This document shows positions 1 to 64,000 of a stretch of DNA of 64,000 nt, one piece after another (within the stretch, counting starts at the first letter, position 1; every line of letters starts with the position of its first letter). This DNA comes from Escherichia phage naam: the sequence record MN850630.1, one strand, 5' to 3'. The position numbers were made by a program, and so were the translations under genes. The notes beneath the pieces are model-generated. The model saw only the letters and a list, made by a program, of their open reading frames with translations. It made no database searches and was not told where the DNA came from.

Positions 1-165
1 ATTACCGATGTGCATGTTTACCACAACGGTGAAGAGGTGGACTTCCACAAACTGCCAAACGATATGCGCCACTCAATTTACAAACGTGCAGCCCGTGAAC
101 TAGAGTCCTATCTTGATGCAGCGACGACAGCAGCTGCATTTGCCGAAGAAGTGGGAGGTTTCTGA
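1..165 (+). CDS. hypothetical protein (3' fragment, gene starts left of window)
   Basis: Open frame from window edge to TGA at 163-165; stop overlaps next ATG (ATGA). Confidence 0.4.
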   Translation: MTDVHVYHNGEEVDFHKLPNDMRHSIYKRAARELESYLDAATTAAAFAEEVGGF

Positions 166-560
166 TGATTACAGGTGTGAAGATTATCCAATACCACTTA
201 ACCAAGTTGGAAGATGCTGAGAAAGAGCTTGCAGAAGTTCTGAACAGTGGATATACTTTGCTATCATGCGCCTGTTCAGACACCTACGCTGTGTGGACAC
301 TTATCCGGAAGGAAGAGCCTGCAGGGATCTTGGTGCCAAACCCTAAGATTATTAGTGAGGTGGATGACTACCCCCAAGACGGCCTGCCAGAAGGCTGGGA
401 AGTATGGGAAGGTGGTGAAAACCCTGCACCAGGTAAGTGGGTAAAATACAAACTACGTAGTGGTGCACAGTACGCTGACTACTCTGATGACCTAGACTGG
501 AGTCATTCTTCACCAGGATCGTCTGCAAGTTCATATGATATCGTTGCTTTTCAGGAATAA
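165..560 (+). CDS. hypothetical protein
   Basis: 131-aa ORF, GGGAGG RBS upstream, same strand as neighbours. Confidence 0.55.
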   Translation: MITGVKIIQYHLTKLEDAEKELAEVLNSGYTLLSCACSDTYAVWTLIRKEEPAGILVPNPKIISEVDDYPQDGLPEGWEVWEGGENPAPGKWVKYKLRSGAQYADYSDDLDWSHSSPGSSASSYDIVAFQE

Positions 561-572
561 GGAGAGAGTACT

Positions 573-1055
573 ATGTCAGATTTTATGTGGAAAGTAGGCT
601 ATGCCACTCCTGAAATGTGCGAGGCTTGCTTTGTGAAAATAGGCCGCGAGGATATCGACAAAGTGATCCTTAAGTTTCGTGATGTGGCTGTGATCGGCAA
701 CCGGGTGCTTAAGCACTTAAAGAATCTGAAGCTCACTAAAAAGAAGTTCTTCGGACTTTTCGAAGAGAAAGTTGATGCTTGGACCCATTGCATTCAGGAA
801 GCTAAATCTCACTACAGTGCTATCGTTACTCCAGAACGGGTAGCTAAGATGGAAGGATTCATCAACAGCACAGAATTTGAGTGTCTGAAAGCTGCACTTG
901 ATAGTTATCCGAAATGCCTCAAGCACTTGGACAAGTATGCAGAAAAGGATGGGGAAATGTATCTAACCCTGGACGCATATTATGAGATGCAAGAAATTTT
1001 AAATTTAGATTTGACATTGGTATCCACCGAGTACACAATAGGTATCCGGGTTTAA
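573..1055 (+). CDS. hypothetical protein
   Basis: 160-aa ORF, GGAGAG RBS upstream; followed by terminator hairpin. Confidence 0.55.
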   Translation: MSDFMWKVGYATPEMCEACFVKIGREDIDKVILKFRDVAVIGNRVLKHLKNLKLTKKKFFGLFEEKVDAWTHCIQEAKSHYSAIVTPERVAKMEGFINSTEFECLKAALDSYPKCLKHLDKYAEKDGEMYLTLDAYYEMQEILNLDLTLVSTEYTIGIRV

Positions 1056-1060
1056 CACTA

Positions 1061-1089
1061 GGCCCTGCCCGAAAGGGTGGGGCTTTTTG
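1061..1089 (+). terminator. rho-independent terminator (GAAA-loop hairpin + T-tract)
   Basis: GCCCTGCCC-GAAA-GGGTGGGGC followed by TTTTT; near-identical copy at 11197. Confidence 0.6.
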
Positions 1090-1106
1090 CATTAGGAGAC
1101 AGCAAA

Positions 1107-1871
1107 TTGAAATTTATCTACAAAGAACACTACCATAAAGGTGTTGTGTGGAGTCTATTTGACGGGTCTGGTGGTGCAGTCATTGACTGGGCAAAAGCTG
1201 GGTACCTGTGCCTGTGCTTTAATGCAGAAGGCGCTGATCACGGCAGTTATGCAGAGGTGATCACCGATCATCCCAACATTCACTATGTGGACTATTGGAT
1301 TGACCCGTGGTTCCCTCAGGAAACTTTTTGCATGTATCCGGCTCCAGACTTTATTCTTGCATTTCCTCCGTGCACGCATTTAGCGGTATCAGGTGCTGCA
1401 CATTTTAAGAAAAAGCTGGCTAAGGACCCCATGATCCAAATTAATGCTGTAAAGGATGCTCGGGTTGCGGAAGAGCTGGGAGAGATTTACGATTGCCCGT
1501 GGCATGTAGAGAATCCTGTGGGTGTTATGTCCACACTGTGGCGCAAACCTGATTACCGTTTTCACCCTTCGGATTATGGCGGGTATTTACCGGAAGATGA
1601 TGTAAACCCATGGTTTCCTGAATTTATAGCTCCACGTGATGCCTATCCAAAAATAACTTGCGGCTGGATAGGTAATGGATTTATAATCCCAGCCACAAAA
1701 CCTGTCCCGCAAATAGTTGACGCGGTTAGCGGGTATTCCATGCAACACGCCAAGCTGGGTGGAAAGAGTGCAAGAACGAAGATGATTCGAAGCCTCACAC
1801 CACGTGGCTGGGCAAAAGCCGTATTCCTAGCAAACGAGCCTGTAGTAAGGAGCAGAATTAATGGGAAGTAA
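1107..1871 (+). CDS. DNA (cytosine-5)-methyltransferase-like protein
   Basis: Motifs LFDGSGG (motif I), PPCTHLAVSG (PCQ-like, Q to T), HVENPVG (ENV); TTG start 1107 after AGGAGA RBS assumed, longest frame from 1077. Confidence 0.5.
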   Translation: MKFIYKEHYHKGVVWSLFDGSGGAVIDWAKAGYLCLCFNAEGADHGSYAEVITDHPNIHYVDYWIDPWFPQETFCMYPAPDFILAFPPCTHLAVSGAAHFKKKLAKDPMIQINAVKDARVAEELGEIYDCPWHVENPVGVMSTLWRKPDYRFHPSDYGGYLPEDDVNPWFPEFIAPRDAYPKITCGWIGNGFIIPATKPVPQIVDAVSGYSMQHAKLGGKSARTKMIRSLTPRGWAKAVFLANEPVVRSRINGK

Positions 1872-3939
1872 ATTTATGGCATCTGCATACAACCGTTTCG
1901 GTGAGCCAAACCCGAAAGCAACTAAGTATAAAAGTGGGGGAAGTGTGAAACGAGACTATCGTGATGAAAAAGAAGTTGAAACTGTAGAGACTGTTTTAGA
2001 AAATACTAAAATTGTCCCTGTCCCACAACAAAATATCGGTCTGATGGCTGCACAATATTTTGGTGTGCGATCAGCATTGTCACAAGAAGACGGTGTGACA
2101 GTCACTGCAACATATTTCCCATATTACGACCGCTACGGAAATCTGTCCGGTTTCAAAAAGCGTGACTGGACTATTCCTAAAGAACAAAGGGGCCACTTCT
2201 CCGTTGTTGGCATCGTAAAGGCCAACTCCCAGATGTTTGGTCAAAAGCTGTGTGCATCTTCCAACAACCGTAAGCAGATTAACGTTTGTGAGGGAGAAGG
2301 TGATGTTATTGCAGCATGGCAGGCTGCATATCAGATACAAGTAAAAGGGATTCTCACCAACGCTAAAGCCCCGGCAAAGGTGAAGCAGTGGGCTAAAGAG
2401 GTCCAGGACGGGATCGACGCAGTTATCAACGGTGGTGATCTGGCAGGAAAACCCTGCCTGCCTTTTGTTGGAATTAACTGTGGATGTGCAAACGCAGTAG
2501 ATACTTTTGCAAACAATGAGAAGTTTATCCGTAGCTATGGAACAGTTGTGCTGGCAATGGATAACGATGCAGCTAACGAGGTAGAGAAGCAAAAACACGT
2601 CATTAAAGGTGTCGAGGCCACGCACAATATCGCAGCATTTTTGATGGCTGATAACGTTTACCACGTAGAATACCCTGGTGAAGTAAACGACCCTGACGGT
2701 GTAAAAGATATCCGAGACATGCTGAAGGCTAAAAAGCTGGAAGATATTGTCAACATGTTCCGGCATCCTGTTAAATATGTGCCTGATGCTGTGTCGGATT
2801 TAGAAGACTTCTCTATCGAGTCTTTGCGGAAAAAGACTTCCAACGGGGTAGATATCAGCGCAGAGTTCCCAAAACTGCAAAAAATGCTAAAAGGCTTGCA
2901 CAAAGGTACACTCGTAATGCTTACAGGCCCATCAGGTGGCGGTAAAACAACCGTAGCTAAAAAACTGGAACACTGTATTGCAAGATACCTAATGGACCCG
3001 ACATGCCCGAAGGCTGATGACTATGAAGAGGATGATCGTCTATGTATGATCCATCTTGAGGAGGACCCAGAGGAAGCAATTAACTCCTTGTATGCAAACC
3101 AGTTAGGGTTTGATGTTAAAGAGTTTGTTGAAGATCCTAGCCAGTTTTTAACTGATCAAGAACACGCAGAGATTCATCAGTCATGGGCAAAAGCTGGAAA
3201 AATCAAAGTGTTCAAACATTTCGGGTCTATTCCGGTGGATGAGTTGATTACCAAGCTTAAGCAAATGGTTTGCCTGTACCATTGCCGTTATATTGTGCTG
3301 GATCACCTGTCCATGGTAATTTCAGGGCTTAATGTTAAGGATGAGCGAAAAGAACTGGACATGGCTATGACCCAACTGGCTGCGTTTTGTAAGCAGTTTA
3401 ATGTGTTTATCTTGGTGATCGCTCACCTCAAACGTACAGAGATTGTGCCTCCTAAGGACAAGGATGGTAACCCGTTACCTTTCTGGTATCCTGTGCGAAA
3501 AGAGAATTTGCGAGGATCGGCGGGGCTTGAACAGTTGAGTTGGGTAGTCATAGGTGTCGAGGCCGAAGAAATGGTGGATCGTTCTCGTGGGCGTGTCCGT
3601 CTGGTAGGTCTTAAAAACCGTCCAGCAAAAACTTTAGGTATTGCTGACACTTTAGTTATGGACCCGCACACAGGTAAGTTCCATGATGCCAGTAACTGGT
3701 ACTGGGACAAAGAAATGCAAATGTTTACAGACGGAGAAGGTGGGGAGGTTGTTTGGAGACCTCAGGCTATGTTTGAGGATCAGGAGCATGCAGTTGTAGA
3801 AACACCTATGGGCAAGGTTGTGGCTGATAAGGTTGTAACTCCTACTGTTAAGCCTGTTGACACGCAGGAAGACCTCCAGTACGATGATCCGTCCTCTGAC
3901 CATGTTCCTGGTTTTGAGGATGATGAAACACCTTTTTAA
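1861..3939 (+). CDS. fused DNA primase-helicase (TOPRIM + DnaB-like)
   Basis: TOPRIM-like EGEGD and MDNDAANE; Walker A GPSGGGKTT; Walker B IVLDHL; acidic C-terminus EDDETPF. Confidence 0.85.
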   Translation: MGSKFMASAYNRFGEPNPKATKYKSGGSVKRDYRDEKEVETVETVLENTKIVPVPQQNIGLMAAQYFGVRSALSQEDGVTVTATYFPYYDRYGNLSGFKKRDWTIPKEQRGHFSVVGIVKANSQMFGQKLCASSNNRKQINVCEGEGDVIAAWQAAYQIQVKGILTNAKAPAKVKQWAKEVQDGIDAVINGGDLAGKPCLPFVGINCGCANAVDTFANNEKFIRSYGTVVLAMDNDAANEVEKQKHVIKGVEATHNIAAFLMADNVYHVEYPGEVNDPDGVKDIRDMLKAKKLEDIVNMFRHPVKYVPDAVSDLEDFSIESLRKKTSNGVDISAEFPKLQKMLKGLHKGTLVMLTGPSGGGKTTVAKKLEHCIARYLMDPTCPKADDYEEDDRLCMIHLEEDPEEAINSLYANQLGFDVKEFVEDPSQFLTDQEHAEIHQSWAKAGKIKVFKHFGSIPVDELITKLKQMVCLYHCRYIVLDHLSMVISGLNVKDERKELDMAMTQLAAFCKQFNVFILVIAHLKRTEIVPPKDKDGNPLPFWYPVRKENLRGSAGLEQLSWVVIGVEAEEMVDRSRGRVRLVGLKNRPAKTLGIADTLVMDPHTGKFHDASNWYWDKEMQMFTDGEGGEVVWRPQAMFEDQEHAVVETPMGKVVADKVVTPTVKPVDTQEDLQYDDPSSDHVPGFEDDETPF

Positions 3940-3997
3940 TGTTTAACAAAGAGTGGGAGGGGTAGTACAACCGCCTCCCCTTTAAGGAGAACTGTAT

Positions 3998-6775
3998 ATG
4001 AGCATGTGGTCGTTCGATTTTGAGTCATCCGGTTTGCTGGAAGACCCAGATCTTTATTATCACTGCGGCCTGTTTAAAGAGCTGAATAAGAACCGTTTTA
4101 TGCTGTTCCTTCCTCTGAATGACCGCACACACTACTCCGAGGAGGATATAGAGAAGGCCAAGAACTTTATTCTGGCAAAGAAAACTCTTTATAAGGATTT
4201 TGAAGTTCGCATAGCAGATTTTTCGGAGTTGGAAGGTTGGCTTACAGGAAATTCCGACTGGTCACCAACAGCTTTGAACTGCCATAACTGCTACAGTTAT
4301 GACTTTATGCTGATGGAGAGATTATCCGGTATTCATTTTGATATGTTCCGTGATCCTAAATGTATGGGGACTATCAACGACCACCAGGTTAACCTGTTTG
4401 ATACGTTGGCGATGAGCCGAATCTTGTGGCCTGATCGCCCTTTACCAAAAGGTTGTCCGGACTCCGTATTCAACCCGGTTACTAAGAAAATGCAGCCTGT
4501 TGGTCCTCACGGCCTTATGGCATGGGGCTACGCCCTTGGTAACCAGAAAGTTCAAATTGATGACTGGCGCGATCTTCCGTTGTGGAAGTATGTGGATCGT
4601 GTATTCGAGGACGTTATCATCCAGGAGCTACTCTGGAAAGAGCTGGTAGCGGAATCAAAAGGTGTATTCTACGGCAAATCTGACATGCAGAACTTTATGT
4701 ACGATCCTGCCAAAGAGAAGCCGAAAGGGTTCAAGAAGATCACCTGGAAGAACGCATTGCGCCGGGGTATGCTGCAACACTTCCTGATGGAGCTGCAGGC
4801 CCGTCAGGGTGTGTATTTTGACATAGATGGGGCTATTGCTTTACGTGACCGTTGCGATGCTTGGATGAAAGAAATCGCTGATCGTGTTGAACCACAACTA
4901 CCTTTAAAAGAGCTGTCAATGTCTCAGCGGCCCAAGTTCCCTGAAAAGCCGTTTAACCAAGATGGGACAATCTCCAATAATGGTTGGAAATGGTTAAAAG
5001 ATAAGCTTGGCTATCCTGTGGACATGAGTGCTTTAGAGTTCAAGGCCCCGCCTAAGCGAGCATTTACCTCTACAGGAGATGTCAGTAAGATGGGGATAAA
5101 ATGGTGTGAAGAGATGGGCTGCAAAGACCCAGATAAGATGGCTGATTTCTTGAGAGGCTATATTAAGGGCACCTCCACACCACAACCTTTGCCTAAAGAG
5201 CTAATGGATCAGGCAATAAGTGATCTACAGCAGAAGCGAATGCCGGACTGCAAGATACCTATGAAAATCAGCAACCAGGACGACATTAAGCGATACCTGA
5301 TCAGTGCTGGTTGGCTTCCGACAATGTGGAGAACTAAGGATGTAACTAAAGACAGCAAGAAGAAAGCTCTACCTGATGCAGATGTTGATGCACGAGTATA
5401 TGCATATATGGACGAGCTTTTAGAGTCAGAGTATTGTGACCTGATTATCAACTTCTGGAACAAAACTGATGCTAAGTTCCAGACAACCGTGCACAAGTTC
5501 CGAAGCTTTCCTAACTCCGAAAGGATTAAAAAGGAAGTATTCGGGAAAATACGTAGAAAAGCTAGGGCACTTATTACTTCTCCGCAACTGAAAGATACTT
5601 TTGGACACCTATGTCCAAATCTTGAAAAATTGAACGGAGAGATGGCTAAAGATATCGTCTTGTGGTTATCATTGCGAAACCGCAGATCGGTCCTTGATCC
5701 AATCAAGGAGGATAAGGTTGATACTGGTCTTCTTAATCACCCACGTTTGAAGATTGACCATAAGCTTCCTGCTAAAAGCTCTGGATTAACAAACACTTCC
5801 CGACAGAAACACAGTATTTGTGCAAACATGCCTAAACCATCTCCTAAAGTGGTTATGGGTAAAGAGATGCGTAGTCTGTGGGGTGTTCCTCCAGGATACT
5901 TTGAGATCGGTATTGACGGGTCCAACTTAGAGCAGCTTATCGGGGCTTGGGGTGCCTTTGAGTTCGACAACGGCTTGTATTATGATGTTGTAAGTAACGG
6001 AGACGCACACCAAAACAACGCCGAGGCATATACAAAAGTAGCAGGCAGAGAGGTATCTCGTAACGACGGTAAACCTATCACGTATGGGGTTATGTACGGG
6101 GCACAAAAAGACAAAGTTGCAGACATGCTGGATATCTCCCCAGAGTTGGGACAAAGGGTAATTGATGCACTTTGGGATGCCAACCCTGGTCTTAAGGGGC
6201 GTAAAGAAGATCTGGAGAAATTCTGGGAAGCAACGGGTAAGAAGTTTATCTACTCTTTTGATGGTCATGCTATCTGGACCCGATCTAAACACTCTTTACT
6301 TAATGCATACCAACAGAATGGTGGTGCATCGTTGTGTGACTTAGTTGGGATACTCATGCACCACCAAATGGTGAAGCGTGGGTGGTACGATGAAGGTGTT
6401 CGTCGTATTATTTATTACCATGACGAATATCAGCTTCAAGTCCCTGACACACCTAAGTATAAGACTGTGTACACCTTCGACACAATTGAAGAACTGGAAG
6501 CATTTAAGGCAGAGCAGGAGTCCAAACTTCATGTGTTCGACGGTCATAAGTACAAAAAGGCACGCAAGGATGAGGACGGAAACGAAGTGGTTGACAGAGA
6601 CGGAAACACGGTGTACGATCCTATCCTGAACGATGACGGAAAGCTTGAACTTATCTGGAGCCCTGTGGGTGAAATGGTGGTGCATTGCTTCTGGCAAGCT
6701 TCTAAAATGATGGGCGTCCCGTTTCAGATCACAGGTGAATACCTGTGTGGTCGTAATTGGGGTGATTGTCACTAA
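3998..6775 (+). CDS. DNA polymerase, family A, with 3'-5' exonuclease domain
   Basis: 925 aa; exo motif FDFESSG; PolA motif B K..YGVMYGAQ; motif C YYHDEYQL; AAGGAG RBS. Confidence 0.9.
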   Translation: MSMWSFDFESSGLLEDPDLYYHCGLFKELNKNRFMLFLPLNDRTHYSEEDIEKAKNFILAKKTLYKDFEVRIADFSELEGWLTGNSDWSPTALNCHNCYSYDFMLMERLSGIHFDMFRDPKCMGTINDHQVNLFDTLAMSRILWPDRPLPKGCPDSVFNPVTKKMQPVGPHGLMAWGYALGNQKVQIDDWRDLPLWKYVDRVFEDVIIQELLWKELVAESKGVFYGKSDMQNFMYDPAKEKPKGFKKITWKNALRRGMLQHFLMELQARQGVYFDIDGAIALRDRCDAWMKEIADRVEPQLPLKELSMSQRPKFPEKPFNQDGTISNNGWKWLKDKLGYPVDMSALEFKAPPKRAFTSTGDVSKMGIKWCEEMGCKDPDKMADFLRGYIKGTSTPQPLPKELMDQAISDLQQKRMPDCKIPMKISNQDDIKRYLISAGWLPTMWRTKDVTKDSKKKALPDADVDARVYAYMDELLESEYCDLIINFWNKTDAKFQTTVHKFRSFPNSERIKKEVFGKIRRKARALITSPQLKDTFGHLCPNLEKLNGEMAKDIVLWLSLRNRRSVLDPIKEDKVDTGLLNHPRLKIDHKLPAKSSGLTNTSRQKHSICANMPKPSPKVVMGKEMRSLWGVPPGYFEIGIDGSNLEQLIGAWGAFEFDNGLYYDVVSNGDAHQNNAEAYTKVAGREVSRNDGKPITYGVMYGAQKDKVADMLDISPELGQRVIDALWDANPGLKGRKEDLEKFWEATGKKFIYSFDGHAIWTRSKHSLLNAYQQNGGASLCDLVGILMHHQMVKRGWYDEGVRRIIYYHDEYQLQVPDTPKYKTVYTFDTIEELEAFKAEQESKLHVFDGHKYKKARKDEDGNEVVDRDGNTVYDPILNDDGKLELIWSPVGEMVVHCFWQASKMMGVPFQITGEYLCGRNWGDCH

Positions 6776-6824
6776 TGTAAACTATCAACACATGGAAGTG
6801 TTGTTGAGCAAAGAGGAGACTTTT

Positions 6825-7109
6825 ATGGTAGTAGAACCAACAAAAACATTTACATCCATGACTATCCCTGTTATTATGCAGGTGGAGTGTGTTCAGGTAT
6901 CTCAAGTGTGGCCAGGCACTAAAATCCCAACAGGGCCTGATTTCTTTCAGGTTGGGAAAGTGTACAATGTCTGGAAGGCACCAGATTGTCACCCTTTCAT
7001 CAAAGATGACCGTGGAATGCTGTGGTATCTTGGAAATGATTTGACACTGCACCTTGGGAATGCTATTATTGCAGTATTCAGACTTAACAAGAAGGAGACT
7101 GATCAATGA
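6825..7109 (+). CDS. hypothetical protein
   Basis: ATG at 6825 six nt after AGAGGAG; longest frame (6735) overlaps polymerase 3' end. Confidence 0.5.
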   Translation: MVVEPTKTFTSMTIPVIMQVECVQVSQVWPGTKIPTGPDFFQVGKVYNVWKAPDCHPFIKDDRGMLWYLGNDLTLHLGNAIIAVFRLNKKETDQ

Positions 7110-7333
7110 CGACTTTGGTTAAAGCTACCTTTGTAGAAGAAAAGATGACAGACCTGTCATTCTTTAAAGAAGGAAAGACCTACGAGGTTTATTACGATAA
7201 AGCTCGTGCAAACAAGATGATTAAAGACGAGGAAGGGATTGCCTGGTTTATCTCCCATCTGGCAAACGGTGAGTATCATATCTACGGAACCACCCTGCTT
7301 GCCAAGTTTGTAGCTGTTGAAGAGGACCTATGA
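7106..7333 (+). CDS. hypothetical protein
   Basis: 75-aa ORF, AAGGAG RBS, ATGA overlap with upstream gene. Confidence 0.55.
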   Translation: MTTLVKATFVEEKMTDLSFFKEGKTYEVYYDKARANKMIKDEEGIAWFISHLANGEYHIYGTTLLAKFVAVEEDL

Positions 7334-7524
7334 AAGTAAAGTATCTGGCTGAGGGTATGAGTAGGTATTTCACCCTTGGTGAAGAATATTGGCCCTTTAC
7401 AAGCAACGGCGATGTCTACGTGAAAGATAATTTCGGCACGCCGTGGTTTCTGCACCCTAATGGGCTGGGATACTCCATTTACTGCGGTGCAGTGAACAAC
7501 ACAACACTTGCAGAGTTTGTATAG
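7330..7524 (+). CDS. hypothetical protein
   Basis: 64-aa ORF, start overlaps upstream stop; weak RBS. Confidence 0.45.
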   Translation: MKVKYLAEGMSRYFTLGEEYWPFTSNGDVYVKDNFGTPWFLHPNGLGYSIYCGAVNNTTLAEFV

Positions 7525-7534
7525 AGGAGGTAGA

Positions 7535-7906
7535 ATGTTAGTAAAAGGTACCCACACAGTCAAACAACGTATTGAAGTTGAGATTGATGACTGCGAGCTG
7601 AAGCATATTTTACGGTCATGCTCCAACGTTTTGCTCCTTAGCATTCTTCAGGAGCGAGCAGAGAACGAGTTCTTAAATGCACTGGCAGGCCGTCCTGGTG
7701 ACTTCTGTGTGCGTAAGCGTGGTGACAACAAGTCATGGCTGTGGGAGATAGACGCAGAATGGGATTACCACAAAAATGAGGGTATAGATGAGCCTATTCG
7801 TGAATTGACAGACAAAGAGGTTCAGATGTACAATGAAGTTTGTCATTGGGCAACACGCCAACAAATTTACCTCGACCCCGTGTGGCTGATTGAAAATAGT
7901 CATTGA
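7535..7906 (+). CDS. hypothetical protein
   Basis: ATG 7535 after GAGGAGG RBS, in frame with track ORF 7508. Confidence 0.5.
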   Translation: MLVKGTHTVKQRIEVEIDDCELKHILRSCSNVLLLSILQERAENEFLNALAGRPGDFCVRKRGDNKSWLWEIDAEWDYHKNEGIDEPIRELTDKEVQMYNEVCHWATRQQIYLDPVWLIENSH

Positions 7907-7930
7907 CAAGAAGTAAGATTAGATATAAGA
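7903..7930 (+). promoter_or_regulatory. sigma70-type promoter (TTGACA / TATAAG)
   Basis: TTGACA then about 16 nt then TATAAG, upstream of 7983 gene. Confidence 0.5.
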
Positions 7931-7982
7931 TGCTTCACACAAACAGAGCGTTGATTTTTAAATAACTAAGGAGACTGCTAAG

Positions 7983-8237
7983 ATGAAAATTACTTTGAAG
8001 TCAGAATGCGTTGCAAATGACCGAGCTTTTAAAGATTGCACAGTCGGTGCAATTTATGAAGCAGAGTTTTGTGAGAACCCTCTGGTAAAAGCCCTCCTGG
8101 AAGAAGGGGCCCCTTTATCACAAGAAGAGATCGATGAGCTGGAAAACTCAGCACAGTGCCTTACCTTTAAAGATGATGAAGGAGACTCTGTCTGGTGCAC
8201 TGTTAATGAAGTAGTTTTTGTAAAACCTGAACATTAA
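7983..8237 (+). CDS. hypothetical protein, tandem paralog 1 (AF(K/R)DCT family)
   Basis: 84 aa; AAGGAG RBS; shares DRAFKDCT and GDSVWCT motifs with 8301..8561. Confidence 0.55.
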   Translation: MKITLKSECVANDRAFKDCTVGAIYEAEFCENPLVKALLEEGAPLSQEEIDELENSAQCLTFKDDEGDSVWCTVNEVVFVKPEH

Positions 8238-8240
8238 TAC

Positions 8241-8269
8241 TTGACAACAGTGATGGGGCCTAATATAAT
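8241..8269 (+). promoter_or_regulatory. sigma70 consensus promoter (TTGACA-17-TATAAT)
   Basis: TTGACAacagtgatggggcctaaTATAAT directly read. Confidence 0.65.
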
Positions 8270-8300
8270 GGCCCTATCAAAACGAAAGGGGACCACAGCA

Positions 8301-8561
8301 ATGACCAAACAATATCAACGAATTAAAGCCAAGGTTAAGCCAGACTATCTGGAGAAAGACTCTGCTTTTCGGGACTGCACAGCCGACAAAGTTTACACAG
8401 GGGCTGTCCTGTTGAACGATAAGCTTGAAGTAGATGTGCTGGGTAAAGAGGCCGTTATCGAGGATGACAACGGTGACTGTGTTTTCTGCACCACACGGGA
8501 GCTAGAAGTCTTAGAATACTTCGGTGAAATCTTCAACTCCTTAGACGACGAGGAAGCGTGA
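8301..8561 (+). CDS. hypothetical protein, tandem paralog 2 (AF(K/R)DCT family)
   Basis: ATG 8301 after AAAGGGG RBS and downstream of promoter; DSAFRDCT and GDCVFCT motifs. Confidence 0.55.
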   Translation: MTKQYQRIKAKVKPDYLEKDSAFRDCTADKVYTGAVLLNDKLEVDVLGKEAVIEDDNGDCVFCTTRELEVLEYFGEIFNSLDDEEA

Positions 8562-8950
8562 TGAAAAATATTTGGGATATTGATATCTTTGAAGCCTCTA
8601 AGCTTGACGGTGCTGATGGAGTTATTATGGTGTCTGATGGCAAGGCAACACTAACTTCCGGAGATATCATCTATGCCTTGGACGAGCTGGCGCTTCTGAA
8701 ATCTACCGGTAACACTTTAGAGGAGCGTCTTCAAGGCTTCGCCTTCAAAGAAGGCACAAATACCGCCATGATGTGCACCACACGGACAGTTCAGGTTGGT
8801 AACGGTGTCTATATGATCATTGCTGTGTGTCCTAAATTCAGCAACGTCAACAAAGATGATGCTGACGCTGTCAACGATGTGGTTGTTCTCTTCGTGGGTG
8901 ACGCTATGGCAGACCTGATGAATGCAGGAGAAGCGGCAAATGAAGACTGA
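8558..8950 (+). CDS. hypothetical protein
   Basis: 130 aa, GAGGAAG RBS, ATGA overlap. Confidence 0.5.
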   Translation: MMKNIWDIDIFEASKLDGADGVIMVSDGKATLTSGDIIYALDELALLKSTGNTLEERLQGFAFKEGTNTAMMCTTRTVQVGNGVYMIIAVCPKFSNVNKDDADAVNDVVVLFVGDAMADLMNAGEAANED

Positions 8951-9242
8951 AAACATTACCCCAGCAGGGTTCTTAAAAGTATACCGTGAACTGCTATATA
9001 CTACAGAGGACAGTGTTCTAGAGTATCCAGAATATCTTTTGCTGTATAAGTATCTACAGGAAGCTGGTGAAAATCTGCCAGTTAGTGCAGAAGGCGGTCC
9101 GAACTGGGTATACAGCGCATGGAGAAAGGTTGACATTCTCCCAGATCCAGGTAAAGATATGGTAGTTTGGCAGCTTATCAACAACATCGGGATTCCAATC
9201 TTTGATGAAGCTGTTAAAATCTATTTTGAACTTGACGATTAA
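8940..9242 (+). CDS. hypothetical protein
   Basis: ATG 8940 after AGGAGAAG RBS, in frame with track ORF 8922. Confidence 0.5.
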   Translation: MKTENITPAGFLKVYRELLYTTEDSVLEYPEYLLLYKYLQEAGENLPVSAEGGPNWVYSAWRKVDILPDPGKDMVVWQLINNIGIPIFDEAVKIYFELDD

Positions 9243-9259
9243 TATCAGGAGACCTTAAG

Positions 9260-9505
9260 ATGACTGAAGTAGTTGCTCGCGCAGGACAGAAAGTACGTTG
9301 TGTTGAAGTAGGTTTTGGTGGCAAAGGGTGTCAAAACTTGACTCAAGGTAAGGAATACGCTGTTATTTCTGGTGGTGGCGACGAAAGTATTGTGTTCGAG
9401 GGCCACATCCTGGATGCTGAAAACTTTGAAATCTTTGACGACGATGGGGATCCGATCACCTGCCTGCTGGACGGGAATTGGGGAACTTTTGAAGTGATTG
9501 GCTAA
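9260..9505 (+). CDS. hypothetical protein
   Basis: 81 aa, CAGGAGA RBS. Confidence 0.55.
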   Translation: MTEVVARAGQKVRCVEVGFGGKGCQNLTQGKEYAVISGGGDESIVFEGHILDAENFEIFDDDGDPITCLLDGNWGTFEVIG

Positions 9506-9588
9506 CAAATATCTATTGTAATTTACAGAAGGGGATGCTAAAATAGTGTCTCCTTCTATGTTGTTCAAATAAAATCGGAGATTCCATA

Positions 9589-9954
9589 ATGGAACAAATG
9601 AACGATCAAGCGTCGGTTGCGATGAACGAGCAAGAACAACCTCAAGAATTTTTCTTAGGGTTAAGTAAAGATCAAGTGTCTCTTCTGCTAGTGCTTTCTT
9701 CTTTCATGGGAAGACTTCAGGAGCTTACACAACAGCCAGAGGCTGAACAATTATTCCAGGCTCTGCGTGAAGAAGAAAAATATCGTCGTTTGGACTATGC
9801 CTTAGGTTGGGTAGCTCAACAACGGGATATGCTGATGGCCCTCTCTGGGACCACAAGTTTTGCAATGGGCCTGCTGGCTCAAGTTCAGGACAAATTAATT
9901 CAAGCAGGGTTTGCACACACGGCAAACACTAACGAAGAACAAGGAGACAAATAA
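9589..9954 (+). CDS. hypothetical protein
   Basis: 121 aa, coiled-coil-like, GGAGA RBS. Confidence 0.5.
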   Translation: MEQMNDQASVAMNEQEQPQEFFLGLSKDQVSLLLVLSSFMGRLQELTQQPEAEQLFQALREEEKYRRLDYALGWVAQQRDMLMALSGTTSFAMGLLAQVQDKLIQAGFAHTANTNEEQGDK

Positions 9955-11180
9955 TGAGCGTTATCCAACAATTCGCTAACCCGATGAATCCGCGTGAAAC
10001 TGTTTTACTGGCTCACGGCATGATTAAACGTGTCAGCATCAAGCCTATCAAAGGTGCTGATCCTACAACAGGTATTAAAACCACTGTGTGGCAAGGTAAG
10101 AAAATTGAATCCAGCCACACCATCTCTTTACTGATTTCTGAACTGGATTCCTCTGATAACCTGCTTCAAGGTGGTGAAGAAGTCTGGATCAGCATGGGTG
10201 ATAAACTGCTTAAACCGGGTCATCAAGACTCTGTCTCTGTTAAGATTGATGACAAGTGGGAAACCGTAACGCCAGGATGGATCGTAAATATCCCTTTGAA
10301 GGCAAACGAGCATAACGGTAAGACCTATTACAAAGGCTCACTGGCTAAGATGGTTAAGCTGGGTGCAGGAGAGGCTCCAGCAGCGGCTCAGCAGCAAAAA
10401 CAGCAACAAGGTGCACAATCACAAGGCCAGAAGCAGAAACCTCAGCAGAATGCCAATCAGGACGTTTTACGCATCTATGGTGATGTGACTCAGATTGTTG
10501 GCAACGTGGTTACTGTTAATGACCACAAGATTGGCGAAGGTGCTATGGTTGTCACTGATGAGCAGCTTAAAGACCTGGTGGTAGGTGGTCGTGTTGCAGC
10601 CATTGTTGACAAAGACACCGGAAACATTATCAGTGGTTTCAAGGCCTATCCTCCTAAGGCAGAGAACGGCACTCAAGGCTCTGGTGGCAAGCGTAAATCC
10701 TCTTACGACCCTATCGGTGTGGAGACGGGACATAGCATCAATGCGTTGCAGATCATCCTGGATCGCGGGTTTAAGGTGGACGACCCACTAGGCGTGGCTA
10801 AAACACTGCACGTAGTCACCATTGAGCTTAAGAAAGAGTATGCTCAAGCCACCAACCGAACTGAAGATGAAGTAGGTGCCAGTGTCGGCAATGCGGTGTT
10901 GAACGCTTGTCGCCGTATTGACAAGAAAACGAAAGTTGATGATTTTGCAGCGGCAATTACTGCAGAAGCAAAAGATGTCTTGACTAATCTGGCTGAGCCG
11001 TTGTACGATTGGATCAAGAACGGTGCTGGGTCCACTGACCATCAAGAACCTCAAGCTGCCAAACAGGAAGCAGCTCCACAGCAAAACACTGTAGACGCTC
11101 CTCCTGTAAATGACGAGGAAGATGACCCGATGGATCAGAATCCAGCACAGTACGCCTTTGATGATGACATCCCATTCTAA
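9954..11180 (+). CDS. single-stranded DNA-binding protein-like (acidic C-terminal tail DDDIPF)
   Basis: C-terminus ends DDDIPF as in bacterial SSB; Q-rich linker; AAGGAGA RBS; replication neighbourhood. Confidence 0.5.
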   Translation: MSVIQQFANPMNPRETVLLAHGMIKRVSIKPIKGADPTTGIKTTVWQGKKIESSHTISLLISELDSSDNLLQGGEEVWISMGDKLLKPGHQDSVSVKIDDKWETVTPGWIVNIPLKANEHNGKTYYKGSLAKMVKLGAGEAPAAAQQQKQQQGAQSQGQKQKPQQNANQDVLRIYGDVTQIVGNVVTVNDHKIGEGAMVVTDEQLKDLVVGGRVAAIVDKDTGNIISGFKAYPPKAENGTQGSGGKRKSSYDPIGVETGHSINALQIILDRGFKVDDPLGVAKTLHVVTIELKKEYAQATNRTEDEVGASVGNAVLNACRRIDKKTKVDDFAAAITAEAKDVLTNLAEPLYDWIKNGAGSTDHQEPQAAKQEAAPQQNTVDAPPVNDEEDDPMDQNPAQYAFDDDIPF

Positions 11181-11196
11181 CATCTAGTTAACATAG

Positions 11197-11225
11197 CCCT
11201 GCCCGAAAGGGTGGGGCATTTTTGT
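11197..11225 (+). terminator. rho-independent terminator (same cassette as 1061)
   Basis: GCCCTGCCC-GAAA-GGGTGGGGC + ATTTTT after SSB-like gene. Confidence 0.6.
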
Positions 11226-11242
11226 ATAAGGAGATCTGAAAA

Positions 11243-11659
11243 ATGACATTAGAAGATATCATTGTTAAACCTGAGAACTATGACCAATACAACCTGTCAA
11301 CTCAATCTGTAGACCTTGGATGCGCCACGGTCAGTGCGTGGATGGTTAACGGAAAAGAGCTGGATAAATGCTTAGAAGCTCACATGTCTATTAACAAGTT
11401 TCTGGATGAAAATACTCACTGGCTTGAGGGTGCAGGTGTGTATGCTTCATGGTTGGAGAGTATGGGATTCGACTACCAATCTGAAGAGGGGTGGTGGAGC
11501 TATTTAGCTATCTGCCCAGAGACGCTGCAATGCTTCATGAAATATTCTGAAGATTTGGAGTACCGGGCGGTGGTTGATAGTGCTATTGCCCGTTATAGCC
11601 GTAAACCTTTTTCCCACGACATTAAAACTGTGGAAGAATTTGTTGAAGTTTTCTGTTGA
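11243..11659 (+). CDS. hypothetical protein
   Basis: 138 aa, TAAGGAGA RBS. Confidence 0.55.
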   Translation: MTLEDIIVKPENYDQYNLSTQSVDLGCATVSAWMVNGKELDKCLEAHMSINKFLDENTHWLEGAGVYASWLESMGFDYQSEEGWWSYLAICPETLQCFMKYSEDLEYRAVVDSAIARYSRKPFSHDIKTVEEFVEVFC

Positions 11660-11755
11660 CACAAGTTGAAAGGTGTGCAATTATAACTTCATAGAACGGG
11701 AGGACGTGATGAACGAAGAAAACTGGGATGTATAACTAACAGGAGGCCACTGCCC

Positions 11756-11953
11756 ATGATTTATCGAATCCGTGTAAGAGAAGATGCACCAGGCTGTTAC
11801 TTTGACTGGCGTGGGTGGTGGTTTCTCCACCCGATGGATGGACTCACAGATAGAATGCTGGATGCTGCCCTTTATACAGATACCGATATAGAATATAATC
11901 TCTATCTGAAGGATGGTATAGATAACGGTCTATTTGAAGCAATTCCTGTGTAA
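11756..11953 (+). CDS. hypothetical protein
   Basis: 65 aa, CAGGAGG RBS. Confidence 0.5.
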   Translation: MIYRIRVREDAPGCYFDWRGWWFLHPMDGLTDRMLDAALYTDTDIEYNLYLKDGIDNGLFEAIPV

Positions 11954-12021
11954 GAAACTGTGATAGCCATGTTTTATGATCTTCCTGTAGCACCACCACC
12001 TGTTGAACCCGGAGAACTAAG

Positions 12022-12447
12022 ATGATCTATGAAATGCCAAAACTGATTCGTGACGATGCCCAAAACGCTCACACCATTATTATGGGCAAACGAATGGATA
12101 TTATTTGTCATAAAGATTTCTGGGAAGGAAGTTACTTCACAGAGTATTTTGGTAAACTGGACAATGGTCTGCTGATCCAGTTCTACACCGATGCGGAAAA
12201 CAACATTCACTGGGAGTTCGAAACTGAAGATATCCATAAACTTTTCACCTTCCTCGATATTAAGGTTGAGGCCAAGTTTGAAGAAGGTGAGTGCGACGAT
12301 TGTGGATTCTATGAGGTAACAGATTTCTATCTCCCGAGTGGTGAGAACCTTTACTATGAAAGCCACTTCGGTAACTCCAATATGCCACAGTGCTGGACTG
12401 AGTTTTTTGAAATTGCGGAAGAGGAGCTGGCATACCGTGATTATTGA
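12022..12447 (+). CDS. hypothetical acidic protein
   Basis: 141 aa, GGAGAA RBS; preferred over antisense ORF 11974..12498. Confidence 0.55.
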   Translation: MIYEMPKLIRDDAQNAHTIIMGKRMDIICHKDFWEGSYFTEYFGKLDNGLLIQFYTDAENNIHWEFETEDIHKLFTFLDIKVEAKFEEGECDDCGFYEVTDFYLPSGENLYYESHFGNSNMPQCWTEFFEIAEEELAYRDY

Positions 12448-12895
12448 TACTGTAGAGGGAGATCTAATCTCCATTTTCAAGAAAGGGTCAGGCCACATGA
12501 TCCACGGTTGTAACTGCTTTCACACAATGGGTGCAGGTATAGCGAAAGATATTGCCCGTGAGTTCCCTCAAGCACTGGCAGCCGACAAAGAGACTGCTTA
12601 TGGTAATCTAGACAAGTTGGGTATGTTTTCTTGTTGGGAGCATTTTGCCAAGAACAGGGTCGTATATGGAATCAACCTGTATACCCAGTTCTACCCAGGG
12701 CCCAATGCTGAATACTTCTCAATCATGAAAGGTTTTGAGCGAGTCAACGAGGTATTCAAAGGTGTGTCATTGCCGTTCTACATTCCTAAAATCGGATGCG
12801 GTATTGGCGGTCTAAAGTGGGAACATGTAGAAGATGTAATTAATCTTGCAACCACAGATATTGATGTGGTTGTGGTAGAGTACAAAAAGTGTTGA
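12437..12895 (+). CDS. macro-domain-like protein (putative ADP-ribose binding/processing)
   Basis: GDLISIF...HGCNCFHTMGAGIAKDI resembles macro-domain GDIT...NAAN..GGGV..AI motif; GTG start 12437 after GAGGAG. Confidence 0.45.
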   Translation: MIIDTVEGDLISIFKKGSGHMIHGCNCFHTMGAGIAKDIAREFPQALAADKETAYGNLDKLGMFSCWEHFAKNRVVYGINLYTQFYPGPNAEYFSIMKGFERVNEVFKGVSLPFYIPKIGCGIGGLKWEHVEDVINLATTDIDVVVVEYKKC

Positions 12896-12920
12896 CGACC
12901 ATCTTCTGAGGTGATATAGT
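12892..12920 (+). promoter_or_regulatory. sigma70-type promoter (TTGACG-17-TATAGT)
   Basis: Hexamers with 17-nt spacer read directly. Confidence 0.5.
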
Positions 12921-12949
12921 TCCCACAACAGCTAAGAGAGGAGAGCACT

Positions 12950-13120
12950 GTGGAGACTAAAATCTTAATTCTTGCTGTGGTAGATACAACCGAAGGAGCT
13001 ATATTCGAATCTGCAGGAGGGTATTTCTACCTACCATACGGAAAAAGAACTTCCGAGCCAAGTAAAGATTCAATCCTCAAAGTGTTCCCGTGTGCTTTCT
13101 GGCTGGAGATTTTGGTATAA
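12950..13120 (+). CDS. small hypothetical protein (56 aa)
   Basis: GTG start after AGAGGAGAG RBS, downstream of promoter; not in ORF track (under 60 aa). Confidence 0.35.
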   Translation: METKILILAVVDTTEGAIFESAGGYFYLPYGKRTSEPSKDSILKVFPCAFWLEILV

Positions 13121-13146
13121 GATTGCAGAGGATTTGGGAGAGAATT

Positions 13147-13341
13147 ATGAGAAACAAGAAAGAGCTTTACTCTGGTGAGTGGATCAACGATCAACAGGTG
13201 GGAGAGGTAACCTGCTTCAGATGTTTTACCAGGTACAATCTTAAAACTGCACCAAAAAGTGTTCCAAAGACTGATGGTTATTACATAAAAGAACCTCATT
13301 GCCCAAAATGTAAATGCCGATTGTGCTGGAGCAATCTGTAA
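13147..13341 (+). CDS. small Cys-rich (zinc-ribbon-like) protein
   Basis: CFRCF ... CPKCKCRLC cysteine pairs; ATG 13147 after GGGAGAG. Confidence 0.45.
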   Translation: MRNKKELYSGEWINDQQVGEVTCFRCFTRYNLKTAPKSVPKTDGYYIKEPHCPKCKCRLCWSNL

Positions 13342-13345
13342 GAGG

Positions 13346-13373
13346 TTGACATCTGAAAACTGCAGTGTATAAT
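13346..13373 (+). promoter_or_regulatory. sigma70 consensus promoter (TTGACA-16-TATAAT)
   Basis: Read directly upstream of 13405 gene. Confidence 0.65.
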
Positions 13374-13404
13374 ATACGCATAAACTAACAGAGAGCGATG
13401 CATT

Positions 13405-13596
13405 ATGGTAATTTTTAACCGGGATGGTATCATAGTTAGACAGCACCCGTTCCTTGAATACTATCAAATTGAGCAATGGTGCTACGGGGATTGCAGTCAC
13501 TCCTATGGGCAAAGTTGGGGATATCGTACAGTTTTTGAATCAACAGATCTTGACAAAGTAAGACAGAAAGTTTTAGAACTTATTAACAACAAGTGA
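13405..13596 (+). CDS. hypothetical protein
   Basis: 63 aa downstream of consensus promoter. Confidence 0.5.
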   Translation: MVIFNRDGIIVRQHPFLEYYQIEQWCYGDCSHSYGQSWGYRTVFESTDLDKVRQKVLELINNK

Positions 13597-13603
13597 GTAT
13601 GAT

Positions 13604-13939
13604 ATGGTAACATTAGAAAGACGTAAAGCTATCGCCGCCACACTGGCAGACATCTTTTGGGAGTGCAATTTAAAAGATACCCGATATTGTGGCGCATCTG
13701 TAGATGCATTATTCCCACGGCCCACTATTGTTGCAATGGGAAACCTGTCAAACGTGGTGTATGGAGCATGGGACAAAGAAGGTGGATTTTATATCTGGCA
13801 ACCTGACTACGGGACCTGGAAAGAGGTAAGGGGTGCGGATGACTTTGGGCCTGCAGTTGCCAAAACGATGGATGGCTGGCAAATTTATGTTGGAAATGAC
13901 ATGAAGCTGAAAGGCGAGATTGTTTACTGGTTACCTTAA
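13604..13939 (+). CDS. hypothetical protein
   Basis: 111 aa, GTGAG RBS. Confidence 0.55.
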   Translation: MVTLERRKAIAATLADIFWECNLKDTRYCGASVDALFPRPTIVAMGNLSNVVYGAWDKEGGFYIWQPDYGTWKEVRGADDFGPAVAKTMDGWQIYVGNDMKLKGEIVYWLP

Positions 13940-13959
13940 GAAAGTGCAGGAGATAAAGT

Positions 13960-14205
13960 ATGAACAAAGGGTGGACATTTGTAGACGGCGTTGAAAACAT
14001 GCCTCTAGGAAAGTATATTGTAGCCATGGCAGATGAGAATGGCAAGGTTGATTTCGGAGCTTGCGAGATTGTTCTTGCAGGATCTGGTGACCATGTGCAC
14101 AAAACTGGGATAATTAACGGTCATTTCTACTTTGATTACAACCCTGTTGTGGCGTATATGGCTATGCCAGAGTTAGAGCTCCCAAAGGAGGGTGCAGATG
14201 TTTAA
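13960..14205 (+). CDS. hypothetical protein
   Basis: 81 aa, CAGGAGA RBS. Confidence 0.55.
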   Translation: MNKGWTFVDGVENMPLGKYIVAMADENGKVDFGACEIVLAGSGDHVHKTGIINGHFYFDYNPVVAYMAMPELELPKEGADV

Positions 14206-14395
14206 GCTTAAATCTGCATGGAACATCGCTGTGGGGGACGAGATCCGCATCCCAGGTGGAAAGACCATTATGAAGATATCACGTATCGAGTATGAAGGTG
14301 ATCGTGTATTTCATATCTTTGCAGAAGATGGTCGAGAAATTTATATACAGGCAGGCTCTCATATCTATATCCATAAGAAAGGGGACGACAAATGA
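14192..14395 (+). CDS. hypothetical protein
   Basis: 67 aa, GGAGGG RBS. Confidence 0.55.
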   Translation: MQMFKLKSAWNIAVGDEIRIPGGKTIMKISRIEYEGDRVFHIFAEDGREIYIQAGSHIYIHKKGDDK

Positions 14396-14724
14396 CAGAG
14401 ATCATCGTTTCAACTGCAGGGTATGTATTCCTGACAATCATTGCGTTGGCTATTCTGGTGGCGGTGTATGGATTTGTTATCCTGCCTATTCTTGAGACAT
14501 TTAGCTTGTGTCGGTGTTGGAGAAAAGCTTACGGACCACAACCGTGGAAAGACTGGTTTCATTTGGTGCGTATAGCGTTCTCTTATGCCTATGATCACTC
14601 CAGCAGTGCATGCGTAACCGGGTACCATGCCTACAACTGGAACTGGGAAGGGCTGGGGAGATGGACTGTTACAAAAACTATACCCTTACGGTTGTATAAA
14701 GGAAAGAACACACTGGGAGCCTGA
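14392..14724 (+). CDS. putative membrane protein
   Basis: 110 aa, hydrophobic N-terminal helix, AAGGGG RBS, ATGA overlap. Confidence 0.5.
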   Translation: MTEIIVSTAGYVFLTIIALAILVAVYGFVILPILETFSLCRCWRKAYGPQPWKDWFHLVRIAFSYAYDHSSSACVTGYHAYNWNWEGLGRWTVTKTIPLRLYKGKNTLGA

Positions 14725-14759
14725 TATTTTAAGTTATCAGGTTGCCAGAGATCAGGAGG

Positions 14760-15260
14760 ATTTCTAAAATGGATTTCCTCCTTTTGATATTTTACCTACC
14801 AGGATATTTTAAAATCCTTAGAAAATCAGAAAATGGATCGAAAACTAAAATGGATTTTTCAGAGCAGGCACGACGAGATGAACCACTCATCCTATCGTCT
14901 GCACCATATTCCAGACCACCATTACAGATTTCCCGCACATGCTCACACCCTTCTACTAGAACTTCCCCCACTTACCCTTGACCTTTTATAGTAATAATCC
15001 AACCACTACCTTGAAGTTGTGGCGCAGCTTTCCAAGTACTCGATCTGTTTTTCGTTTCAAAGATTGAATTTTCTGAAAATTTTTCTCGATAAATTTCTCA
15101 GTACTCGATCTGTTTTTCGTTTTCTGAATCGGATTTTCTGGAAATCGTTCCGGCTCTCGACCTGAAATTTTTGGGGACGAAATCGATTTTTCGTTTTCAG
15201 AAATGGATTTTTAAAATTTCTATATGGGAATATTTTAGTGGATACTATTTTATAGGAAAT
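14760..15260. repeat. AT-rich non-coding region with iteron-like direct repeats and palindromes
   Basis: AAATGGAT(T/C) four times; 23-nt direct repeat AGTACTCGATCTGTTTTTCGTTT at 15038 and 15100; palindromes ATTTTCTGAAAAT, AGGATATTTTAAAATCCT. Confidence 0.6.
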
Positions 15261-15358
15261 TGTTACGGAGGGTAATTAGCGTGCTAATTAAATTTATTAA
15301 ATGCGAGGAGTTCTCATTTAGAATTTTGAATGATAATCATTCTCGTTTGCAGAATAAC

Positions 15359-15400
15359 GGGCAGGCCCGGTGATTGTCTCCCGGCCCCTGTTGCCCCGGC
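15359..15400. repeat. GC-rich conserved hairpin element, copy 1
   Basis: GGCAGGCCCGGTGATTGTCTCCCGGCCCCTGTT; conserved core GGTG(A/G)TTGTCTCCC. Confidence 0.55.
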
Positions 15401-15498
15401 TTGTTATTATAGTATCACACAGGACAAAGAAGGCAAGGATTTTTTGCATAAATTTTTAAATGATAATGATAACCGTTCTCATTTTATGCAGCGCCCAT

Positions 15499-15535
15499 CC
15501 CCGGTGGTTGTCTCCCCCGTCACCGGTGCCTGCCG
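15499..15535. repeat. GC-rich conserved hairpin element, copy 2
   Basis: CCGGTGGTTGTCTCCCCCGTCACCGGTGCCTGCC; stem CCGGTG/CACCGG around TTGTCTCCC. Confidence 0.55.
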
Positions 15536-15737
15536 TCCTTTCGATAGGTATATTGTGCCACCTGGCGGGGCCGCTGTCAACACCTTTTCAAAAAATTTTT
15601 CTAACCTGATGCGCTAACCGTTGCAACCTGGCGGGGCCAGCCTGGCAGGACCTAACTGACCAGGTGGGAGAGGGTGAAATCTTGCAAACCTGGTAGGCCC
15701 ATGCTGTAGGGTAAACAATTGAAGAGGAGGTACAAAA

Positions 15738-15980
15738 ATGAAAGGTAATGCTACTCACCTGGGAAATGTAGCGATTAATGACGCTGAGGCTATCACCCTG
15801 GTTGAAAAGGCTATGGCGGGAGCGTTGGAACATAAAGAAGAGTACGAAAAAATGATGGTTAACCTGGCAGGGGCGGCGGCTGGAGAATTCTGCCCAAAAA
15901 ATAATTCTAACCAATGGTTGACAGCTCGGATAGTTCTGTTATTCTTATCCTCGCAAGGTGAACAACACCACACTAATTAA
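15738..15980 (+). CDS. hypothetical protein
   Basis: 80 aa, GAGGAGG RBS. Confidence 0.55.
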   Translation: MKGNATHLGNVAINDAEAITLVEKAMAGALEHKEEYEKMMVNLAGAAAGEFCPKNNSNQWLTARIVLLFLSSQGEQHHTN

Positions 15981-15997
15981 CAGAGAGGATAAAAATC

Positions 15998-16195
15998 ATG
16001 AACGCCTACGGAATTAAAGTACGTCGCAACACTCGCCAGGCCGTCACCGATCAAATGGTTTGCCAGGTGGACGTAACCATCAACAACGGGCAAGGCCTTT
16101 ATAAATTCCGTCGCGGTCAGAGCTATACCCGGCAACAGCTTAATCGTTGCGCCCTGACAAAAGGCCAGATCAACCACTGGTTTAATAAAAAATAA
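15998..16195 (+). CDS. small basic protein
   Basis: 65 aa, R/K-rich, AGAGGA RBS. Confidence 0.5.
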   Translation: MNAYGIKVRRNTRQAVTDQMVCQVDVTINNGQGLYKFRRGQSYTRQQLNRCALTKGQINHWFNKK

Positions 16196-16198
16196 GTA

Positions 16199-16227
16199 TT
16201 GACATATAGTCCGACACCAAATACACT
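16199..16227 (+). promoter_or_regulatory. sigma70-type promoter (TTGACA-17-TACACT)
   Basis: Read directly upstream of 16260 gene. Confidence 0.5.
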
Positions 16228-16259
16228 AAAAGCACAAAAGACACTAAGAGGATAAAATC

Positions 16260-16658
16260 ATGAAAACCACTACCTTTAATTTTGATAATGCGGACTTTTC
16301 TTTTTCTGATGTCAAGAACTGCCGCCGTGATCGTGGATTCTACAAGGCTTATAATCTGGTTGGCCTGGACGATGACAATAATTTGCACGAAGTAGCTGAG
16401 ATCCGGTATTATGCCGCCGCCAGCGGGAACACTCACTACTGCGTGTTTTGGATTCACGACAACAAGAACAATAAGTACGGTTATACTGGCGGCAAGGCGA
16501 GCGGTCACGGTTACGATAAAGCTAACGCAGCACTTGAGAGCGCATTAAATGCTATGGGGATCACTGCCGACGGCTGGATCTACGAAGAAGAGTTTTTGTC
16601 GGCACTTGCTGACCACCTGGGCTATAAAAAACACATTGTAACATGCGCCCACGAATAA
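16260..16658 (+). CDS. hypothetical protein
   Basis: 132 aa, AAGAGGA RBS. Confidence 0.6.
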   Translation: MKTTTFNFDNADFSFSDVKNCRRDRGFYKAYNLVGLDDDNNLHEVAEIRYYAAASGNTHYCVFWIHDNKNNKYGYTGGKASGHGYDKANAALESALNAMGITADGWIYEEEFLSALADHLGYKKHIVTCAHE

Positions 16659-16664
16659 AAATCA

Positions 16665-16692
16665 TTGACACGCTGCAAAATTTAAGTAAACT
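16665..16692 (+). promoter_or_regulatory. sigma70-type promoter (TTGACA / TAAACT)
   Basis: Read directly upstream of 16741 gene. Confidence 0.5.
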
Positions 16693-16740
16693 AGACACAA
16701 AAGGCGGGAATGTTTCCCGCCAGCACAAAGGAAAAAGATC

Positions 16741-17136
16741 ATGAATAAGAACGTACGCCGCATCATGAACGAACTGGCAAACGATGAAAAAATTATTGAT
16801 ATGCATTTGGTCAACATTTGCCGCCGTTGTGTAACATATAACAACCGCGCCGCAAAAGCGCGTGAGATGAACGCAAAAGGCACCTTAAAGCCCTTTCAGG
16901 TGGTTGTAAAATCTATAACTAGCGCAGCAGGCCAGGCGCAGGACCACAACAACGAGAGCGCTAATATTGATCCGTCTTACGTAATGAAACGGATCCGGAC
17001 TTGCAAGAATAAAGAGCAGGTATATAACGTCATAGATTGGCTGGACTCCCTGGGCGATGTGGTTTACAATAGGTTTTCTGCAGCTATCGAGATCCAGCTT
17101 GACAGATTGGACGGGAAAGTACTAAAAACTTATTGA
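16741..17136 (+). CDS. hypothetical protein
   Basis: 131 aa, AAAGGAAA RBS. Confidence 0.6.
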   Translation: MNKNVRRIMNELANDEKIIDMHLVNICRRCVTYNNRAAKAREMNAKGTLKPFQVVVKSITSAAGQAQDHNNESANIDPSYVMKRIRTCKNKEQVYNVIDWLDSLGDVVYNRFSAAIEIQLDRLDGKVLKTY

Positions 17137-17138
17137 GT

Positions 17139-17184
17139 TTATTTTTAGATGGCCTTGACACCAGGGCCATCAATAAAGTAAACT
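17139..17184 (+). promoter_or_regulatory. hairpin-embedded promoter element, copy a
   Basis: TTATTTTTA-GATGGCC-TTGACACCAG-GGCCATC-AATAAAGTAAACT; -35 TTGACA inside a 10-bp stem, TAAACT -10-like. Confidence 0.5.
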
Positions 17185-17216
17185 AACCACAGTTGAGCGG
17201 AAAAGGAGGCTTAAAG

Positions 17217-17336
17217 ATGAGCACTACACGCCAGCACACAAAGGTAACCATCATCGTTTGCATCATTGGGTACATCCTGGCGCAAATGTTGATGGGTAGC
17301 GCCAACGGTGTCGCAAAATTTTTCTTAAACTTTTAA
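17217..17336 (+). CDS. small membrane peptide (39 aa)
   Basis: AAAGGAGG RBS 6 nt before ATG; hydrophobic core; under track length cutoff. Confidence 0.4.
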   Translation: MSTTRQHTKVTIIVCIIGYILAQMLMGSANGVAKFFLNF

Positions 17337-17364
17337 TTGACAAGCTAACTTAAATCGATATAAT
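17337..17364 (+). promoter_or_regulatory. sigma70 consensus promoter (TTGACA-16-TATAAT)
   Basis: Read directly upstream of 17416 gene. Confidence 0.65.
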
Positions 17365-17415
17365 AAGCACATAAACGGGAAAACTTCCCAGAACACACAA
17401 AAGGAGAAAAACACC

Positions 17416-17757
17416 ATGACTACTATGACCGCCTCAGAAAAAGCTATGCAGATCGCTGAACTGAAAAAACAGATCGCAGACCTTGAGAATAAGATCGATA
17501 ACTTTGAAATCGACGAGGACAAGTACGACGAAAACTATGATGAATGGTTAGACGAGATCTACGGCGAAATTATGATCGGAAACATTTCTTTTCTTCCGTC
17601 GCGTATCCTCAAGGAGCTAGATCCTATCGCTTACCGCTGCGGATTTAGCGACTACATCGACAGCCTGGATATTGAGGACGATGAAGAATACCAGGAATTA
17701 CAGACAGAGTTAGAAGAAGCAAAAGAAGAGCTTGCGGAGCTGGAAGAAAACGAGTAA
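17416..17757 (+). CDS. hypothetical acidic coiled-coil protein
   Basis: 113 aa, AAGGAGAA RBS. Confidence 0.6.
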   Translation: MTTMTASEKAMQIAELKKQIADLENKIDNFEIDEDKYDENYDEWLDEIYGEIMIGNISFLPSRILKELDPIAYRCGFSDYIDSLDIEDDEEYQELQTELEEAKEELAELEENE

Positions 17758-17759
17758 GC

Positions 17760-17805
17760 TTATTTTTAGATGGCCTTGACACCAGGGCCATCAATAAAGT
17801 AAACT
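17760..17805 (+). promoter_or_regulatory. hairpin-embedded promoter element, copy b
   Basis: Identical 45-nt element to copy a. Confidence 0.5.
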
Positions 17806-17846
17806 TTATACTGTTAACACTGAACTAATGCATAGGAGTTAAAACC

Positions 17847-18092
17847 ATGGCAGCACTAATCACCAAATATTATGCCCCTACCAACACCAAAAGCGCCCGT
17901 ATCATGGTAAAAGGCTTCGGACGTAAAAAGGTGTACACCTGGGATTATGCCTTAGACACGGAAGACAACTACACCAACGCGATGACCGATTTTATTAATG
18001 ATCTGAACACGCGGATCTTGACAAATTATAAAATTACCGATATTGCCTATATAGGGGAAGGCGGGATCTGTTTTGTCGGTATCGTCAAATAA
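17847..18092 (+). CDS. hypothetical protein
   Basis: 81 aa, TAGGAG RBS. Confidence 0.55.
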   Translation: MAALITKYYAPTNTKSARIMVKGFGRKKVYTWDYALDTEDNYTNAMTDFINDLNTRILTNYKITDIAYIGEGGICFVGIVK

Positions 18093-18103
18093 GCTGTTTT
18101 TTC

Positions 18104-18127
18104 GGTGGTCCTGGTAGCAGGGCCATC
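18104..18127 (+). promoter_or_regulatory. degenerate copy of hairpin element
   Basis: GGTGGTCCTGGTAGCAGGGCCATC preceded by T-tract, followed by TATAAAGATAG. Confidence 0.3.
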
Positions 18128-18167
18128 TATAAAGATAGTTTATCAATACAATGAAAGGAGAAAGTAC

Positions 18168-18521
18168 ATGATCAGCGGGGCAAGTTTTATTATTGGCGCT
18201 ATTGCTACGGCTTTAATTGTAAACAAGATCCAATCTAAAAACGAAAAAGATAGCAACGCCCTTACAGAATACCCGTTTTGGGTATTCAACGACAATGAAG
18301 ACTATATTATCAAGTACAAGAATGAGAAGGGCGACCAGGTAACACCGCGACCGATCCCGGCTTACAAGATGCAAGAAACACTATACCGCCTAAAGGCTGG
18401 AGGCGCAAAAATCGTAGACTTTTGGGGATACGATCACACAGATCAGGAAGTTATAAAGCGCCGTATCCGGGCTATTCAGGCCAATATTGAAGTTAGCAAG
18501 GGGGGAATATATGAAGATTAA
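18168..18521 (+). CDS. putative membrane-anchored protein
   Basis: ATG 18168 after AAAGGAG; N-terminal hydrophobic helix. Confidence 0.55.
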   Translation: MISGASFIIGAIATALIVNKIQSKNEKDSNALTEYPFWVFNDNEDYIIKYKNEKGDQVTPRPIPAYKMQETLYRLKAGGAKIVDFWGYDHTDQEVIKRRIRAIQANIEVSKGGIYED

Positions 18522-18708
18522 TTTTGAGAAGATTGTAAAGCGATCTCATGATTCCGAAGAGCTGCCGGAACGCCGCCAGCGCAACAATAAACTGAATAAG
18601 CCAAAAAGATTTGGGAAGATCTGGCGGAATCATTATGATCGCAAATTACCGGGCCTGCTTTTGGAACGTGAACGACAGGCGGAACGATACCGCCACAAAG
18701 GCAAATAA
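18511..18708 (+). CDS. small basic protein
   Basis: ATG 18511 after AAGGGGGG; R/K-rich 65 aa. Confidence 0.5.
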   Translation: MKINFEKIVKRSHDSEELPERRQRNNKLNKPKRFGKIWRNHYDRKLPGLLLERERQAERYRHKGK

Positions 18709-18716
18709 CAACCAAC

Positions 18717-18742
18717 GCCCCGCCATTGTGCGGGGCTTTTTA
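18717..18742 (+). terminator. rho-independent terminator
   Basis: GCCCCGC-cattgt-GCGGGGC + TTTTT. Confidence 0.65.
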
Positions 18743-18879
18743 TTTCTATCCTACGAATAGCGCCCCTGGTTGGCCCTGTAAGCGCCAAAAAGGCCCCACC
18801 TATACAATCGCCCCCCTTTAACCTGAAAACATCGCTTAGGGCCGTTTTATGGCGTTAAAAATATCATTGACAGTGATTT

Positions 18880-18907
18880 TATTTAAAGCTTGACATCTTA
18901 AACAGGT
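18880..18907 (+). promoter_or_regulatory. sigma70-type promoter (TTGACA / TATACT), second TTGACA 23 nt upstream
   Basis: Read directly upstream of 18950 gene. Confidence 0.5.
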
Positions 18908-18949
18908 TAGCTATACTAACCACATCAAAGAGAGAAAGGAGTAAACGCC

Positions 18950-19210
18950 ATGCGTAAATTAAAAAATTTTGATAAAGTTGATGTTGTCCTGAATAATTTT
19001 TACTACTGCAACAACAAGGCCATTTGGTGGCGTGATAGTTCCACCGATAAAGTTAAAGCTCGCTTTCTCCAAGGGCACTGGCAAGGCCGTCCAGTGATTA
19101 AAATACTGGGGCAACTGGTAGCGTTTAAAAATTGCCGCCGTGTTGATGACGTTGAAGAGATCTTGAACATTTTACGCCACAATAATTTAAAAAATAGTGT
19201 TGACAAGTAA
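18950..19210 (+). CDS. hypothetical protein
   Basis: 86 aa, AAAGGAG RBS. Confidence 0.55.
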   Translation: MRKLKNFDKVDVVLNNFYYCNNKAIWWRDSSTDKVKARFLQGHWQGRPVIKILGQLVAFKNCRRVDDVEEILNILRHNNLKNSVDK

Positions 19211-19227
19211 ATCTCGATAAGTATACT
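19200..19227 (+). promoter_or_regulatory. sigma70-type promoter (TTGACA-16-TATACT)
   Basis: Read directly upstream of 19285 gene. Confidence 0.55.
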
Positions 19228-19284
19228 TAAACACACAGGCGGGAAAACTTCCCGCCACTAACAAAGAAAATAGGAGAAAATATC

Positions 19285-19908
19285 ATGACCACCGTTAACA
19301 TTACCACAGGTTACAATTTATCTTTCGACGTGCTGACCGACGAACAAAAAGAAAAAGCTATTGAAATGGTCCGCGAAAGAGAAGAACACAGCGGGGATAA
19401 TTTTTTTGCAGAAAGTGTAATTGAACACTATAAAGAATATGTCTTTCCAGAGTACGGCCTTGAAGATACCGAAGTACGTTGGTCCGGCTTTTGGTGTCAA
19501 GGCGATGGCGCGTCAATCAGTGCTGAAAACGTGGATTTAGAAAAATTCTTGCGTAAAGTAAAGGCCCTGACCAAGTTCCGATCAATTCGTCACTTGTTCG
19601 GCACAATGCACGATGGCGAGTTATCAGCCAGTGTTGAACGTATCCCGTTTAGCCATTATCATCACGAAAACACAATAGGAGGGTGCATCGATACTAATTG
19701 GCTAGACCTGACCACCAAGCAAGAGGACAAAGTTGAAGAGCTGGAAGAGCTGATCACCGAGACGGTACGGGAGCTATCACGCAAGGTTTACGTAGACCTG
19801 GAGGAGGCCTATCTTGAACAGTTTACTACCGAAAACCTGATCGGCCTTATTGAAGCCAATGATTGGCGGTTTGATGTGGATGAATATGGGGAGATGAGTT
19901 TTTCATAA
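19285..19908 (+). CDS. hypothetical protein
   Basis: 207 aa, TAGGAGAA RBS. Confidence 0.6.
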   Translation: MTTVNITTGYNLSFDVLTDEQKEKAIEMVREREEHSGDNFFAESVIEHYKEYVFPEYGLEDTEVRWSGFWCQGDGASISAENVDLEKFLRKVKALTKFRSIRHLFGTMHDGELSASVERIPFSHYHHENTIGGCIDTNWLDLTTKQEDKVEELEELITETVRELSRKVYVDLEEAYLEQFTTENLIGLIEANDWRFDVDEYGEMSFS

Positions 19909-19998
19909 ATAAAGTGTTGCAATAATCTAAAAACCTGCTATATTAAAAACTCAAGGGGCGAGATGACTTGCCCCCCACAAAACAAAGAGGAAAACATC

Positions 19999-20379
19999 AT
20001 GAAAAACACTACTAAAGCTATTGACACCGTTATGTTTAACCTGGTTACATTCCGTGAAGATATGAAAGATCTTCCACGTGAAACAGTGTGCGACCATATC
20101 GAAAACTATCGCAAACTAATCAAAGAGTTGCCTTTAAAACGTGACCAGTACGCGGCTAACGCTATGCTTAACGCCATGATCAAAAAGATGATCCAGTGTG
20201 ATTTAACTCTGGCCTATGATTATGCAGGCGGTCGTTTTGCAGTATACAATCAGCCCGTGCCCGGTATGAGCACCACCGAAGAATTGCACGCGTTAAATCT
20301 GAAACAAGATGTATGGGATAACATGCCCCGCGTGGTGGTGTGGGCAGAAAGCGGAAAGATTTACGGCGATAATTTTTAA
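19999..20379 (+). CDS. hypothetical protein
   Basis: ATG 19999 after AAAGAGGAAAA, in frame with track ORF 19963. Confidence 0.55.
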   Translation: MKNTTKAIDTVMFNLVTFREDMKDLPRETVCDHIENYRKLIKELPLKRDQYAANAMLNAMIKKMIQCDLTLAYDYAGGRFAVYNQPVPGMSTTEELHALNLKQDVWDNMPRVVVWAESGKIYGDNF

Positions 20380-20389
20380 TCAGGTAACA

Positions 20390-20415
20390 GGCGGCATATT
20401 TGCCGCCTTATTGTT
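20390..20415 (+). terminator. rho-independent terminator
   Basis: GGCGGC-atattt-GCCGCC + TTATTGTT. Confidence 0.5.
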
Positions 20416-20443
20416 AAACAGAACTGCAAAAGAGGTACATAGA

Positions 20444-20815
20444 ATGGAATTTATTATTTTGGCTGTAGTAGTTGCCTTGTTCAACGCCTGGATCGCTGGC
20501 AAGATGGGTAGATCCGCCTTTTTATGGTTTATTATATCTATTTTCCTGGGGGTGGTTGCAACTATTGTACTTGTTATCCTTGCAATTGTTGACAAGGGGA
20601 ATAATAGAAAGGGTAAAGTATTTTCAGACCTGTACGACGCTCAAACATTTGTCAACGCCTACTACAGCGATCTTCCAGTCTCCCTACGTTGCAGCCTTGC
20701 ACAACAGGTTTTCGATGAAGCTAAAACCAGAGATCACGCCCATGAGATTTGTTTAACTGAGGCGGATCGCCTATTTGAGAGGAATAGAAAATATGTGGAC
20801 CAGCCGTTTAAATAA
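20444..20815 (+). CDS. putative membrane protein
   Basis: ATG 20444 after AAGAGG; two predicted hydrophobic helices. Confidence 0.55.
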   Translation: MEFIILAVVVALFNAWIAGKMGRSAFLWFIISIFLGVVATIVLVILAIVDKGNNRKGKVFSDLYDAQTFVNAYYSDLPVSLRCSLAQQVFDEAKTRDHAHEICLTEADRLFERNRKYVDQPFK

Positions 20816-20925
20816 TGCCACGTTAATTAACCCCTTTAGTGAAGATTTGAAGCCAGCCGCCTGGCGGGATGGATTCAATAACGAAAGCTTTATTTTCAGG
20901 CCTGATCTTAAGGAATTTTATAACA

Positions 20926-21051
20926 ATGGATCGAACAACGACAGAGATAATTTTTCTTGTAATGTGCGTGGTGATAATACTCCTGGGGGCCATTGCAAAC
21001 CACGTCACTGCTAACAGGAGGAAAGGGGGAGACGATGACACCCAAGGATAA
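20926..21051 (+). CDS. small membrane peptide (41 aa)
   Basis: Hydrophobic helix then charged tail; AAGGA RBS about 11 nt upstream; alternative frame 20775..21014 not favoured. Confidence 0.35.
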   Translation: MDRTTTEIIFLVMCVVIILLGAIANHVTANRRKGGDDDTQG

Positions 21052-21154
21052 GCCCCGCACCGATAAGGCGCGCCGTGTTATGGTATGGCTTGAGATCATC
21101 GCCCTTGAAATATTGTTAGGCGTAGGGATGTATTTTATCGCTGTAAGTAACTGA
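21035..21154 (+). CDS. small membrane peptide (39 aa)
   Basis: CAGGAGGAAAGGGGG RBS; basic N-terminus then hydrophobic helix; followed by terminator. Confidence 0.4.
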   Translation: MTPKDKPRTDKARRVMVWLEIIALEILLGVGMYFIAVSN

Positions 21155-21168
21155 TAACGGCCCCGATC

Positions 21169-21200
21169 CCTGGGGCCTAACTTTTCAAATTTTTTTCTCC
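21169..21200 (+). terminator. rho-independent terminator
   Basis: GGCCCC-gatccct-GGGGCC followed by T-rich tract. Confidence 0.5.
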
Positions 21201-21294
21201 CTGAGTGTTGCAATCCGATCCAGAATATGGATAATAACAATCAACGGGGAGACACTCCCCACCGCATAGACAAAGTTCCAAAAGGAGAAACAAA

Positions 21295-21495
21295 ATGAGC
21301 AACAATATCCGCGTTATTAACTTCAAAAAAGAAGAAAAAATTGCCGTGCTGATTGACGGTCAAGAAATCTTTAAAGGTGATTATGAAGATCATCAAACGG
21401 CGATTAGTATCACTCGCGTGATTGGTTACCATAATTTTTACCCTCAAGGCGCTGAGGCAGCAGTAAAACGAATTAAAGAGATTGTAGGCCTGTAA
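21295..21495 (+). CDS. hypothetical protein
   Basis: 66 aa, AAAGGAGAA RBS. Confidence 0.55.
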   Translation: MSNNIRVINFKKEEKIAVLIDGQEIFKGDYEDHQTAISITRVIGYHNFYPQGAEAAVKRIKEIVGL

Positions 21496-21498
21496 AAT

Positions 21499-21544
21499 TT
21501 ATTTTTAGATGGCCTTGACTCCAGGGCCATCAATAAAGTAAATT
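21499..21544 (+). promoter_or_regulatory. hairpin-embedded promoter element, copy c
   Basis: Same element, TTGACT variant in loop. Confidence 0.5.
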
Positions 21545-21586
21545 TAAACCCTGTTAAAATAATCAGTGCAAAAAGGAGTAATGATC

Positions 21587-21886
21587 ATGTTTATCCAGGC
21601 TAATAATCTTTATTTCTTTGATGGTCAGATCGTAGACGGCGTGGAGGTGGAAATAACCGGGTGCCCTGGCGGTCAGGTTATGACTTTTCGGAATAATGCC
21701 TTTGATGATTCTCATATCGTTATGAGAATGGAAGTTAGTAAGCTGGATGACAAGAAAACACTTATCGACTATTCCGTCAAAGATCATCCAGACTACCACA
21801 TGATCTATGGTGATTTGTGCATTGTTGACCGTGACAAGGTGAACGGCATTGTTATAGCCATTGTGAACGATGTTTTCTCTGAATAA
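21587..21886 (+). CDS. hypothetical protein
   Basis: ATG 21587 eight nt after AAGGAG. Confidence 0.55.
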   Translation: MFIQANNLYFFDGQIVDGVEVEITGCPGGQVMTFRNNAFDDSHIVMRMEVSKLDDKKTLIDYSVKDHPDYHMIYGDLCIVDRDKVNGIVIAIVNDVFSE

Positions 21887-22110
21887 TTCCGGCAAATGAT
21901 GCAAAATAAGGCCCCTAGCAGGGCCTGCAGCGATATAATCACATAAAGGCTATGCGGTTGCATGGCCTTTATTATTTTAGCGTTACAGCGGCCCCAAGGC
22001 GCTTAAAAAATTTTTAAAGAAGTACTTGCATCAAGTCCTACAATATGGATAATAGGACGTGTCAGGGGGGCGGCCCCCAATCATTAACCGGATAGATAGG
22101 AGTTAAAATC

Positions 22111-22395
22111 ATGGCTATTGTCACCGTTGGCGATGTAGTGGAAATGGAAGCAAAATACTTAAAAGCGGGTATGCATATCCTACGGAATGATCAAGAATTG
22201 TTATTAACGATGGTAGACTATAATCCCGGCCAGGATTATCCAAGCATCGACTACTTTTTTGAGTATGTTGATGAAGAATTGAAAGAGGATGAGACTTATC
22301 AGGGTGAATTCTGCAATTTCTTTTGCCCTGATGAGGTTGTAAAAGTTATCTATCAACCTGGCGTACCTTTCCCGCTGCACGCTATCAATAAATAA
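22111..22395 (+). CDS. hypothetical protein
   Basis: 94 aa, TAGGAG RBS; GC hairpin after stop. Confidence 0.55.
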   Translation: MAIVTVGDVVEMEAKYLKAGMHILRNDQELLLTMVDYNPGQDYPSIDYFFEYVDEELKEDETYQGEFCNFFCPDEVVKVIYQPGVPFPLHAINK

Positions 22396-22457
22396 ACCTG
22401 GCGGGGCCGAAAAGGCCCCCGCCTGAAATTATGAAAAATAAAAAGAGGCAAACTATC

Positions 22458-22688
22458 ATGATGGAACAAATTAAACGCGCTGAGGCTATTAATGGCAATG
22501 TGATCTATTTTGTCAGCAATAACGAAAAAGGCGTACCATATGCGGCGGTAATAGTACAGCCTGACGGCAATTATTGGTTTACTGTATACGGATCTTATTC
22601 TTTCGGGCGTCCGGTGCATGATAGAATTTTAAAAGTAGCGAACCCAACCGGGAAGAATATCACAGCAGAAAAATTTTTTGAAAAATAG
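22458..22688 (+). CDS. hypothetical protein
   Basis: ATG 22458 after AAGAGG. Confidence 0.5.
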   Translation: MMEQIKRAEAINGNVIYFVSNNEKGVPYAAVIVQPDGNYWFTVYGSYSFGRPVHDRILKVANPTGKNITAEKFFEK

Positions 22689-22716
22689 TTGACATGGCCT
22701 TATAAGACTGTAGAAT
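22689..22716 (+). promoter_or_regulatory. sigma70-type promoter (TTGACA-16-TAGAAT)
   Basis: Read directly upstream of 22764 gene. Confidence 0.55.
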
Positions 22717-22763
22717 ATAAATCAAAGGGGCAAGCCCCATCAACGGCAAAGAGGATAAAAATC

Positions 22764-22943
22764 ATGGCTATTATTGCAAAGACTGAGATCGTAGGCTTAG
22801 ATTCTATTCTCCTCGCATATGAGGAAGCTATAGAAATGTATGTGGTTTCCTATGGTGAGTATATCCGTGAATATAAATCTATTGATCTGGCTTTTGAATG
22901 TTATATTCGCCAGGTTAATAAAGCGTACGATGATTATCGTTAA
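22764..22943 (+). CDS. hypothetical protein (59 aa)
   Basis: ATG 22764 after AAGAGGATAAAA, downstream of promoter. Confidence 0.45.
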   Translation: MAIIAKTEIVGLDSILLAYEEAIEMYVVSYGEYIREYKSIDLAFECYIRQVNKAYDDYR

Positions 22944-23034
22944 AATAGTTTGACAACAAACAACCATCTAACAAAGCATAACACATAAGGTGGTAGAATG
23001 ATCCGCCACCTGGAACAAAGAAGAGGTAAACACC

Positions 23035-23280
23035 ATGAAAAGCAATAAAGGTTATAACGGTTACAAAAACAAAACTCATTGGAATGTAAGCCTTTGGATT
23101 AATAACGATGAGTCCTTGTACCGGTTGGCCCAAGGCTTTATTAACGCTAATGCTAATCGTAATGATGCGGCGCGGGATATGATGCTTTTTCTGGAGCTAA
23201 CCGGACAAGATAAGACCCCGGACGGCTTCAAGTACAGCACTACGGCGATCCGTGCCGCGATGGTTGGAATGAAACACTAA
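23035..23280 (+). CDS. hypothetical protein
   Basis: 81 aa, AAGAGG RBS. Confidence 0.55.
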   Translation: MKSNKGYNGYKNKTHWNVSLWINNDESLYRLAQGFINANANRNDAARDMMLFLELTGQDKTPDGFKYSTTAIRAAMVGMKH

Positions 23281-23357
23281 AAGCACATAGCCGCCTTACC
23301 CTGGGGCTGTAGTAGCGGTCCCATGAATAAGGTTACTAACAGAAGAGAATAAACACC

Positions 23358-23462
23358 ATGAAACAGAAATTAATTGATGCGGTGATCCTGGTTATTGCCC
23401 TGGGTATTGGCCTGATTGCAACCATGGCTAATGTGATCTTGTCTTCCAACGGTATCGGGTGA
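23358..23462 (+). CDS. small membrane peptide (34 aa)
   Basis: AGAAGAGAA RBS; single hydrophobic helix. Confidence 0.4.
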   Translation: MKQKLIDAVILVIALGIGLIATMANVILSSNGIG

Positions 23463-23471
23463 GGTTGGCAA

Positions 23472-23687
23472 ATGATCACTAACAAAACAGGCAAAACGGA
23501 ATTTTTACGCAACTTACAGATCGGCAAGCCTGAGATCTGGTATTGCACTAAAACACCACGTGACGAAATGAAAGACTTCACCGCCACGCTGCAACGGGTA
23601 AAGATATCCATCACGCAGAAAAAGGCCTTATTAGTGGTGGAAGGTGAGATCCCCCAAACCGTTGTTATAGTTGAACGTACAGCATAG
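23472..23687 (+). CDS. hypothetical protein
   Basis: 71 aa, GAGG RBS. Confidence 0.45.
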   Translation: MITNKTGKTEFLRNLQIGKPEIWYCTKTPRDEMKDFTATLQRVKISITQKKALLVVEGEIPQTVVIVERTA

Positions 23688-23778
23688 TTTAATTTATACC
23701 GATACCTGAAAATTAACCAACAAGGCATAAACAGGCTGTTACCGCCGCCTTAAACGTAGCAGAAAGAGGATAGACACA

Positions 23779-24063
23779 ATGAAAAAGATGATCGCAGTGG
23801 TTGCCCTGGTTGTTGGACTTAATGCGCCTGTAATGGCTAAAGAGCTGGCAAAAGAGGTTAATCTAACGGATATTCATGCCGTCAATCGAATCGGGGTTAC
23901 TTATCGCTTATGCCTTGCCGCTAAAACTTTTAAGGACGGCACGACAGAGTACTACGGATTCGAGGGTGTCCGGTGCGGTGAACTTGCTCGCGACCTTAAG
24001 GAAGATCCAGACCTGGAGGATCTGCCCATCACCGTAAACGGGAAAACTTACGTAAACCGTTAA
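23779..24063 (+). CDS. putative secreted protein (signal peptide)
   Basis: N-terminus MKKMIAVVALVVGLNAPVMA signal-peptide-like; AAAGAGGA RBS. Confidence 0.55.
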   Translation: MKKMIAVVALVVGLNAPVMAKELAKEVNLTDIHAVNRIGVTYRLCLAAKTFKDGTTEYYGFEGVRCGELARDLKEDPDLEDLPITVNGKTYVNR

Positions 24064-24065
24064 CC

Positions 24066-24200
24066 ATGAGAAAGATAATTATTACCATGGGGATCGTGGC
24101 GGCAATGTTGGCGATCTTTCCCTTTATGGTTAGGTATGTGCTGATTAATGTTGTCCTGGTAGTCAGCGATCTGGTGTTATATATTAACTCATTGTTTTAG
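24066..24200 (+). CDS. small membrane peptide (44 aa)
   Basis: Hydrophobic; weak RBS. Confidence 0.3.
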   Translation: MRKIIITMGIVAAMLAIFPFMVRYVLINVVLVVSDLVLYINSLF

Positions 24201-24208
24201 GCGCGATA

Positions 24209-24400
24209 ATGACAGCGGAAGAAGTTAAAAAAGTACTGGCGGTACTGCGTTATCATAATCATTGCAAGGTGAAGAATGATCCTGATTATCTTGATTCATC
24301 CCTTGAAGAGGATACACTACAAGCCATAAGCAACATGCAAGAATTGCTTAAGCGTATGACAGAGAAAAACCGACCGGACTACATAGGGGGTAAAATATGA
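24209..24400 (+). CDS. hypothetical protein
   Basis: 63 aa ORF; weak RBS. Confidence 0.45.
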   Translation: MTAEEVKKVLAVLRYHNHCKVKNDPDYLDSSLEEDTLQAISNMQELLKRMTEKNRPDYIGGKI

Positions 24401-24708
24401 TCGCTATTACGCCAACCGTTTTAGATTGGTATCGGCAACGCATAGCGCCTCCGCTGGCTATCTTCAAAGATGCGGAAGCAAAACAACGCCGGATCTCAAT
24501 ACATGAGATCATCAACCTTAACGCTGGAGGCACACCATACCGCCCAGGACCTGGCCGTGAGATGGACAATACGTTAGCGATCCTGAAGATACGCCGTAAA
24601 CGGTCCTCCCTTACGCTGGACTCATTACACACAATGCAGCCTCCGTTCCAGGTGACCGGGAAACGGATCGCCAGGTCCTGGACAAAGGCCAATGATCGGA
24701 CCGTATAA
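24397..24708 (+). CDS. hypothetical protein
   Basis: 103 aa, ATGA overlap, GGGGG RBS. Confidence 0.5.
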   Translation: MIAITPTVLDWYRQRIAPPLAIFKDAEAKQRRISIHEIINLNAGGTPYRPGPGREMDNTLAILKIRRKRSSLTLDSLHTMQPPFQVTGKRIARSWTKANDRTV

Positions 24709-24794
24709 ATAAAAGTGTTTTGGTACTGATTTTGGGGTTGACTTGTTCGGCCCCTTTTGCTATTCTTATTAAACGGGCGGCACTTGGGAACAGG

Positions 24795-24817
24795 GGGAGA
24801 CAATCACCAGGCCTGCC
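24795..24817. repeat. GC-rich conserved element, copy 3 (inverted relative to copies 1-2)
   Basis: GGGAGACAATCACCAGGCCTGCC is reverse complement of copy-1 core with one mismatch. Confidence 0.55.
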
Positions 24818-24842
24818 TGTCATATAAGAACTATAAAAACCG

Positions 24843-24871
24843 TTGACATCTGCCATGGGGTGAGGTAACAT
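24843..24871 (+). promoter_or_regulatory. sigma70-type promoter (TTGACA-17-TAACAT)
   Basis: Read directly upstream of 24926 gene. Confidence 0.5.
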
Positions 24872-24925
24872 TTATCTTGAAGGGGCAAAAGTGCCCACAC
24901 AACAACCAGAAGAGAGGAAAACATT

Positions 24926-25198
24926 ATGTCAAGCTGGATTAATCAAGAAGTCGAATCACGTTTTAATGCTATTTGGGATCTCATCGAAAAAGAGGACGGA
25001 ACATCAAGCCCTTATCTCAATAATCTTGAATTCCATTTCGTGGAAGCGATGAACGCAGAACATGATCACGAAGGTGGTGCGGATGAATTCGCTAAAGGAT
25101 ATGGCTTCAACAATGCCAACGAAATGATCGAGGCGGTTGTACTCCAGGCTGAGGAAGATTATCAATTAAAAACGCTTGAATTCTGCCGCCGTAAGTAA
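24926..25198 (+). CDS. hypothetical acidic protein
   Basis: 90 aa, AGAGAGGAAAA RBS. Confidence 0.55.
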   Translation: MSSWINQEVESRFNAIWDLIEKEDGTSSPYLNNLEFHFVEAMNAEHDHEGGADEFAKGYGFNNANEMIEAVVLQAEEDYQLKTLEFCRRK

Positions 25199-25260
25199 TA
25201 AGATAATGACACGGGCCAAAAGGCCCACTAAACAAAAACCACATAAAGAGGAAAAACATC

Positions 25261-25524
25261 ATGAAACGCCTTGATCAGCTCAAATTAGTTCAATATATGG
25301 CTTATCGTGTTCTTGAAGTCCAGAAAGGTAGCAAAAAAGAGGTTTGCGAGAAAGCTTATAAGATCTTCACTCGCAAAAAAGATGACTGGATGCTACGCCA
25401 GACCAAAAAGGCTGACATCTTGGGGTACCTGGAAGAAGAGATCCGCCTTGAAGAGCAAGAAGAGATCCGCCGTAGTGAGGCAGATTATCAGGCAGCTTGG
25501 GAAAACTGGATGAGCAACAAATAA
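25261..25524 (+). CDS. hypothetical protein
   Basis: 87 aa, AAAGAGGAAAAA RBS. Confidence 0.55.
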   Translation: MKRLDQLKLVQYMAYRVLEVQKGSKKEVCEKAYKIFTRKKDDWMLRQTKKADILGYLEEEIRLEEQEEIRRSEADYQAAWENWMSNK

Positions 25525-25590
25525 TACAACAAGTTACGGTCAGGGGGGTAATAAAGCCCCTTGATCGCATAAAAATTATGCCATCTCTGG

Positions 25591-25619
25591 TTGACAGGGA
25601 TCGGCAGTTTTGCTATATT
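25591..25619 (+). promoter_or_regulatory. sigma70-type promoter (TTGACA-17-TATATT)
   Basis: Read directly upstream of 25669 gene. Confidence 0.55.
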
Positions 25620-25668
25620 CTTTTTTGAAGGGAAGTTGTAAGAAAATTAACTAAGAGGTAAAAACACC

Positions 25669-26088
25669 ATGAACATTAAATCTAATAATCCGGCATATAG
25701 CTTTGATAACGCTTTTTGTCACGGTCCGGCGGCGAAAGGATTCGAAATCGATGGTAAACTAATTATTGTCAATGTTGACGGGGAAGAGGTTGCAGTATAT
25801 CCGGTGGCAGACGTAAAAAGCCGTTTACAATGCCGCATGGATGTTACCGCCTATCAGCTTGATCCGGTCCGCATAGTTGCCCTGGTCCTGGAAGAAGAAA
25901 TTAAAGCCATGCACCATAGCAACAGATTTATTGGTGACGCGCAGGATAATATGAAAGTATGCCGCCATAAAGTTAATGAAGTGCTTAAAGAGTACGGCTA
26001 TAAAGATCTTATGATCAAACGTGAGGAAAAATTCCGCTACCGTAACGACCTGGCAAATCGGATTTTTGAAATATACGAATCATTATAA
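25669..26088 (+). CDS. hypothetical protein
   Basis: 139 aa, AAGAGG RBS; last gene of plus-strand block. Confidence 0.6.
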   Translation: MNIKSNNPAYSFDNAFCHGPAAKGFEIDGKLIIVNVDGEEVAVYPVADVKSRLQCRMDVTAYQLDPVRIVALVLEEEIKAMHHSNRFIGDAQDNMKVCRHKVNEVLKEYGYKDLMIKREEKFRYRNDLANRIFEIYESL

Positions 26089-26106
26089 TTTTTTAACTGA
26101 ATTATC

Positions 26107-26132
26107 AAGGGGCTTAGGCCCCTTTCTTTTTG
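26107..26132 (+). terminator. rho-independent terminator
   Basis: AAGGGGC-ttag-GCCCCTT + TCTTTTTG. Confidence 0.65.
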
Positions 26133-26135
26133 TCT

Positions 26136-28580
26136 GCTCTTCCCCCTACCATAAACGGCCCTACCTGGCAAGTGGAATAATTGACGAGCCATCAATCCTA
26201 CACACTGTACAAACATACATGTAAAATAGCTATTGCATAACCTTTCATTGTGTGGTAGCGGTGCTATTTTTTACCAGTTTTCCTTCCAAAATTGCACGTA
26301 ATGCCGCTATTGCACAAATTTTAACCTGATGCACATCTCCAATATCTTGTCAACAACTAAAAATCTTTATAAGTCATACACTTACACAGCATCGAAAGCG
26401 TGTTCTACGCGAAAAATCGAGTATAACTATAGCCGCCAGATCTCAGAATTCACGTACGCACGCCATTCTATAGCCTGCAAAGTATTTATTCCAACCACAG
26501 AATAACGGAATAGTCAATACCTGCATAAAATAATTATTAGTGTAAACTGCATAACATAAATCAGCTCAGGTGTCAACATTTTTCGTAAACAGTCCGAAAT
26601 TATCACGATGAGTTATCATAAACAGAGAAATCTTTAGTCGTCTAATGTTTACTGTACATTACTATACTGACTGGAATCATTAGATGACTAAGAGAAAGAT
26701 AAGAAATAATTAATAATGTAATTGTTTTACCTGTAACAATAAGGCAACTATGCAAACGAATGGCATGGCGCGACGGAGTCGCGACATAATATAAAAGCAG
26801 TAACCATCACCCCCGTGATAGTTTGTCTGCAATCTATTAATCAGATCATAGTTGCCTTGTATTCAGTTAATCATGACATGATAAGCAAGGCAACTATAGA
26901 TCTTCTAATAGTTGCCCTGCTTTTATATTATGTCATAGAAACACCCGAAGGGGTGACCAAAGGTCACCTGGCATAGCCAGTGAAAGATTATTAACTTGCT
27001 AATAGTTATCATGCAAACGAATGGCATGGCTGATTATCGGTGTGTAAACAGTCAATCATGTAAATGGTTAGCATGTGAACAATCAGAAATGTAAACAATC
27101 CAGTGTGTAAACTAATAGGTGTGTAAAAGTGTCATGTTGTGTCAGTTAGGTCACATTATGTCAGACAAGTTTTTCTCCTCTTTGTCAAGTGCTGCATGAA
27201 AAATTTACAAGCTTGTATGGTAGCATTTTTGCGGCCCTGTTTACATTCAGTGTTGTATGTATAATCCTTGTTGTGTGGGCGTTTAGACGTCTGGACGGTC
27301 AGAAGTCTGCAGGTTAATATCTAATCTATCGGCTGCTAACTATATCCCACACAAATAGTAAGAAATATAATTGTTATGTGCGTAAACAGTAACCCATGTT
27401 ATCAATCCCTGTATGTATCGCCAGTGGTGCGCATAATGGGTATTATGTTAAATTGCCCGTAATGATAACAGTTCTCACAATGATAGGTATTCTCATTCAC
27501 CCCCACAAGATAGGTTGCAAATGTTGTGCCACTGTGTGAACGGCCTGGCCTATTAATTTGCCTCACTGCCTTGATATTTGAGAATTATTATAAGAATGAG
27601 AAGTATTCCCATTTCGTCCGCCTGGCAGCACTCCTGTAGGTCAGGTCAAAATCGTGGTAGAACTAGACCTATCCGGATATTTCTGGCTGACTCTTCAGGT
27701 CTGTGTGGGAAAAGCCAACCTCTCCGGCGGGGCAGGGGGAGGTCAATTAAAAAATTTACGTGGTGTATGAAGCGCTCTTCAGGTAAGGCAGGTATTATGG
27801 GATGAAACCCGCTTCAGGCAATGATATTTGTGGGTGTGATATTTGCTGGAAGGCCAGATATGACGGGACTCCCGGCGGGGCAGGGGTAGTACAGACAGGG
27901 AAAATATGGGGATGTAGTTGGGGAAATTGATCAGACAGGTAGAGTATGGAATATGTTACAGGTATGTTAAATATGGAGGTTGAATATCTGTAGGATTTGT
28001 GTGTAAAATCAAAGACTTAAGGGGTGTTGTGGTATTTTCTATAAATAATTCAAGTTTAATAGGCAATATTTGTCTCTATCCGCTTTGTGTGGTAAACAGA
28101 TTCAGATGAGATTGGTTTACAAGTGTATACATAATATACAAATTAAAGATACAAGAAACCCCCCTCCCCCTTCGGCTACCATTCACCTTTTCCTCTGACT
28201 GGTACTTAAACACTTATTCAGACTCTTCAGGTTATCACCCATATATCATATGGCAGTGACTGGTGTCCTCCGGCCCCTCTTTCGTCACCCGTCCGCTTCG
28301 CCATGCTAATGCCATAGCTAATGGTTCGGTTGTTCACCCTGTTCACTCAGGTGTATCTCTATACCCCTTCAAACCGAAGAGAACAGAAAACCCGAATTAC
28401 TCGGTAAAAGAAAAGAGAAGAACTTAATTTTATCAGGATAGGCAAGAATGTCAAGGCATGACTGCTCACTAAACAAGCAAACAGTCATGTGTGGGAGGTA
28501 AGTGATTGTGGTGGTAGGAAATTTAGTTGAAAGATGTGTTATAGGTGCTTCCAGCACTTTAGCCGGGCAGCTAATTGTGT
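26136..28580. other. repeat-dense non-coding region between convergent gene blocks
   Basis: No convincing ORF; direct and inverted repeats, GTGTAAAC-like motif cluster, GC-rich direct repeats. Confidence 0.6.
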
Positions 28581-28581
28581 G

Positions 28582-28797
28582 TCAGTCCAGCGGTTCATCC
28601 TCTACTTCACTGAAATCAATGTTCATGGTCTCTTCCCAACCATCGATCTCAGCACAAGAGTGGAGTTCTTTAGGGTTTACTCCCAAAGCCTCAGCAACAG
28701 AGTCTATATTTAACACCTCTGGCAGGTATGATTCATCGAATTCAAGGTAAATCAGGCCACGAGTGTTGTCAGCTCCACCAAATATCTCTATCTTCAT
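28582..28797 (-). CDS. small acidic protein
   Basis: 71 aa, GAGGAG RBS. Confidence 0.5.
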   Translation of the reverse strand: MKIEIFGGADNTRGLIYLEFDESYLPEVLNIDSVAEALGVNPKELHSCAEIDGWEETMNIDFSEVEDEPLD

Positions 28798-28918
28798 AAA
28801 ATCTCCTCTGGGAATGAGAGTGTGAACAGGGTTTTATACGTTCCAATACGCTGGAATTATGCACGTTTGCCTCTTCAGGCCATGCTTTAGCATGAGGAAC
28901 CTGTGTGGGCTCGGTGCT

Positions 28919-29131
28919 TCATAGTCTACCACCTCTGAACTCTTCGTGCTCAGGCATAATAGAGAACCAGATATCTACGATGTCCTCCCACGTCAGGTCA
29001 TCAGCCTCAGGATCTGTCTGGGACGAAGATGAAGAGTCCTCAGAATCTAAGTTTTCCTCTTTAACTGGCTCATCCAAGGGACATATGGTCACTCCTTTGG
29101 ATGTCTCTTCAGATGCATGTGTGTTGATCAT
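28919..29131 (-). CDS. small acidic Ser-rich protein
   Basis: 70 aa, AGGTGGG RBS. Confidence 0.5.
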   Translation of the reverse strand: MINTHASEETSKGVTICPLDEPVKEENLDSEDSSSSSQTDPEADDLTWEDIVDIWFSIMPEHEEFRGGRL

Positions 29132-29229
29132 GTCCCACCTGTGAGTATTCCGGCAACAGCCGCTATGGACGTAATGATCATCAGGATCACCACTAAAACT
29201 TCGGACAATGTTCTCATTGTGTATTCCAT
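29128..29229 (-). CDS. small membrane peptide (33 aa)
   Basis: Hydrophobic; stop overlaps next ATG (ATGA); weak RBS. Confidence 0.35.
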   Translation of the reverse strand: MEYTMRTLSEVLVVILMIITSIAAVAGILTGGT

Positions 29230-29249
29230 ATTCTACAAACTATGTGTGG

Positions 29250-29278
29250 ATACTATCACGAGAGCGGTAATGTGTCAA
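29250..29278 (-). promoter_or_regulatory. sigma70-type promoter (TTGACA-17-TAGTAT)
   Basis: Hexamers on minus strand with 17-nt spacer. Confidence 0.5.
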
Positions 29279-29440
29279 CAGAAACGCCGCGAGGGTTTGG
29301 TTAAAATCCGAGCGTATGGTGATTTGGGTCAAAACGGACGTGCGTTCTCGCTACGCTCGAAAGAGAGATTTGTTTGTAGGAAGCTCTTAAACGCTCTGTA
29401 ATGAGATTATCTGTCCAAGGTATGCAATCGTGCACCAGAT

Positions 29441-29466
29441 AAAGAAAAGGACGCCACAGAGCGTCC
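29441..29466 (-). terminator. rho-independent terminator
   Basis: GGACGC-tctgtg-GCGTCC + TTTTCTTT on minus strand. Confidence 0.55.
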
Positions 29467-29491
29467 TAGGTGTCTTAAATTTGATATTTTG

Positions 29492-29803
29492 CTATACCCA
29501 TGAGGGCTTATCAAGGTTGGAGTAGCTGAAAGGTGTCAAAAGGTGACTGTCAAAATCTCTCAAACTATCTAAATCTTTTTCCTCGTCCTGACACCATCTG
29601 TGCCTACATTTATTGTTGTAGTGCATAGAATGCATAGCGTTCTGCAATTTAACAGGCACAAGTGATTCAGGAGTAGATAGTATTGTTGGGTATGCCAGAA
29701 CCACCTCAAACAGTGGAAACACATCGAAACTAAAGTCTACCTCTGCAGAGGTTGATGGCATGTAAGAGTATTTAGCCGCCTTTGTAGACATAATCCACCT
29801 CAC
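29492..29803 (-). CDS. hypothetical protein
   Basis: 103 aa ORF, start overlaps upstream stop. Confidence 0.5.
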   Translation of the reverse strand: MRWIMSTKAAKYSYMPSTSAEVDFSFDVFPLFEVVLAYPTILSTPESLVPVKLQNAMHSMHYNNKCRHRWCQDEEKDLDSLRDFDSHLLTPFSYSNLDKPSWV

Positions 29804-30126
29804 ACAGGTTTGATAATACCTTTACCGAATAACTCTTCGTATCTAATCTTATCCGGATCCCACTCCTGGATAATTTCGAAGACAATATCCAACCCTGGGA
29901 TAATCACTTCTCCAGTGTCGAGCTTAGCAAGAACAAAACCGGAAGGTTGAATGGTTTCCCAGTTGCGCCGATTGGAATAGAAGACCTCGAAAATATCGCC
30001 GACCTTTATCTGTTGATCAAGATGTTCAAGATTCTCTTTCATATAGACGCAGCGGATTTTTCGTGCAGGCCATAGACCACCTGCATCACGTTCATTTAGC
30101 TCTTTTACAGTAATCGGTATACCCAT
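29800..30126 (-). CDS. hypothetical protein
   Basis: 108 aa, GAAGGAGA RBS. Confidence 0.55.
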   Translation of the reverse strand: MGIPITVKELNERDAGGLWPARKIRCVYMKENLEHLDQQIKVGDIFEVFYSNRRNWETIQPSGFVLAKLDTGEVIIPGLDIVFEIIQEWDPDKIRYEELFGKGIIKPV

Positions 30127-30147
30127 CTCAAATCTCCTTCATAGATA

Positions 30148-30176
30148 GTAAAAAGAGGGGCCCAAGCCCCCCTCTT
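30148..30176 (-). terminator. rho-independent terminator
   Basis: AGAGGGGGC-ttgg-GCCCCTCT + TTTT on minus strand. Confidence 0.6.
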
Positions 30177-30181
30177 TGTCA

Positions 30182-30487
30182 TTATTCTACAGAGCGTTTG
30201 AACAGAATGTCTGCCTCAGACATGTGCTCAACCTCTTCTTCGATTTTAGCGCGACGTTTTTCAGCCTCATAGCGGATATCGAACTCGGTAGCCACCAGAG
30301 ATTTGATGAATTTAGGAGAATACAGGTGATCCTGCTTCTCAACGAGAATGATATCCTTAATGGCATCTTTCAGATCTTTAATCTGAAGTTGGAGTTCCAC
30401 CAGTTCTTCGATTGTTTTGCGAAGGCGATCACGCTCTGCAGTGTCAGAAGGAAGAGAGGTGAACAGTTCAACTTTAGATTTAGCCAT
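30182..30487 (-). CDS. hypothetical coiled-coil protein
   Basis: 101 aa, AAGGAGA RBS. Confidence 0.55.
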   Translation of the reverse strand: MAKSKVELFTSLPSDTAERDRLRKTIEELVELQLQIKDLKDAIKDIILVEKQDHLYSPKFIKSLVATEFDIRYEAEKRRAKIEEEVEHMSEADILFKRSVE

Positions 30488-30515
30488 AGTAAGAGTCTCC
30501 TTATGTTGTTTTAAA

Positions 30516-30767
30516 TTAGCGTTCTACAAAAATACCGTTCAGTTCAATAACCAGGAATTTCTGGTCTTCACTATCGTCTCGTGCCAGCACCTCACAGACG
30601 TATCGGTCATCCCCATCATCATCGCAGTCAAATACAAGACTGAGGACTTTATCATTATAAACCTTCGCCACTACCGCCTCGTAAGTATTGCCGATTGTGA
30701 ATCCAAGATAATCTCCGATGCATTTGACAACAACATGGTCGCCAGCATTCAAGTCAATCTTCGTCAT
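30516..30767 (-). CDS. small acidic protein
   Basis: ATG at 30767 after AAGGAGCG; D/E-rich. Confidence 0.5.
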   Translation of the reverse strand: MTKIDLNAGDHVVVKCIGDYLGFTIGNTYEAVVAKVYNDKVLSLVFDCDDDGDDRYVCEVLARDDSEDQKFLVIELNGIFVER

Positions 30768-30894
30768 TACTGCGCTCCTTGGGTAATAATACTGTATGTA
30801 AAACTTTAACCAGAGATGTGAATAACGCCCCAAAACACACCGATAGCGCTAAAACAGACAAGGCCATCATCAAAGCTTCAGTAAAATCAGTCAT
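30754..30894 (-). CDS. small membrane peptide (46 aa)
   Basis: GAGGTGAGGA RBS; hydrophobic helix; overlaps next start by 14 nt. Confidence 0.35.
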   Translation of the reverse strand: MTDFTEALMMALSVLALSVCFGALFTSLVKVLHTVLLPKERSNDED

Positions 30895-30913
30895 TCCTCA
30901 CCTCTTGTTAGTC

Positions 30914-30942
30914 ACTATACTATCATTTATCCTTGCCGTCAA
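30914..30942 (-). promoter_or_regulatory. sigma70-type promoter (TTGACG-17-TATAGT)
   Basis: Hexamers on minus strand. Confidence 0.5.
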
Positions 30943-31186
30943 GAACTTTTTTAAATCTTTCAGGGATATCCCCCGTTCTTAGATAGTTCATGACCTCACA
31001 AGGTTCCCACTTGAATTTCTTACAGAGCAGGGCGGCTGAGATTGTTTCATTGCGAAAAGAAAGGATATTAATATCCCACTCTGAGAACCCCAACTTCCGA
31101 AGGGTAGCTACAGAAATCCTCACCGCAACCCAGCAGCAAAAACATGCAACAAACGCCACTGCTACAACCCACATCAGGATGTTCAT
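30923..31186 (-). CDS. putative membrane-anchored protein
   Basis: 87 aa, N-terminal hydrophobic helix, AAGGTG RBS. Confidence 0.5.
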   Translation of the reverse strand: MNILMWVVAVAFVACFCCWVAVRISVATLRKLGFSEWDINILSFRNETISAALLCKKFKWEPCEVMNYLRTGDIPERFKKVLDGKDK

Positions 31187-31275
31187 ATAAGCACCTTACT
31201 GAAATACAAGACACAGTGTTAAGGTTACTGACCAGCAAATAATTAGCAGGACCATTGCAACCTTGGCAAGATTTA

Positions 31276-31563
31276 TCATAGTGCCTCTAAGATTTCATAT
31301 CCTTCAGGTCGAAATACAAGCCACTCCGTGGCTCCGTTTGGTCGATACGCTTTATACAGAACAACCTGATCTCGGCACATGCACATGGCTACATAGTTTT
31401 CATCCACACCTGCAGCCTGCATTGCATCTTCTTCTCCGGCAACTGCTTTGCTTACAACTTCCTTGGTAGGCAGGTGTGCGATCAGCTCGTCACCATCATT
31501 AATTCCAAAATGACTGAGTTCTCCATTGGTATCTTTAATCTTAATCTTAACCAGATCTTTCAT
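31276..31563 (-). CDS. small acidic protein
   Basis: 95 aa; in tightly packed array with stop-start overlaps. Confidence 0.5.
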   Translation of the reverse strand: MKDLVKIKIKDTNGELSHFGINDGDELIAHLPTKEVVSKAVAGEEDAMQAAGVDENYVAMCMCRDQVVLYKAYRPNGATEWLVFRPEGYEILEAL

Positions 31564-31892
31564 TAGTCTTTCTCCAGGTTCAAAGGTCCTAAGATTTCAT
31601 ATGCCAGATTAGAAGTTACCAGAGGGTCTTCTGCATCTTTAGTATTGTACCACCCGTGAATAACCAGAGTCCCACTTTGTTTCATATCCAACTGGAACTG
31701 TTCTGCAGTTTCCTCATCCATCTCTAAGATCTCCATGAGGTATTTGATGTTAGGAAGGTATGCAGCTGTTACAGTTCCCTCTACCAAACCTTCGGGCCAA
31801 CCTACATCCGGATGACAAGTAGGAACCAGATTAGTCAGCTTAATAGTGTACGCTTTTTCTGCACGAGCCTTCAGTAACGGGTCAATCTTCAT
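31563..31892 (-). CDS. small acidic protein
   Basis: 109 aa. Confidence 0.5.
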   Translation of the reverse strand: MKIDPLLKARAEKAYTIKLTNLVPTCHPDVGWPEGLVEGTVTAAYLPNIKYLMEILEMDEETAEQFQLDMKQSGTLVIHGWYNTKDAEDPLVTSNLAYEILGPLNLEKD

Positions 31893-32242
31893 TATTCGTC
31901 CTCCTCTTCGGTGCCTGCTTCCAGTAATAAGTTAAGAATATCTTCTGCACAAGGTTCATAGAACTCTTGGCCTTCATTATCGATGATTTTGTAGTCATCT
32001 CCACGAATAATCAGGGGATCACTCTCAAAATTATCGAGACCTTTAACAACGACAACACGATCGATTGCCATCATTGTAAGAACTTTATCGACATCTTCCT
32101 CTGCTACACCATACTGCAGCAGAATGTCTTTGGTAGGAGGAACAGCATCCACCACAACGCCGTTACCAAAACCTTCTGGGAGTTTAGCTAAAATATCTTC
32201 CGGAACCACATTCACATCAAAACCGGTAATTTCTACTTTCAT
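31892..32242 (-). CDS. small highly acidic protein (paralog family C)
   Basis: 116 aa, very D/E-rich; similar to 32243..32503 and 33667..33936. Confidence 0.55.
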   Translation of the reverse strand: MKVEITGFDVNVVPEDILAKLPEGFGNGVVVDAVPPTKDILLQYGVAEEDVDKVLTMMAIDRVVVVKGLDNFESDPLIIRGDDYKIIDNEGQEFYEPCAEDILNLLLEAGTEEEDE

Positions 32243-32503
32243 TTACAGCACCTCTTCGTCAACTACTTCATAAAAATGGCCTGGGATTGCAATAGCGTTC
32301 TCACCTTCACCTACAAACACAGTTCCGTCAAGAATCAACATCATAAGAATTTCTGTAATATCCTCTTCCGGAACGTTGCCAAAACCTTTAATCAGCTCGT
32401 AGGTTGGAATATTTACCTCTAAGATGTCACCATCTTTAGAACGGAAATCAACACCGTCCTGAATCTCTGCCGTTTCAAGGTTTTTCAATTTAATCTTCAT
32501 CAA
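32243..32503 (-). CDS. small acidic protein (paralog family C)
   Basis: 86 aa. Confidence 0.55.
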   Translation of the reverse strand: MMKIKLKNLETAEIQDGVDFRSKDGDILEVNIPTYELIKGFGNVPEEDITEILMMLILDGTVFVGEGENAIAIPGHFYEVVDEEVL

Positions 32504-32579
32504 TCGGTCTCCTGTCTTGTTAAGATGAAGGTATTATTTCACACAGGGTTGGCGTTGTCAACACCTGTGTGCAAGAAAA

Positions 32580-32975
32580 TTACTGAAACAGTGCGGATAA
32601 ATTACCTTCTGGTGGGAACTTATCTGCCAAAAACGGTGTTAGCACAGTAGCCTTCTGAAGATCTGGGGTCCACTCGTTGTTCAGAACATCCCAGTAGTAC
32701 GCAATGTTGCTGTGTGGGTGCCGCATTACGAACTTTTTTCCTTCGTAGTCATCTGAAACCTCTACAGAAGAAATAACAACAGAATCTTCAAGGGTTTCTT
32801 CATAGAAAGATCCGCCTTCAAATTTCCAACGAGATGCAAGAGCCCCTGCCTTGAACGCTGCAGATAACGGACTGTCGGCAAGAACATACATTTCTTGCAC
32901 TCTGTCGCTGCGATCTTTGCTTCTTACGTTGTATACAGTATCTGAGCTATACTCAACACGGTATAGGCTTACCAT
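32580..32975 (-). CDS. hypothetical protein (paralog family B)
   Basis: 131 aa; shares HP..YW..W-TP motif region with 34782..35180. Confidence 0.55.
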   Translation of the reverse strand: MVSLYRVEYSSDTVYNVRSKDRSDRVQEMYVLADSPLSAAFKAGALASRWKFEGGSFYEETLEDSVVISSVEVSDDYEGKKFVMRHPHSNIAYYWDVLNNEWTPDLQKATVLTPFLADKFPPEGNLSALFQ

Positions 32976-33307
32976 TACCGCACCTCCTCAATAACTTCCA
33001 CATCTGAACCTACCACAAATGCAAAAGGACAGGTTTCATGAAAGACATCCGGATCGCCGCCAAGCTTGCTAACAATCTCTCCACCACTAATAAACACAAG
33101 CTCACCGATATTCATCAGATTGCTGAAATAGTACCCATAATGATTAAAGAATGCAGCAGGGTCAGGTAGACTAGTAGCCTCAAGCACTACATCAGTTGAG
33201 GTTACTTTCTTATCATAACCTCTCGCCTTTTGAGATGCAAGATCTGCAGAATCCTCAGGCGACCGGAGATGCACAGGAATTGTTTCACCAATAAAGCGTA
33301 CTTTCAT
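32975..33307 (-). CDS. small acidic protein (family A-like)
   Basis: ATG at 33307 (MKVRFIGE...), track start 33334 is TTG. Confidence 0.5.
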   Translation of the reverse strand: MKVRFIGETIPVHLRSPEDSADLASQKARGYDKKVTSTDVVLEATSLPDPAAFFNHYGYYFSNLMNIGELVFISGGEIVSKLGGDPDVFHETCPFAFVVGSDVEVIEEVR

Positions 33308-33311
33308 ATTA

Positions 33312-33575
33312 TCACCCAACAACCATAGCTTCAAAAGGGGTCATGAACGAATAAACGGCATCATCATCTGCTTCAGGGAATGCTCCCAAAGACTTCATGT
33401 CTGAGCCCTTGACAAATACAAGGTTTTGATCAAAAGCTTCTTGAGGATCAATCCGATACATATTTCGTAGAATATCGCCTACCTCCTCATCAAGAGGTGA
33501 GTATGCTGTGCACGTTTTTCCGATCAAGCTTTGAGAATCAGGGTATCCACCTGAAGTTTTAAAATAAACAATCAT
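33312..33575 (-). CDS. small acidic protein (family A-like)
   Basis: 87 aa. Confidence 0.5.
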   Translation of the reverse strand: MIVYFKTSGGYPDSQSLIGKTCTAYSPLDEEVGDILRNMYRIDPQEAFDQNLVFVKGSDMKSLGAFPEADDDAVYSFMTPFEAMVVG

Positions 33576-33666
33576 ATAGTATCACCTCTGGTAAGAGATT
33601 GGGATTCCTTTCCCACAAATAATTACAAACCTTCCTTATCGAGGAAGTATGCTAATCCAAGCAGGA

Positions 33667-33936
33667 TTATTCCTCTACAATCTCATACACATCCGGAGTT
33701 ACAATCAACTCTTCTCCGTTACCCGGTGCAACAAACACCACCATGCCTTCAGGTGTGTGCTTTTTAGCCATCTCGATAACATCTTCTCGCAGAGCTGGCT
33801 CCATCAGATCAAAACCTTCACCCAGGGCATCACGAACCACCTTCATATAGTCAACTGGTTGTGCTTCGACAATCATACCTTCAACCAGTTCACAGTTTTT
33901 GTCTGCCAGCTCAGTTTTGAATAATTTAATTTTCAT
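33667..33936 (-). CDS. small acidic protein (paralog family C)
   Basis: 89 aa. Confidence 0.55.
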   Translation of the reverse strand: MKIKLFKTELADKNCELVEGMIVEAQPVDYMKVVRDALGEGFDLMEPALREDVIEMAKKHTPEGMVVFVAPGNGEELIVTPDVYEIVEE

Positions 33937-33962
33937 TTAGAGGTCTCCTCAATTATTTGATA

Positions 33963-34064
33963 TTAATAGCCGTAACCTAACACATTAACTACAACTGCGA
34001 TTGCAAACATAATTTCAAAGCATGCAATCTCTACATTTGGGACTAATTTCTTGATCACACCCAT
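33963..34064 (-). CDS. small membrane peptide (33 aa)
   Basis: GAGGTG RBS; hydrophobic. Confidence 0.35.
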   Translation of the reverse strand: MGVIKKLVPNVEIACFEIMFAIAVVVNVLGYGY

Positions 34065-34073
34065 TGTAGCACC

Positions 34074-34391
34074 TCATTCTCTAAAGTCAATCTTTACTTT
34101 GCCTTTCCCCTTACCTTTCTTTCCACCGCATTTAGCCAGTTGACGTGCTGCAACATCTACCATACGGTCAGTTGCCTCGTAAGCATCACTGCCTTTAGCT
34201 TTGGCAATAACTTCTTTTCCAGAATTGTCAAAAATGAACGCCATAACTTCCTGGTGATCATTTTCAACTTTTACACTCACACGTGCATAGTTGGCAGAGG
34301 GATGCAAACGCTCCAGCTTAGACATTTTGTGGGAAATGAAAGACACCATACCTTCAGTGATTTCTACGTTGCCAGTGATTTCAATTTGCAT
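34074..34391 (-). CDS. hpf: ribosome hibernation promoting factor / RaiA-like protein
   Basis: N-terminus MQIEITGNVEITEG matches HPF/YfiA MQLNITG..VEIT; KLER and ARQLAK motifs; 105 aa with Lys-rich tail. Confidence 0.75.
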   Translation of the reverse strand: MQIEITGNVEITEGMVSFISHKMSKLERLHPSANYARVSVKVENDHQEVMAFIFDNSGKEVIAKAKGSDAYEATDRMVDVAARQLAKCGGKKGKGKGKVKIDFRE

Positions 34392-34473
34392 AACGTGTTC
34401 CTTTTAAAGAAGAGGGAACCAAACCCTCTTTGAAAACAATGATACTAAATCTGAAGCGTTGTGTCAACAGTTT

Positions 34474-34764
34474 TTACAGATTGTTGTCGATAGTTTTTAA
34501 AATATCCACAGCAAGATCTGCCATTTTTCGAACATACTCTGCAAACTCAACAGGATCCTTGATCAAAGAATTCACAGGGTCGTACCCTAGAGCGTTCAAA
34601 ATGGCTGCAGCATCTACAACCTTCTCATCATTTGCGAAGATCTCTCCATCAAACTTGTAGGTCCATTTTGAGTCAATCTTGGCAGGGAATGATTGGTCAA
34701 CGCTTGTTACACCATCCTTTTTAAACGCTCCGGTGTTATCAGTGTCTAGAACTAAATCCATCAT
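34474..34764 (-). CDS. small acidic protein
   Basis: 96 aa. Confidence 0.5.
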   Translation of the reverse strand: MMDLVLDTDNTGAFKKDGVTSVDQSFPAKIDSKWTYKFDGEIFANDEKVVDAAAILNALGYDPVNSLIKDPVEFAEYVRKMADLAVDILKTIDNNL

Positions 34765-34781
34765 GTTAGTACCTCACCGTT

Positions 34782-35180
34782 TCAGTTTAGCTTTTCTTCA
34801 ACAACCCCATAGCTCGGGACAGAGTCAAGAGCTTTCTGGTTTAAAAGTGGTGTAGCAGAATCTGCAAACGGTGTCCAAGTTTTTGTTCTGGCATTCCAGT
34901 AATGCTTCACTCTGGAATCTGGATGCACTATAACAAAAACTTTTTCACTTGTCAACACATTAATTTCTTCTACACCCTTGCTGATAATTTCTCCGTCATA
35001 GCCACCAGTCTGGTATCCTTCGTACCAGGTTCTTGCATATGCATAGCCAGCCTGCCAGCATGCAGCCTCCTCCGAGGTGGAGACTACGTAGAAGTCTTTC
35101 TCAAATTCTGGGATACGCCCTTGCTTTACGCTCCAAGCTCCGCGAATTTTCATTGTAACTTTGAACAGTTTATTTTTCAC
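34782..35180 (-). CDS. hypothetical protein (paralog family B)
   Basis: 132 aa, paralog of 32580..32975. Confidence 0.55.
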   Translation of the reverse strand: MKNKLFKVTMKIRGAWSVKQGRIPEFEKDFYVVSTSEEAACWQAGYAYARTWYEGYQTGGYDGEIISKGVEEINVLTSEKVFVIVHPDSRVKHYWNARTKTWTPFADSATPLLNQKALDSVPSYGVVEEKLN

Positions 35181-35192
35181 AACGGTTACCCA

Positions 35193-35447
35193 TCACAGCT
35201 CTACAATCTCTGCATCTGACCCTGCCCCAAAGGCATAATAGGATTCTTCCCCGAAATAATATTCCGGTGCACCAGCAGCGATCAGGTCTGATCCCAAGAT
35301 AAACACCACGTTGTGGCCTACATAACTGTGATGTTGCCGCACAGGATCATCCCACGGCAACCCTTCAAAGTATACCGCAGGAACGACCTTTCCCTTCAGG
35401 AAGGATTGTCCCAAGTAGACGTTAGAATCAAGAATTTTAACCTTCAT
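35193..35447 (-). CDS. small acidic protein (paralog family A)
   Basis: MKVKILDSNVYLGQ...GKV N-terminus shared with 35437..35664 and 39075..39308. Confidence 0.55.
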   Translation of the reverse strand: MKVKILDSNVYLGQSFLKGKVVPAVYFEGLPWDDPVRQHHSYVGHNVVFILGSDLIAAGAPEYYFGEESYYAFGAGSDAEIVEL

Positions 35448-35664
35448 TCTCGTCCTCCACTATCTCTACATCCTCACCAAGGGCAAAGTTGTAGGTCCAC
35501 TGGCTGTCAAAGCAGTCCTGAGATGCACCAGCGGAAATAAGATCTGCACCTTTTATTTTTAAAAGGTCAGGATAATCTTCGTTAGGGATAGCGGTAAACA
35601 CTTTCCCCACTAAGGGCTCCTGACCAATATAGAAGCTTGAATCTAAAACTTTAACTTTCATCAA
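35437..35664 (-). CDS. small acidic protein (paralog family A)
   Basis: MKVKVLDSSFYIGQ...GKV. Confidence 0.55.
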   Translation of the reverse strand: MMKVKVLDSSFYIGQEPLVGKVFTAIPNEDYPDLLKIKGADLISAGASQDCFDSQWTYNFALGEDVEIVEDENEG

Positions 35665-35948
35665 CGGTCTCCCTCAGGCGGTTGTGGGACGTAAACACTG
35701 TTACGAATATCGTCAGCAGTGTAGTAATAAGTGGTTCCAACCCTATCTCGGGCTGCAATGTACTCTGCTATACCAATAAGTGCCATTGATTTGGTGGCGT
35801 ATCTTCCCCACTCGTTAGCTCCCCAGTAGAATTTAGACCAGTAGGGAATAATACCGAACAAATATACCTTTTGACGAACTTCCCAGTAAGTGCCTTTTCC
35901 GACAAGTTTAAACTCTACTTCACCACTGTTAATCTTTTTCATTATCAA
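35661..35948 (-). CDS. hypothetical protein
   Basis: 95 aa, W/Y-rich. Confidence 0.5.
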   Translation of the reverse strand: MIMKKINSGEVEFKLVGKGTYWEVRQKVYLFGIIPYWSKFYWGANEWGRYATKSMALIGIAEYIAARDRVGTTYYYTADDIRNSVYVPQPPEGDR

Positions 35949-36241
35949 TCTCCCTCTACCGTGGTCGGATTGTCAGTAAGAAATTGAGCATTGGCTGGAG
36001 GCACGCCTGACATTTTCCACACAACCATAAGTTTGTAACCAGGAACTCTATTAAGTGCAGATCGAGTAGAGTTTGTGCACGTATACTTTCGCTTTCCAAA
36101 CCCGTTCTCCATCATAATCCAGTACCCAGTATCTTTGTCACCAGGTATCGGTAGACCACCTTCATCAACCCACTGAATGGACCACGGCACGATGGCTACA
36201 GCTTTATATTTAAACTTTTTAAACCACTCAAAAAGTTTCAT
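35945..36241 (-). CDS. hypothetical protein
   Basis: 98 aa. Confidence 0.5.
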   Translation of the reverse strand: MKLFEWFKKFKYKAVAIVPWSIQWVDEGGLPIPGDKDTGYWIMMENGFGKRKYTCTNSTRSALNRVPGYKLMVVWKMSGVPPANAQFLTDNPTTVEGD

Positions 36242-36244
36242 AAT

Positions 36245-36334
36245 TCAGCCTCGCATAGACATAATCACTATAAACAGGCAAACAATGAATCCGAATGCCA
36301 CGCCACCCATAAACGTTAATATTGATGCAATCAT
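36245..36334 (-). CDS. small membrane peptide (29 aa)
   Basis: Hydrophobic; fills gap between adjacent genes. Confidence 0.35.
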   Translation of the reverse strand: MIASILTFMGGVAFGFIVCLFIVIMSMRG

Positions 36335-36336
36335 AG

Positions 36337-36522
36337 TCAATCAGCCTCGCTTGGCAACTCTTCTACCTTAACATGCCGAAAAGTGTTACCGTAATGGTTG
36401 ATCCATGACATCAGCTCGCTTTCTTGCTCTTCCTCTGGGATGAACTCTCGAATGCTGACAAGTTTTAAGAAAACCCAATCACAATCTGCACCCATTCTAC
36501 CAGACAGGCAATAGTGCTTCAT
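36337..36522 (-). CDS. hypothetical protein
   Basis: ATG at 36522 after GGCGGGGG, avoids overlap with upstream gene. Confidence 0.45.
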   Translation of the reverse strand: MKHYCLSGRMGADCDWVFLKLVSIREFIPEEEQESELMSWINHYGNTFRHVKVEELPSEAD

Positions 36523-36538
36523 AAAACCCCCGCCTGGT

Positions 36539-36733
36539 TTAGAATATTGCTTCTTCCATTGCACCTGAGAGCAACAAAGAGGTGATCTGGCTAACATTCA
36601 TCTCAGACTCTACTTCCTCCCCTTTGAAAGGTTCGCGGCAGAATAGGACTGTTTCAGGACTTTTACTTCGAACAATATAATACAAATCATTCAATGTGTT
36701 GTAGTAATAAGTGTTAAAACGTAAGTTTTTCAT
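36539..36733 (-). CDS. hypothetical protein
   Basis: 64 aa. Confidence 0.45.
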   Translation of the reverse strand: MKNLRFNTYYYNTLNDLYYIVRSKSPETVLFCREPFKGEEVESEMNVSQITSLLLSGAMEEAIF

Positions 36734-37017
36734 TTTCTAGTCCCCTTCTTAGATTTTTGTGTAGAAACGCTTTCTGCAATACGAGACAAACGTTCTTCTG
36801 AAGCCTTGCCTATTCCAGGTTTTTTGAGTGGGTTATCTTTATGACCACAATCCAATTGGATATTGGATACCTCTCCAACCTTGTAAGTCAATTCTAGCAA
36901 AAGGTTGTCGTCCTTGTCAAATGTTCTTACGATAAATTTTTTATCGTTCTCCTGAACTTCGTATCGGGTACCCGCAGTATACAGCATGGTGCCATCCGCA
37001 TAGGATATCCAGATCAT
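36730..37017 (-). CDS. hypothetical protein
   Basis: 95 aa, basic C-terminus. Confidence 0.5.
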   Translation of the reverse strand: MIWISYADGTMLYTAGTRYEVQENDKKFIVRTFDKDDNLLLELTYKVGEVSNIQLDCGHKDNPLKKPGIGKASEERLSRIAESVSTQKSKKGTRK

Positions 37018-37361
37018 TGAACCTCCTTCTGCTGCAACAGCATTAACTCTTTGTTGGAGATTTTTACTGCTGTTTTTATTGTTCCATCTTCACGAAACCA
37101 CGACCAGAACTCTACAGTGTCCCCACTGTCAAGCAAAGCATACCCGTGGTAGAAGTCTTTGTCCTTAGACAGTTTCTCATCTATGTCTGCATCGACACAT
37201 TCGTGATCCATAGCATTTTGCCTGAATGCATCGGTTATACCAATGCACGCCTTGCTCTCAAGACTGGTATATCCGATATCTTTTAATTCAGTTTCCCAAG
37301 TCCAGTACCCTATAAAAGCTAAAACAGCTACCCACATTAATAACGTTTTAATCTTTGGCAT
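37014..37361 (-). CDS. putative membrane/secreted protein
   Basis: N-terminal hydrophobic segment LLMWVAVLAFIGYWTW. Confidence 0.5.
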   Translation of the reverse strand: MPKIKTLLMWVAVLAFIGYWTWETELKDIGYTSLESKACIGITDAFRQNAMDHECVDADIDEKLSKDKDFYHGYALLDSGDTVEFWSWFREDGTIKTAVKISNKELMLLQQKEVQ

Positions 37362-37423
37362 TCTCTCTACCTCTTTCTTAGTTTATTTCACTATGGCACA
37401 TCCTTTGTGCCATATCTCAACCA

Positions 37424-37885
37424 CTACTTAAATAGTAGTCCAAAATAGTGCAAAATTAACAGAAGTTGAACTACACCTAGTGCAACGGCGAGTATGTTAA
37501 TCTTAGAATCGAAAAACTTCTTAACTTTTACTCTAAAAGGTTCCTTAATGTCCTTTACGATCCTATTTATAGATGATTTCATATCCCTGATTACCATCCT
37601 AAACATTAGAGACGGATCTTCCTTCTCTGTAATAGAATCGAAAACATACTCTCTTCGGTCATAAGGACCTCCAGATCTGCGTATTAACCTCTCCACAGAG
37701 ACCTCGTACGACACACCTGTAACGTAATCATCTATGATAAGTAGTGACGGGTCTTTATCGTCCAAGGGTATTAAAGTTATCTTTCCAGATTTTGTTAAAA
37801 TTTCTCCTTTTTCAAGCAAGGTGTACCAATGCTCTCTACCAAGATTGTTGAGGCACGTTTTTACATATTTAACAAACATCGTCAC
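37424..37885 (-). CDS. putative C-terminally membrane-anchored protein
   Basis: 153 aa; C-terminal hydrophobic helix ILAVALGVVQLLLILHYFGLLF. Confidence 0.5.
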   Translation of the reverse strand: MTMFVKYVKTCLNNLGREHWYTLLEKGEILTKSGKITLIPLDDKDPSLLIIDDYVTGVSYEVSVERLIRRSGGPYDRREYVFDSITEKEDPSLMFRMVIRDMKSSINRIVKDIKEPFRVKVKKFFDSKINILAVALGVVQLLLILHYFGLLFK

Positions 37886-38067
37886 CCCTCATCGCACGTC
37901 TGATATAACCACTCTATGAAATCTTGATACCATTCGCCCTCTGAGCGCTCCGTAGGCCAATAATCTTCACCCTCTCGTGCATTAAAATCTGAGTATTCAA
38001 CTTTCCACTCCTTTACCAGCTCGTGGAGAAGGTTTTCAGCCTGCTCTAAAGATTTATTTTTTGCCAT
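37882..38067 (-). CDS. hypothetical protein
   Basis: ATG 38067 after AAAAAGGAGA; track start 38085 is TTG. Confidence 0.45.
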   Translation of the reverse strand: MAKNKSLEQAENLLHELVKEWKVEYSDFNAREGEDYWPTERSEGEWYQDFIEWLYQTCDEG

Positions 38068-38150
38068 TGCTGTCTCCTTTTTCAAGATAGTTATACATCA
38101 GAACTGCACCACCTAAGATGGCTACCAGTAACAATATCCCAGATAGCATC

Positions 38151-38303
38151 TCAATAAACATGGCTTGAAACACTGGAAGGTCTCCCTAAATTAACGCACC
38201 ATTTTAAATACATGCTCTTTTCCCATAAAGGTGCCTGGCTAAGATCTGCGTAGAACGCAATCTCTTTAAGAACAGTATAGATAGTTTTAGGTGCGGTCTC
38301 CAT
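38151..38303 (-). CDS. small hypothetical protein (50 aa)
   Basis: ATG 38303 after AGGAAGGAGAG. Confidence 0.35.
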   Translation of the reverse strand: METAPKTIYTVLKEIAFYADLSQAPLWEKSMYLKWCVNLGRPSSVSSHVY

Positions 38304-38514
38304 CCCTACTCTCCTTCCTGATATTCTTGTAGTAATCAACTAGGCACATTATTACGATGAAGATAACAACAGGCCAAAAAGGTGCAGCAGTGATGATGGT
38401 GATAAAATCATCAAACTTCACCCTTCGTCTGGACACGATGCATACACCTGTCAAGAATACCGCTGTTATAACGGACATTACCAGGTAACCTATTAGCACA
38501 ACATTTATACTCAT
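38287..38514 (-). CDS. putative membrane protein
   Basis: 75 aa, two hydrophobic segments. Confidence 0.45.
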   Translation of the reverse strand: MSINVVLIGYLVMSVITAVFLTGVCIVSRRRVKFDDFITIITAAPFWPVVIFIVIMCLVDYYKNIRKESRDGDRT

Positions 38515-38544
38515 TGGTCCTCCCTTTGTAGGTTAAATTGTATA

Positions 38545-39078
38545 CTACAAATGGTCGCTGAGGGTGTCAAGAAAATTATCCCGTTCTTTCTCAGAGTTTT
38601 CATGTGTGTAGCTGAAAAACATATCGAGAATAACCTTATTGATATATTCCAGCTCCTCTGTGTTCAGATGCTTAGCAGGATCTACAATGACATCCCAAAT
38701 ATCATACAGACCACACTCATGATACCCATAACGCCACTCAATTGTCAAGCTGAGCGGCAAATCTTTACCTTCACAAACAACCTTCCATCTACATATGTTG
38801 GTATCTGGTCGTACCTGTGCACGGTACACCTGCACAAAATCCAATTTGAATTTGAGGTACTCGTCATACAATTTAAGCACAAAGCTCTCGATTTGTGGAG
38901 ACACTTTTGCAGCAAACTGTGCGTATTTGTACTTGCACTGGATGATCTTTCTGCGTTTTGCAGTTAAATTTTTTGCCGCCAGTTGTTCTTCAGTGTATCT
39001 CCACCTACGATCAACAAACGCAACAGGGTCTTTGTCCCCATAGAGGTCTTCCCAGTTAATCAGAAGCATACCTGTCAC
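38545..39078 (-). CDS. hypothetical protein
   Basis: 177 aa. Confidence 0.55.
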   Translation of the reverse strand: MTGMLLINWEDLYGDKDPVAFVDRRWRYTEEQLAAKNLTAKRRKIIQCKYKYAQFAAKVSPQIESFVLKLYDEYLKFKLDFVQVYRAQVRPDTNICRWKVVCEGKDLPLSLTIEWRYGYHECGLYDIWDVIVDPAKHLNTEELEYINKVILDMFFSYTHENSEKERDNFLDTLSDHL

Positions 39079-39308
39079 TCCTCCACAACTTCAAGGCCTT
39101 TACCGCCTCGCTCTGGCAGATTACTTAAAGATAGGTAATACATATAATCAGGAGAGATCCTGCCAGACTCTGCACCTGCAGCTAGTAAATCCTTCCCTTT
39201 AACCAGGACAACATTCTCGTTTGCAGATAGCCGTTTTGCTTCCACAATTTTACCGACACAGTCAACCAAGGAAGGGTACCCTAAATCTGTAAGAAATTTA
39301 ACTTTCAT
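39075..39308 (-). CDS. small protein (paralog family A)
   Basis: MKVKFLTDLGYPS...GKIV; KGKDLLAAGA resembles family A. Confidence 0.5.
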   Translation of the reverse strand: MKVKFLTDLGYPSLVDCVGKIVEAKRLSANENVVLVKGKDLLAAGAESGRISPDYMYYLSLSNLPERGGKGLEVVEE

Positions 39309-39345
39309 GCTACCTCCTACCTACCGTCCCTGGTAAGATAAATTA

Positions 39346-39744
39346 TTACTGAACAGAGCGCGGTGCTGGGAAGGATAACTCTTCTAAAGAGAAGATTTCA
39401 TTTCCTACCACCCAAGTTGCTGGGTCATCTGGATCAACAGGTTGGATAATCATTACCTCATCCGCCTCGCACACACGTTTCCCACCCATAGTAGCGTCAG
39501 CCACTAACATACGCGGCTCTTCAGAAATGCACAGGTAGCCACCTCGGCCCACTGTTCCTTCCACGGGATCCTGCCCTTTGACCACAATGAATACCTTCTC
39601 TCCTGTGGCGATATTACTTTTCACACTAACAGTTTGACCAACTTTAGATGTACCGATCTTGGTGGCTTCAAACATTAAATCCCGAATTACTGTTGCATAG
39701 TTGCCGGACACTTTCTTACCTTCTTTAGTAATCTCAATCTTCAT
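39346..39744 (-). CDS. hypothetical protein
   Basis: 132 aa. Confidence 0.5.
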   Translation of the reverse strand: MKIEITKEGKKVSGNYATVIRDLMFEATKIGTSKVGQTVSVKSNIATGEKVFIVVKGQDPVEGTVGRGGYLCISEEPRMLVADATMGGKRVCEADEVMIIQPVDPDDPATWVVGNEIFSLEELSFPAPRSVQ

Positions 39745-40013
39745 AATCTAGGCTCCTTAAATGAATCTATGTAATCAATTAAATCCCAAGCATCCCTATG
39801 ACCTGTCAGAGGGTATACTTCTCCAAGAGGGATCATAGCAATAAGTCTATCAAAAACCCAATCTGGACGCAACATTTTATGGTGATACTCCCACTCACCT
39901 TCTACAGACTTTTTCTGAGTGATCAGGATCTCTGTGTAGTGTTTCGCCTGTCTTGAGTAGATTGAGAATGACTTGTACATAAATGGCCCCCTCTTGTTGA
40001 AAACAAAATACAC
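39741..40013 (-). CDS. hypothetical protein
   Basis: 90 aa. Confidence 0.5.
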   Translation of the reverse strand: MYFVFNKRGPFMYKSFSIYSRQAKHYTEILITQKKSVEGEWEYHHKMLRPDWVFDRLIAMIPLGEVYPLTGHRDAWDLIDYIDSFKEPRL

Positions 40014-40015
40014 TA

Positions 40016-40303
40016 CTACCAGGTCACTGTCAAGTAGGCAACTGTGTTATTTTTCTCCGGAGAGATGCCAACAACATCCACCTGCAGACCTCCTGCCCTC
40101 AAATCCCCAACAATGTGTGGGAAGTAGTCTGAGAGGTGTGATGGGAGATTTATCGAAAATCCACATCCCAGAAAGCCTGCTAACGCTTTATTTTGTATCT
40201 CCCCAACAATCGCATCATAAATAGAGTTAAGCTCGTCAGGAAGCGTTACAGGACGTTTTAGCGCTAACTGGTGCAACTTGTCCTTAGCACTCATTTTCAT
40301 TTC
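40016..40303 (-). CDS. hypothetical protein
   Basis: Internal ATG chosen to limit overlap with MTase gene. Confidence 0.45.
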   Translation of the reverse strand, partial: EMKMSAKDKLHQLALKRPVTLPDELNSIYDAIVGEIQNKALAGFLGCGFSINLPSHLSDYFPHIVGDLRAGGLQVDVVGISPEKNNTVAYLTVTW

Positions 40304-40830
40304 AAGTCTGCCTCTGGTGGTGCCAACCACATAAATGGCGGCAAGTCTAGACGGTTTTTCTTGTCCCATACAAAATATGCATATGCCTGCCCATCCGTTC
40401 TACCATTAGATTGGAATGACGGACGCTTAGATATTGTGATCACAGTGGTAGGTGCATTATCAAGCCACCATTCAAATCTGGCCTTGCTTTCCAGAAAATT
40501 AAGACGCAAAAGCATAATAACTACGTCGGCATCTTTCAACGCCTTGTCCACAAACTCACGAGCCAGGCTGTACGGCGGGTTGGTGATAATACAGTCAACA
40601 TGGTTGTATTCTGTATTCAGATAGTCAACACCTTCTTGGATTTCTCCCCATGCAGATCCTAACGGCATACGGGAGTAGAACACACCTGAGGCACTATTCC
40701 TGCAAGGCTCTAAGTAGGTCCAGTCTTCTGGGAACGGAATAAGGTAATACAGCCCTTCTGCACACCACTCCGGTGTCACATACTCATCGTAGGCGTTACG
40801 TTGTTCATCAGGTTTTCTAGCACAAGTCAT
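40297..40830 (-). CDS. DNA N6-adenine methyltransferase-like (small amino-MTase)
   Basis: Motif ITNPPYS (NPPY catalytic motif), YVTPEW N-terminal motif. Confidence 0.6.
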   Translation of the reverse strand: MTCARKPDEQRNAYDEYVTPEWCAEGLYYLIPFPEDWTYLEPCRNSASGVFYSRMPLGSAWGEIQEGVDYLNTEYNHVDCIITNPPYSLAREFVDKALKDADVVIMLLRLNFLESKARFEWWLDNAPTTVITISKRPSFQSNGRTDGQAYAYFVWDKKNRLDLPPFMWLAPPEADLK

Positions 40831-40844
40831 GCAAATCTCCAGAT

Positions 40845-40868
40845 CATAAAAGCCCTCCGAAGAGGGCT
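40845..40868 (-). terminator. rho-independent terminator
   Basis: AGCCCTC-ttcg-GAGGGCT + TTTTAT on minus strand after ClpP-like gene. Confidence 0.55.
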
Positions 40869-40881
40869 TTAGAATTAATGT

Positions 40882-41931
40882 TTAAGCTTCTTCGACAATT
40901 CCTGCACCCAGGATTTTTTCATTGAGCTCTTTTGCTGTTTTAATAATATTGTCCACAAGACGCTTGCGAGTCTTATCTTTCACCTTAACCTCTTCACCGC
41001 CGTTCAGAGTAGTCTTCAATTGAGACAGAATATCCTGAAGTTCAACGACAGAGAATCTCTGCAGATCTTCTGAAGTAATCTCACCCAGGGCAATTCGGAC
41101 GGTCTCGCCACTTTCCATCTGCAGATTCAGGAACACAGTGTGAACATCACCTTTCGAACCACCCGCTTTTGCAGATTCAACAGCATGAACTAACTCATCT
41201 AAAGATGTGCACTGATGAATCTCCGGAAGACCTGCTTCACCTAACACGCCTTCTTCATCACCTTTTGCCAGAAGCTTTTTCGGTTTTTGTCCGTTCTGGA
41301 TGCGTTGTATGTTGCCTTCATCCAGAATAATAGCTCCAGTGCGTGCTGCCAACTCTTCTCCGTCCAACCACACTTCGCCACCAGCTGTGATGGATGCGAT
41401 CTCATCTTCTGTCAGCACCCCACCGTAGTATTTTTCGATCAGGTGTTCAAAACGTTTTTTCCAGTAGCTGACCTGAGTATTCATGTTAACACCGTTACCA
41501 TAAGTGCCACCTTGATAGTAGTGGAACATAAATTCTGTGTCCGGAGCCACAGTACGTTCTTTGCAACCAAGCCATAAGATTGTTCCAGCAGAGCAGCACA
41601 TCCCTTCAGCATGTGCAACAACGCTTGCCTGAGACTCGCGGAATGCCTGCAGATAGGCCATTGCAATGTGCACGCAACCACCAGGGCTATTGATGATCAC
41701 ACGAATGCTTTCTTCCGGCTGCGCCATACGGATCGTCTGCAGACGAGACATATGATCCTGCAGGTCCTCCAAATCGTCGATATAAAGAACGTGGTCAACA
41801 ACAGGTGTTGGGTAGCTGTATGTTTCCATGATACCGCCCGGCATACCAAACATTTTATTACTCATAGGTTCGAAACCGTTCTGTTTTTCTTTCATGCCGT
41901 GTACCATGGTGCTGCGAGGTGTTAAATTCAT
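40882..41931 (-). CDS. ClpP-family serine protease-like protein with C-terminal extension
   Basis: INSPGG, GMCCSAGT (Ser motif), FHYYQGG (His motif) as in ClpP; about 150-aa coiled-coil-like C-terminal region. Confidence 0.7.
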   Translation of the reverse strand: MNLTPRSTMVHGMKEKQNGFEPMSNKMFGMPGGIMETYSYPTPVVDHVLYIDDLEDLQDHMSRLQTIRMAQPEESIRVIINSPGGCVHIAMAYLQAFRESQASVVAHAEGMCCSAGTILWLGCKERTVAPDTEFMFHYYQGGTYGNGVNMNTQVSYWKKRFEHLIEKYYGGVLTEDEIASITAGGEVWLDGEELAARTGAIILDEGNIQRIQNGQKPKKLLAKGDEEGVLGEAGLPEIHQCTSLDELVHAVESAKAGGSKGDVHTVFLNLQMESGETVRIALGEITSEDLQRFSVVELQDILSQLKTTLNGGEEVKVKDKTRKRLVDNIIKTAKELNEKILGAGIVEEA

Positions 41932-41991
41932 GAGAAATCCTTAATATTGGAAGTTGAAAGCTATTTATTTAAACCTGATTCACATTTACCT

Positions 41992-42426
41992 TTATTTAGC
42001 AATCACTATGGAGTACTTACGATTGTCAGAAGCATCACAACTCAATGATTGCCAATCTACCACATACCACGTATCATTGTCAACAATTACTTTATCGCCT
42101 GTTCTGTAGCAAGTGCTGCTTTCAATAATTCGAGACTCGATAAAGAATCTGTGTCGGCGCTCACGTAGCAACGCTAAGTTGATTATATTACCACCGCTGT
42201 CCTTGGTCCACACATTCTTGGATCCTTTATTTGCCAAAATTGTCTCACCGTTATAGACAAATAGGCAGTATATTTTATTCAGTTTCTCTTGTATTGTAGC
42301 CATACTGTCCTTCTCTTTGTTTTGTCCGATAATAATATCTAAAGCTTGCCTATTTGTCAACAACTGTTTTAGATATTTAAGGGTGGAATAACCACCCTTC
42401 TGTATTACTCGGAAACAGGGGTCCAA
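41992..42426 (-). CDS. hypothetical protein
   Basis: 144 aa; start uncertain. Confidence 0.45.
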   Translation of the reverse strand: MDPCFRVIQKGGYSTLKYLKQLLTNRQALDIIIGQNKEKDSMATIQEKLNKIYCLFVYNGETILANKGSKNVWTKDSGGNIINLALLRERRHRFFIESRIIESSTCYRTGDKVIVDNDTWYVVDWQSLSCDASDNRKYSIVIAK

Positions 42427-43193
42427 ATATGATTTGCACGATCCTCAATAAGATTGAGTGCGATTTGACGACCCAACCCGGAACGAACGACATCGTCTGG
42501 ACTATCAAAGCTGATCATTCCAACCTCAGGATCTGGATGACGAGTAAAGAAATCCGTCACCCATGCAAGGCCAGATTTACCAGGGATGTCACGTTGGCTA
42601 TTATCACCCATAATTACAAGGGTGGCTTGATCAGAGATCCTTGTGATAATTGACAACATTTCTTCAGGGTTAGTTTGCTGTGCCTCGTCAATCAGGACAA
42701 AGCATCGCTCATCGAAACTACGACCACGAATGCTTTCAACTTCACAAATCTCGATACGACTGTTCTGACCGTCTCCCAGCATTGCGGCAAAAGCACCTTT
42801 GCCAACACGACGACAAATCGTGTCCATCATGCTTCGAAGATAGGGCCACAGTTTCTGCATTGCATTTCCTGGTTTAAATCCTGAAGTCTTTCCTGTCTGG
42901 ACGTAAGGACGTGCAACAATGATCTTATCAATCTCGTTCTTACGCAGAAGATCACCTGCATATGCAGATGCCATAAATGTCTTACCGGATCCAAACACAC
43001 CGTTTACAATAATAATCTTACGTGACCCTAGATAATCAAGATACTTTTGCTGCTTCTTATTCATTGGTCGGAGAGCTGGAGCGGTGTGCTCTCTTTCGTC
43101 AGCAAATTTCTCAGCAGCCTTACGCAGGCGATCAGATTTGCGAGCCTCTCTAGCTTCATCACGCATGCGTTTTGTTTCTTTAGCTCGACCCAT
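42405..43193 (-). CDS. phoH: PhoH-like ATPase
   Basis: Walker A GVFGSGKT; LIDEAQQ Walker B region; 262 aa. Confidence 0.8.
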   Translation of the reverse strand: MGRAKETKRMRDEAREARKSDRLRKAAEKFADEREHTAPALRPMNKKQQKYLDYLGSRKIIIVNGVFGSGKTFMASAYAGDLLRKNEIDKIIVARPYVQTGKTSGFKPGNAMQKLWPYLRSMMDTICRRVGKGAFAAMLGDGQNSRIEICEVESIRGRSFDERCFVLIDEAQQTNPEEMLSIITRISDQATLVIMGDNSQRDIPGKSGLAWVTDFFTRHPDPEVGMISFDSPDDVVRSGLGRQIALNLIEDRANHIWTPVSE

Positions 43194-43231
43194 GTTGGGA
43201 CTCCTTTCAGATTGAGATGTGCCAAGTACTT

Positions 43232-43582
43232 TTACTGCAACAGTTTTTCAATAGCCGCTTCCATGCTGCTTGCAACAGCCTGAACTCGGATATTCATCTC
43301 TTCTTGGTGGATCAGCTCCTTAAGCTCTTTAATGGTAAATTCTTTAGAGAAACCTTCCACCATAATCTTGTGCAAGGCTTCTTGCGTGTCTACTTGCAAG
43401 AACTTTTCCAGTTTGTTGGCAGAGGCTTCTAAATCAGCCCGAATACGAGGGTCATCTGTGCGATTCAGCATTAGGCGTAAGCCATCAAGATTAGTAGAAA
43501 TAGCATCTGCATGTTGAGTAACTAACCGTGGCAAAATGAGATCTACAAACTTATTAGCCAAATCGATACGTTCTTGTGTCAC
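43232..43582 (-). CDS. hypothetical protein
   Basis: 116 aa, GTG start. Confidence 0.5.
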   Translation of the reverse strand: MTQERIDLANKFVDLILPRLVTQHADAISTNLDGLRLMLNRTDDPRIRADLEASANKLEKFLQVDTQEALHKIMVEGFSKEFTIKELKELIHQEEMNIRVQAVASSMEAAIEKLLQ

Positions 43583-43692
43583 TGTTGCACCCCCTCTTCA
43601 TCTTCATGATGTTTCTTTTCACGCTTGTGTTTTTTCTTAAGCTCAAGCGCAATCTCTTTCTTGTACGCCTTCTTCAAGGCTTTTTTAGCCAT
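43579..43692 (-). CDS. small Lys-rich protein (37 aa)
   Basis: GGAGGTG RBS; stop overlaps next start. Confidence 0.35.
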   Translation of the reverse strand: MAKKALKKAYKKEIALELKKKHKREKKHHEDEEGVQQ

Positions 43693-43754
43693 TTGGCACC
43701 TCCTCTGCTTTCATTACGACAATTATAACCGACTTAACAAAGCTTTGTCAACGA

Positions 43755-44228
43755 TTAGTCAACCTGAACCCAACCATCTGCTACCTTTTTAAACATTCTT
43801 TGGTTATCACTGCCTCTAAAGGGTTTTTTGGTGGGGTTATCTTTTTCGTACTTACCGTCCATAATGTAATCAACACTATCTTTAATGTAATCGGGGACTT
43901 CTTCAAACAAATACCCTGTGTACACCCAGATAGTTTTTGTGTTGCCGAAGTGTTCACGGATAGCGCGAATGATCGAGTACATACCATCAATATTGTAAGG
44001 CGCTAAAGGTTCGCCACCGCATAATGTAACGCCAGTAATGTGTTTCGGCTCTATAGAGTGAAGTATACTCTCAATAGTGTCATTTGTTAACGGTTCCCCT
44101 TTAGCTGGTGACCAAACACTTTTGTTTTGGCAACCGACGCAGTGATGTGGGCAACCAGAACAGAACACCGTTGTCCTAATGCCTGGGCCGTCAACCATGC
44201 TACACTCTATAATATTAACAACATTCAT
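43755..44228 (-). CDS. nrdG: anaerobic ribonucleotide reductase activating protein (radical SAM)
   Basis: DGPGIRTTVFCSGCPHHCVGCQN cysteine motif; near nrdD. Confidence 0.85.
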   Translation of the reverse strand: MNVVNIIECSMVDGPGIRTTVFCSGCPHHCVGCQNKSVWSPAKGEPLTNDTIESILHSIEPKHITGVTLCGGEPLAPYNIDGMYSIIRAIREHFGNTKTIWVYTGYLFEEVPDYIKDSVDYIMDGKYEKDNPTKKPFRGSDNQRMFKKVADGWVQVD

Positions 44229-44461
44229 TCCTTATCCTCTTTTAGGTAAGGATATTCAGGCCCACAATAAGCTCTATCCAAGAAAACAGCTTCTTCCCCT
44301 CTGGAATCAGTAGATCTATAATACCCATCACCATGGTAACTAACGAACCAGTGGCACCCATCATCGCTTTCTACTGTTGTGGCTCTGTCCGAATGAAAGA
44401 TAATTTCGTAATCCTTACCGAATGTAAACCATCTGTTAGCTTTTACACAGACACCTATCAT
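44225..44461 (-). CDS. hypothetical protein
   Basis: 78 aa, ATGA overlap with nrdG. Confidence 0.5.
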   Translation of the reverse strand: MIGVCVKANRWFTFGKDYEIIFHSDRATTVESDDGCHWFVSYHGDGYYRSTDSRGEEAVFLDRAYCGPEYPYLKEDKE

Positions 44462-44612
44462 AAGGAACCTCTCTTCTGTGATGTGCTTCTATTCAAGATA
44501 AACCTATAAAAGTCCATTTGATGAAGCCGTATAACTTTTTATACTTACGCTTCAGTGCTAACAATTTTATCTTGATTTTCTTGATAGATTTCCGCATTTC
44601 GACCCCTTATGC

Positions 44613-44729
44613 TTATAAGTACTCCGCATCGCATTCAGGGCAATGCCAAATAAAATCGTCCAGTGCCTTGCACCAACGAAGATTGCAACGACAACCACAC
44701 TTGCAAATTTTATAAATACCTGATGACAT
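44613..44729 (-). CDS. small Cys-rich peptide (38 aa, zinc-ribbon-like)
   Basis: GGAGGTG RBS; CKCGCRC ... CPEC cysteines. Confidence 0.4.
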   Translation of the reverse strand: MSSGIYKICKCGCRCNLRWCKALDDFIWHCPECDAEYL

Positions 44730-44781
44730 ACTGCACCTCCTTAGTTAATAGCATGTTTAAGATATGCATATCTTTCTACAA

Positions 44782-45714
44782 TCATTTACCACAAATCTTC
44801 TTGTATACCTCTTCTACCGTGTCAAACACTTCAGGCCTGTAGTAGAAAAACTCAGTGCTACCGTCAAATTTTACAGGAAAGTTTATTTTATACTTGCTCA
44901 AGGCCTTATGCACAGATTTTTCTAAATCTACCATGTTTTGAGTTGATCCGCTCCATGTTTTTACTACGTGAAGAGTGTGGACACCTGCGCCAGATTTACG
45001 AGCACTGTTAAGCACCTCATTTTTCCTCCTGTGCATTTTAACGCATACACCGATTTTCATAAGTGTTGGCACTTCTAAGTCATCAACCATAATGTAGAGT
45101 TTACCGTACTCATGAGATAAGAATCCATTTTGTGCGCATTTACAGCAGCCACGACCACTTTTTAGGTTATTAGGTTTAGCAGACCACTTATACCCACAAA
45201 TTTTGCACCTACATTGCACTTTTGTGTTATCATTGGCAATTTTCTCTAATATTTCTATGTCTGGGTTGGCTTTGTGGATAATTGCAGCGTGCTCCTTATG
45301 GGTTAACGCTTGACTTTGCCCACGTCTTAAGTCATAGCACTCTGGGCAGCCGTTTCTTTGGTATAAGTGGTTTTCAGGGTATTGTTCAAACACACCGTGT
45401 TCAGGGCAAACAATTTTTACAGGCGTTCTCATGTTCGCATATTTGACTAATGAGTAATCGTACTTGTCCCCATGAACAGCCATAGCCTCTTTTATGAACT
45501 CTTCAGTGTTCTTTTTCGCTGACCCACCACACCTTGGACAACCATGATTCTTGAAAGCATGTGCCACAGGGGTTTGCCAGAACTCACCGTGCTCAGGACA
45601 AATTATACACACAGGTGTCTTGTTGTTTTTATACTCCACTTTGAAGTAATCATATTTGTCACCATGTATAGTCTGAGCTTTTTCTATAAACTCTTCGGTT
45701 GTTAGTCTTCTCAT
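44782..45714 (-). CDS. T5orf172/GIY-YIG-like domain protein with repeated zinc ribbons (homing-endonuclease-like)
   Basis: Three repeats of GDKYDY...CPEHG...GCP.CG; C-terminal KIGV...TEFF resembles T5orf172 domain. Confidence 0.5.
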   Translation of the reverse strand: MRRLTTEEFIEKAQTIHGDKYDYFKVEYKNNKTPVCIICPEHGEFWQTPVAHAFKNHGCPRCGGSAKKNTEEFIKEAMAVHGDKYDYSLVKYANMRTPVKIVCPEHGVFEQYPENHLYQRNGCPECYDLRRGQSQALTHKEHAAIIHKANPDIEILEKIANDNTKVQCRCKICGYKWSAKPNNLKSGRGCCKCAQNGFLSHEYGKLYIMVDDLEVPTLMKIGVCVKMHRRKNEVLNSARKSGAGVHTLHVVKTWSGSTQNMVDLEKSVHKALSKYKINFPVKFDGSTEFFYYRPEVFDTVEEVYKKICGK

Positions 45715-45785
45715 TACCAGACCAGACCCTTCCGCTATTCACTTTATATTGCATACTATAGAAAAGAGGAATAGAAGTCAATAAA

Positions 45786-45817
45786 AACAAAAAAAAAATG
45801 AGAGCATCCTTGCTCTC
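45786..45817 (-). terminator. rho-independent terminator
   Basis: GAGAGCA-aggatg-CTCTC + 10-nt T-tract on minus strand after nrdD. Confidence 0.65.
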
Positions 45818-45828
45818 CACCTCTTTCC

Positions 45829-47967
45829 TTATTTACTCAACGGACAACAGTCTACATTCCCAACATGTTTAACACGTTCGATAACCTCTGCTTGTTTACC
45901 TGTGTTATACGGCCTACTGTTCGGGCTGGAGAGATAGCCAGACACTCTTCGGATCACTGAGATATATTGTTCATCGTGGCATCCGCACGCAGGGCAGCAG
46001 AACCCTTTAGCTGTTGCACTGAACTCACCAGAGAAACCACACTTGAGACATTTATCCACAGGTTGGTTAATACCAAAATACATAATGTGTTTATACCCGA
46101 AGTCAACAAGAGCCTCTAAAGCATCAAGGTTGTTTTTCAGGTTAGGTGTCTCTACGTATCCGATGTTGCCACCGGAGGAGATCATAGCAAAACCTTCCTC
46201 ATACTCCCACTTATCAAAAGGAGAGCTATTGATCCATACTGGCTGATGGAAACTGTTGGTGAGATATTCATGCTCGTGCTTTAACACTTCTGGATATTCA
46301 CGATCCAGACAGGTTGCAGCTTTATAGCATAGACTCTCAGAAGGAGTGCCGTACAAGCTAAATGCTAGTCTACTTTCCTTCTTGTATCGCTCACAAGCAT
46401 CTCTCATGTGCTGAAGGATTCCAAGAGCTAAAGCCTTGTCACCTTCTCTGCCCAAAATCTGACAGGTTTCATACACACCAATGTACCCAATGCTGATGGA
46501 AGCGTACCCGTCATAGAAGAGTTTATCAATACTTTCTTCAGGATCCAGGCGAGCAAGAGCGCCTTCACACCACATGATGGGGTTCTGCCCTGACTTTGTT
46601 CCTTTTAGACGGTTAACCCTTACAAGGTGAGCCTCGTATGCAAGATCCAAGTATTCGTCAAGAACTGCAAAGAAATCAACACCTTCCGTCTTAGCTTTTG
46701 CCGCAATCATTGGCAGGTTAAGGCTAACAACGCCTAAGTTAAATCTGCCAAGGTATTTCTCCTCGCCTGTTTCCAAGTCATTGTATTTGCTAAGAAAACT
46801 CCGGCAACCCATGCTCGTTACTTTGCCATCTGTCGAGCCTGTCACTTTTCTATTTAGTGGTACAGATACGAAGTCAGGATAGATACGTTCTGCACAGCAT
46901 TCCAGAGCTAATCGTTTCAAATCATAGTTAGGATCTCCAGGGTTCATGTTGACACCCTCTTCTAGGAAGAACAGCACTTTAGGGAACACAGGTGTGATCC
47001 GTTCTTCACCAAGACCCATTTTGTGGACTTTCAAGTAATTTTTGGTAATCATTCTACCAAAGACCGAGGTATCCAGTCCTAAACTTAATGTGATGAATGG
47101 AGTTTGCCCGTTGACAGAAGTTAACGTATTGATTTGATAGAGCAAAGTCTGCATGCTGTCAAATACGTCTTTATCTGTCATTTGCATTGCAACAGTCTCA
47201 GCATCTGGCAACCAATGTTCCTGGCAAAATTTAAGGTTCTTCTCATAGGTCGCTTCAGCATACTGTGCCAGATAATGATCAATATGGCTCATAGTCTGAC
47301 CCCCATATTGAGCACTAGCTACTGCACTAGAGATTTGGCTAAGGATTGTTGTTGCAACCCCTATTGACTTAGGCTTACTGACATGGGCGTTACCAATGTT
47401 GAATCCGTTTTCCAACATATCTGGATAATTTACCAAACAACAGTTTGTTAACGGACTGATCAAGTAGTCAAGATCATGCACATGGATGAAGCCTCTATTG
47501 TGCTCTTCTGAGACACGGTCTGGCAGGATCTGTGTTGATGCAAGGTGTTTGCTAAGAATACCTGCAAGCAGGTCGCGATGAGTGTGTACATGATTAGTAG
47601 GCTTATTTGCGTTTTCTTTTGTAAATTCATCACAAGTTCGATCCAAGAAGCCACTAATATCTGCAAGCAGTTTTCCACCTGCCTCTCTGTTATTATCTCT
47701 TGTCTGTCTATACTGGATGTATTCTCTGGCTGCACATTTTAAACCCATATCCATAAGAGCATCTTCAACAAGGATATGGATATTTTTTACAGAGATCGTG
47801 CACTGGTCGGTTGGTAGATTGTTAGCAACAACTTCATTAACCGCGCAGGCGATCCGGTAAGCTTCTTCTTCAGTATGCCCAGACTCAAGTAAGGCGGACT
47901 CTGCCGCCTTGATCACCTTAATTCCGTTATAGAACTCTTCTCTACCGTCCCGTTTTACAACTTTCAC
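45829..47967 (-). CDS. nrdD: anaerobic ribonucleoside-triphosphate reductase
   Basis: 712 aa; C-terminal glycyl-radical motif RVSGYL and Zn-binding CxxC pairs. Confidence 0.85.
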   Translation of the reverse strand: MKVVKRDGREEFYNGIKVIKAAESALLESGHTEEEAYRIACAVNEVVANNLPTDQCTISVKNIHILVEDALMDMGLKCAAREYIQYRQTRDNNREAGGKLLADISGFLDRTCDEFTKENANKPTNHVHTHRDLLAGILSKHLASTQILPDRVSEEHNRGFIHVHDLDYLISPLTNCCLVNYPDMLENGFNIGNAHVSKPKSIGVATTILSQISSAVASAQYGGQTMSHIDHYLAQYAEATYEKNLKFCQEHWLPDAETVAMQMTDKDVFDSMQTLLYQINTLTSVNGQTPFITLSLGLDTSVFGRMITKNYLKVHKMGLGEERITPVFPKVLFFLEEGVNMNPGDPNYDLKRLALECCAERIYPDFVSVPLNRKVTGSTDGKVTSMGCRSFLSKYNDLETGEEKYLGRFNLGVVSLNLPMIAAKAKTEGVDFFAVLDEYLDLAYEAHLVRVNRLKGTKSGQNPIMWCEGALARLDPEESIDKLFYDGYASISIGYIGVYETCQILGREGDKALALGILQHMRDACERYKKESRLAFSLYGTPSESLCYKAATCLDREYPEVLKHEHEYLTNSFHQPVWINSSPFDKWEYEEGFAMISSGGNIGYVETPNLKNNLDALEALVDFGYKHIMYFGINQPVDKCLKCGFSGEFSATAKGFCCPACGCHDEQYISVIRRVSGYLSSPNSRPYNTGKQAEVIERVKHVGNVDCCPLSK

Positions 47968-48242
47968 TTTTTCTCTCCAAAACCATTCTTAACAAAAGAG
48001 ATGAAATCGTCGGCACCGCCTATATGGACACTGTCAAGATCGCTTTCTAAGAAGATCTGCGGCAACGTTCTGGGGACAATTGGACTGCACTTCTCAATAA
48101 GCTCTTCTTTTGTGTAGCCCTCGCCAAGTGTCTTATATACAAAAGGCAGACCTTTGCTGATTGCAAATTCTTTTGCTCTGACACAATGTGGGCAGTTATC
48201 CTTACCGTAAATGATGATGAAAAAAGATTTTTCGCAGCTCAT
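47964..48242 (-). CDS. glutaredoxin/NrdH-like redoxin
   Basis: CPHC active-site motif, 92 aa, between nrdD and nrdB. Confidence 0.7.
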   Translation of the reverse strand: MSCEKSFFIIIYGKDNCPHCVRAKEFAISKGLPFVYKTLGEGYTKEELIEKCSPIVPRTLPQIFLESDLDSVHIGGADDFISFVKNGFGEKK

Positions 48243-48245
48243 ATA

Positions 48246-49334
48246 TTAAAACTCCCAAATTTCTTCTTCAGCGTCGTTAACAGTTGTGTTGACGCGGTAG
48301 TCAGTGTTCGACATTTCTTGGTTCGCCGTCTGTTGTAATGAAGGTTTCATCCACACCTGCATAAACGGTAGCGGGTCCTTTGTTGGCGGCACAAAGTCTT
48401 TGTCGATGTCGTAGTAATCATAAATCGGTGAGCAGTTATAGTCAACCCACTCTTTAAGCAACGGTGAGTTAAGACCTATAATCGCTCTTCCTTCGCTGAA
48501 AATATAGTCACTCCAACCGTACTCTTTGGTTCGTACTTCATCAAGAATCTCTTTTAACTCCCCTTTTATCTCCAGGAAGCTTTTCTCCCATGCGGGATCG
48601 TTAAGCAAGATATCAATGATGGCAAAATCACCTTTCGAATGTAGCATTTCGTCAAGCATGATTTTTTGAACAAGCTGCGCCACCTGAACAAAAATACCCT
48701 GTTCAGCTACTGCGAAAGTGCATGCAAAACTTGCAATAAACTCAATACTTTCTAGAGCTAAAAGTGCAAAAAGCGCTCTAAGAATGCATTTCCGCACAAT
48801 ATCTTCTTCAACACTAGAAGGATCCAGGCGGTATTTTGCACCAATAACCTCAAGCTCTTGCATGTATTTGACAATAACGCCGGATCTGCTCAGAACGTTT
48901 TGGTTTTCCTGAATCTCTTCTATAATCTCACGGGCATTGGGGAGGCATTGTCTAACAATCTCTGAGTAAGTTAGTGCGTGAAGAACTTCAATCTCTGACT
49001 GTTTCATCAATAGAGTGAAAAGCTCACTATTAGTGATGAATGGTGAAAAGAGGCAGATGATCGATCTTGCCGCAACGCTATCAGCCTCCCATTGCCACAT
49101 CAAGGTCTGCACCATCACGTCATAAGTTGACTTTGAGCATGTTACAAAATCTGAAATAGATTGCGACAAATCCACTTCATCCTCTGTCCAATCTTGCTCT
49201 TTTTGTTTTTTGTATAGTTCAAACAGTTGTGGATATTTTTTGTTGATAGAGTCGTACATACCCATTTGCTGTCCCAGAAACAACGGATAGTCACCAGTTT
49301 TATGAGCGGTGTTCTCAGCATTAAATACAGCCAT
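48246..49334 (-). CDS. nrdB: ribonucleotide reductase small subunit
   Basis: About 360 aa downstream of nrdA; ATG 49334 after GAGGT (longest frame overlaps nrdA). Confidence 0.75.
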   Translation of the reverse strand: MAVFNAENTAHKTGDYPLFLGQQMGMYDSINKKYPQLFELYKKQKEQDWTEDEVDLSQSISDFVTCSKSTYDVMVQTLMWQWEADSVAARSIICLFSPFITNSELFTLLMKQSEIEVLHALTYSEIVRQCLPNAREIIEEIQENQNVLSRSGVIVKYMQELEVIGAKYRLDPSSVEEDIVRKCILRALFALLALESIEFIASFACTFAVAEQGIFVQVAQLVQKIMLDEMLHSKGDFAIIDILLNDPAWEKSFLEIKGELKEILDEVRTKEYGWSDYIFSEGRAIIGLNSPLLKEWVDYNCSPIYDYYDIDKDFVPPTKDPLPFMQVWMKPSLQQTANQEMSNTDYRVNTTVNDAEEEIWEF

Positions 49335-49372
49335 TATTCTACCTCTAAAATGGGGCCGAAGCCCCTTTAAAA

Positions 49373-51688
49373 TTATAGTGCACAGCTTTCGCAATACGGA
49401 TCTTCAACTGAACTATCTGCAATCAAAGGATAGTTCTTTCTGGTTTCATCTTCAGCCTGTTTCTTGGCATGAAGTTCCTCTGCCAAGGAGTCACCAGCAC
49501 CAACCCTGGAGTTTAAATAATACCATGTCTTCATCCCGAATTTAGTGGCACGGATAAGGTACCCTAGCTGCTCCTTCATTGAAATTTTACCATCTTTCAA
49601 CTTGGTGTAGTCTATGTATAAATCCGCGCTGATTGCCTGACCTGTGAATTTTTGAATCACAGCATACATATCGATCATGTCGTTAGTATCAACGTCCCAA
49701 GCCGAGGTGTAATACTCTTTCAACTCATCATAGTCAGGAACGATAAACAGCACCTGCCCTTGTGGCGACTTTTTAAAGATAATGTGCTCACGGACAGGAT
49801 AAACCCCGTTAGTGGTGTTTGTTGCCAGCGAAGAGCTTTCATTAGGCATATATGCTTCAAGAACGCTATTACGTAGCCCACCATTTTCAATGATTTCTTT
49901 ACGTAACCCTTCCCAATCCTGTTTAAGAGAAGGATCTTTCACCACGCTATCGACCTCTTTGTTATAGGTGTCGATTGGTAACCAACCTTCTGGATATTTT
50001 GTTTTATGCATCCACTCGCAGACACCACGCTCTTTTGCCAACCGTAAACTTGCCTTATGCAAGCTGTAGCTGTGAAGTTCTGCAAGATCGTGAACGAGCT
50101 GTTTACTCTCAGGAGATCCGTAAGTAACCTTGTGGCTGGCAATAAAATGTGCAACATTGGTAAGGCCAACCCCGATGGATCTGCGTTTTTTAACTGTGCT
50201 TTCCATATTTTCATACGGATATGTCATGATTTCCATAACATTGTCAATCATAAGCACCGTATAGTATGCAACATCCTCATACTCTTCTGGAGTAACCCTT
50301 CCGGCTACAAGAGATGACAGGAAGCACAATGCAACCTCTCCATCATCAGCATCGTACTTGAAGATATTACGCATATCTGAATAGCCTTTTGTCGGGAGGG
50401 CTATTTCTGCACACAGGTTACTTGAATAGATCACATCTTTAAAAGGTGTATGTCTATTCATCTCATCTGTCCAGTATACATACAGCCTTCCCACCTCAGT
50501 ACGCTGCGTGATCAGCTCAACAGCAAGATCTCTAGCTCGGATCCATGTTTTAGGAATACTGTCATCTTTAGCGATACGATCAACCTCTGCATCAAACTCC
50601 TCCATAGACATGGTGAAGATACCCTCATGTAGTTGAGGCGCGTGCTTATAAGAAACAAGCATCCAATCTAAATTCTTAGCCACACGGTTGATAAACGACC
50701 TATTAATACCGATGGAGTAGTCCATGGTGTTGATTCTTTTTGAAGCAACAGTCATAGGGTTTCTCAAACGGATTAGCTCATCAATCTGCGGGTCTAGTGC
50801 AAGGAATGATACTGTTGCAGAACCGCCACGTGATTGTTGTCTGTTCTCCTTAACCCCAGCATCAATACCTCGATAATATGGAATCTTACCCATGTGTTTA
50901 ATAGTGTTACCACGAACACCATCACCTGCAGATCTTGATGATAAATAGTAGCCGATACCCGCTTGGTTAACCGTCATTGTGTACGCAACTTCACGTGCCA
51001 CACCAATAGATTTTGCTGTATCGTCAGCTTTTATTACACAACAAGATGCATACCCTGTCTTACCTGTGCGCAGCCCGTTTAAGTACGGTGTCGGGGCATT
51101 GATCTTTAAGTCGGACAGATAAGTGTATAATTTTACAACATCGTTGATACGACGTTCTTTCGGCATATTCTTCATGACAGCCATTGCTATCCCCATAAAC
51201 ATCATCTGGGGAGATTCAAACAGGGTGTCTTTAAGAGTATCCTTGATCCCGTATTTGTCGCGAAACTGTTTAAGGACTGCATAGCCATAACCGAGATCTT
51301 TACTGTGGTCAATAACAGCGTCTAAAGTGTTTAGCTCGGTAAAGCTATAGCCCATATTCTCCCAATACCCTTTCTCAACCATGGTATTGTAAAATGATGG
51401 TAAGGAAGGGATCTTTGTAAACCCTCCAAAAGCCTCTTTATAAATCTGACCAATAAGAACACGACCAGCCATACGGGAATGTGCTTCGTCTTTACGGCTA
51501 ACACAGGAGTCTATGATAGCTTGGTTAACTTCTTTGGTTGTACATCCATCATACAGTCGTTTGTATGCATCCAGTGCAATGTGTGACCAATTGCCGTTAC
51601 CGTCGTCACCGAAAATAGCTGCCTTATTTAAACGTTCTGGATCGAATGCCACTTCACATCCGTTGCTTTTAATTACCTTGGTGATCAA
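49373..51688 (-). CDS. nrdA: ribonucleotide reductase large subunit, class Ia
   Basis: SNLCAEIALPT active-site motif, C-terminal CESCAL; 771 aa; TTG start after GGAGG. Confidence 0.9.
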   Translation of the reverse strand: MITKVIKSNGCEVAFDPERLNKAAIFGDDGNGNWSHIALDAYKRLYDGCTTKEVNQAIIDSCVSRKDEAHSRMAGRVLIGQIYKEAFGGFTKIPSLPSFYNTMVEKGYWENMGYSFTELNTLDAVIDHSKDLGYGYAVLKQFRDKYGIKDTLKDTLFESPQMMFMGIAMAVMKNMPKERRINDVVKLYTYLSDLKINAPTPYLNGLRTGKTGYASCCVIKADDTAKSIGVAREVAYTMTVNQAGIGYYLSSRSAGDGVRGNTIKHMGKIPYYRGIDAGVKENRQQSRGGSATVSFLALDPQIDELIRLRNPMTVASKRINTMDYSIGINRSFINRVAKNLDWMLVSYKHAPQLHEGIFTMSMEEFDAEVDRIAKDDSIPKTWIRARDLAVELITQRTEVGRLYVYWTDEMNRHTPFKDVIYSSNLCAEIALPTKGYSDMRNIFKYDADDGEVALCFLSSLVAGRVTPEEYEDVAYYTVLMIDNVMEIMTYPYENMESTVKKRRSIGVGLTNVAHFIASHKVTYGSPESKQLVHDLAELHSYSLHKASLRLAKERGVCEWMHKTKYPEGWLPIDTYNKEVDSVVKDPSLKQDWEGLRKEIIENGGLRNSVLEAYMPNESSSLATNTTNGVYPVREHIIFKKSPQGQVLFIVPDYDELKEYYTSAWDVDTNDMIDMYAVIQKFTGQAISADLYIDYTKLKDGKISMKEQLGYLIRATKFGMKTWYYLNSRVGAGDSLAEELHAKKQAEDETRKNYPLIADSSVEDPYCESCAL

Positions 51689-51915
51689 TTTGCTTCCTCC
51701 ACTTCATTAACGTATTTATCAAGGCAGGTATCAGTATCTTGCTGGATAAAGGTATCCTCTTCTACAGAGATATTTATAATTTTACCTGTATACTCGTCAT
51801 AATAAACATCATCATACATTTTAATATCGTTTGTCAGGCCGTTGAACCAAAGCCAACCAACATACTCTGCCCGACTTGCAAAACCAAGATCCTTCCACTT
51901 GGAGTTATGACTCAT
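51685..51915 (-). CDS. hypothetical protein
   Basis: ATG 51915 after AAGGTGG; longest frame 51993. Confidence 0.4.
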   Translation of the reverse strand: MSHNSKWKDLGFASRAEYVGWLWFNGLTNDIKMYDDVYYDEYTGKIINISVEEDTFIQQDTDTCLDKYVNEVEEAN

Positions 51916-51925
51916 CTTCACCACC

Positions 51926-52387
51926 TTAGCTTTCAATACCGAATAATTTTTCCAGGCGATGCAGATCTTCAAAATTAAAAGGTTCATCAACAATATGAAT
52001 ATCTTCAGCCTTTTCAGATTGTTTTGTATACTTTCTTACATTAACACGATCCTCTACAGGGATATCATACGGAAGATCTTGAACAAGCATTGCCTCACCG
52101 GGTGCTTTATCTACATCTAAAATATCTACACCGTTATACATTTGCGGGTATCTAAAGTCTGCACGCATGACACCAGCAAATACATCTGCCTTTCGATAAT
52201 GTGTTGGCTTATTTTTGCATCGAACGTTTTTTCCACGAAGAACATCAATACTTTTTAAATCAAACCCTACGGCAAAGAGTGCAGCTCGGAGACCGTTTCG
52301 TGTGCGAACGTTAAACCCGGGAACGGTAGATAGGAAATCCAAAGTAACTGAAATAAATGTCTTTTTAGGAATCATAACATTACTCAT
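51926..52387 (-). CDS. hypothetical protein
   Basis: ATG 52387 after GGAGAC, downstream of consensus promoter. Confidence 0.45.
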   Translation of the reverse strand: MSNVMIPKKTFISVTLDFLSTVPGFNVRTRNGLRAALFAVGFDLKSIDVLRGKNVRCKNKPTHYRKADVFAGVMRADFRYPQMYNGVDILDVDKAPGEAMLVQDLPYDIPVEDRVNVRKYTKQSEKAEDIHIVDEPFNFEDLHRLEKLFGIES

Positions 52388-52427
52388 ATCTGTCTCCATT
52401 TCTGGCCCACTAACAAAGTGAGCCATT

Positions 52428-52456
52428 ATTATAGATTATCTAATACTATTAGTCAA
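52428..52456 (-). promoter_or_regulatory. sigma70 consensus promoter (TTGACT-17-TATAAT)
   Basis: Hexamers on minus strand between ThyX-like and next gene. Confidence 0.6.
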
Positions 52457-52485
52457 CACAAAAATTACCTATCGCTGTGATAGGA

Positions 52486-53469
52486 TTAACCTTTCACGAA
52501 GTGGTTATTAAGCAGTTGTCTGTGCTGAACCCACCCACAAAAGTTGGCAGACCAGAATTTACCATCACGATCTTGATGGGTTACACCTTCCTGCCAAGTA
52601 CTGATGTCTTGTGTGATTTCACATGAAGACAGGTAGTAGTTTAAACGTTCCATTGCGTTATCGTGATCCATAGGTGTTGCCTGGTGCTCGTAAGGGCTTG
52701 CATGAATACGATCCCCACCAATCAATTTTTTAGCCACACTGTCTGCCTTTTCAAACGTGCTGTCAATATTTCGATAAGATACTTGTGCACAGCAACTAGC
52801 ACTGATAGACAGAGCTTCTTTAGTATCGAGAATGCAGAGCTTTCCTTCTGTGTCACGTACAGCGTAGTTAAACTCCCCGTCCAAATAAACGTGCTCTACA
52901 TATGGAGTGTGCCATTGACCCGGTTTAAGGATTTCAGGAGTGCTATTCACAAGAGCCTCCCACATACAATTAGCCAACATCTGAATCGTAGGATCCGCAT
53001 CGTGCCAGCAACGGAGGTGGAAAAAATTATTCCACTCGGTGCTTGTTACAACTGTTTTCATGCGTTGAAAAGGCTCCACTAAGCGGTTACATACTTGCTT
53101 ATGGTAACCAGCAAGGGCGAACTTCTCTGCATGCCAAGCGGCGTTTTTTGCAGCTTCTTTCCAAAATTCTTCAGGAGTTAACTCCATGTCAGTGTACTCT
53201 ACACGGATCTTTTGATCGTGTTCCCCACCATCTTCCATCCCTCGCTTATTTGCACCGAAGCGAACTGGCATTGCCGGATTCTCCACAATCTGTTGCAGCA
53301 TCTTGCCGACAGGAACTGCACGGGAAGACATGGCGTTTCGGCTGAATACTCGATGCGTCATAAGCTCTGAGTGAATAATTCGAGGATACTCTAGCTCAAA
53401 AGTGGTGATGCGCTTACCTTTCTCGGAAATGCTGTCAGCAATGATCTTTGCAGTGCACAGTTTTAGCAT
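52486..53469 (-). CDS. thyX: ThyX-like protein (putative flavin-dependent thymidylate synthase)
   Basis: THRVFSRNAMSSR resembles ThyX RHRx7S motif; nucleotide-metabolism neighbourhood. Confidence 0.55.
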   Translation of the reverse strand: MLKLCTAKIIADSISEKGKRITTFELEYPRIIHSELMTHRVFSRNAMSSRAVPVGKMLQQIVENPAMPVRFGANKRGMEDGGEHDQKIRVEYTDMELTPEEFWKEAAKNAAWHAEKFALAGYHKQVCNRLVEPFQRMKTVVTSTEWNNFFHLRCWHDADPTIQMLANCMWEALVNSTPEILKPGQWHTPYVEHVYLDGEFNYAVRDTEGKLCILDTKEALSISASCCAQVSYRNIDSTFEKADSVAKKLIGGDRIHASPYEHQATPMDHDNAMERLNYYLSSCEITQDISTWQEGVTHQDRDGKFWSANFCGWVQHRQLLNNHFVKG

Positions 53470-53669
53470 TATTTAGCTCTCCTTGTTTTAATTTTGGAAA
53501 TTTCGTCTGGGTTTATGTTGGCCTTAAATGCAAGGTATCTGTTGAACATATCGGAGCACATGTCTTGGGTGATCCTGGAGGCATACACCAGCTTACCTCC
53601 CAGATCATACACCTCTAGCCAGTCACCGTATCTGACTACAGGATCGCCACCTTTAGAACATCTGCCCAT
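53469..53669 (-). CDS. hypothetical protein
   Basis: 66 aa. Confidence 0.45.
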   Translation of the reverse strand: MGRCSKGGDPVVRYGDWLEVYDLGGKLVYASRITQDMCSDMFNRYLAFKANINPDEISKIKTRRAK

Positions 53670-53670
53670 T

Positions 53671-54264
53671 TCAAATACCTTCTAAAAACTTTCCTATTTT
53701 ATACCAGCTATTAGCGGTATAGTCAACACTGACCTTTAACTCCTCGAATTGCTCATAAGGCGTATCTTTTAGGATTTTAATAACTTCAGGTCGTGAAGCG
53801 AATTGGTTCAGGTATTCATGCCTGTCGTCAATTATAACATCTACAGCCACATTTCCTTTGAAATGTGTGGCGTAGAAGCCGTGACCCTGGGTGTGATCGT
53901 CCAGATCCATAAAATCACTGGTCCAACGCTTTAAGAACCTTGATTTAGATGCAAGGTGACCTTTCTTGCATACCGAGATAAATGCAAGCTTGTGACCACG
54001 AGCCACCAAATCTTTCATAACCTCAATAGCCCCCTCTTCGGGCTTAAGAAAGTCGTAGAGGAACGGGTCACTCCAGAAATCAAAAGGCCCTATGATGTTT
54101 TCTTTGGGGCGATCAGGCCAATACTTTGACAGATCGTAATACATTAACCCATTAGAAGGTTTAGTGACTGTCTTACTGGCTGGACCATACAAACGCTCCA
54201 ACCACTCCCACCATGCTGTTCCTGAATCTACCAGTGTCAGATCTACATCAATTCCGATTAACAT
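53671..54264 (-). CDS. HAD-family phosphatase (putative 5'-deoxynucleotidase)
   Basis: N-terminal IGIDVDLTLVD (DxDxT HAD motif I). Confidence 0.55.
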   Translation of the reverse strand: MLIGIDVDLTLVDSGTAWWEWLERLYGPASKTVTKPSNGLMYYDLSKYWPDRPKENIIGPFDFWSDPFLYDFLKPEEGAIEVMKDLVARGHKLAFISVCKKGHLASKSRFLKRWTSDFMDLDDHTQGHGFYATHFKGNVAVDVIIDDRHEYLNQFASRPEVIKILKDTPYEQFEELKVSVDYTANSWYKIGKFLEGI

Positions 54265-54875
54265 TCTTCTTGGGCCTCTTTAGCATCAATATACTTGCAC
54301 ACAATCTCCGATGCACACTCCCAAGGTGCACCTTCAGGGTTTACAACATCAAACTCAACCCCTTTTATTCCGTTCTTTTCCAGACTTAGATAGGTTCTGG
54401 AATCATTTCCCCAGTCATATCCGACACGGTGAATACGGAACAACAACAGATCTCCACCTGTGCTGTATGCGTACTCACTAAGGCATGCCAGCTCCTCTTT
54501 GAATCCACCATCGGAGTAAACAACAACCCCTTTACCTTTAGGGAAATCTTTCTTCAAGGATGTGACTGCGGCCTTACCGAAAGCATCTTCACCAAAGATA
54601 GGTTTAATCAGATTTTCACTACAATGGATCATCCATTCTCGCGGAGAAACATGCTTGCCGTCTATCATTAAGAAAGGGCAAGGCTCTTCTTTGTAGTGGC
54701 GGTCATAAAGTGCATTCCAGAGTTGAGGAGTTACACCAGCTGCCTTAATTGCCACGCTGAAGAGCATCTCCTTAACCTCGCGGTGGTGTGAGTTAGGAAT
54801 AGCTTCCAACAAGAGATCTGCAATGTGATCCTTACCACTGCTGGGTGGGGCGTTAAGAACAATAATATCCATCAA
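54258..54875 (-). CDS. P-loop kinase-like protein (putative dNMP kinase)
   Basis: N-terminal LNAPPSSGKDHIADLL P-loop-like motif. Confidence 0.45.
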   Translation of the reverse strand: MMDIIVLNAPPSSGKDHIADLLLEAIPNSHHREVKEMLFSVAIKAAGVTPQLWNALYDRHYKEEPCPFLMIDGKHVSPREWMIHCSENLIKPIFGEDAFGKAAVTSLKKDFPKGKGVVVYSDGGFKEELACLSEYAYSTGGDLLLFRIHRVGYDWGNDSRTYLSLEKNGIKGVEFDVVNPEGAPWECASEIVCKYIDAKEAQEEC

Positions 54876-55075
54876 AAACCTCCGTGGTATTCTTCAACTG
54901 CATCAATAATACTTTTACACTTATCTACCAGCTCGTTAGCCACTACAGCATCGTCCTCCCAAACAGCTTCCTCAATCTGATCAAGCAATGATCGCATCTT
55001 ACCCATCATTTCTGGGATAAAGTTTTCTGAAAAACTGTCTGGAATTGTTAACTTTAGTGTCATTGTGGTCTCCAA
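54872..55075 (-). CDS. hypothetical acidic protein
   Basis: 67 aa. Confidence 0.45.
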   Translation of the reverse strand: METTMTLKLTIPDSFSENFIPEMMGKMRSLLDQIEEAVWEDDAVVANELVDKCKSIIDAVEEYHGGF

Positions 55076-55090
55076 TCATACCATGCGTTA

Positions 55091-55549
55091 TTAGAAGTTT
55101 GTTTTTACACGTCCCTTTTCATCAACTTCGTTGTTAGCTAAAAGCGTTACAAAGTCTGTGAAACGGACATGAAGAACTCTTTTCTTATCAAGGTATCCTA
55201 AAGCCACCCCTGAGAAATTTAGCATCAAAGGGGCTAAAGAAGCTCTAGCACTGAAATGCTGTTGTTCTACCCTTCCAACACCCTTAGTATAGGATGGGTT
55301 GAGATTGTAAGTTCTGAATCCAAGTTTTGTTGGGGCTTTAGAATTAAAAACAACTTTGTAGCGTTTCTTACTCAACTTATGCTCCAGGATAAGTATTCCC
55401 TTATCGCCCTTGATAAGTTGAAAATCTGTAAAGTGCTCTTTTAAGACGAAAGGTAGTGCCAGTCCCATTGCCTGCCCCCTTTGTACCGCTGTCTCACCAA
55501 AAGCTTTCGCATCAGTGAGTTCTTTGGTCAAGTCTATGCTTTTGATCAT
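55091..55549 (-). CDS. hypothetical protein
   Basis: 152 aa. Confidence 0.5.
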   Translation of the reverse strand: MIKSIDLTKELTDAKAFGETAVQRGQAMGLALPFVLKEHFTDFQLIKGDKGILILEHKLSKKRYKVVFNSKAPTKLGFRTYNLNPSYTKGVGRVEQQHFSARASLAPLMLNFSGVALGYLDKKRVLHVRFTDFVTLLANNEVDEKGRVKTNF

Positions 55550-56360
55550 ACCTGGTCTCCAAAATGTATTGTAGTTCTTTCTTACCTATACTCTTCATTC
55601 CGGCAGTCTTACCTGCTTCTTCTTGAAAAGAAGAATAGCATTCAGCAAACACTCTGTCAACACCGTCAACTAAAGATTTTATGAAATATGTCGATTCTTC
55701 AGATTTTGGGTCATCATCCTCCAATACTTTTCCAGCATTATACCCAACACGTCTTACACAGAAGTCGTAGTCATCTGGAGTGCTAAAAGAAAATAACTTA
55801 TTCTCTCCAATCTCTACAGGATCCCTATTACACGCCTTTTTCTCCCAAATTTGGAAAACACACGGCACGTCATAAGGTTTGCCATTAAGTAAAAACGAAT
55901 TCTTAGGGCACCTTTCGCTGTAGACAAGGTGCATCGACATGTCCAATTTGTTTGCAAAAAATATTTTTTCAAATGTCCGTGGCAAGATGAAGGCTATGGC
56001 CCCTCCAAGCTCTAGCAATGATGCACAATGGTTGAAGAATTTGCAAGCTAGAGATGAATTCTTGCCAAATGGTGGGTTACCTATGAAGACATCTGCCTTG
56101 GGGTGCACCTCCAAGAAGTTTGCCTGAATGCACGGTGTTGGCCCTTCAAATTCAGGATCTGGTACTAAATCGTACGACAGTATCTCTGAAAATAGTTTTG
56201 AAAAAGAACCCCTCCCAGCAGAGGGCTCAACGTATGCACAATTCCCATAGTTATCTTTTACTTTACCAACAAGATATTCTGCATACTCAGGGTTTGTGTA
56301 ATATTTGTCGTTGGACTCTTTCTTGCTCAAAGTGCCTCCAAAAGGAAAAGGGAGGCGCAA
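55512..56360 (-). CDS. DNA amino-methyltransferase (N6-adenine or N4-cytosine)
   Basis: Motif I EPSAGRGSF, motif IV GNPPFG, N-terminal YYTNPE. Confidence 0.55.
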   Translation of the reverse strand: MRLPFPFGGTLSKKESNDKYYTNPEYAEYLVGKVKDNYGNCAYVEPSAGRGSFSKLFSEILSYDLVPDPEFEGPTPCIQANFLEVHPKADVFIGNPPFGKNSSLACKFFNHCASLLELGGAIAFILPRTFEKIFFANKLDMSMHLVYSERCPKNSFLLNGKPYDVPCVFQIWEKKACNRDPVEIGENKLFSFSTPDDYDFCVRRVGYNAGKVLEDDDPKSEESTYFIKSLVDGVDRVFAECYSSFQEEAGKTAGMKSIGKKELQYILETRYDQKHRLDQRTH

Positions 56361-56375
56361 GCCTCCCTATAATTG

Positions 56376-57359
56376 TTAGATTATCTGAATCAGGGTGTTT
56401 TTCATTTCTTCTCTGGTGCGGATGTTGTTACGGTCACGAACAACAGATCCACAACCTTCGCAGCGATATGTTTTAAATGCACTCAGTTGAGTATACGCCA
56501 AAGCTTCTTCCTCGTGAAGGTGCTCTCCACCACAGCGTGGGCAACGAACTTTTGGCTCCTCATCCTGGTAGTACAATGACATGTTGGGGTGCTGCTTAGC
56601 AAACGGGCGAGCCAGCAAATACAGGCCTTCCAGAGATAGGATATCGCCAACATTGTACTCCCGCATCTGTTTAAACGCCTCAAGATCACCGTGAACACAC
56701 TTGATCCACATTTCAAATGTGTGGTCAATCAGTTTCTGTCGGGCAAGTTGGAAGTATTTGCATGCATACTCCAAAGTGTTTGCATTCAAACGGAATGCCT
56801 TCTTGATCATTTTAAGGGTGTCAACCTCTTTGTAGGGGCTTGTTGGAGGCAATCCGTGAAATGCAAATCGTTGGTTGGCCCACCCACAGTCAAAACCTGA
56901 ATTGTGGGCTACTGCGACATCACATTTATCCAGATAATACCACAAATCCTGAATCAATTCGAGATCATTGTGAATATCCTCATCCCACATTTTGTAATCA
57001 GGAAGAGCGCAGTCAACCACACTAGGACTGTCTAACCACTTACCTGCGAAAGTTAGCATGTAGGGCATAATTTCAATACCGCAGGTTTGAATGTTGGTCT
57101 TATAGTGCCCAAAGAACCAGCCGTTTGTTGGAGATGTCTCTGTATCATACACCCAAACTTTAGCACCTTTGTGCTCTTCAAGGAAGCGCTCCGTTGCTTC
57201 TCCTACAATCTCTGACATATTCTCTTGTGCACGTTTAAGCTGTAGTCGGATCCAGCTCTCACGTGACTCACGGCCTAAAAATTCACGAGCAATTTGTCTA
57301 TTAGTGTATCCCTGTTGCTTTAGTGTTAAAATTTGCTCAAGAGTTAACTTTGTCATCAT
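56376..57359 (-). CDS. DEDDy-type 3'-5' exonuclease-like protein with N-terminal HTH
   Basis: YDTETS (Exo I), AHNSGFD (Exo II), YNVGD (Exo III); C-terminal CPRCGG...CEGCG. Confidence 0.5.
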   Translation of the reverse strand: MMTKLTLEQILTLKQQGYTNRQIAREFLGRESRESWIRLQLKRAQENMSEIVGEATERFLEEHKGAKVWVYDTETSPTNGWFFGHYKTNIQTCGIEIMPYMLTFAGKWLDSPSVVDCALPDYKMWDEDIHNDLELIQDLWYYLDKCDVAVAHNSGFDCGWANQRFAFHGLPPTSPYKEVDTLKMIKKAFRLNANTLEYACKYFQLARQKLIDHTFEMWIKCVHGDLEAFKQMREYNVGDILSLEGLYLLARPFAKQHPNMSLYYQDEEPKVRCPRCGGEHLHEEEALAYTQLSAFKTYRCEGCGSVVRDRNNIRTREEMKNTLIQII

Positions 57360-57371
57360 CGTTAAGATTCC

Positions 57372-57593
57372 TTAGTAAAACTGAAGAATGTCTTTTAAAG
57401 CGAAGTCACGATATTCGCCCTTGTCTACATCGAAGGCACGCATCAACCACTGCTCTTCTTTATGATACTCTGTAGAGCCAAACCATAAATTAGGCTCAGT
57501 AACGCAGCGATCTGCAACAACACCTTTCCAGTTACGGTATTTCATCCTGATCAGGACTGAGTCGCAAGGATTGAATACCTTTTTCATCCCCAT
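57372..57593 (-). CDS. hypothetical protein
   Basis: 73 aa; start uncertain. Confidence 0.4.
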   Translation of the reverse strand: MGMKKVFNPCDSVLIRMKYRNWKGVVADRCVTEPNLWFGSTEYHKEEQWLMRAFDVDKGEYRDFALKDILQFY

Positions 57594-58137
57594 AGAAATC
57601 TCTCTCCTCAGTTTTCTTTATAAACTCCTGCATGTAGGACTCAATAGCCTCATGCTTGGTGCACTCTGGATTAATGACAAGATTGAGATCTGATTCTGCT
57701 CGTGCAATGATCGTAGCTTTAGAGCATCTCCTCAAGAACTTTGTCATATCATCTCTGTAGTTTTTGTGGAGCGGGAAGTCGCTGTAGTCTTTCTCCAAAT
57801 AGTCAGCCATCCGGCGCAACGCCTCTGATAAACTGCAATCTGTATACTCGTTACAGTATTTCATCCAGTATTTAAGCACATACCCCTCAAAGGTATTAGT
57901 GCATTGTGACAAAACACCCCTGCAACGACCAGTCAGATGGTCATGATCCAAACAAGGCTTACGAAGTGGCTCGCACAAGATCGGATCAAGACCATCCTGC
58001 TCCTCTGACAATTCTTTTCGAAAGTTGGCTATGTCCTTAGAATCTTTTAACCACCCGTTATGAACGGGGGCTTTGACAGCTTTCTTTCTTATTTTACGCT
58101 TTGCGATAATCCCTCCAGATGCGCCCTGCCTATCCAA
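57532..58137 (-). CDS. endonuclease VII-like (Holliday junction resolvase)
   Basis: CLDHDHLTGRCRGVLSQCTN matches T4 endo VII HLDHDH...RGLLCNLCN. Confidence 0.7.
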   Translation of the reverse strand: MDRQGASGGIIAKRKIRKKAVKAPVHNGWLKDSKDIANFRKELSEEQDGLDPILCEPLRKPCLDHDHLTGRCRGVLSQCTNTFEGYVLKYWMKYCNEYTDCSLSEALRRMADYLEKDYSDFPLHKNYRDDMTKFLRRCSKATIIARAESDLNLVINPECTKHEAIESYMQEFIKKTEERDFYGDEKGIQSLRLSPDQDEIP

Positions 58138-58718
58138 TAAGCATCTGCGAGATCGGCCTTACCTTGTACCAAATTGATCCCATCTAGGAACCCAGGTTCA
58201 GATACTTCGCAGGCCTTAACCATCAACTTTTTATCCATCGTAACAGGTTTCTTCACAGTATGCTCTTTACCTGTCTTTTTGTCAAGCTTTTTCTTCTCCT
58301 CGAAAGCAAGTTCCTCAGGAAGATGACTACGAGCAAACTTTTTGGCAGTTGTTGGTGTCACTGTGTGGACCTTAAACAGGCCGTCATTTTCACAATCGGC
58401 TAAGGCATCCCAAAGCATAACTTCAAGACCGTAAAACAACCCAGCCAGTTCACGTGTGGCATCCCCGCGTGATCCAAAGGAAAGCCCTTCCATAACTACG
58501 GTGTCAACGCCGTGAGTGTGGATATAATATCTGACCTGTTTGCAGATCCAGTCAATACGCTCAGCCGCTGTTGCAAAAGAAACCGTCCCTGGTTTCTTCT
58601 CTTTTGCAGATGAGCTTTGAGTTCGTAACACAACCTTATGAACAGGCTTTCCATCGTCCCATACAACGCAAGCTGTGTGTGTCAACGACTGGTCTATGGA
58701 TAATAGACGCTCTCTCAT
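58089..58718 (-). CDS. RuvC-like resolvase/nuclease
   Basis: LSIDQS..T, VVMEG, ADLADAYWIG resemble RuvC catalytic segments. Confidence 0.45.
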   Translation of the reverse strand: MRERLLSIDQSLTHTACVVWDDGKPVHKVVLRTQSSSAKEKKPGTVSFATAAERIDWICKQVRYYIHTHGVDTVVMEGLSFGSRGDATRELAGLFYGLEVMLWDALADCENDGLFKVHTVTPTTAKKFARSHLPEELAFEEKKKLDKKTGKEHTVKKPVTMDKKLMVKACEVSEPGFLDGINLVQGKADLADAYWIGRAHLEGLSQSVK

Positions 58719-59050
58719 GCTTCCTCATCCTCCTCTCCTTCATCAGGAGCATAAGCCTTATCTTTGAACAATACGAGAGAGCAAAGCTTAACATCTGTTT
58801 CCACACTGGTGAACATGCATAACCGCTCGCCCTCAATCAACTCACAATCCTCTTTTAAAACAGCAGACCATACACGGTCATCTGCGTAATCATCCGTGTA
58901 CAGGATGTATGAAATGGTGTCATCTTCATACAACCGCCACATACCTGTGGCAACAACGAATGTATTTTTTGTTTTAAGTGTCCCTGTTGTGTGATCATCC
59001 TCAAAAACAGCTTCCATAATTGCGTTATCTACAGAATTTTTAGTCATCAA
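58715..59050 (-). CDS. hypothetical acidic protein
   Basis: 111 aa. Confidence 0.5.
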   Translation of the reverse strand: MMTKNSVDNAIMEAVFEDDHTTGTLKTKNTFVVATGMWRLYEDDTISYILYTDDYADDRVWSAVLKEDCELIEGERLCMFTSVETDVKLCSLVLFKDKAYAPDEGEEDEEA

Positions 59051-60186
59051 ATTGCTCCAACATTTCTAAGAACGTTAACAAGTTTTGTTTGATCATTGAA
59101 TGTTCGCTTCATATACAAACAGTCAAAAATTATACTCATCCATTGACCTACGGAAATTCTACGATCAATACCATTGAAGTCAGTATACTTAACAACACCT
59201 TTCGGGAACCACTTCTTGTACTGATCAATAATAGCCATCCACATCTCCTTTGGAGTGCTGCACTGAGACAGTAGGTAGAATGCTGAGGCATCTCCAAACT
59301 TACCCTTACCGATAAGTCCCTGATACGGCTTGATGTTGTCAGCAGAGTCACCACACAGCATTTGGTATCCGAAGAACAGCATTCCGTAACCACCAACCTC
59401 TCCATTAGGCTTCATGAAGATGTTCCCCATACCGTTATCGATCAGCATAGGGGTTTCTCTTACAAAATCTCCCTTATCGTTTCGCATGGGATCGAACACA
59501 AGCCCCGGTAGTGTTCTTTGGTCCTTATCAATAGAGATAATAAACTTGTTGAACTTACCTGTTTTTTGGTAGTGGTTCCAACCTTCAAATTGCTGGATAG
59601 CTAACCAGTCGTCAGCCTCGATACCGTTGATCACTTGAGCATTATACTGCTTTTGGAGATACTGTCTTGCATCTCCAAGCAGCAGTGGTCGAAGAGTATT
59701 GTTACGGTTGGCTTTATATCTTTCCGGCATGGGAAGATCTAGTCTGAAATTACCTGTGCCTCCAAGTACCCCCACGCACCGATCTTCCGGAATACCGAGA
59801 TAATTAAGGACTGCATTAGCTTTACACTTAATTGTGTGCAAGCAGTTCTCTACAGGATCAGGGGTTTGGATATCCAAGACATCGAAATCTTCTCGTGTCC
59901 ACGGAATAAACTCCTTGCCAGCCTTTTTACATGCAGCTTCACGGTTGGTATTCTCAGCTTTTAACCAACCACCAACGGTGTTCTTCTGCCGCCCCCAGAA
60001 CTCTGTTCGTGTTTTAAACATCTTCTTACGTCCGGAGGCTTTGTGTGTTACCTCAATTGTCCTTTTTTCACAACTTGCTGCAGCTTGATATGCAACCTGA
60101 TCGAAGTCATAATAAACTATAGCGTCAGGTTCAAGAAGATCAGCCAGACAATCTATGGACTCAATAAGTGGATATTCTCTACTCAA
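59047..60186 (-). CDS. 5'-3' exonuclease / flap endonuclease (RNase H-like)
   Basis: RYKANR, GIEADDW, LCGDSADNI, GLIGKGKFG match PolI 5'-nuclease/FEN motifs. Confidence 0.8.
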   Translation of the reverse strand: MSREYPLIESIDCLADLLEPDAIVYYDFDQVAYQAAASCEKRTIEVTHKASGRKKMFKTRTEFWGRQKNTVGGWLKAENTNREAACKKAGKEFIPWTREDFDVLDIQTPDPVENCLHTIKCKANAVLNYLGIPEDRCVGVLGGTGNFRLDLPMPERYKANRNNTLRPLLLGDARQYLQKQYNAQVINGIEADDWLAIQQFEGWNHYQKTGKFNKFIISIDKDQRTLPGLVFDPMRNDKGDFVRETPMLIDNGMGNIFMKPNGEVGGYGMLFFGYQMLCGDSADNIKPYQGLIGKGKFGDASAFYLLSQCSTPKEMWMAIIDQYKKWFPKGVVKYTDFNGIDRRISVGQWMSIIFDCLYMKRTFNDQTKLVNVLRNVGAI

Positions 60187-60487
60187 AGACCCTCCTGTTA
60201 GTTATTCTGCAAGATGGTTGGATGCTGTAATGGAAGGCATCATCACTCTCTGCAATAAGTGACTCAACATCCCAATACTTTTCAAAAAGGAACGGATTAG
60301 ACCCCCAGTGGTGGGTTATTTTCATCAAGGAGTCTGGTATCATATAACCACAGATCTTAATTACATCGCCAGGTTGAATTGTGTTTTCATGAAGGTTGCT
60401 TGCCTTCTTCAGAATCATACCTTTATGATTCTCGTTTGCATACAACTGGACAATATCTTTATCTTCAACAATAAAAATTTTAAGCAT
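60179..60487 (-). CDS. hypothetical protein
   Basis: 102 aa. Confidence 0.5.
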   Translation of the reverse strand: MLKIFIVEDKDIVQLYANENHKGMILKKASNLHENTIQPGDVIKICGYMIPDSLMKITHHWGSNPFLFEKYWDVESLIAESDDAFHYSIQPSCRITNRRVFE

Positions 60488-60546
60488 ATCTAGTTCTCCT
60501 AGTTTATAGATATTTGACCGATAATATCAGATTAATAACACTTTTG

Positions 60547-60840
60547 TCAAGACTTTTTAGTCTTTCTTGGAGAGCTTTTTGTTGATCTTTTCCTTTTGTG
60601 GTAGATTCCAAGTGCAGCGTTTTCTTGGGCGCACGTTTTAACAGTTCTCAGACAAGAACTTTCAGCTTTAGGCAGGTTTAACTCCCACCAACCAAGCCAG
60701 TAAAGTTCTGATTCAGACAACTGCTCAGATTCAGCCTTCCGATACAAGGCTTGCATACCTCTGATGATATCGTCCAGAGGTGTATCGAATACAAAAGCTG
60801 TCTTATCGAATTTCTCTTTTACAGGTTTCTTAGCCATCAA
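60547..60840 (-). CDS. hypothetical protein, basic C-terminus
   Basis: 97 aa. Confidence 0.45.
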   Translation of the reverse strand: MMAKKPVKEKFDKTAFVFDTPLDDIIRGMQALYRKAESEQLSESELYWLGWWELNLPKAESSCLRTVKTCAQENAALGIYHKRKRSTKSSPRKTKKS

Positions 60841-61294
60841 GGTAACCCTCTATCCACGAAAAGTCAGTCTTCCACTCTGGAACTTTACTAAGCTCACGCC
60901 ACTCTGCAAAGCAGTCTCGGTAATACGCCTCTGCCATACCTTTGGTGATCTTATTCACCTTAGCCAACTGATTAACTGCCTGAGCATACTTTCCACGAAT
61001 ATTTGCTAATCCAGGATGCACCGATGTGTGACAATCTGGGCACAACGCTATCAGTCCGACAAGCCGGATCACTCCCTCTTCGAAAGTGTAAAGTTCATGA
61101 CACTCCACTGGGTGTTTGCTGCCTTTACCGCCGCACACCTCACAGGTGTAGTTGGCTTCTCTATAGCACTTCTTGCGGATCTTATCCCACTCACTCTTCT
61201 TTACAGCGTTTCGGAGGTTATTATACCAAGCTGTTTCTGGGATCAGTTGCACAATAAGCCTGCGTTCAGACTTCATTAAACGTCCGTCTTCCAC
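60830..61294 (-). CDS. putative HNH/zinc-finger nuclease-like protein
   Basis: CEVCGG...ECHE...CPDCH arrangement. Confidence 0.4.
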   Translation of the reverse strand: MEDGRLMKSERRLIVQLIPETAWYNNLRNAVKKSEWDKIRKKCYREANYTCEVCGGKGSKHPVECHELYTFEEGVIRLVGLIALCPDCHTSVHPGLANIRGKYAQAVNQLAKVNKITKGMAEAYYRDCFAEWRELSKVPEWKTDFSWIEGYLDG

Positions 61295-61303
61295 GTATCC
61301 TCC

Positions 61304-61510
61304 TCATTCAAAGAAATGGGTACGAGGGCAGGAACCTGCCTCTCCTTGTTTCACAAGTTCGTAGAGCTCACCTTGGCTTGTCTCATAAAGGCAAATACGT
61401 TTACCATTGTCCCGATATACATCGACAAGATACGCTGTTTCACCTGCAAACACTACACCACAGGCCAGACATGCCGCCATGAACAAAATTGCCAACAGAA
61501 AATCTTTCAT
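61304..61510 (-). CDS. small secreted/lipoprotein-like Cys-containing protein
   Basis: Signal-peptide-like N-terminus MKDFLLAILFMAACLACG; next to endolysin. Confidence 0.5.
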   Translation of the reverse strand: MKDFLLAILFMAACLACGVVFAGETAYLVDVYRDNGKRICLYETSQGELYELVKQGEAGSCPRTHFFE

Positions 61511-61573
61511 GGTTAAACCCTCTCAAACATTTTATGAGGTGACAATACCACGTCCGTGTGGTTATGTCAATGA

Positions 61574-62044
61574 TCAATCCAGGACAACACCGCCTGCCTT
61601 TTTAAACACCTCGATCAACTTCTCGATCTTCTGTTCATGCTGACCATATCCAGCGCCGGGTAACGAAGCCCAGCGGGAACGGCATTTGCGGATAGCTTCG
61701 TGGATACGCCCTTCGTCAATGTCGGCGAGAGCCTTGCACTCACGGATCAGTTGCAACGCAATCTTGTCCTGACTGGCATGGCCAAAATCTGGTAATCCTA
61801 ACTGTTTCATGTAGTGTTTAGCAAACTTCTCCAAAACCTGGTAACGCCCAGCAGCGGAGGAGGTAAGCTTAGCATTTAGCTTAACGTAAACACCGGGATG
61901 CTTGCTGTAATCGCTGAACAGCTTGCCTCCGACTATGACATCGTACCCTCGATCCTTGGTAGGTTGTCTACCATTATCTGTGCCTTCCGAATATGCGATC
62001 ATATCCAAGAAAGCTTTTCGTTGAACATTTTTATCAAGTTTCAT
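61574..62044 (-). CDS. endolysin, lambda R-type lytic transglycosylase
   Basis: QRKAFLDMIAYSEGTDNGRQ...GYDVIVGG nearly matches lambda R. Confidence 0.85.
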   Translation of the reverse strand: MKLDKNVQRKAFLDMIAYSEGTDNGRQPTKDRGYDVIVGGKLFSDYSKHPGVYVKLNAKLTSSAAGRYQVLEKFAKHYMKQLGLPDFGHASQDKIALQLIRECKALADIDEGRIHEAIRKCRSRWASLPGAGYGQHEQKIEKLIEVFKKAGGVVLD

Positions 62045-62168
62045 TTTTCATACTCTCCAGTTTACTAATAACTAACCCGATCAACAACACTGCATAGTGT
62101 GGTTATGCAGGTGCCAATTGAAAAACCATTATTCAATTGGCTACCGTTACCTACTGAACCTTCCTACA

Positions 62169-63452
62169 TCATTCCAGCACCTCCCAAGTGTCCGGGTTAA
62201 CATTTCGGACGCAGATACCGACAGGGAATTGGTAATTGTTGTCTTCTGTCCTTGCTTGATATTTGAAGGTGACAAACTTGCCGATCATTTCCTGCATCCT
62301 GTCATAGCTACGCTCCTCGTGCGTGCCTTTCATCTTCATTTTAACAACAACACCTTCCTTGTCAACACAGATAAGAACACCTTCATCATTCTTATCTTTC
62401 TCAACGTCAATAACTTTCACCTCTGAGTCGTTGAACTTTTTCCATTTCAATGCTTCAGATGTTCGCTGACCATACTCATATTTACCACAGAAGTTACGCA
62501 TAATGGTACCTTCATATCCCTCAGACATAAATATACCAACAGACTCTTCGCACCGATCAACTGTGTATGCAAGCTCTGCATCAACAACCTTAATATGATC
62601 AAGCATCAAAGAAGCAATAGCACCATTTGCCTCCATAAGATCCTTACAGCGTCCAGACTCTGTTTCAGGATCCCACCACACCTTATCGCTAGGAATATCG
62701 AAAATATGATACTCTAAGTCGTAGCTGCAGTACCCTCCGTAACGCAAATCATCACGAACAGGCTCAACATCAACAGGAATGTCCATCTTGTTGAAGTTTT
62801 TGTATGTTGCTAAACCTGCTTTAATCGCAGCCTGACGGCGTTTTTTATCTGCCTCGTAGTCTTTATCGATCTCGGCCTGAATTTCTTCCTGTGTGCGCCA
62901 CCGTTTAGCAAGAGACACTATTTTCTGCAGAGGCAGACCATGAATATAGAGCTCTCCGTCGAGCTGTTTAATCCCGGTGGTTAGGTGGAAAGAGCGAAGT
63001 TGCTCCAGAAGCTTCCCTTGAATAGGGTAGGACTTATTACCACGGGAAATAAATTTAGGCTCACCATTCTGGAAAACAACAAGTAGACGAAGGCCATCTA
63101 ACTTACGCAAGATCCAGCAAGGTAATTTAAGTGCCTTGCCACGCTTCAGATAGTCATGCACCAACATGGGTAGAAGATCAACACCTTGCTCACAATCTTC
63201 CATACTCTCCACGTACCCAAGTCGGACCTGTTTTTCCCACTTACTGATCGCTTCCAGCTCGGCCTGTTGCTCAGCTGTAGTTTCATTGGCGCGACCCACG
63301 TTCTTAGGTGTGCAGATCGTCTCTTTGTATTGCAGTTTACCATCAAGCTTGCCAAACTCTACGATAACCTTATCACCATCCGTGAATACTTTCCACTGTT
63401 GGTAGCTGCCATCTTTATTCAGTGCGTACAGTGTTGTTTTGATTTGATGCAT
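62169..63452 (-). CDS. ATP-dependent DNA ligase
   Basis: Adenylation motif RKLDGLR (KxDG); 427 aa. Confidence 0.75.
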   Translation of the reverse strand: MHQIKTTLYALNKDGSYQQWKVFTDGDKVIVEFGKLDGKLQYKETICTPKNVGRANETTAEQQAELEAISKWEKQVRLGYVESMEDCEQGVDLLPMLVHDYLKRGKALKLPCWILRKLDGLRLLVVFQNGEPKFISRGNKSYPIQGKLLEQLRSFHLTTGIKQLDGELYIHGLPLQKIVSLAKRWRTQEEIQAEIDKDYEADKKRRQAAIKAGLATYKNFNKMDIPVDVEPVRDDLRYGGYCSYDLEYHIFDIPSDKVWWDPETESGRCKDLMEANGAIASLMLDHIKVVDAELAYTVDRCEESVGIFMSEGYEGTIMRNFCGKYEYGQRTSEALKWKKFNDSEVKVIDVEKDKNDEGVLICVDKEGVVVKMKMKGTHEERSYDRMQEMIGKFVTFKYQARTEDNNYQFPVGICVRNVNPDTWEVLE

Positions 63453-63721
63453 TACTCGGCCTCTTCCTTAAAAATTTTAAACATCTCTTCTTTACTCATT
63501 ACCAACCAGTCTCCCATAAAGTCAACTAACCAATCTCCCTGGTACAAGACTAGGTTACCAAACGGCTCTACAAGCTCACACATGCGACGAAGATCTCTGG
63601 TCCGAACAGGTGACGATGTAAACACACCTGTATCAATCCACCGTTGCAGATCAGATACTGATGAAGAGCTTCCGTCAAACTGGTGTGCTTCTACAGGTTT
63701 AGCAAGATTAAATAACGGCAT
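63452..63721 (-). CDS. hypothetical protein
   Basis: 89 aa. Confidence 0.5.
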   Translation of the reverse strand: MPLFNLAKPVEAHQFDGSSSSVSDLQRWIDTGVFTSSPVRTRDLRRMCELVEPFGNLVLYQGDWLVDFMGDWLVMSKEEMFKIFKEEAE

Positions 63722-63980
63722 TGCAGTCCTCCTTATCTAATAGGTCTTTTATCGGGTAAACAAGCAGGTGTGGATCGTAATAATTTATAGTTTTATTCTG
63801 CCACACTATGAACTTAATTACAACTAAATTTACCACATCTTTATCTCCATGTAGTCCAACACACAGATTTGTCCATATTTTGTGGTTGAATACTTTGCTG
63901 TCGATGTAGATCTTAGTGTCAAACTTATCCTCTATCCTGCCTATGAGTTTAACCAACTCTTTCATCTGATCCCCAAACAC
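63708..63980 (-). CDS. hypothetical protein
   Basis: 90 aa; true start may lie further upstream near window edge. Confidence 0.4.
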   Translation of the reverse strand: MFGDQMKELVKLIGRIEDKFDTKIYIDSKVFNHKIWTNLCVGLHGDKDVVNLVVIKFIVWQNKTINYYDPHLLVYPIKDLLDKEDCNAVI

Positions 63981-64000
63981 AGCATCGTTTTCAAGATCTC

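Follow-up and report, generated by a model that had tools for sequence, protein, structure and literature searches.

What is a dense cluster of nested inverted and direct repeats doing in a part of a phage genome that carries no genes? The window analysed here, a 64-kb stretch of Escherichia phage naam (MN850630.1), belongs to an rV5-like Vequintavirus, and the cluster lies within a 2.5-kb gene-free gap separating convergent gene blocks, which is the unexplained "non-coding" box of Kropinski 2013. A sequence-only reading had taken the cluster for alternating half-sites of a dimeric DNA-binding protein. According to our analysis, the locus is more than a simple array of sites for protein binding, and its most likely role is to help in processing the ends of the genome.

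Repeat structure of the locus

All repeats named in that reading are real, with coordinates off by 1–3 nt at most. The 18-bp inverted repeat (IR18) consists of 26783–26800 and its perfect complement at 26917–26934 (previously placed at 26918–26935), with 116 nt between the arms. It is the sole perfect inverted repeat of at least 13 nt with a spacer of up to 300 bp in the window, where six 13-mer inverted-repeat seeds were observed vs 0.45 in shuffles. The four alternating half-sites are exact copies of ATAGTTGCC at 26743 (−), 26848 (+), 26889 (−) and 26908 (+), so that 4 of the 6 exact copies in 64 kb fall within 175 bp. The 20-nt direct repeat (DR20), ATGCAAACGAATGGCATGGC, has two perfect copies, at 26750 and 27011, where chance alone would give 0.01 matches. 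The small palindromes CGCGAC-GGA-GTCGCG (26769–26783) and GGTGACC-AAA-GGTCACC (26952–26968) were also recovered, together with a further one, CACCCGAAGGGGTG, at 26942–26955. What had been missed is that the repeats nest into one 152-bp quasi-palindrome, that an iteron-like array (27040–27130) adjoins it, that the direct terminal repeat (DTR) of the genome begins at 27164, and that a fifth, degenerate half-site, GCAATCTAT (26829–26837), pairs with the fourth. The features are as follows.

26741–26752, minus strand: half-site copy 1, AAGGCAACTATG (complement of CATAGTTGCCTT), outside the palindrome; overlaps the start of the first DR20 copy and is kept in phage FV3
26750–26769, plus strand: DR20 copy 1, flanking the element on the DTR-distal side
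26769–26783, no strand assigned: mini-hairpin CGCGAC-GGA-GTCGCG, within the motif GGCGCGA(C/G)-N6-9-GCGACAYAATA
26783–26800, plus strand: left (DTR-distal) arm of IR18, GACATAATATAAAAGCAG, outer closing stem of the quasi-palindrome
26802–26823, no strand assigned: side hairpin AACCATCAC-CCCC-GTGATAGTT, in which a C.A mismatch on the plus strand is a U.G wobble on the minus strand
26829–26916, no strand assigned: long inner arm of the palindrome, built from half-sites 2, 3 and 4
26883–26934, plus strand: alternative pairing of half-sites 3 and 4 (15-bp stem, 10-nt loop, then a T-rich tail), a predicted intrinsic terminator restricted to this genus
26917–26934, minus strand: right (DTR-proximal) arm of IR18, CTGCTTTTATATTATGTC, perfect complement of the left arm
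26939–26985, plus strand: triple mini-hairpin cassette (CCC-GAA-GGG, GTGACC-AAA-GGTCAC, CTGGC-ATA-GCCAG), movable and dispensable
27011–27030, plus strand: DR20 copy 2, endpoint of the FV3 deletion
27040–27130, plus strand: iteron-like array of ~16-bp repeats, YGTAAACAGTNA, with copy number varying among phages
27136–27163, minus strand: three tandem TGACAYAAY repeats abutting the DTR boundary
27164–27622: DTR, 459 bp, single copy in the window (GenBank records and Korf 2019, PMC6563267)

In the long inner arm, GCAATCTATTA...ATAGTTGCCTTG (half-site 2, 26848–26859) pairs with CAAGGCAACTAT (half-site 3, 26886–26897)...TAATAGTTGC (half-site 4, 26908–26919).

The 47-nt mini-hairpin cassette moves between positions and is present in some phages and absent from others. 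The small palindromes, real as they are, lie outside the core: they are parts of this movable cassette, separate from the palindrome itself.

Genomic setting at the terminal repeat

The position of the DTR is given by several GenBank records. In the Gotham record, 459-bp repeats are annotated at both ends and map to window positions 27622 and 27164; the ECP2309 and YN3 records also carry the DTR at both ends, and those of bov10K2, bov25_3 and Aya begin at the DTR boundary. A terminal redundancy of 458 bp has been reported for Vequintavirus (Korf 2019, PMC6563267). The repeat locus is 130–430 bp outside one DTR boundary, with the palindrome ~230 bp outside and iteron-like arrays between the two, and the DTR together with its flanking repeats is the concatemer junction. 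No counterpart palindrome was found on the opposite side of the DTR.

A motif is shared between the palindrome and the boundary. TGACAYAAY, three tandem copies of which stand at the boundary, also forms the outer 9 bp of both palindrome arms (as GACAYAATA). Of its 49 matches in 64 kb, 5 lie within 380 bp, namely the three at the DTR boundary and one per arm.

The gap is left empty in most careful annotations. The only reading frames overlapping the locus are short (up to 53 aa) and are not conserved as genes, and a tRNA/tmRNA scan of the whole window gave no hit. The neighbouring gene blocks each have their own terminator (e.g. 26107–26124). With a GC content of 36–40%, the gap is not markedly AT-rich. 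GC and AT skew, dominated by local C-rich and G-rich patches, gave no information on an origin or on the direction of transcription, and skew was uninformative in Kropinski 2013 as well.

Conservation, distribution and a natural deletion

The arrangement is conserved in relatives: the palindrome was found in 117 of the 119 Vequintavirus records in which the DTR was found, and diverged versions exist in other genera. Nucleotide diversity (pi) in the core is 0.016, vs 0.06–0.11 in the flanking non-coding DNA and the DTR, which makes the core 4–6 times more conserved than neighbouring non-coding DNA. DR20 copy 1 is identical in the 19 Vequintavirus sequences mapped, save one base in FV3 and L042, and copy 2 has a pi of 0.014 between hypervariable flanks. 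The locus is conserved, non-coding and cis-acting, and is not a chance repeat.

At the homologous position, phages of the genera Avunavirus, Mydovirus, Seunavirus and Henunavirus, as well as an uncultured clade, have diverged versions; the element was also found in Av-05, PVP-SE1, 4MG, and Cronobacter, Enterobacter and Erwinia phages. In KPP-1 (Mydovirus), whose DTR has been mapped (PMC9862379), and in the L008 clade, both its orientation and the side of the DTR on which it stands are kept, and the distance between palindrome and boundary is ~310 bp in KPP-1. In PVP-SE1, AV124 and FENT2, additional arm copies are located between palindrome and DTR. An analogous direct repeat flanks the element in the L008 clade, and the iteron-like motif GTAAAC(A/T)GTCAA is shared with the KPP-type clade.

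Searches further afield gave little. Relatives sought in IMG/VR through the flanking 139-aa protein amounted to 3 loci only; a metagenome pattern scan gave 39 matches, most of which were due to chance and did not resemble the gap; when the locus was searched by distant blastn, Vequintavirus matches alone came back, with no T5-like match.

FV3 alone lacks the palindrome. It has a single DR20 left in place of the segment between the two 20-nt direct repeats, and a search of FV3 for a substitute palindrome found none. As FV3 lives without it, the element cannot be an essential pac or ori component and is probably not strictly required for genome maturation. The presence/absence polymorphism and the single DR20 of FV3 could also be read as traces of a selfish miniature inverted-repeat element, with IR18 as its terminal inverted repeats, DR20 as the target duplication and FV3 as the empty site, and the neighbouring 47-nt cassette does move. 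However, we consider this highly improbable. There is one copy per 64 kb, the DR20 copies are 13 and 76 bp away from the inverted repeats, and half-site 1 lies outside the supposed insert yet belongs to the same repeat family. Moreover, the homologous position in several genera indicates vertical inheritance, so that a deletion between the direct repeats is the best reading of FV3. A miniature inverted-repeat transposable element (MITE) was rejected for these reasons: single copy, direct repeats apart from the arms, and a vertically conserved position.

Folding and covariation of the palindrome

The quasi-palindrome (26783–26934) is closed by the perfect 18-bp stem, and its predicted fold is far more stable than expected (z = −8.9 as plus-strand RNA, −8.8 as minus-strand RNA and −9.0 as DNA). 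In the alignment of the outer stem, all 119 cells are Watson-Crick without any mismatch, and both partners have changed in 9 of the 17 pairs; this level of covariation was reached by none of 500 shuffles. The inner hairpins covary as well, and of 54 pairs in the KPP-type clade, 9 show compensatory change. Closely related KPP-type phages differ at arm positions 14–17, and the partner arm is always the exact complement. The side hairpin is kept in the L008 clade with a compensatory change. Insertions fall within hairpin loops, including a 33-bp insertion tolerated in the central loop of the inner arm in some phages. Such compensatory changes indicate base pairing, which predicts them, while sequence-specific half-sites do not. 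Perfect arms could, on the other hand, also originate from template-switch homogenisation of quasi-palindromes in the absence of selection (PMC8604942).

This bears directly on the earlier proposal, in which a dimeric protein would bind cooperatively to duplex DNA, with the alternating ATAGTTGCC(T/C)TG sites and the arms of IR18 as its operator half-sites. In its favour, half-sites, arms and DR20 are sequence-identical within the genus while spacers vary. But ATAGTTGCC is confined to Vequintavirus, and the other Vequintavirinae clades build the same hairpins from unrelated sequences. Site spacing is not fixed either (26 or 59 nt between half-sites 2 and 3 among phages), and independent sites would need no exactly complementary changes of the kind seen in the KPP-type arms. 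Half-site sequence and spacing are thus not conserved independently of complementarity, as an operator array would require, and the ATAGTTGCC "half-sites" are genus-specific stem halves. The operator model appears improbable. A part of it may survive: across clades, sequence is conserved in the motif GACAYAATA of the outer arms and in GGCGCGA-N-GCGAC next to it, the longer form GGCGCGA(C/G)-N6-9-GCGACAYAATA beside the DTR-distal arm is likewise shared across clades, and the arm motif recurs at the DTR boundary. This pattern makes some sequence-specific protein recognition of the arms likely.

Strand asymmetry and a possible role as RNA

The main stems are strand-asymmetric, since their mismatches are G.U on the minus strand of the window and A.C on the plus strand. 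In all 19 elements compared, which represent at least four clades, the minus strand folds better by 5–18 kcal/mol, and in RNAalifold it reaches −74.1 vs −61.5 kcal/mol. The G.U pairs on the minus strand are invariant or arise by one-sided change; pair 178–198, for example, is AU in 5 sequences and GU in 5. This asymmetry is a classic signature of transcribed RNA and is not expected of a symmetric cruciform, which argues against a DNA cruciform.

It is accordingly possible, although on balance somewhat doubtful, that the palindrome is transcribed, mainly from the minus strand (from the DTR side outward), and that the folded RNA is functional. It might serve as a bidirectional terminator or insulator halting convergent transcription at the concatemer junction, or as a structured ncRNA that would be freed by RNase III-like cleavage of the perfect 17–21-bp closing stem. 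The tolerated loop insertions fit an RNA, and terminator-like hairpins with T-rich tails exist on both strands in this genus. On the minus strand, it is the side hairpin with its T-rich tail (26823–26802); on the plus strand, the candidate is the 15-bp stem 26883–26897/26908–26922 followed by TTATATTATGTC, whose 10-nt loop put it outside our terminator scan. In this genus the arms thus double as T-rich tails on both strands, which counts against the DNA explanation. The Murica and Alma records annotate a plus-strand terminator at this place, and bidirectional terminators had been anticipated between genes 163 and 164 by Kropinski 2013, who found none there. In addition, a near-consensus sigma-70 promoter (28454→28427, minus strand) faces the DTR and palindrome and is conserved in L008.

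Several observations speak against the RNA explanation. No terminator-like site was detected inside the L008 or KPP-1 palindromes, so the canonical geometry is not retained. There is no conserved promoter immediately upstream, and the promoter candidates for the element are weak or lineage-specific. The outer stem contains no wobble pair among its 119 cells, which is unusual for RNA stems, and the 3-nt GNA loops of the mini-hairpins on the plus strand are of the DNA-hairpin type. In Rfam 15, no family matched at gathering thresholds; with permissive settings the best was His_leader (26.5 bits vs a gathering score of 49, E = 0.14).

Compared with known bidirectional intrinsic terminators, the element is similar in lying between convergent gene blocks and in having, within this genus, hairpins with T-rich tracts behind them on both strands, one of which was called a terminator by other annotators. 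It differs in being far larger (150–220 nt, 3–4 helices), in its sequence-conserved motifs, and in a T-tract geometry that is non-canonical outside the genus, and the gene blocks already have terminators of their own. A simple terminator would also leave the position and orientation relative to the DTR and the shared boundary motif unexplained. Attenuation through alternative pairings (1:2, 2:3 and 3:4) of the four ATAGTTGCC copies was considered separately and rejected, because no gene lies downstream to be regulated and the layout with four copies is peculiar to the genus.

Is the locus part of a replication origin?

An origin or recombination role, as also suggested by the sequence-only reading, is still plausible for a locus adjoining iteron-like repeats and the genome terminus. 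For a lytic phage that has terminal repeats, a partition site is improbable. In the origin version, modelled on iteron plasmids and the oriV of IncQ plasmids, the array at 27040–27130 would bind a phage initiator, and the palindrome would provide strand-specific, ssi-like priming hairpins or aid unwinding. Direct repeats with a period of ~16 bp, which lies within the range for tandem iterons of an iteron-type origin (~16–22 bp), adjoin the palindrome with variable copy number, and their motif is conserved between genera. In the L008 clade, the counterpart of the DTR region carries 2–3 perfect DnaA boxes in tandem. Strand-specific folding agrees with a signal for single-strand initiation, a class of signals that can typically be dispensed with, as the element can in FV3. 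T7 secondary origins reportedly flank the concatemer junction (Chung & Hinkle 1990, cited in PMC4281155).

Against an origin, DnaA boxes occur in the L008 clade only and are absent from the gap of the window and from the KPP-type clade: a search for TTATCCACA with up to one mismatch found none in 26000–28600, and the gap is not markedly AT-rich, as an unwinding element would be. The skew analysis gives no help here. Furthermore, the iterons abut the cut site of the terminal repeat, and recognition by terminase, in the manner of cosB, fits them at least as well. We regard the origin reading as rather unlikely.

A proposed base-pairing element at the concatemer junction

The locus is best read as the conserved core of a gene-free "terminus module" of Vequintavirinae genomes, and the element within it as a non-essential, base-pairing cis element of the packaging/replication module. 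Our preferred explanation, which we put forward tentatively, is an accessory cis-acting DNA signal of concatemer-junction metabolism that works by intramolecular base pairing. We infer both that DNA is the active form and that the element is linked to packaging or replication. When the region turns single-stranded or supercoiled, one or both strands of the palindrome would fold, as a hairpin or cruciform, and present the end-recognition motif (TGACAYAAY) at the base of the stem. The folded palindrome may serve as an auxiliary terminase or end-processing site; alternatively, it may be where DNA synthesis stops or is primed, in duplicating the terminal repeat or in starting lagging strands.

The adjoining iteron-like arrays are supporting context, and mini-hairpins with GNA-type triloops lie on the plus strand. 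Such triloops are unusually stable in single-stranded DNA and typical of DNA hairpins. A precedent is found in the oriV of IncQ plasmids (RSF1010), where iterons stand beside a large palindrome carrying the structure-dependent sites ssiA and ssiB; ssi sites of the G4 and phiX types are structure-dependent and often dispensable. Both loci place iterons beside a large inverted repeat, and in both the arms of that repeat form hairpins in a strand-specific way, but the present element lies at a packaging terminus.

Another precedent is the injection stop signal (iss) region (Repeat Region 3) of T5, rich in repeats and palindromes at the terminal-repeat boundary (Davison, bioRxiv 10.1101/866236). 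Both regions are untranslated and group-conserved, are made of nested direct and inverted repeats, palindromes and tandem arrays on either side of the inner boundary of a direct terminal repeat, and are more conserved than neighbouring DNA. DnaA boxes exist in T5 and in the L008-type clade. However, there is no detectable sequence similarity, the terminal repeat of T5 is 10 kb vs 459 bp here, and T5 has eight paired DnaA boxes vs none in the gap of the window. Two-step injection is not known for rV5-like phages, and one multi-hairpin palindrome, for which covariation is demonstrated, makes up the element here.

T7 offers a third comparison, with a hairpin intermediate at the concatemer junction (PMC4281155), and T7-type packaging has been predicted for the Vequintavirinae phage KPP-1 (PMC9862379). 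As in T7, there is a short exact terminal repeat with a defined boundary beside the element, short direct-repeat arrays abut it, and an inverted repeat lies just outside at a conserved position. In T7, transcription termination and pausing at the junction are implicated in maturation. Unlike T7, the rV5-like phages use the host RNA polymerase, and their palindrome is much larger, branched and dispensable in FV3.

In phage lambda, cosB carries R sites for the small terminase subunit and an IHF site beside the cut site, and it provides accessory recognition, not the cleavage site. The short repeated elements beside the terminase cut site, some of them inverted, resemble it, and by this analogy those of the present locus are candidate accessory elements. 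Lambda differs in having cohesive ends and no terminal repeat, and its R sites form no long covarying palindrome.

A more far-reaching version, which we think unlikely, is an undescribed, subfamily-wide and strand-specific folded nucleic-acid device at the concatemer junction, made of either DNA or RNA. As DNA, its hairpin would prime or delimit duplication of the 459-bp terminal repeat, and copying of one arm from the other would keep the arms perfectly complementary; it would then be a bacterial-virus analogue of hairpin-primed end replication. As RNA, it would be excised from a junction-crossing transcript by cleavage of the closing stem, and might regulate packaging or counteract host defence.

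Few coliphages are isolated as commonly as the rV5-like phages (Vequintavirinae), which are also well represented in the BASEL collection (PMC8594841), and their use in biocontrol and therapy has been widely proposed. Their 2.5-kb "non-coding" box has stood without explanation since 2013. Our analysis places the terminal repeat inside this box, defines a covarying, subfamily-wide structured element beside it, ties the arms of the element to the boundary repeats, and identifies FV3 as a natural deletion mutant. These results are of use for phage engineering, as they point to non-coding DNA to keep, and for the annotation of genome ends, and they open the recognition and duplication of short terminal repeats in large myoviruses to concrete tests.

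A single quasi-palindrome beside the terminal repeat

All repeats listed for this locus by the sequence-only reading are present. The 18-nt inverted repeat (IR18) is perfect (26783-26800 / 26917-26934; 116 nt separating the arms), and in a whole-window scan it is the sole perfect inverted repeat of at least 13 nt with a spacer up to 300 bp. Copies of ATAGTTGCC (half-sites 1-4, left to right) do alternate in orientation, with exact matches at 26743(-), 26848(+), 26889(-) and 26908(+), which are four of the six exact copies in 64 kb. The 20-nt direct repeat (DR20-1 and DR20-2) is perfect at 26750 and 27011, against a chance expectation of 0.01 matches. These repeats are not independent of one another: they are nested in a single 152-bp quasi-palindrome (26783-26934), of which IR18 is the closing stem. 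Its fold is far more stable than that of shuffled sequence, whichever strand or parameter set is used (z = -8.85 for + RNA, -8.76 for - RNA and -9.02 for DNA).

The window comes from an rV5-like Vequintavirus (97.6% identity to phage nimi across the locus), and the locus lies inside a 2.5-kb stretch without credible genes (26089-28581). Kropinski et al. (PMC3606486) drew this stretch, which separates rV5 genes 163 and 164, as a "non-coding" box and left it without explanation; they anticipated bidirectional terminators between these genes and found none. The direct terminal repeat (DTR) is placed at 27164-27622 because the Gotham record has a 459-bp repeat_region annotated at each end (first base at 27622, last base at 27164), the same segment stands at both record ends in ECP2309 and YN3, the records of bov10K2, bov25_3 and Aya start exactly at its boundary, and 458-bp terminal redundancies were described in two Vequintavirus isolates (Korf et al., PMC6563267). 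The window sequence is the concatemer-junction form, with a single DTR copy.

Features of the gene-free stretch, in + strand order
26088: end of the left neighbouring genes (+ strand)
26107-26124: terminator of the left neighbours
26743: half-site 1 (- strand)
26750: DR20-1, followed by a GGA mini-hairpin
26783-26934: quasi-palindrome
26802-26823: side hairpin with CCCC loop, within the quasi-palindrome
Long arm, within the quasi-palindrome: half-site 2 pairs with half-site 3, and half-site 4 with a degenerate fifth copy, GCAATCTAT
After the quasi-palindrome: variable segment
27011: DR20-2
27040-27130: iteron-like array, period about 16 bp
27136-27163: three tandem TGACAYAAY repeats (- strand), adjoining the DTR
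27164-27622: DTR
28582: end of the right neighbouring genes (- strand)

Most rV5-like GenBank records leave the terminal gap empty. Some (e.g. MiataMamis, L017 1113-3613) fill it, palindrome and terminal repeat included, with many "hypothetical protein" ORFs of 30-68 aa, which are not conserved as genes. In addition, 18 or 19 UNVERIFIED "Campylobacter phage" records are rV5-like coliphage genomes. Across the DTR from the palindrome lies a G-rich patch carrying a separate set of repeats (27689-27976 and 28221), namely GACTCTTCAGGT (three copies), CCGGCGGGGCAGGGG (two) and CAGACAGG-N-ATATGG (three); CTCTTCAGG and GATATTTGTGGG are repeated in the divergent L008 clade too. Fur-box-like 7-1-7 palindromes (TGATAA-N-TTATCA, e.g. 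TGATAAGGATTATCA) recur in terminal non-coding regions of several clades: window 27449-27490, inside the DTR; KPP-1 (L065) 2942, 3000, 3144 and 3386; and L010 4669, 5448 and 5632.

Conservation within Vequintavirus

Among 19 mapped Vequintavirus sequences, the half-sites and IR18 arms are identical wherever the element is present, and DR20 is changed in a few of them, never by more than one base. The core (26735-26937) has a nucleotide diversity of 0.016, compared with 0.077-0.107 for the left non-coding DNA, 0.063 for the DTR and 0.30 for the iteron array. The palindrome occurs in 117 phage records and the DTR in 119. The distance from DR20-1 to DR20-2 varies from 198 to 339 bp; length variation arises from a 33-bp central-loop insertion that is optional, a segment after the right arm that is present, absent or replaced, and short-repeat copy number. 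The iteron-like repeats at 27040-27163 (about 16 bp, YGTAAACAGTNA) contain many indels and differ in copy number among close relatives; this array may be a binding site for the small terminase subunit or an initiator.

FV3 is the sole phage without the element: half-site 1 and a single DR20 are followed directly by the iterons, and no substitute palindrome was found in it. No other phage has this junction; the two records that show it both belong to FV3. Because more distant clades carry the element, the parsimonious reading is that FV3 lost it by a deletion from one DR20 copy to the other. On the basis of one FV3 assembly, laboratory growth thus does not require the element.

Both "small palindromes" of the sequence-only reading belong to a cassette of about 47 nt with three mini-hairpins (26939-26985; AAC-R-CCC-nnn-GGGGT, a covarying middle stem-loop and ACCTGGC-RWA-GCCAG-YGAAA), the middle stem being GACC/GGTC, GGAC/GTCC or AGC/GCT. 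The cassette appears mobile. It comes after the right palindrome arm in many Vequintavirus phages and is missing from others, lies inverted about 1.9 kb away in one Vequintavirus contig, and sits within a hairpin loop of the palindrome in the L008-type (uncultured) clade. Besides the window, its positions include L071 ~225-275, L027 ~5745-5795 and 6906-6920, and L009 7326-7340 (- strand).

Homologous elements and covariation

The motif GGCGCGA(C/G)-N6-9-GCGACAYAATA, beside the DTR-distal arm, retrieves homologous elements in several non-Vequintavirus groups.

Homologous elements outside Vequintavirus
Uncultured clade: L008, L027, L044, L062, L071
Avunavirus: Av-05, 18-1-2
Mydovirus: KPP-1, BIS47, KNP2, AV124
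Seunavirus: PVP-SE1, 4MG, Cronobacter and Enterobacter phages
Raoultella phage Ro1
Henunavirus: an Erwinia phage

The KPP-1 DTR, which was mapped experimentally (PMC9862379), aligns in reverse with the window DTR, and the KPP-1 distal arm and flank align with those of L008. From these alignments, the KPP-1 palindrome, about 310 bp from the DTR boundary, lies on the homologous DTR side in the same orientation. That the element is a miniature mobile element is very improbable.

The arms differ by lineage (...TAAAAGCAG, ...ACGCTGAG, ...ACGCAGTAG, ...ACACGGGAG, ...ACACTAGGG, ...ACACGAGGG, ...ACACGAGAG), and PVP-SE1-type phages also have GACACTATA within the outer arm part that is conserved elsewhere; in every variant the opposite arm is exactly complementary. 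Over the 17 outer positions, all 119 cells are Watson-Crick, nine pairs are changed on both sides and none on one side, and 0 of 500 shuffles reached this covariation, with only positions 10-17 being free observations because the arms were located by extension from a 9-nt anchor. Ten KPP-type sequences (69-99% identity) give a consensus structure of 54 pairs, nine with compensatory double changes that include both inner hairpins. GC-rich insertions are located in the loops of hairpins, whose stems stay unbroken.

The alternating half-sites had been taken to suggest cooperative binding of a dimeric protein. ATAGTTGCC is, however, confined to Vequintavirus, and the corresponding hairpins are kept elsewhere with stems of other sequences; a protein operator array is quite unlikely. 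Because the stems covary and are rebuilt where ATAGTTGCC is absent, the element is selected, or maintained, for base pairing rather than as an array of half-sites. Perfect arms could also persist through template switching within quasi-palindromes (PMC8604942).

A motif link to the genome end

The outer ends of the arms are TGACATAAT or CGACATAAT (motif TGACAYAAY), and the same motif stands three times in tandem, flush with the DTR boundary. Allowing one mismatch, the motif has 49 matches in 64 kb, and five of them lie in a stretch of 380 bp, against about 0.3 expected. PVP-SE1, AV124 and FENT2 carry a third arm copy between palindrome and DTR, and the iteron motif GTAAAC(A/T)GTCAA is common to Vequintavirus and the KPP-type clade. 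The boundary repeats, extra arm copies and common iteron motif would connect the palindrome with the factor, whatever its nature, by which the genome end is recognised. The element might instead be part of an iteron origin, which we consider unlikely and which overlaps in spirit with a role in the terminus module.

In the L008-type clade, the region that corresponds by homology to the terminal repeat contains two or three perfect tandem DnaA boxes (TGTGGATAA; L008 5845, 5857, 5876, with 6029 as an additional position) and another that deviates at one base; L027, L062 and L071 show the same pattern. They resemble those of the T5 iss region; none was found in the window's gap or in KPP-type phages.

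DNA or RNA as the acting form

The evidence on the acting form points in both directions. Action at the RNA level, as a terminator, an insulator or an excised non-coding RNA, is a somewhat less probable reading. Folding speaks for a single-stranded form of the window - strand: this strand folds better by 3-18 kcal/mol in 19 of 19 elements (5-18 in 18 of 19) and is favoured by 12.6 kcal/mol in RNAalifold. Non-canonical main-stem pairs are G.U on the - strand and A.C on the + strand, with a one-sided A-to-G change tolerated in half of the KPP-type sequences, but the closing stem has no wobble pairs. In Vequintavirus, both strands end with a hairpin and then a T-rich arm, that of the + strand being annotated as a terminator by others, yet this geometry is not retained in other clades. 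A near-consensus - strand promoter (28454->28427), kept in L008, faces the DTR and palindrome, whereas no conserved promoter was found directly upstream of the element. Very stable DNA mini-hairpins characteristically have 3-nt loops of the GNA type, and the mini-hairpin loops are of this type on the + strand, with two exact GCGAAGC in L027. The conserved position and orientation and the common end motif also suggest recognition at the DNA level.

The promoter is of sigma-70 type (TTGACA-16-TAAAAT with TG) and lies in a non-coding region that is near-invariant among relatives (28200-28500; pi 0.004-0.02). A small terminator-like hairpin follows it (28404-28392), also kept in L008. The product could be a small RNA, a leader or a transcript that runs across the junction.

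Proposed role and significance

We tentatively favour a non-essential cis element of the terminus module, which would act through its structure in concatemer-junction processing, packaging or replication priming. The closest known analogues are T5 Repeat Region 3 / iss, the T7 concatemer junction (which has a hairpin intermediate and a pause site), lambda cosB and IncQ oriV. The T5 region, a still unexplained "Matryoshka" of repeats, palindromes and DnaA boxes, is located where the T5 terminal repeat has its inner boundary (bioRxiv 10.1101/866236). The T5, T7, lambda and IncQ systems are comparable in location and have no sequence in common with the element.

No earlier description of the element was found in the literature searched. 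The region has been depicted as "non-coding", as spurious small ORFs or as one lone "terminator". The element belongs with a known kind, the repeat and palindrome modules adjoining terminal repeats. Its moderate interest lies in its subfamily-wide spread, its clear covariation, the existence of a natural deletion mutant and the fact that it can be tested directly.

Follow-up and report, generated by a model that had tools for sequence, protein, structure and literature searches.

Judged by architecture and not by homology, the closest analogue of the repeat array of Escherichia phage naam described here is the pair of short-repeat arrays (SRL and SRR) that flank the 160-bp terminal repeat of phage T7. 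In the T7 sequence, which was checked directly, CCTAAAG heptamers recur every 13 bp from position 175 to ~340, starting 15 bp past the 160-bp repeat, and an irregular set of heptamers precedes the right terminal repeat. To our knowledge the function of the SRL and SRR arrays has never been established, and T7 and T3 apart, packaging signals are poorly defined in phages that have short direct terminal repeats (DTRs). Binding of TerS to repeated sites beside a cut has been demonstrated for lambda, where cosB contains three TerS sites (R3, R2 and R1) next to the nicking site cosN; three cosB sites are likewise present in phages 21 and Monarch, while N15 has a single one, and unequal crossing-over has been proposed (PMC4669245). 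The pac region of SPP1 comprises several sets of direct repeats (boxA, boxB and boxC) around the cut, which diverge between close relatives, and the DNA-binding domain of SF6 TerS shows little specificity for the pac repeats (PMC4737164), which cautions against equating repeats near a cut with the recognition element.

By its sequence, the 64-kb stretch of naam DNA analysed here (the window) is that of an rV5-like phage (Vequintavirus), a myovirus; the 2.7 kb around the repeat cluster share 93-97% identity with more than 100 rV5-like coliphages of this genus. A plus-strand gene block (1-26088), encoding a T7 gp4-like primase/helicase and a Pol I-type polymerase, and a minus-strand block (28582-64000), encoding ribonucleotide reductases, thymidylate synthase and a ligase, converge on a 2.4-kb gene-free gap, in which the cluster is located. 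Neither tRNAs nor a TerS gene are encoded in the window. Although non-coding, the gap is 95-100% conserved among relatives, with the indel-rich segment 26857-27160 being by far its most variable part. No ORF of at least 40 aa extends across 27035-27138, so that the array is non-coding, and a search of 25500-30000 against Rfam returned no significant RNA family.

The initial annotation had reported at least six direct copies of (G)TGTAAAC/TGTGAAC within about 100 bp. Indeed, six plus-strand TGTRAA cores start at 27043, 27059, 27074, 27090, 27106 and 27122, with a spacing of 16, 15, 16, 16 and 16 bp, a clustering that is unmatched in any shuffle; the six-fold count, however, holds for the shorter core, since only four of the cores are strict TGTRAAC and the remaining two read TGTAAAT and TGTAAAA. 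These cores belong to the first of two adjoining tiers, which we refer to as arrays A and B (Table 1). In array A the core G is found at 27044, 27060, 27075, 27091, 27107 and 27123, the sixth unit being degenerate (GTAAAAGTG). Within the window as a whole TGTRAAC is not enriched (24 observed versus 21.5 expected), so that an enrichment over shuffled sequence applies to the local density and not to the overall frequency. Shuffling the window 500 times with preservation of dinucleotides gave at most two copies of TGTRAAC per 100 bp (four observed) and at most four of TGTRAA (six observed), and 2000 shuffles of the local 2 kb gave the same maxima of two and four. When the 106 bp of the cluster itself were shuffled 5000 times, none of the shuffles reached four TGTRAAC or six TGTRAA. 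The self-similarity of the array is highest at a lag of 16 (0.52, with a background of ~0.25), with a further peak at 31-32. Owing to the divergence of its spacers, the array escapes detection by Tandem Repeats Finder. Taken together, the array is confirmed as real, with a clustering far beyond chance.

In array B, GTCA is positioned at 27131, 27141, 27150 and 27160, and the last copy ends exactly at the boundary of the DTR (TGTCA/GACAAG, the slash marking the boundary). Arrays A and B together thus lie 1-125 bp from the boundary, while the cluster as initially delimited ends 24 bp short of it. With 27163 as the last position of array B and 27164 as the first of the DTR, the array is placed outside the repeat and abuts it.

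Table 1. Features in and around the repeat array of phage naam, with positions in the window.
Feature	Position	Strand	Remarks
Isolated GTAAACAGT site	26585-26593	+	left of the array; GTAAAC core invariant, next bases vary (eight aligned relatives)
Perfect 18-nt inverted repeat	26783-26800 / 26917-26934	.	encloses nested AAGGCAACTAT inverted repeats
Near-invariant anchor ATGCAAACGAATGGCATGGCT	27011-27031	+	array A starts 12 nt after the anchor
Array A	27040-27128	+	six head-to-tail units of 15-16 bp, core GTRAAYWRT
Array B	27129-27163	+	four (T)GTCA-type units, 9-10 bp apart
Direct terminal repeat (DTR), single collapsed copy, 459 bp	27164-27622	.	alignment to both Gotham ends
Isolated inverted site, TGTAAACAG on the minus strand	27237-27245	-	inside the DTR
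Isolated GTAAACAGT site	27382-27390	+	inside the DTR; GTAAAC invariant, following base A, T or G in relatives
Inverted pair GTAAACAG ... GGTTTAC	28092-28121	.	right of the DTR

The DTR was delimited with the record of phage Gotham, in which a 459-bp repeat_region is annotated at each end and both copies align end to end with the corresponding interval of the window. According to the announcement of the Gotham genome, its terminal repeats measure 459 bp and packaging starts at one specific site in all virions (PMC7471380), and terminal redundancies of 458 bp were reported for the vequintaviruses EdH4 and HdK5 in an independent study (PMC6563267). Furthermore, seven GenBank records from several submissions start exactly at the base equivalent to 27622. 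The interval 27164-27622 therefore has counterparts at both ends of a published genome, and it probably corresponds to the physical ends of the DNA in the virion. From the T7-type ends reported for this phage group, we infer that terminase cuts at the mapped DTR boundary. In the Klebsiella phage KPP-1 (Mydovirus), for which a DTR of 514 bp was reported, the boundaries fall at the same sequence landmarks as those of the window (GGTGCTA/GACGGAC and TTGACAAGGAGAG...GTGT/). No array was found beside the DTR of KPP-1, nor beside that of the phAPEC8-like phage Mt1B1_P17, and an array of this kind is therefore no general requirement of this type of packaging. In the 420 bp to the right of 27622, none of 13 genomes contains a tandem array, but only an indel-prone segment.

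Seventeen relatives were compared, 13 of them by measurement and four by inspection of further records. Array A is present in nearly all of them at the same place, with a unit number of 0-11: eleven units are found in rV5, eight to ten in slur16, Murica, JLBYU08 and one IMG/VR contig, four to six in ECP32, A6-1, FV3, Gotham, Alma and the window, and one to three in nomine, FFH2, navn and CM1, while the V18 record lacks the array. Its absence from the V18 record and its reduction to one to three units in FFH2, navn and CM1 argue against an essential role of array A. The differences in length are indels of whole units (15-16 or 31-32 bp). Each relative examined has three to seven units of array B, and in all of them the last unit ends with TGTCA/GACAAG at the boundary. 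Depending on how many units array B has, array A lies at a different distance from the cut, and the interval between the anchor and the boundary spans 105-210 bp in the 13 measured genomes. By contrast, the 12-nt offset between anchor and array A is fixed in every relative that retains the anchor. A scan of IMG/VR for three consecutive units found the array in one Vequintavirus contig only; the remaining four matches, to coding or giant-virus repeats without relation to the array, were set aside.

Among 52 distinct units, the core positions G0, T1, A3, A4 and T8 carry 1.7-1.9 bits of information and the spacers 0-0.35 bits, values that are somewhat inflated because the units were chosen by their match to the core, although nearly all contiguous units were captured. 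When orthologous arrays are aligned, 21 of 90 core columns are variable (23%), compared with 28 of 58 spacer columns (48%; Fisher p = 0.002). Core columns thus vary less than spacers, indicating that the cores are constrained, while the number of units is not. The earlier description of the repeats as iteron-like is in keeping with these data in so far as they are tandem direct repeats that probably form a protein-binding array, given the regular spacing, the retention of cores over drifting spacers and the presence in nearly all relatives.

Copies of the motif also occur outside the array. The 8-mer GTAAACAG is present six times in the 64 kb when both strands are counted, and five of these copies lie within 26585-28092. 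The scattered single sites have GTAAAC cores that are invariant in eight aligned relatives, with variable bases adjacent to them. Four such copies had been listed initially as further direct repeats. Near 27238 and 28110 TGTAAAC does exist (27239-27245 and 28115-28121), but on the minus strand, and is therefore inverted and not direct. The copy placed at about 27362 is in fact CGTAAACAGT at 27381, and the one placed at 28086 is GGTAAACAG at 28091; neither has T as its first base, these two copies starting with C or G instead. In the more distant phage W70 (Septuagintavirus), the homologous gap contains GTAAAC/GTTTAC pairs and GGGTAAACAGATG, with single or paired GTAAAC sites only and no tandem array.

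Since the array adjoins the 459-bp DTR that probably marks the packaged genome end, its appearance is, by analogy with the described systems, more that of an array for recognition of the genome end or for packaging than that of a replication origin. The resemblance to T7 extends to a short exact DTR, short cores in the same orientation at regular spacing, an array within tens of bp outside the repeat and spacers that differ between units, and a T7-type packaging mode has been reported for the phage group to which naam belongs. However, the unit sequences are unrelated (CCTAAAG in T7, GTRAAYWRT and TGTCA in naam), the period is 13 bp in T7 compared with 15-16 bp and a second tier of ~10 bp in naam, and T7 has repeats on both sides of its terminal repeat, whereas naam has them on one side only. 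The phages themselves also differ, T7 being a 40-kb podovirus and naam a 137-kb myovirus. With lambda cosB the array shares several copies of a short site beside a terminase cut, in numbers that differ between relatives, the site in naam being a candidate for such a cut. The cosB sites are of mixed orientation and are combined with an IHF bend, whereas the naam units all have the same orientation and no match to the IHF core was found near the array; lambda has cohesive ends in place of a DTR, and its sites are bound by TerS, while those of naam are putative binding sites. Sets of direct repeats likewise flank the initial terminase cut of SPP1 and SF6, but SPP1 packages by the headful mechanism and its pac lies inside the TerS gene region.

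We tentatively favour a reading in which arrays A and B form an accessory protein-binding platform for terminase or for genome-end processing, and would put its likelihood somewhat below even. In the concatemer, array A (GTRAAYWRT every 15-16 bp) would be followed by array B (TGTCA every ~10 bp), the cut site and the DTR. A phage DNA-binding protein, for which the small terminase subunit is the likeliest candidate and another end-processing factor a possible one, would load cooperatively onto the sites of the same orientation and, once loaded, would guide the nuclease to the TGTCA/GACAAG boundary or stimulate its cutting there in T7-type packaging. In this scheme the element next to the cut, array B, would be constant, and array A would act as an enhancer that can be dispensed with and may gain or lose units by slippage or unequal crossing-over. 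What the sequences show is the array with its statistics, its placement relative to the DTR boundary as mapped by homology, its pattern of conservation and its variation in copy number; the binding of a protein to the array, the identity of this protein and its role in packaging or end processing are what we infer. Several observations argue for the packaging reading, namely the strict periodicity, the position at the DTR boundary and the location of the last array B unit at this boundary in every relative; the apparent selection on cores and not on spacers, together with the whole-unit indels, and the concentration of conserved single GTAAAC sites around and inside the DTR (five of six GTAAACAG copies) point in the same direction, and T7, lambda cosB and SPP1 pac provide precedents by analogy. 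On the other side stand the loss or reduction of array A in some relatives, the varying distance from array A to the cut, the lack of a comparable array at the other DTR boundary and beside the DTRs of KPP-1 and Mt1B1_P17, and, again by analogy, the pac repeats of SPP1/SF6, which are not specific targets of TerS (PMC4737164). A more specific version is possible but doubtful, namely that the two-tier array is the terminus-recognition element of T7-type DTR packaging in a large myovirus, cooperatively bound by the small terminase subunit, with packaging efficiency tuned by a rapidly evolving number of units.

The likelihoods attached to the preferred and the rival readings are rough values, each set separately. 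According to the initial annotation the repeats are a candidate origin or regulator-binding array; in the former case a phage initiator would bind the GTRAAC repeats and open nearby AT-rich DNA. Like the iterons of plasmids and lambdoid phages, the naam units are tandem repeats of the same orientation with a conserved core and regular spacing; they are, however, shorter (15-16 bp with a 9-bp core), highly variable in copy number and situated at what is probably the physical genome end, and they have neither DnaA boxes nor a recognised initiator gene or AT-rich unwinding element adjacent to them. The high conservation of the non-coding gap would suit an origin, and so would its inverted repeats and the lowest GC content of the window (31-35%) at 26500-26800, but this AT-rich stretch is separated from the array by 250-500 bp, with the palindrome in between, and is not adjacent to it. 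The comparison with DnaA boxes that had been suggested did not favour an origin either. Three of the six window units match the relaxed box TTWTNCACA in reverse orientation, with only 27120-27128 agreeing at 9/9 positions and two units at 8/9. In the consensus of the 52 distinct units from relatives, however, C/T stands where the box requires A, the TGTG part amounts to only ~0.1-0.8 bits and is not conserved, and an exact TGTGGATAA is missing from the gap, so that a DnaA-box cluster (TTATCCACA or the relaxed form) was rejected. The ten flanking small ORFs contain no Pfam domain at E<=0.01 and hence no recognisable initiator, and a copy number ranging from 0-1 to 11 among viable relatives would be unusual for an essential origin. 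Moreover, the gp4-type primase/helicase and the Pol I-type polymerase constitute a T7-like replisome; T7 origins are promoter-driven and not iteron-driven, and we know of no T7-like replisome that uses iteron initiators. The cumulative GC skew has a peak in the gap, and not a minimum, and tracks the direction of the convergent transcription, as was also remarked in the rV5 genome paper, in which neither repeats nor termini are described (PMC3606486). With the array abutting the DTR boundary in addition, the claim of an origin finds no support here, and we regard such a function as improbable.

The array could also serve another site-specific DNA-binding protein, of the phage or the host, that is unrelated to packaging, such as a repressor or activator of gap promoters, an end-protection or DNA-entry factor or a primase to be loaded; over all these forms together, this is rather unlikely. 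Conserved cores and single sites in both orientations, dispersed over 1.5 kb, would be expected of such a protein, and the gap of W70 retains GTAAAC sites without a tandem array. On the minus strand, a near-consensus sigma-70 promoter directed towards the DTR is predicted at 28454-28427; the 290 nt that follow it show no unusual folding (z = -1.0). Array B contains GTGTC, which we take to be the recognition sequence of the T7 gp4 primase, and a gp4-like primase/helicase is encoded in the window; the direct TGTCA repeats ~10 bp (10-11) apart presumably resemble sites of OmpR/PhoB-type regulators. However, no strong promoter is predicted inside or immediately beside the array, the motif keeps to the terminal region instead of recurring upstream of genes throughout the 64 kb, and pure transcriptional control would leave unexplained why array B abuts the DTR in all relatives. 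Another explanation would be a selectively neutral minisatellite, a functionless tandem repeat that expands and contracts beside a recombination-prone genome end. It would account for the gain and loss of whole units, for a copy number between 0-1 and 11 and for the location in the most variable part of an otherwise conserved gap. Yet drift should erode all positions of a unit alike, whereas only the cores, and not the spacers, are retained, within arrays as well as between orthologous ones. Furthermore, the same core recurs in conserved single-copy sites outside the array, and the start of the array is fixed relative to the near-invariant anchor wherever this is kept, so that neutrality appears quite improbable.

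The terminal repeats of these phages have been published, but in the literature we found no description of the flanking array, which thus appears to be undescribed, although the kind of feature is known from T7. As a candidate packaging recognition (pac) element, the array is no surprise in kind given the T7 architecture. If the terminus-recognition reading is true, it would provide a defined pac-like signal for a group of therapy phages and would make the unexplained repeat arrays next to the terminal repeats of T7-like phages accessible to experiment. The rV5-like phages are common candidates for therapy and biocontrol, and database records often misplace their termini; a compact, variable-copy array at the DTR boundary is a practical landmark for orienting these genomes.

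To the left of the array, the first 20 nt of the anchor are present in a second copy at 26750-26769. The perfect 18-nt inverted repeat, a doubtful member of the arrangement described here, is located between the two anchor copies (26783-26934), and its right half falls into the indel-rich zone 26857-27160.

The gene-free gap between the converging plus- and minus-strand gene blocks, which holds the repeat arrays and the 459-bp direct terminal repeat (DTR), spans 2.4 kb (26100-28580) and is 95-100% conserved among eight aligned Vequintavirus genomes, in which variation is restricted to positions 26857-27160, 27634-27682 and 27733-27761. Within this gap neither a credible ORF nor an Rfam match was found, and because non-coding DNA is so strongly conserved here, the alignment suggests that the gap holds further functional elements (see table). 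Directly outside the other DTR boundary (27623-27690), TGGCAGCACTCC is followed in relatives by one of three or more alternative inserts, for example a second copy of GGCAGCRCTCCTGTAGG. Both flanks of the DTR are thus hot spots for indels, in contrast to the conserved DTR.

Features in and around the gap (window coordinates unless stated)
Feature	Position	Strand	Remarks
Near-consensus sigma-70 promoter, predicted	28427-28454	minus	TTGACA, 16 nt, TG-n-TAAAAT; 11/12
Terminator-like hairpins	26955-26942, 26823-26802	minus	beyond the arrays
Perfect 18-nt inverted repeat	26783-26800 / 26917-26934		116 nt between arms
Nested inverted-repeat arms	26741-26752, 26847-26859, 26883-26897, 26908-26922		
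TTTGTGTGG(G), second dispersed motif	27271, 27354, 28085; also 27702, 28488	minus for 27354	in/around DTR
CCGGCGGGGCAGGGG, direct repeat x2	27724-27741, 27872-27889		148 bp apart; right of DTR
(G/C)(A/G)CTCTTCAGGT, direct repeat x3	27689, 27773, 28221		right of DTR
Last gene before gap, 139 aa	25669-26088; 1245-1664 in a phAPEC8-like phage (L016)	+ for 25669-26088	

The predicted promoter, whose sequence shows 100% conservation among relatives, follows the last minus-strand gene and is directed at the DTR. No ORF is present in the 290 nt downstream of it, and these do not fold better than expected (z = -1.0). On the opposite side of the DTR, the 18-nt inverted repeat encloses several AAGGCAACTAT / ATAGTTGCCTT inverted repeats, and the entire inverted-repeat structure is bracketed by exact copies of ATGCAAACGAATGGCATGGC at 26750 and 27011. 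A motif related to TTTGTGTGG(G), CCACAAAGA, occurs five times in the homologous gap of phage W70 (L027 4098-4465).

The product of the last gene before the gap has no match in Pfam, and shares 85-90% protein identity with its counterpart in phAPEC8-like phages (Phapecoctavirus, a different subfamily), in which the genome end likewise lies about 1 kb away from the gene. Both the identity and the similar end-proximal position suggest that this gene has been exchanged between the phage groups. In one of the phAPEC8-like phages, Mt1B1_P17, this end carries a DTR of about 325 bp.

Two tandem DTR copies are present in the records of CM1 (L018 759-1740) and I29 (L019 784-1835), probably since both virion ends were assembled together. 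The V18 record (L021 640-735) lacks the second anchor, a near-invariant sequence, and all of array A (the units with a GTRAAYWRT core), with a T12 run in their place, possibly reflecting an assembly error or a natural deletion. Across the gap, about 19 database matches named “Campylobacter phage” (MG0656xx) show 85-96% identity to these coliphage sequences, and their host labels look doubtful.

Follow-up and report, generated by a model that had tools for sequence, protein, structure and literature searches.

Large lytic coliphages give tens of kilobases to small genes of unknown function. We analyzed one such block on the minus strand of Escherichia phage naam. The window, i.e., the whole stretch of 64,000 nucleotides that was analyzed (MN850630.1), belongs to a Vequintavirus, an rV5-like E. 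coli myophage, and phage ime is 99.5% identical to it. The block had been described from its letters as about 35 short genes with stop-start overlaps, including at least three duplicated families of small acidic proteins that might act as DNA mimics. The gene count was fair, as RudolfGeigy has 39 annotated CDSs at ~28.6-39.3 kb, and neighboring genes in the block indeed often overlap or lie a few bases apart. All of the open reading frames (ORFs) named at that time are present on the minus strand where they had been placed, and more than 100 Vequintavirus genomes have them annotated as CDSs.

Three paralogous families

Pairwise and profile alignments (BLASTP, HMM, and hhalign) found similarity within each of the families, A, B, and C. 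The paralogy is larger than first claimed, with 12 genes in three families (A, five; B, two; C, five). They are listed here with a gene for a hibernation factor (HPF), which sits among the paralogs and is not a family member.

39075..39308, minus strand: family A, rV5 gp122, 77 aa; phrog_5009 E=8e-36; BLASTP to 35437 E=2e-6
35437..35664, minus strand: family A, rV5 gp135, 74-75 aa (ATG at 35661)
35193..35447, minus strand: family A, rV5 gp136, 84 aa; phrog_5009 E=4e-32; BLASTP to 35437 E=8e-15
34782..35180, minus strand: family B, rV5 gp137, 132 aa; phrog_7379 E=5e-74; BASEL start shorter, at 35153
34074..34391, minus strand: ribosome hibernation factor, HPF/RaiA-like, rV5 gp139; PF02482 Ribosomal_S30AE E=1.8e-12
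33667..33936, minus strand: family C, rV5 gp141, 89 aa, 22% D/E; leave-one-out HMM E=3.2e-3
33312..33575, minus strand: family A, rV5 gp142, 87 aa; independent HMM E=1.6e-7
32975..33307, minus strand: family A, rV5 gp143, 110 aa; independent HMM E=6.6e-5; hhalign
32580..32975, minus strand: family B, rV5 gp144, 131 aa; phrog_7379 E=2e-66; BLASTP to 34782 E=7.5e-10
32243..32503, minus strand: family C, rV5 gp145, 85 aa (ATG at 32500), 22% D/E; HMM E=2.2e-4
31892..32242, minus strand: family C, rV5 gp146, 116 aa, 25% D/E, net charge -21
31563..31892, minus strand: family C, rV5 gp147, 109 aa; leave-one-out HMM E=5.1e-5; new to the list
31276..31563, minus strand: family C, rV5 gp148 plus gp149, 95 aa; HMM E=4.6e-5; new to the list

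The core of family A was confirmed by BLASTP: 35193 and 35437 match at E=8e-15 with 41% identity, 35437 and 39075 at 2e-6, and 35193 and 39075 at 7e-4. The two members previously called probable were recovered by an HMM built without them (33312-33575, E=1.6e-7; 32975-33334, E=6.6e-5), and the next match of this HMM over 469 ORFs of the window had an E-value of only 0.25. In hhalign, 33312..33575 reached a probability of 85-93% against the core members, and 32975..33307 a probability of 95.4% against 35193 over 38 columns. The C-terminal half of 32975..33307 is clearly A-like, and its N-terminal half contains large insertions. Between strands 2 and 3, 35193..35447 has an insertion of ~20 residues that is visible in the alignment, and 33312..33575 has an acidic insertion of ~26 residues. 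Conserved motifs particular to the family are MKVKxL, GGYxG, GKV, GxDLIxAGA, and YxF. The full-length HMM of phrog_5009 matches 35193, 35437, and 39075 at E=4e-32 to 1e-36 and 33312 weakly (1e-4), with no match to 32975.

The duplication of family B also stood (BLASTP, E=7.5e-10; hhalign, 97.4%, E=1e-11, 121 columns), and both genes match the full-length HMM of phrog_7379. In family C, pairwise BLASTP is weak (31892/32243, E=4e-4; 32243/33667, only 0.92). Nevertheless, in leave-one-subfamily-out HMM searches, each omitted member was the top non-training match (1.6e-7, 2.2e-4, 3.2e-3, 4.6e-5, and 5.1e-5 for the five members) against a background of about E=1. Therefore, the three members originally named are retained, but the family has five, including 31276-31563 and 31563-31892. 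In hhalign, 31892 aligns with 32243..32503 (81.7% over 83 columns) and with 31563..31892 (81.2% over 76 columns), and 33667..33936 aligns with 31276 (49% over 84 columns). The annotation of 31276..31563 is split into gp148 and gp149 in the rV5 reference.

Predicted folds and database searches

AlphaFold predicted an SH3-like small beta-barrel with five antiparallel strands for family A (query 35437..35664; pLDDT 90) and for family C (query 31892..32242; pLDDT 75). Confidence in the family C model is moderate, and the alignment behind it is the one on which homology was being tested. The models show both families as putative stand-alone barrels whose members differ mainly in what is inserted into the strand 2-3 loop. 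In the family C model, this insertion forms two helices, and 31892..32242 has an extra acidic C-terminal helix of low confidence. Homology between A and C was not demonstrable by hhalign (7.7% probability, E=0.0045).

The predicted five-stranded small barrels superimpose on SH3, KOW, and PsaE. For family A, the top structural match in BFVD comes from Shigella phage CM1, also a Vequintavirus; it is a protein of 87 aa (E=3e-4, TM 0.80), which is taken, on its length and phage identity only, to be the orthologue of 33312..33575. The predicted fold is shared with SH3, KOW, PsaE, PetP, OapB, the C-terminal domain of PhnA, and the C-terminal domain of retroviral integrase. However, sequence identity to these proteins is just 4-23%, family A has a short helix after strand 3, the strand 2-3 loops of A and C carry large insertions, and the families are acidic rather than basic. 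The SH3 and KOW models of Pfam gave no match at E<=1, so the proteins were not placed in the canonical peptide- or ribosome-binding families. Foldseek also found many uncharacterized barrel proteins of 60-90 aa in T4-like, T1-like, T5-like, and other phages.

The absence of a known domain was corroborated. An hmmscan of ten of the proteins against Pfam-A at E<=1 matched no family (including Ocr and ArdA, if present in that copy), searches of NCBIfam, which also bear on ArdA, gave nothing above noise, and no PDB sequence relatives beyond noise were found at E<=10. The members are named "hypothetical protein" in databases, and all of their PHROGs families are of "unknown function". The window proteins are full-length PHROG members at E=1e-32 to 1e-76. 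The core of A is phrog_5009, its outliers are phrog_13920 and phrog_13661, B is phrog_7379, and C consists of five singleton groups (phrog_11868, 12359, 12155, 12457, and 12794). PHROGs thus splits A into three and C into five; it records neither the links between these groups nor the fold or the paralog-array structure. Virion structural homology was not found for any family member in Pfam or PHROGs, and the only block product labeled as virion structural in the rV5 record is gp128 (window 37424-37885).

Duplication, selection, and natural loss

Purifying selection acts on all 12 genes (comparison with three divergent genomes, dN/dS 0.03-0.15), and their orthologues are 81-100% identical within the genus. 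In a divergent relative (L020), most family members are 29-58% identical (one, 66%; the orthologue of 32580..32975, 40%), compared with 57-87% for most neighbors. Therefore, the array can be called diversifying over deep time, but not within the genus. The synteny HPF-C-A-A-B is kept in L020 and L021.

The order A-A-B occurs twice (35437-35193-34782 and 33312-32975-32580), and the second-position A genes are mutual best matches, as are the B genes. This suggests that a segment comprising at least an A-B pair was copied. In L020, the first A-A-B cassette has decayed, with its second A gene truncated to 44 aa and its B gene replaced. Hybrid A genes exist (P0014 and P0017), and one isolate, EduardKellenberger, has a natural deletion:

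~34880..38700, no strand: interval absent from EduardKellenberger (3.8 kb natural deletion); tblastn, fused CDS

The hybrids and the deletion show that copy number is still changing via recombination between neighboring paralogs. EduardKellenberger has lost most of B 34782-35180, A 35193-35447, A 35437-35664, and about a dozen further small genes; tblastn gave no match for the lost genes, and a fused CDS joins 38545-39078-like sequence to the C-terminus of B. This isolate is viable; therefore, among the paralogs, only two A genes and one B gene, the latter largely deleted, are shown to be dispensable, and only on E. coli K-12.

Transcription and genomic context

The families lie in a non-structural block, which follows genes for ligase, exonuclease, ThyA, Nrd, PhoH, and a ClpP-like protein in the same transcription unit. 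In the rV5 paper, DNA-metabolism genes and the block share transcription unit 82-163 (PMC3606486). A promoter scan of 28.4-41 kb with a threshold of 10 matches to the 12 consensus positions found 12 sites on the minus strand and no plus-strand site, compared with 2.4 +/- 1.6 sites in shuffles. Two of the sites coincide with promoters annotated in rV5:

34439..34467, minus strand: sigma-70-type promoter, rV5 P144; TTGACA, 17 nt spacer, TATCAT; upstream of the HPF gene
32533..32561, minus strand: sigma-70-type promoter, rV5 P150; TTGACA, 17 nt spacer, AATAAT, extended -10

The P150 equivalent precedes four consecutive family C genes, the first of which is 32243..32503. Early expression of the block is plausible. 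However, promoters close to the sigma-70 consensus accompany the coding strand throughout the window and therefore do not prove early timing. The remaining family C gene, 33667..33936, is labeled "sigma 54 modulation factor" in some GenBank records, and it has no match to PF02482 (S30AE).

Family A is rare: a set of 1.84 billion proteins yields only ~40 clusters at 50% identity, and some of these have two or three repeated domains. Homologues of 39075..39308 were found by tblastn in mEp021, mEp554, and mEp013 (41-49% identity), and this gene encodes a predicted stand-alone SH3-like barrel of the type closest to these lambdoid-phage homologues. In mEp021, the family A gene lies between Q and holin, the classic accessory ("moron") slot of lambdoid phages. 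Prophage-like contigs carry family A between recombination genes and integrase. In unrelated viral contigs, DNA polymerase or primase genes are accompanied by 2-5 copies of family A, which mostly stand next to each other. The wider Vequintavirinae lack the families at tblastn sensitivity, while the replication genes are core there.

Putative function of the barrels

We consider that the block is best explained as accessory genes at the distal end of a long transcription unit on the minus strand, in which 12 genes derive from three old duplications and encode putative non-essential protein-binding modules; the probability of this reading is roughly one half. Host sigma-70 polymerase would transcribe the genes from internal promoters, and many of them would be translationally coupled. 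As a small protein-binding module, each barrel may capture or block a single macromolecule of the host or the phage in the course of takeover or counter-defense, with its specificity set by the variable loops.

The barrels could instead be phage-internal adaptors, small subunits that tether phage replication or nucleotide-metabolism enzymes and are not directed at the host. The DNA-metabolism genes that precede the block in its unit are in line with such a role, as are the family A relatives that flank DNA polymerase or primase/helicase genes in unrelated viral contigs (L009 and L011-L013). However, an isolate without two A genes and one B gene is viable, family A also occupies the lambdoid accessory slots (Q-holin and next to integrase), and the families, in contrast to the replication genes, are missing from the wider subfamily. 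An adaptor role is therefore unlikely.

The original prediction likened the D/E-rich members to DNA-mimic anti-restriction proteins. In mimicry of the Ocr/ArdA type, the most acidic members would look like the DNA backbone and, in the manner of Ocr, ArdA, and Arn, titrate nucleoid proteins, BREX, or type I restriction enzymes. Like Ocr (T7 gp0.3) and ArdA, which are phage- or plasmid-encoded and made early, the present proteins are small and acidic, and gp146 resembles them in length (116 aa) and net charge (-21). DNA mimics occur in many different folds, so that a barrel is compatible with mimicry. Ocr is all-helical, and the Ocr/ArdA mimics are elongated, with surface carboxylates that imitate B-DNA; the predicted SH3-like barrel with helical inserts does not have this shape. 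Strong D/E enrichment was upheld for four proteins (31892, 25%; 32243, 33667, and 35437, 20-22%), but the other eight contain only 12-18%, and one is neutral (34782-35180, pI 7.8; 39075-39308, at pI 5.4, is also an exception). As a whole, the block is shifted moderately toward acidic pI (median 4.9 vs ~6.0 in the rest of the window). Part of the C-terminal acidity has another source, because the shared "...EVVEE" termini partly arise where the following gene overlaps or begins close by and its Shine-Dalgarno sequence, GAGGAG, is translated in frame into Glu-Glu. The Pfam-A scan of ten of the proteins gave no sequence match to Ocr or ArdA. Moreover, the BASEL study found that restriction-modification systems are exceptionally effective against the Vequintavirinae, which is indirect evidence against an Ocr-like role (PMC8594841). 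The mimicry reading is therefore very unlikely; the barrels would not be DNA mimics against restriction.

RNA- or ribosome-directed regulation together with the neighboring phage hibernation factor is similarly improbable: RNA or ribosome binding is common for barrels of the KOW, L24, Sm, and OapB types, but, contrary to known RNA-binding barrels, these proteins have a pI of 4.0-5.4 and their alignments show no conserved basic positions; they resemble such barrels at the fold level only, and family A homologues in other phages do not adjoin an HPF gene. The acidic pI of most members fits better with protein binding than with nucleic-acid binding.

If the barrels prove to bind host targets, family A would be a new class of proteins for takeover or counter-defense, scattered widely among phages; if not, the unsupported annotation "acidic means DNA mimic" is still corrected. 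One third of the block now falls into three families, two of them on one simple fold, which reduces twelve unknowns to about three problems. For these, EduardKellenberger already serves as a natural deletion strain, and a public collection of phages offers defined defense-system phenotypes. A broader and more doubtful idea is that A, C, and the 60-90 aa phage barrels found by Foldseek form one phage-wide miniature SH3-like binder scaffold, in which duplication and loop insertion would generate new specificities against host or defense targets and A-A-B would form a complex. If so, such arrays would be a natural binder library and a rich source of undescribed anti-defense or takeover inhibitors.

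Known accessory small-gene arrays include the T4 "hyperplastic regions", the SPO1 host-takeover module, and the lambdoid "morons". The present block resembles them in its dense, short, coupled genes with host-type promoters, and its genes are likewise of unknown function, variable between relatives, and, at least in part, individually dispensable. However, it differs from them in that one third of it consists of recognizable paralogs from just three families, and the array is stable over more than 100 genomes of the genus.

Three paralogous families in the minus-strand block

The paralogous families of small genes that the original prediction placed on the minus strand are real, as shown by BLASTP, independent HMMs and profile-profile comparison. 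Their members are given here together with the neighbouring gene of a phage ribosome hibernation factor (HPF); gp numbers are those of phage rV5, and a bare number in the text is the start coordinate of a gene.

39075..39308, minus strand, family A (gp122)
35437..35664, minus strand, family A (gp135)
35193..35447, minus strand, family A (gp136)
34782..35180, minus strand, family B (gp137)
34074..34391, minus strand, HPF (gp139)
33667..33936, minus strand, family C (gp141)
33312..33575, minus strand, family A (gp142)
32975..33307, minus strand, family A (gp143)
32580..32975, minus strand, family B (gp144)
32243..32503, minus strand, family C (gp145)
31892..32242, minus strand, family C (gp146)
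31563..31892, minus strand, family C (gp147)
31276..31563, minus strand, family C (gp148/149)

All-against-all BLASTP of 36 minus-strand products linked 35193 to 35437 (E=8e-15) and 35437 to 39075 (E=2e-6) in family A, and 32580 to 34782 (E=7.5e-10) in family B. The matches were weaker for 32975 and 33312 and inside family C, and these weak links were checked by models built without the sequence under test. An HMM of the three core A proteins and distant homologues, searched against 469 ORFs of the window, recovered 33312-33575 (E=1.6e-7) and 32975-33334 (E=6.6e-5), the next match being at E=0.25; these two genes, previously only probable members of family A, are thereby confirmed. For family C, each of five leave-one-subfamily-out HMMs returned the omitted gene as its best non-training match (E=1.6e-7 to 3.2e-3), with the rest at about E=1. 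Therefore, the three genes first listed are indeed related, but the family has five members, two more than proposed, four of which lie in unbroken tandem (31276-32503). Profile-profile comparison gave 97.4% for the B pair, 95.4% for 32975 and 35193, and about 81% for 31892 with 32243 and with 31563; the scores rose after the orthologues of a divergent relative were added. An HMM scan of the window ORFs found no further members, and the small ORFs 28582, 28919, 29800, 30516, 34474 and 39346 gave nothing significant when compared as candidate members. In the rV5 reference, the orthologue of 31276-31563 (retrieved locus L022, 9526-9796) is split into two overlapping CDSs, gp148 (213 nt) and gp149 (135 nt), which implies that the type phage has a frameshift or that its sequence contains an error.

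Genomic setting and expression signals

Over the 8.5 kb surrounding the paralogs, identity is 99.5% to Escherichia phage ime and 99.4% to RudolfGeigy (Bas52). This stretch is matched by 121 phage records, essentially all of which are rV5-like Vequintavirus. Eighteen GenBank records titled 'Campylobacter phage' (MG0656xx, e.g. MG065653, MG065658 and MG065666; host Campylobacter jejuni) are 95-97% identical to the block and are probably mislabelled or contaminant genomes. The minus-strand unit of RudolfGeigy runs from ligase, exonucleases, thymidylate synthase, Nrd genes, PhoH, a ClpP-like protease and a Dam-type methylase into 39 small CDSs. In the window, the small-CDS block ends at about 28.5 kb, where it converges with a plus-strand block of small genes. 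In rV5, the block belongs to genes 82-163, which are assigned to one of four transcription units, and 33 sigma-70-type promoters are reported across that genome; paralogs and duplications go unmentioned in the rV5 genome paper (PMC3606486).

Between 28.4 and 41 kb, 12 sites match at least 10 of 12 sigma-70 consensus positions, all on the minus strand (2.4 +/- 1.6 in shuffled sequences). Several lie in the rare intergenic gaps, and two coincide with the annotated rV5 promoters P144 and P150. A coding-strand bias of such sites is also seen in the remaining window. These promoter-like sites support a putative transcription of the block by the host polymerase, the timing of which is left unset by their bias. 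In many places, a gene overlaps the start codon that follows it or ends within a few bases of it, and its final codons then include the Shine-Dalgarno sequence of the next gene. Across 28500-40900, the embedded motifs (GAGGAG, GGAGG) are read as C-terminal EE, EG or GD; GAGGAG in frame encodes Glu-Glu, as in gp122, gp143, gp145 and gp146. Therefore, part of the '...VEE' resemblance among the C-termini and some of the acidity stem from translation signals, which constrain the coding sequence. Literature searches on early genes, transcriptomes and anti-defence of Vequintavirus yielded nothing about the family genes.

The approximately 2.4 kb between the converging blocks (26100-28500) contains no convincing ORF, tRNA gene or Rfam match. 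It carries an exact 20-nt direct repeat (copies at 26750 and 27011), a perfect 18-nt inverted repeat (arms at 26783 and 26917), CCGGCGGGGCAGGGG at 27724 and 27872, and a GC minimum of 0.40. It may be an origin of replication or a regulatory region. The rV5 genome map has a 'non-coding' box (PMC3606486), which may correspond to this interval.

Selection and divergence

Pooled dN/dS values against ECP26, SYGMH1 and HMD-6 are 0.03-0.15 for all 12 genes, similar to those of the HPF and methylase controls. The twelve family genes are real and under constraint. The original prediction had described the arrays as diversifying. Within the genus this does not hold: the dN/dS values rule out rapid diversification, and the proteins are 81-100% identical, which likewise argues against quick change. 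Over deep time, however, it does hold for most families. A much more distant relative, the 16.9 kb metagenomic contig L020 (Logan ERR4623479), has the same block at 1-10253 with 29-87% protein identity. Most family members are 29-58% identical to those of the window (gp146 29%, gp144 40%; the gp135-type A protein 66%), whereas most neighbouring genes are 57-87% identical; therefore, most families evolve faster than their surroundings on this scale. L020 is also a useful source of deeper profiles for every block gene. Between its B gene and its run of C genes lies an inserted extra 98-aa gene (phrog_1273), for which hmmscan did not recover the precomputed Pfam label PF27050.

Duplication and recombination

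In transcription order, the block reads A(39075) ... A(35437) A(35193) B(34782) x HPF x C(33667) A(33312) A(32975) B(32580) C C C C, so that the motif A-A-B is present twice. Neither B gene has any relative but the other, and the best profile-profile partner of 32975 is 35193; these pairings suggest that a segment with at least an A-B pair was duplicated. A strictly collinear duplication of three genes was rejected: once divergent orthologues are included, 33312 is about equally close to 39075, 35193 and 35437. Only the 32975/35193 and B pairs are reciprocal best matches. The first-position A genes have no clean pairing, and the claim is therefore limited to the A-B pair.

Recombination in the block is still active, as seen in hybrid genes, in truncation and replacement, and in a deletion. 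Two 70-aa database proteins from metagenomic or assembly contigs (P0014 and P0017) join a gp135-type N-terminal half to a gp136-type C-terminal half at the conserved DLIxAGA motif. The L020 counterpart of gp136 is cut to 44 aa, and gp137 is swapped there for an unrelated 96-aa gene. EduardKellenberger (L016, MZ501061), which was isolated on K-12, has lost about 3.8 kb corresponding approximately to 34880-38700 of the window; what remains (6581-7048) is an ORF in which gp123-like sequence is fused to the final 33 residues of gp137. On K-12, therefore, the phage can do without two A genes, one B gene and about a dozen neighbours. The fused ORF is annotated 'putative glycosidase', and the 'glycosidase' label of 38545-39078 in the window is without Pfam support. 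Another protein from such contigs, P0081, combines a DUF7399 N-terminus with the C-terminal half of a gp147-type family C protein.

Distribution and predicted fold

Homologues of family A, 41-49% identical, were found by tblastn in the lambdoid phages mEp021, mEp554 and mEp013; in mEp021, the gene lies within the run of small genes from Q to holin. When 1.84 billion representative proteins were searched exhaustively with HMMER, only 40 family A clusters emerged at E<=1e-3, nearly all of them stand-alone proteins of 63-87 aa that share the motifs of the family. Exceptions are a few proteins built of two or three domains in tandem (P0110, P0109) or extended at the C-terminus by an uncharacterised region. 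The fused regions of the longer homologues P0109, P0117, P0125, P0127 and P0129 have no Pfam match, and their PHROG matches are all 'unknown function'. A pattern scan for family A yielded eleven viral contigs; on the integrase-carrying, prophage-like ones, the gene is flanked by recombination genes and the integrase. Among unrelated phages, family A turns up repeatedly at accessory positions and in tandem arrays. All contigs found to carry family B or C are of the Vequintavirus type.

The absence of a known domain, noted at the outset, is upheld: Pfam and NCBIfam gave zero matches for the 12 proteins, and PHROGs places all of them in families of unknown function (three groups for A, five for C). 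For family B, PDB profile searches returned only noise. The rV5 note that gp137 is similar to a Listeria phage A118 protein could not be reproduced at E<=0.01. The database names are 'hypothetical protein' throughout, except for 33667-33936, which several GenBank records (naam, ECP26, HMD-6 and others) call 'sigma 54 modulation factor'. A Pfam scan found no S30AE domain in it; the true HPF/RaiA homologue is the adjoining 34074-34391 (PF02482, E=1.8e-12), from which the label has probably spilled over.

An SH3-like barrel is predicted for 10 of the 12 proteins, namely those of families A and C. In the alignment and models, a helical segment of family C between strands 2 and 3 occupies the insertion position of gp136, gp142 and gp143; therefore, the two families are predicted to share both the fold and the insertion site. 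Variation is concentrated in one loop of the barrels. The A-C profile alignment (hhalign) is topologically consistent, with 7.7% probability and E=0.0045, and C members top the noise of the family A HMM (E=0.25-0.39). This is insufficient for a single superfamily by sequence; we therefore claim a shared fold but not homology. Foldseek against predicted viral structures returned solely uncharacterised small phage proteins, the best being an 87-aa protein of the Vequintavirus phage CM1; its length and its phage make it the probable orthologue of gp142.

Possible function

The block holds three constrained families with host-type promoters, putative translational coupling and partial dispensability. 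We propose, with a probability of about 0.5, that every barrel serves as a small, acidic module for protein binding and would sequester or block one host (or phage) macromolecule in takeover or counter-defence, and that duplication and loop change would create new binding specificities. Of the effector interpretation in the original prediction, the accessory, uncharacterised nature of the families stands and a host-directed function is plausible; its analogy to the DNA mimics Ocr and ArdA is not supported.

The proteins could instead be phage-internal adaptors serving replication enzymes. On other, unrelated viral contigs, DNA polymerase or primase genes have beside them 2-5 family A copies, most of which adjoin one another, and in contig L012 the polymerase gene is flanked by five copies. 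We consider the adaptor role unlikely. DNA mimicry appears still more improbable. Many members had been described as strongly D/E-rich; only gp146, gp145, gp141 and gp135 reach 20-25%, the others have 12-18%, and gp137 has a pI of 7.8. Neither the sequences (Pfam and NCBIfam scans) nor the predicted folds gave a match to Ocr or ArdA. DNA mimics occur in many folds, and the family C proteins may mimic DNA against another DNA-binding target. An action on RNA or the ribosome, together with the embedded HPF, is very doubtful.

Accessory gene families of this kind are usual in the genomes of large lytic phages; here they have been given a predicted fold and a family structure, and they offer a well-defined starting point for experiments. 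Weak paralogy was also seen outside the block, in a plus-strand tandem pair (7983-8237 and 8250-8561, E=3e-5) and in a pair across the strand blocks (7106-7333, plus strand, and 44225-44461, minus strand, E=1e-4).
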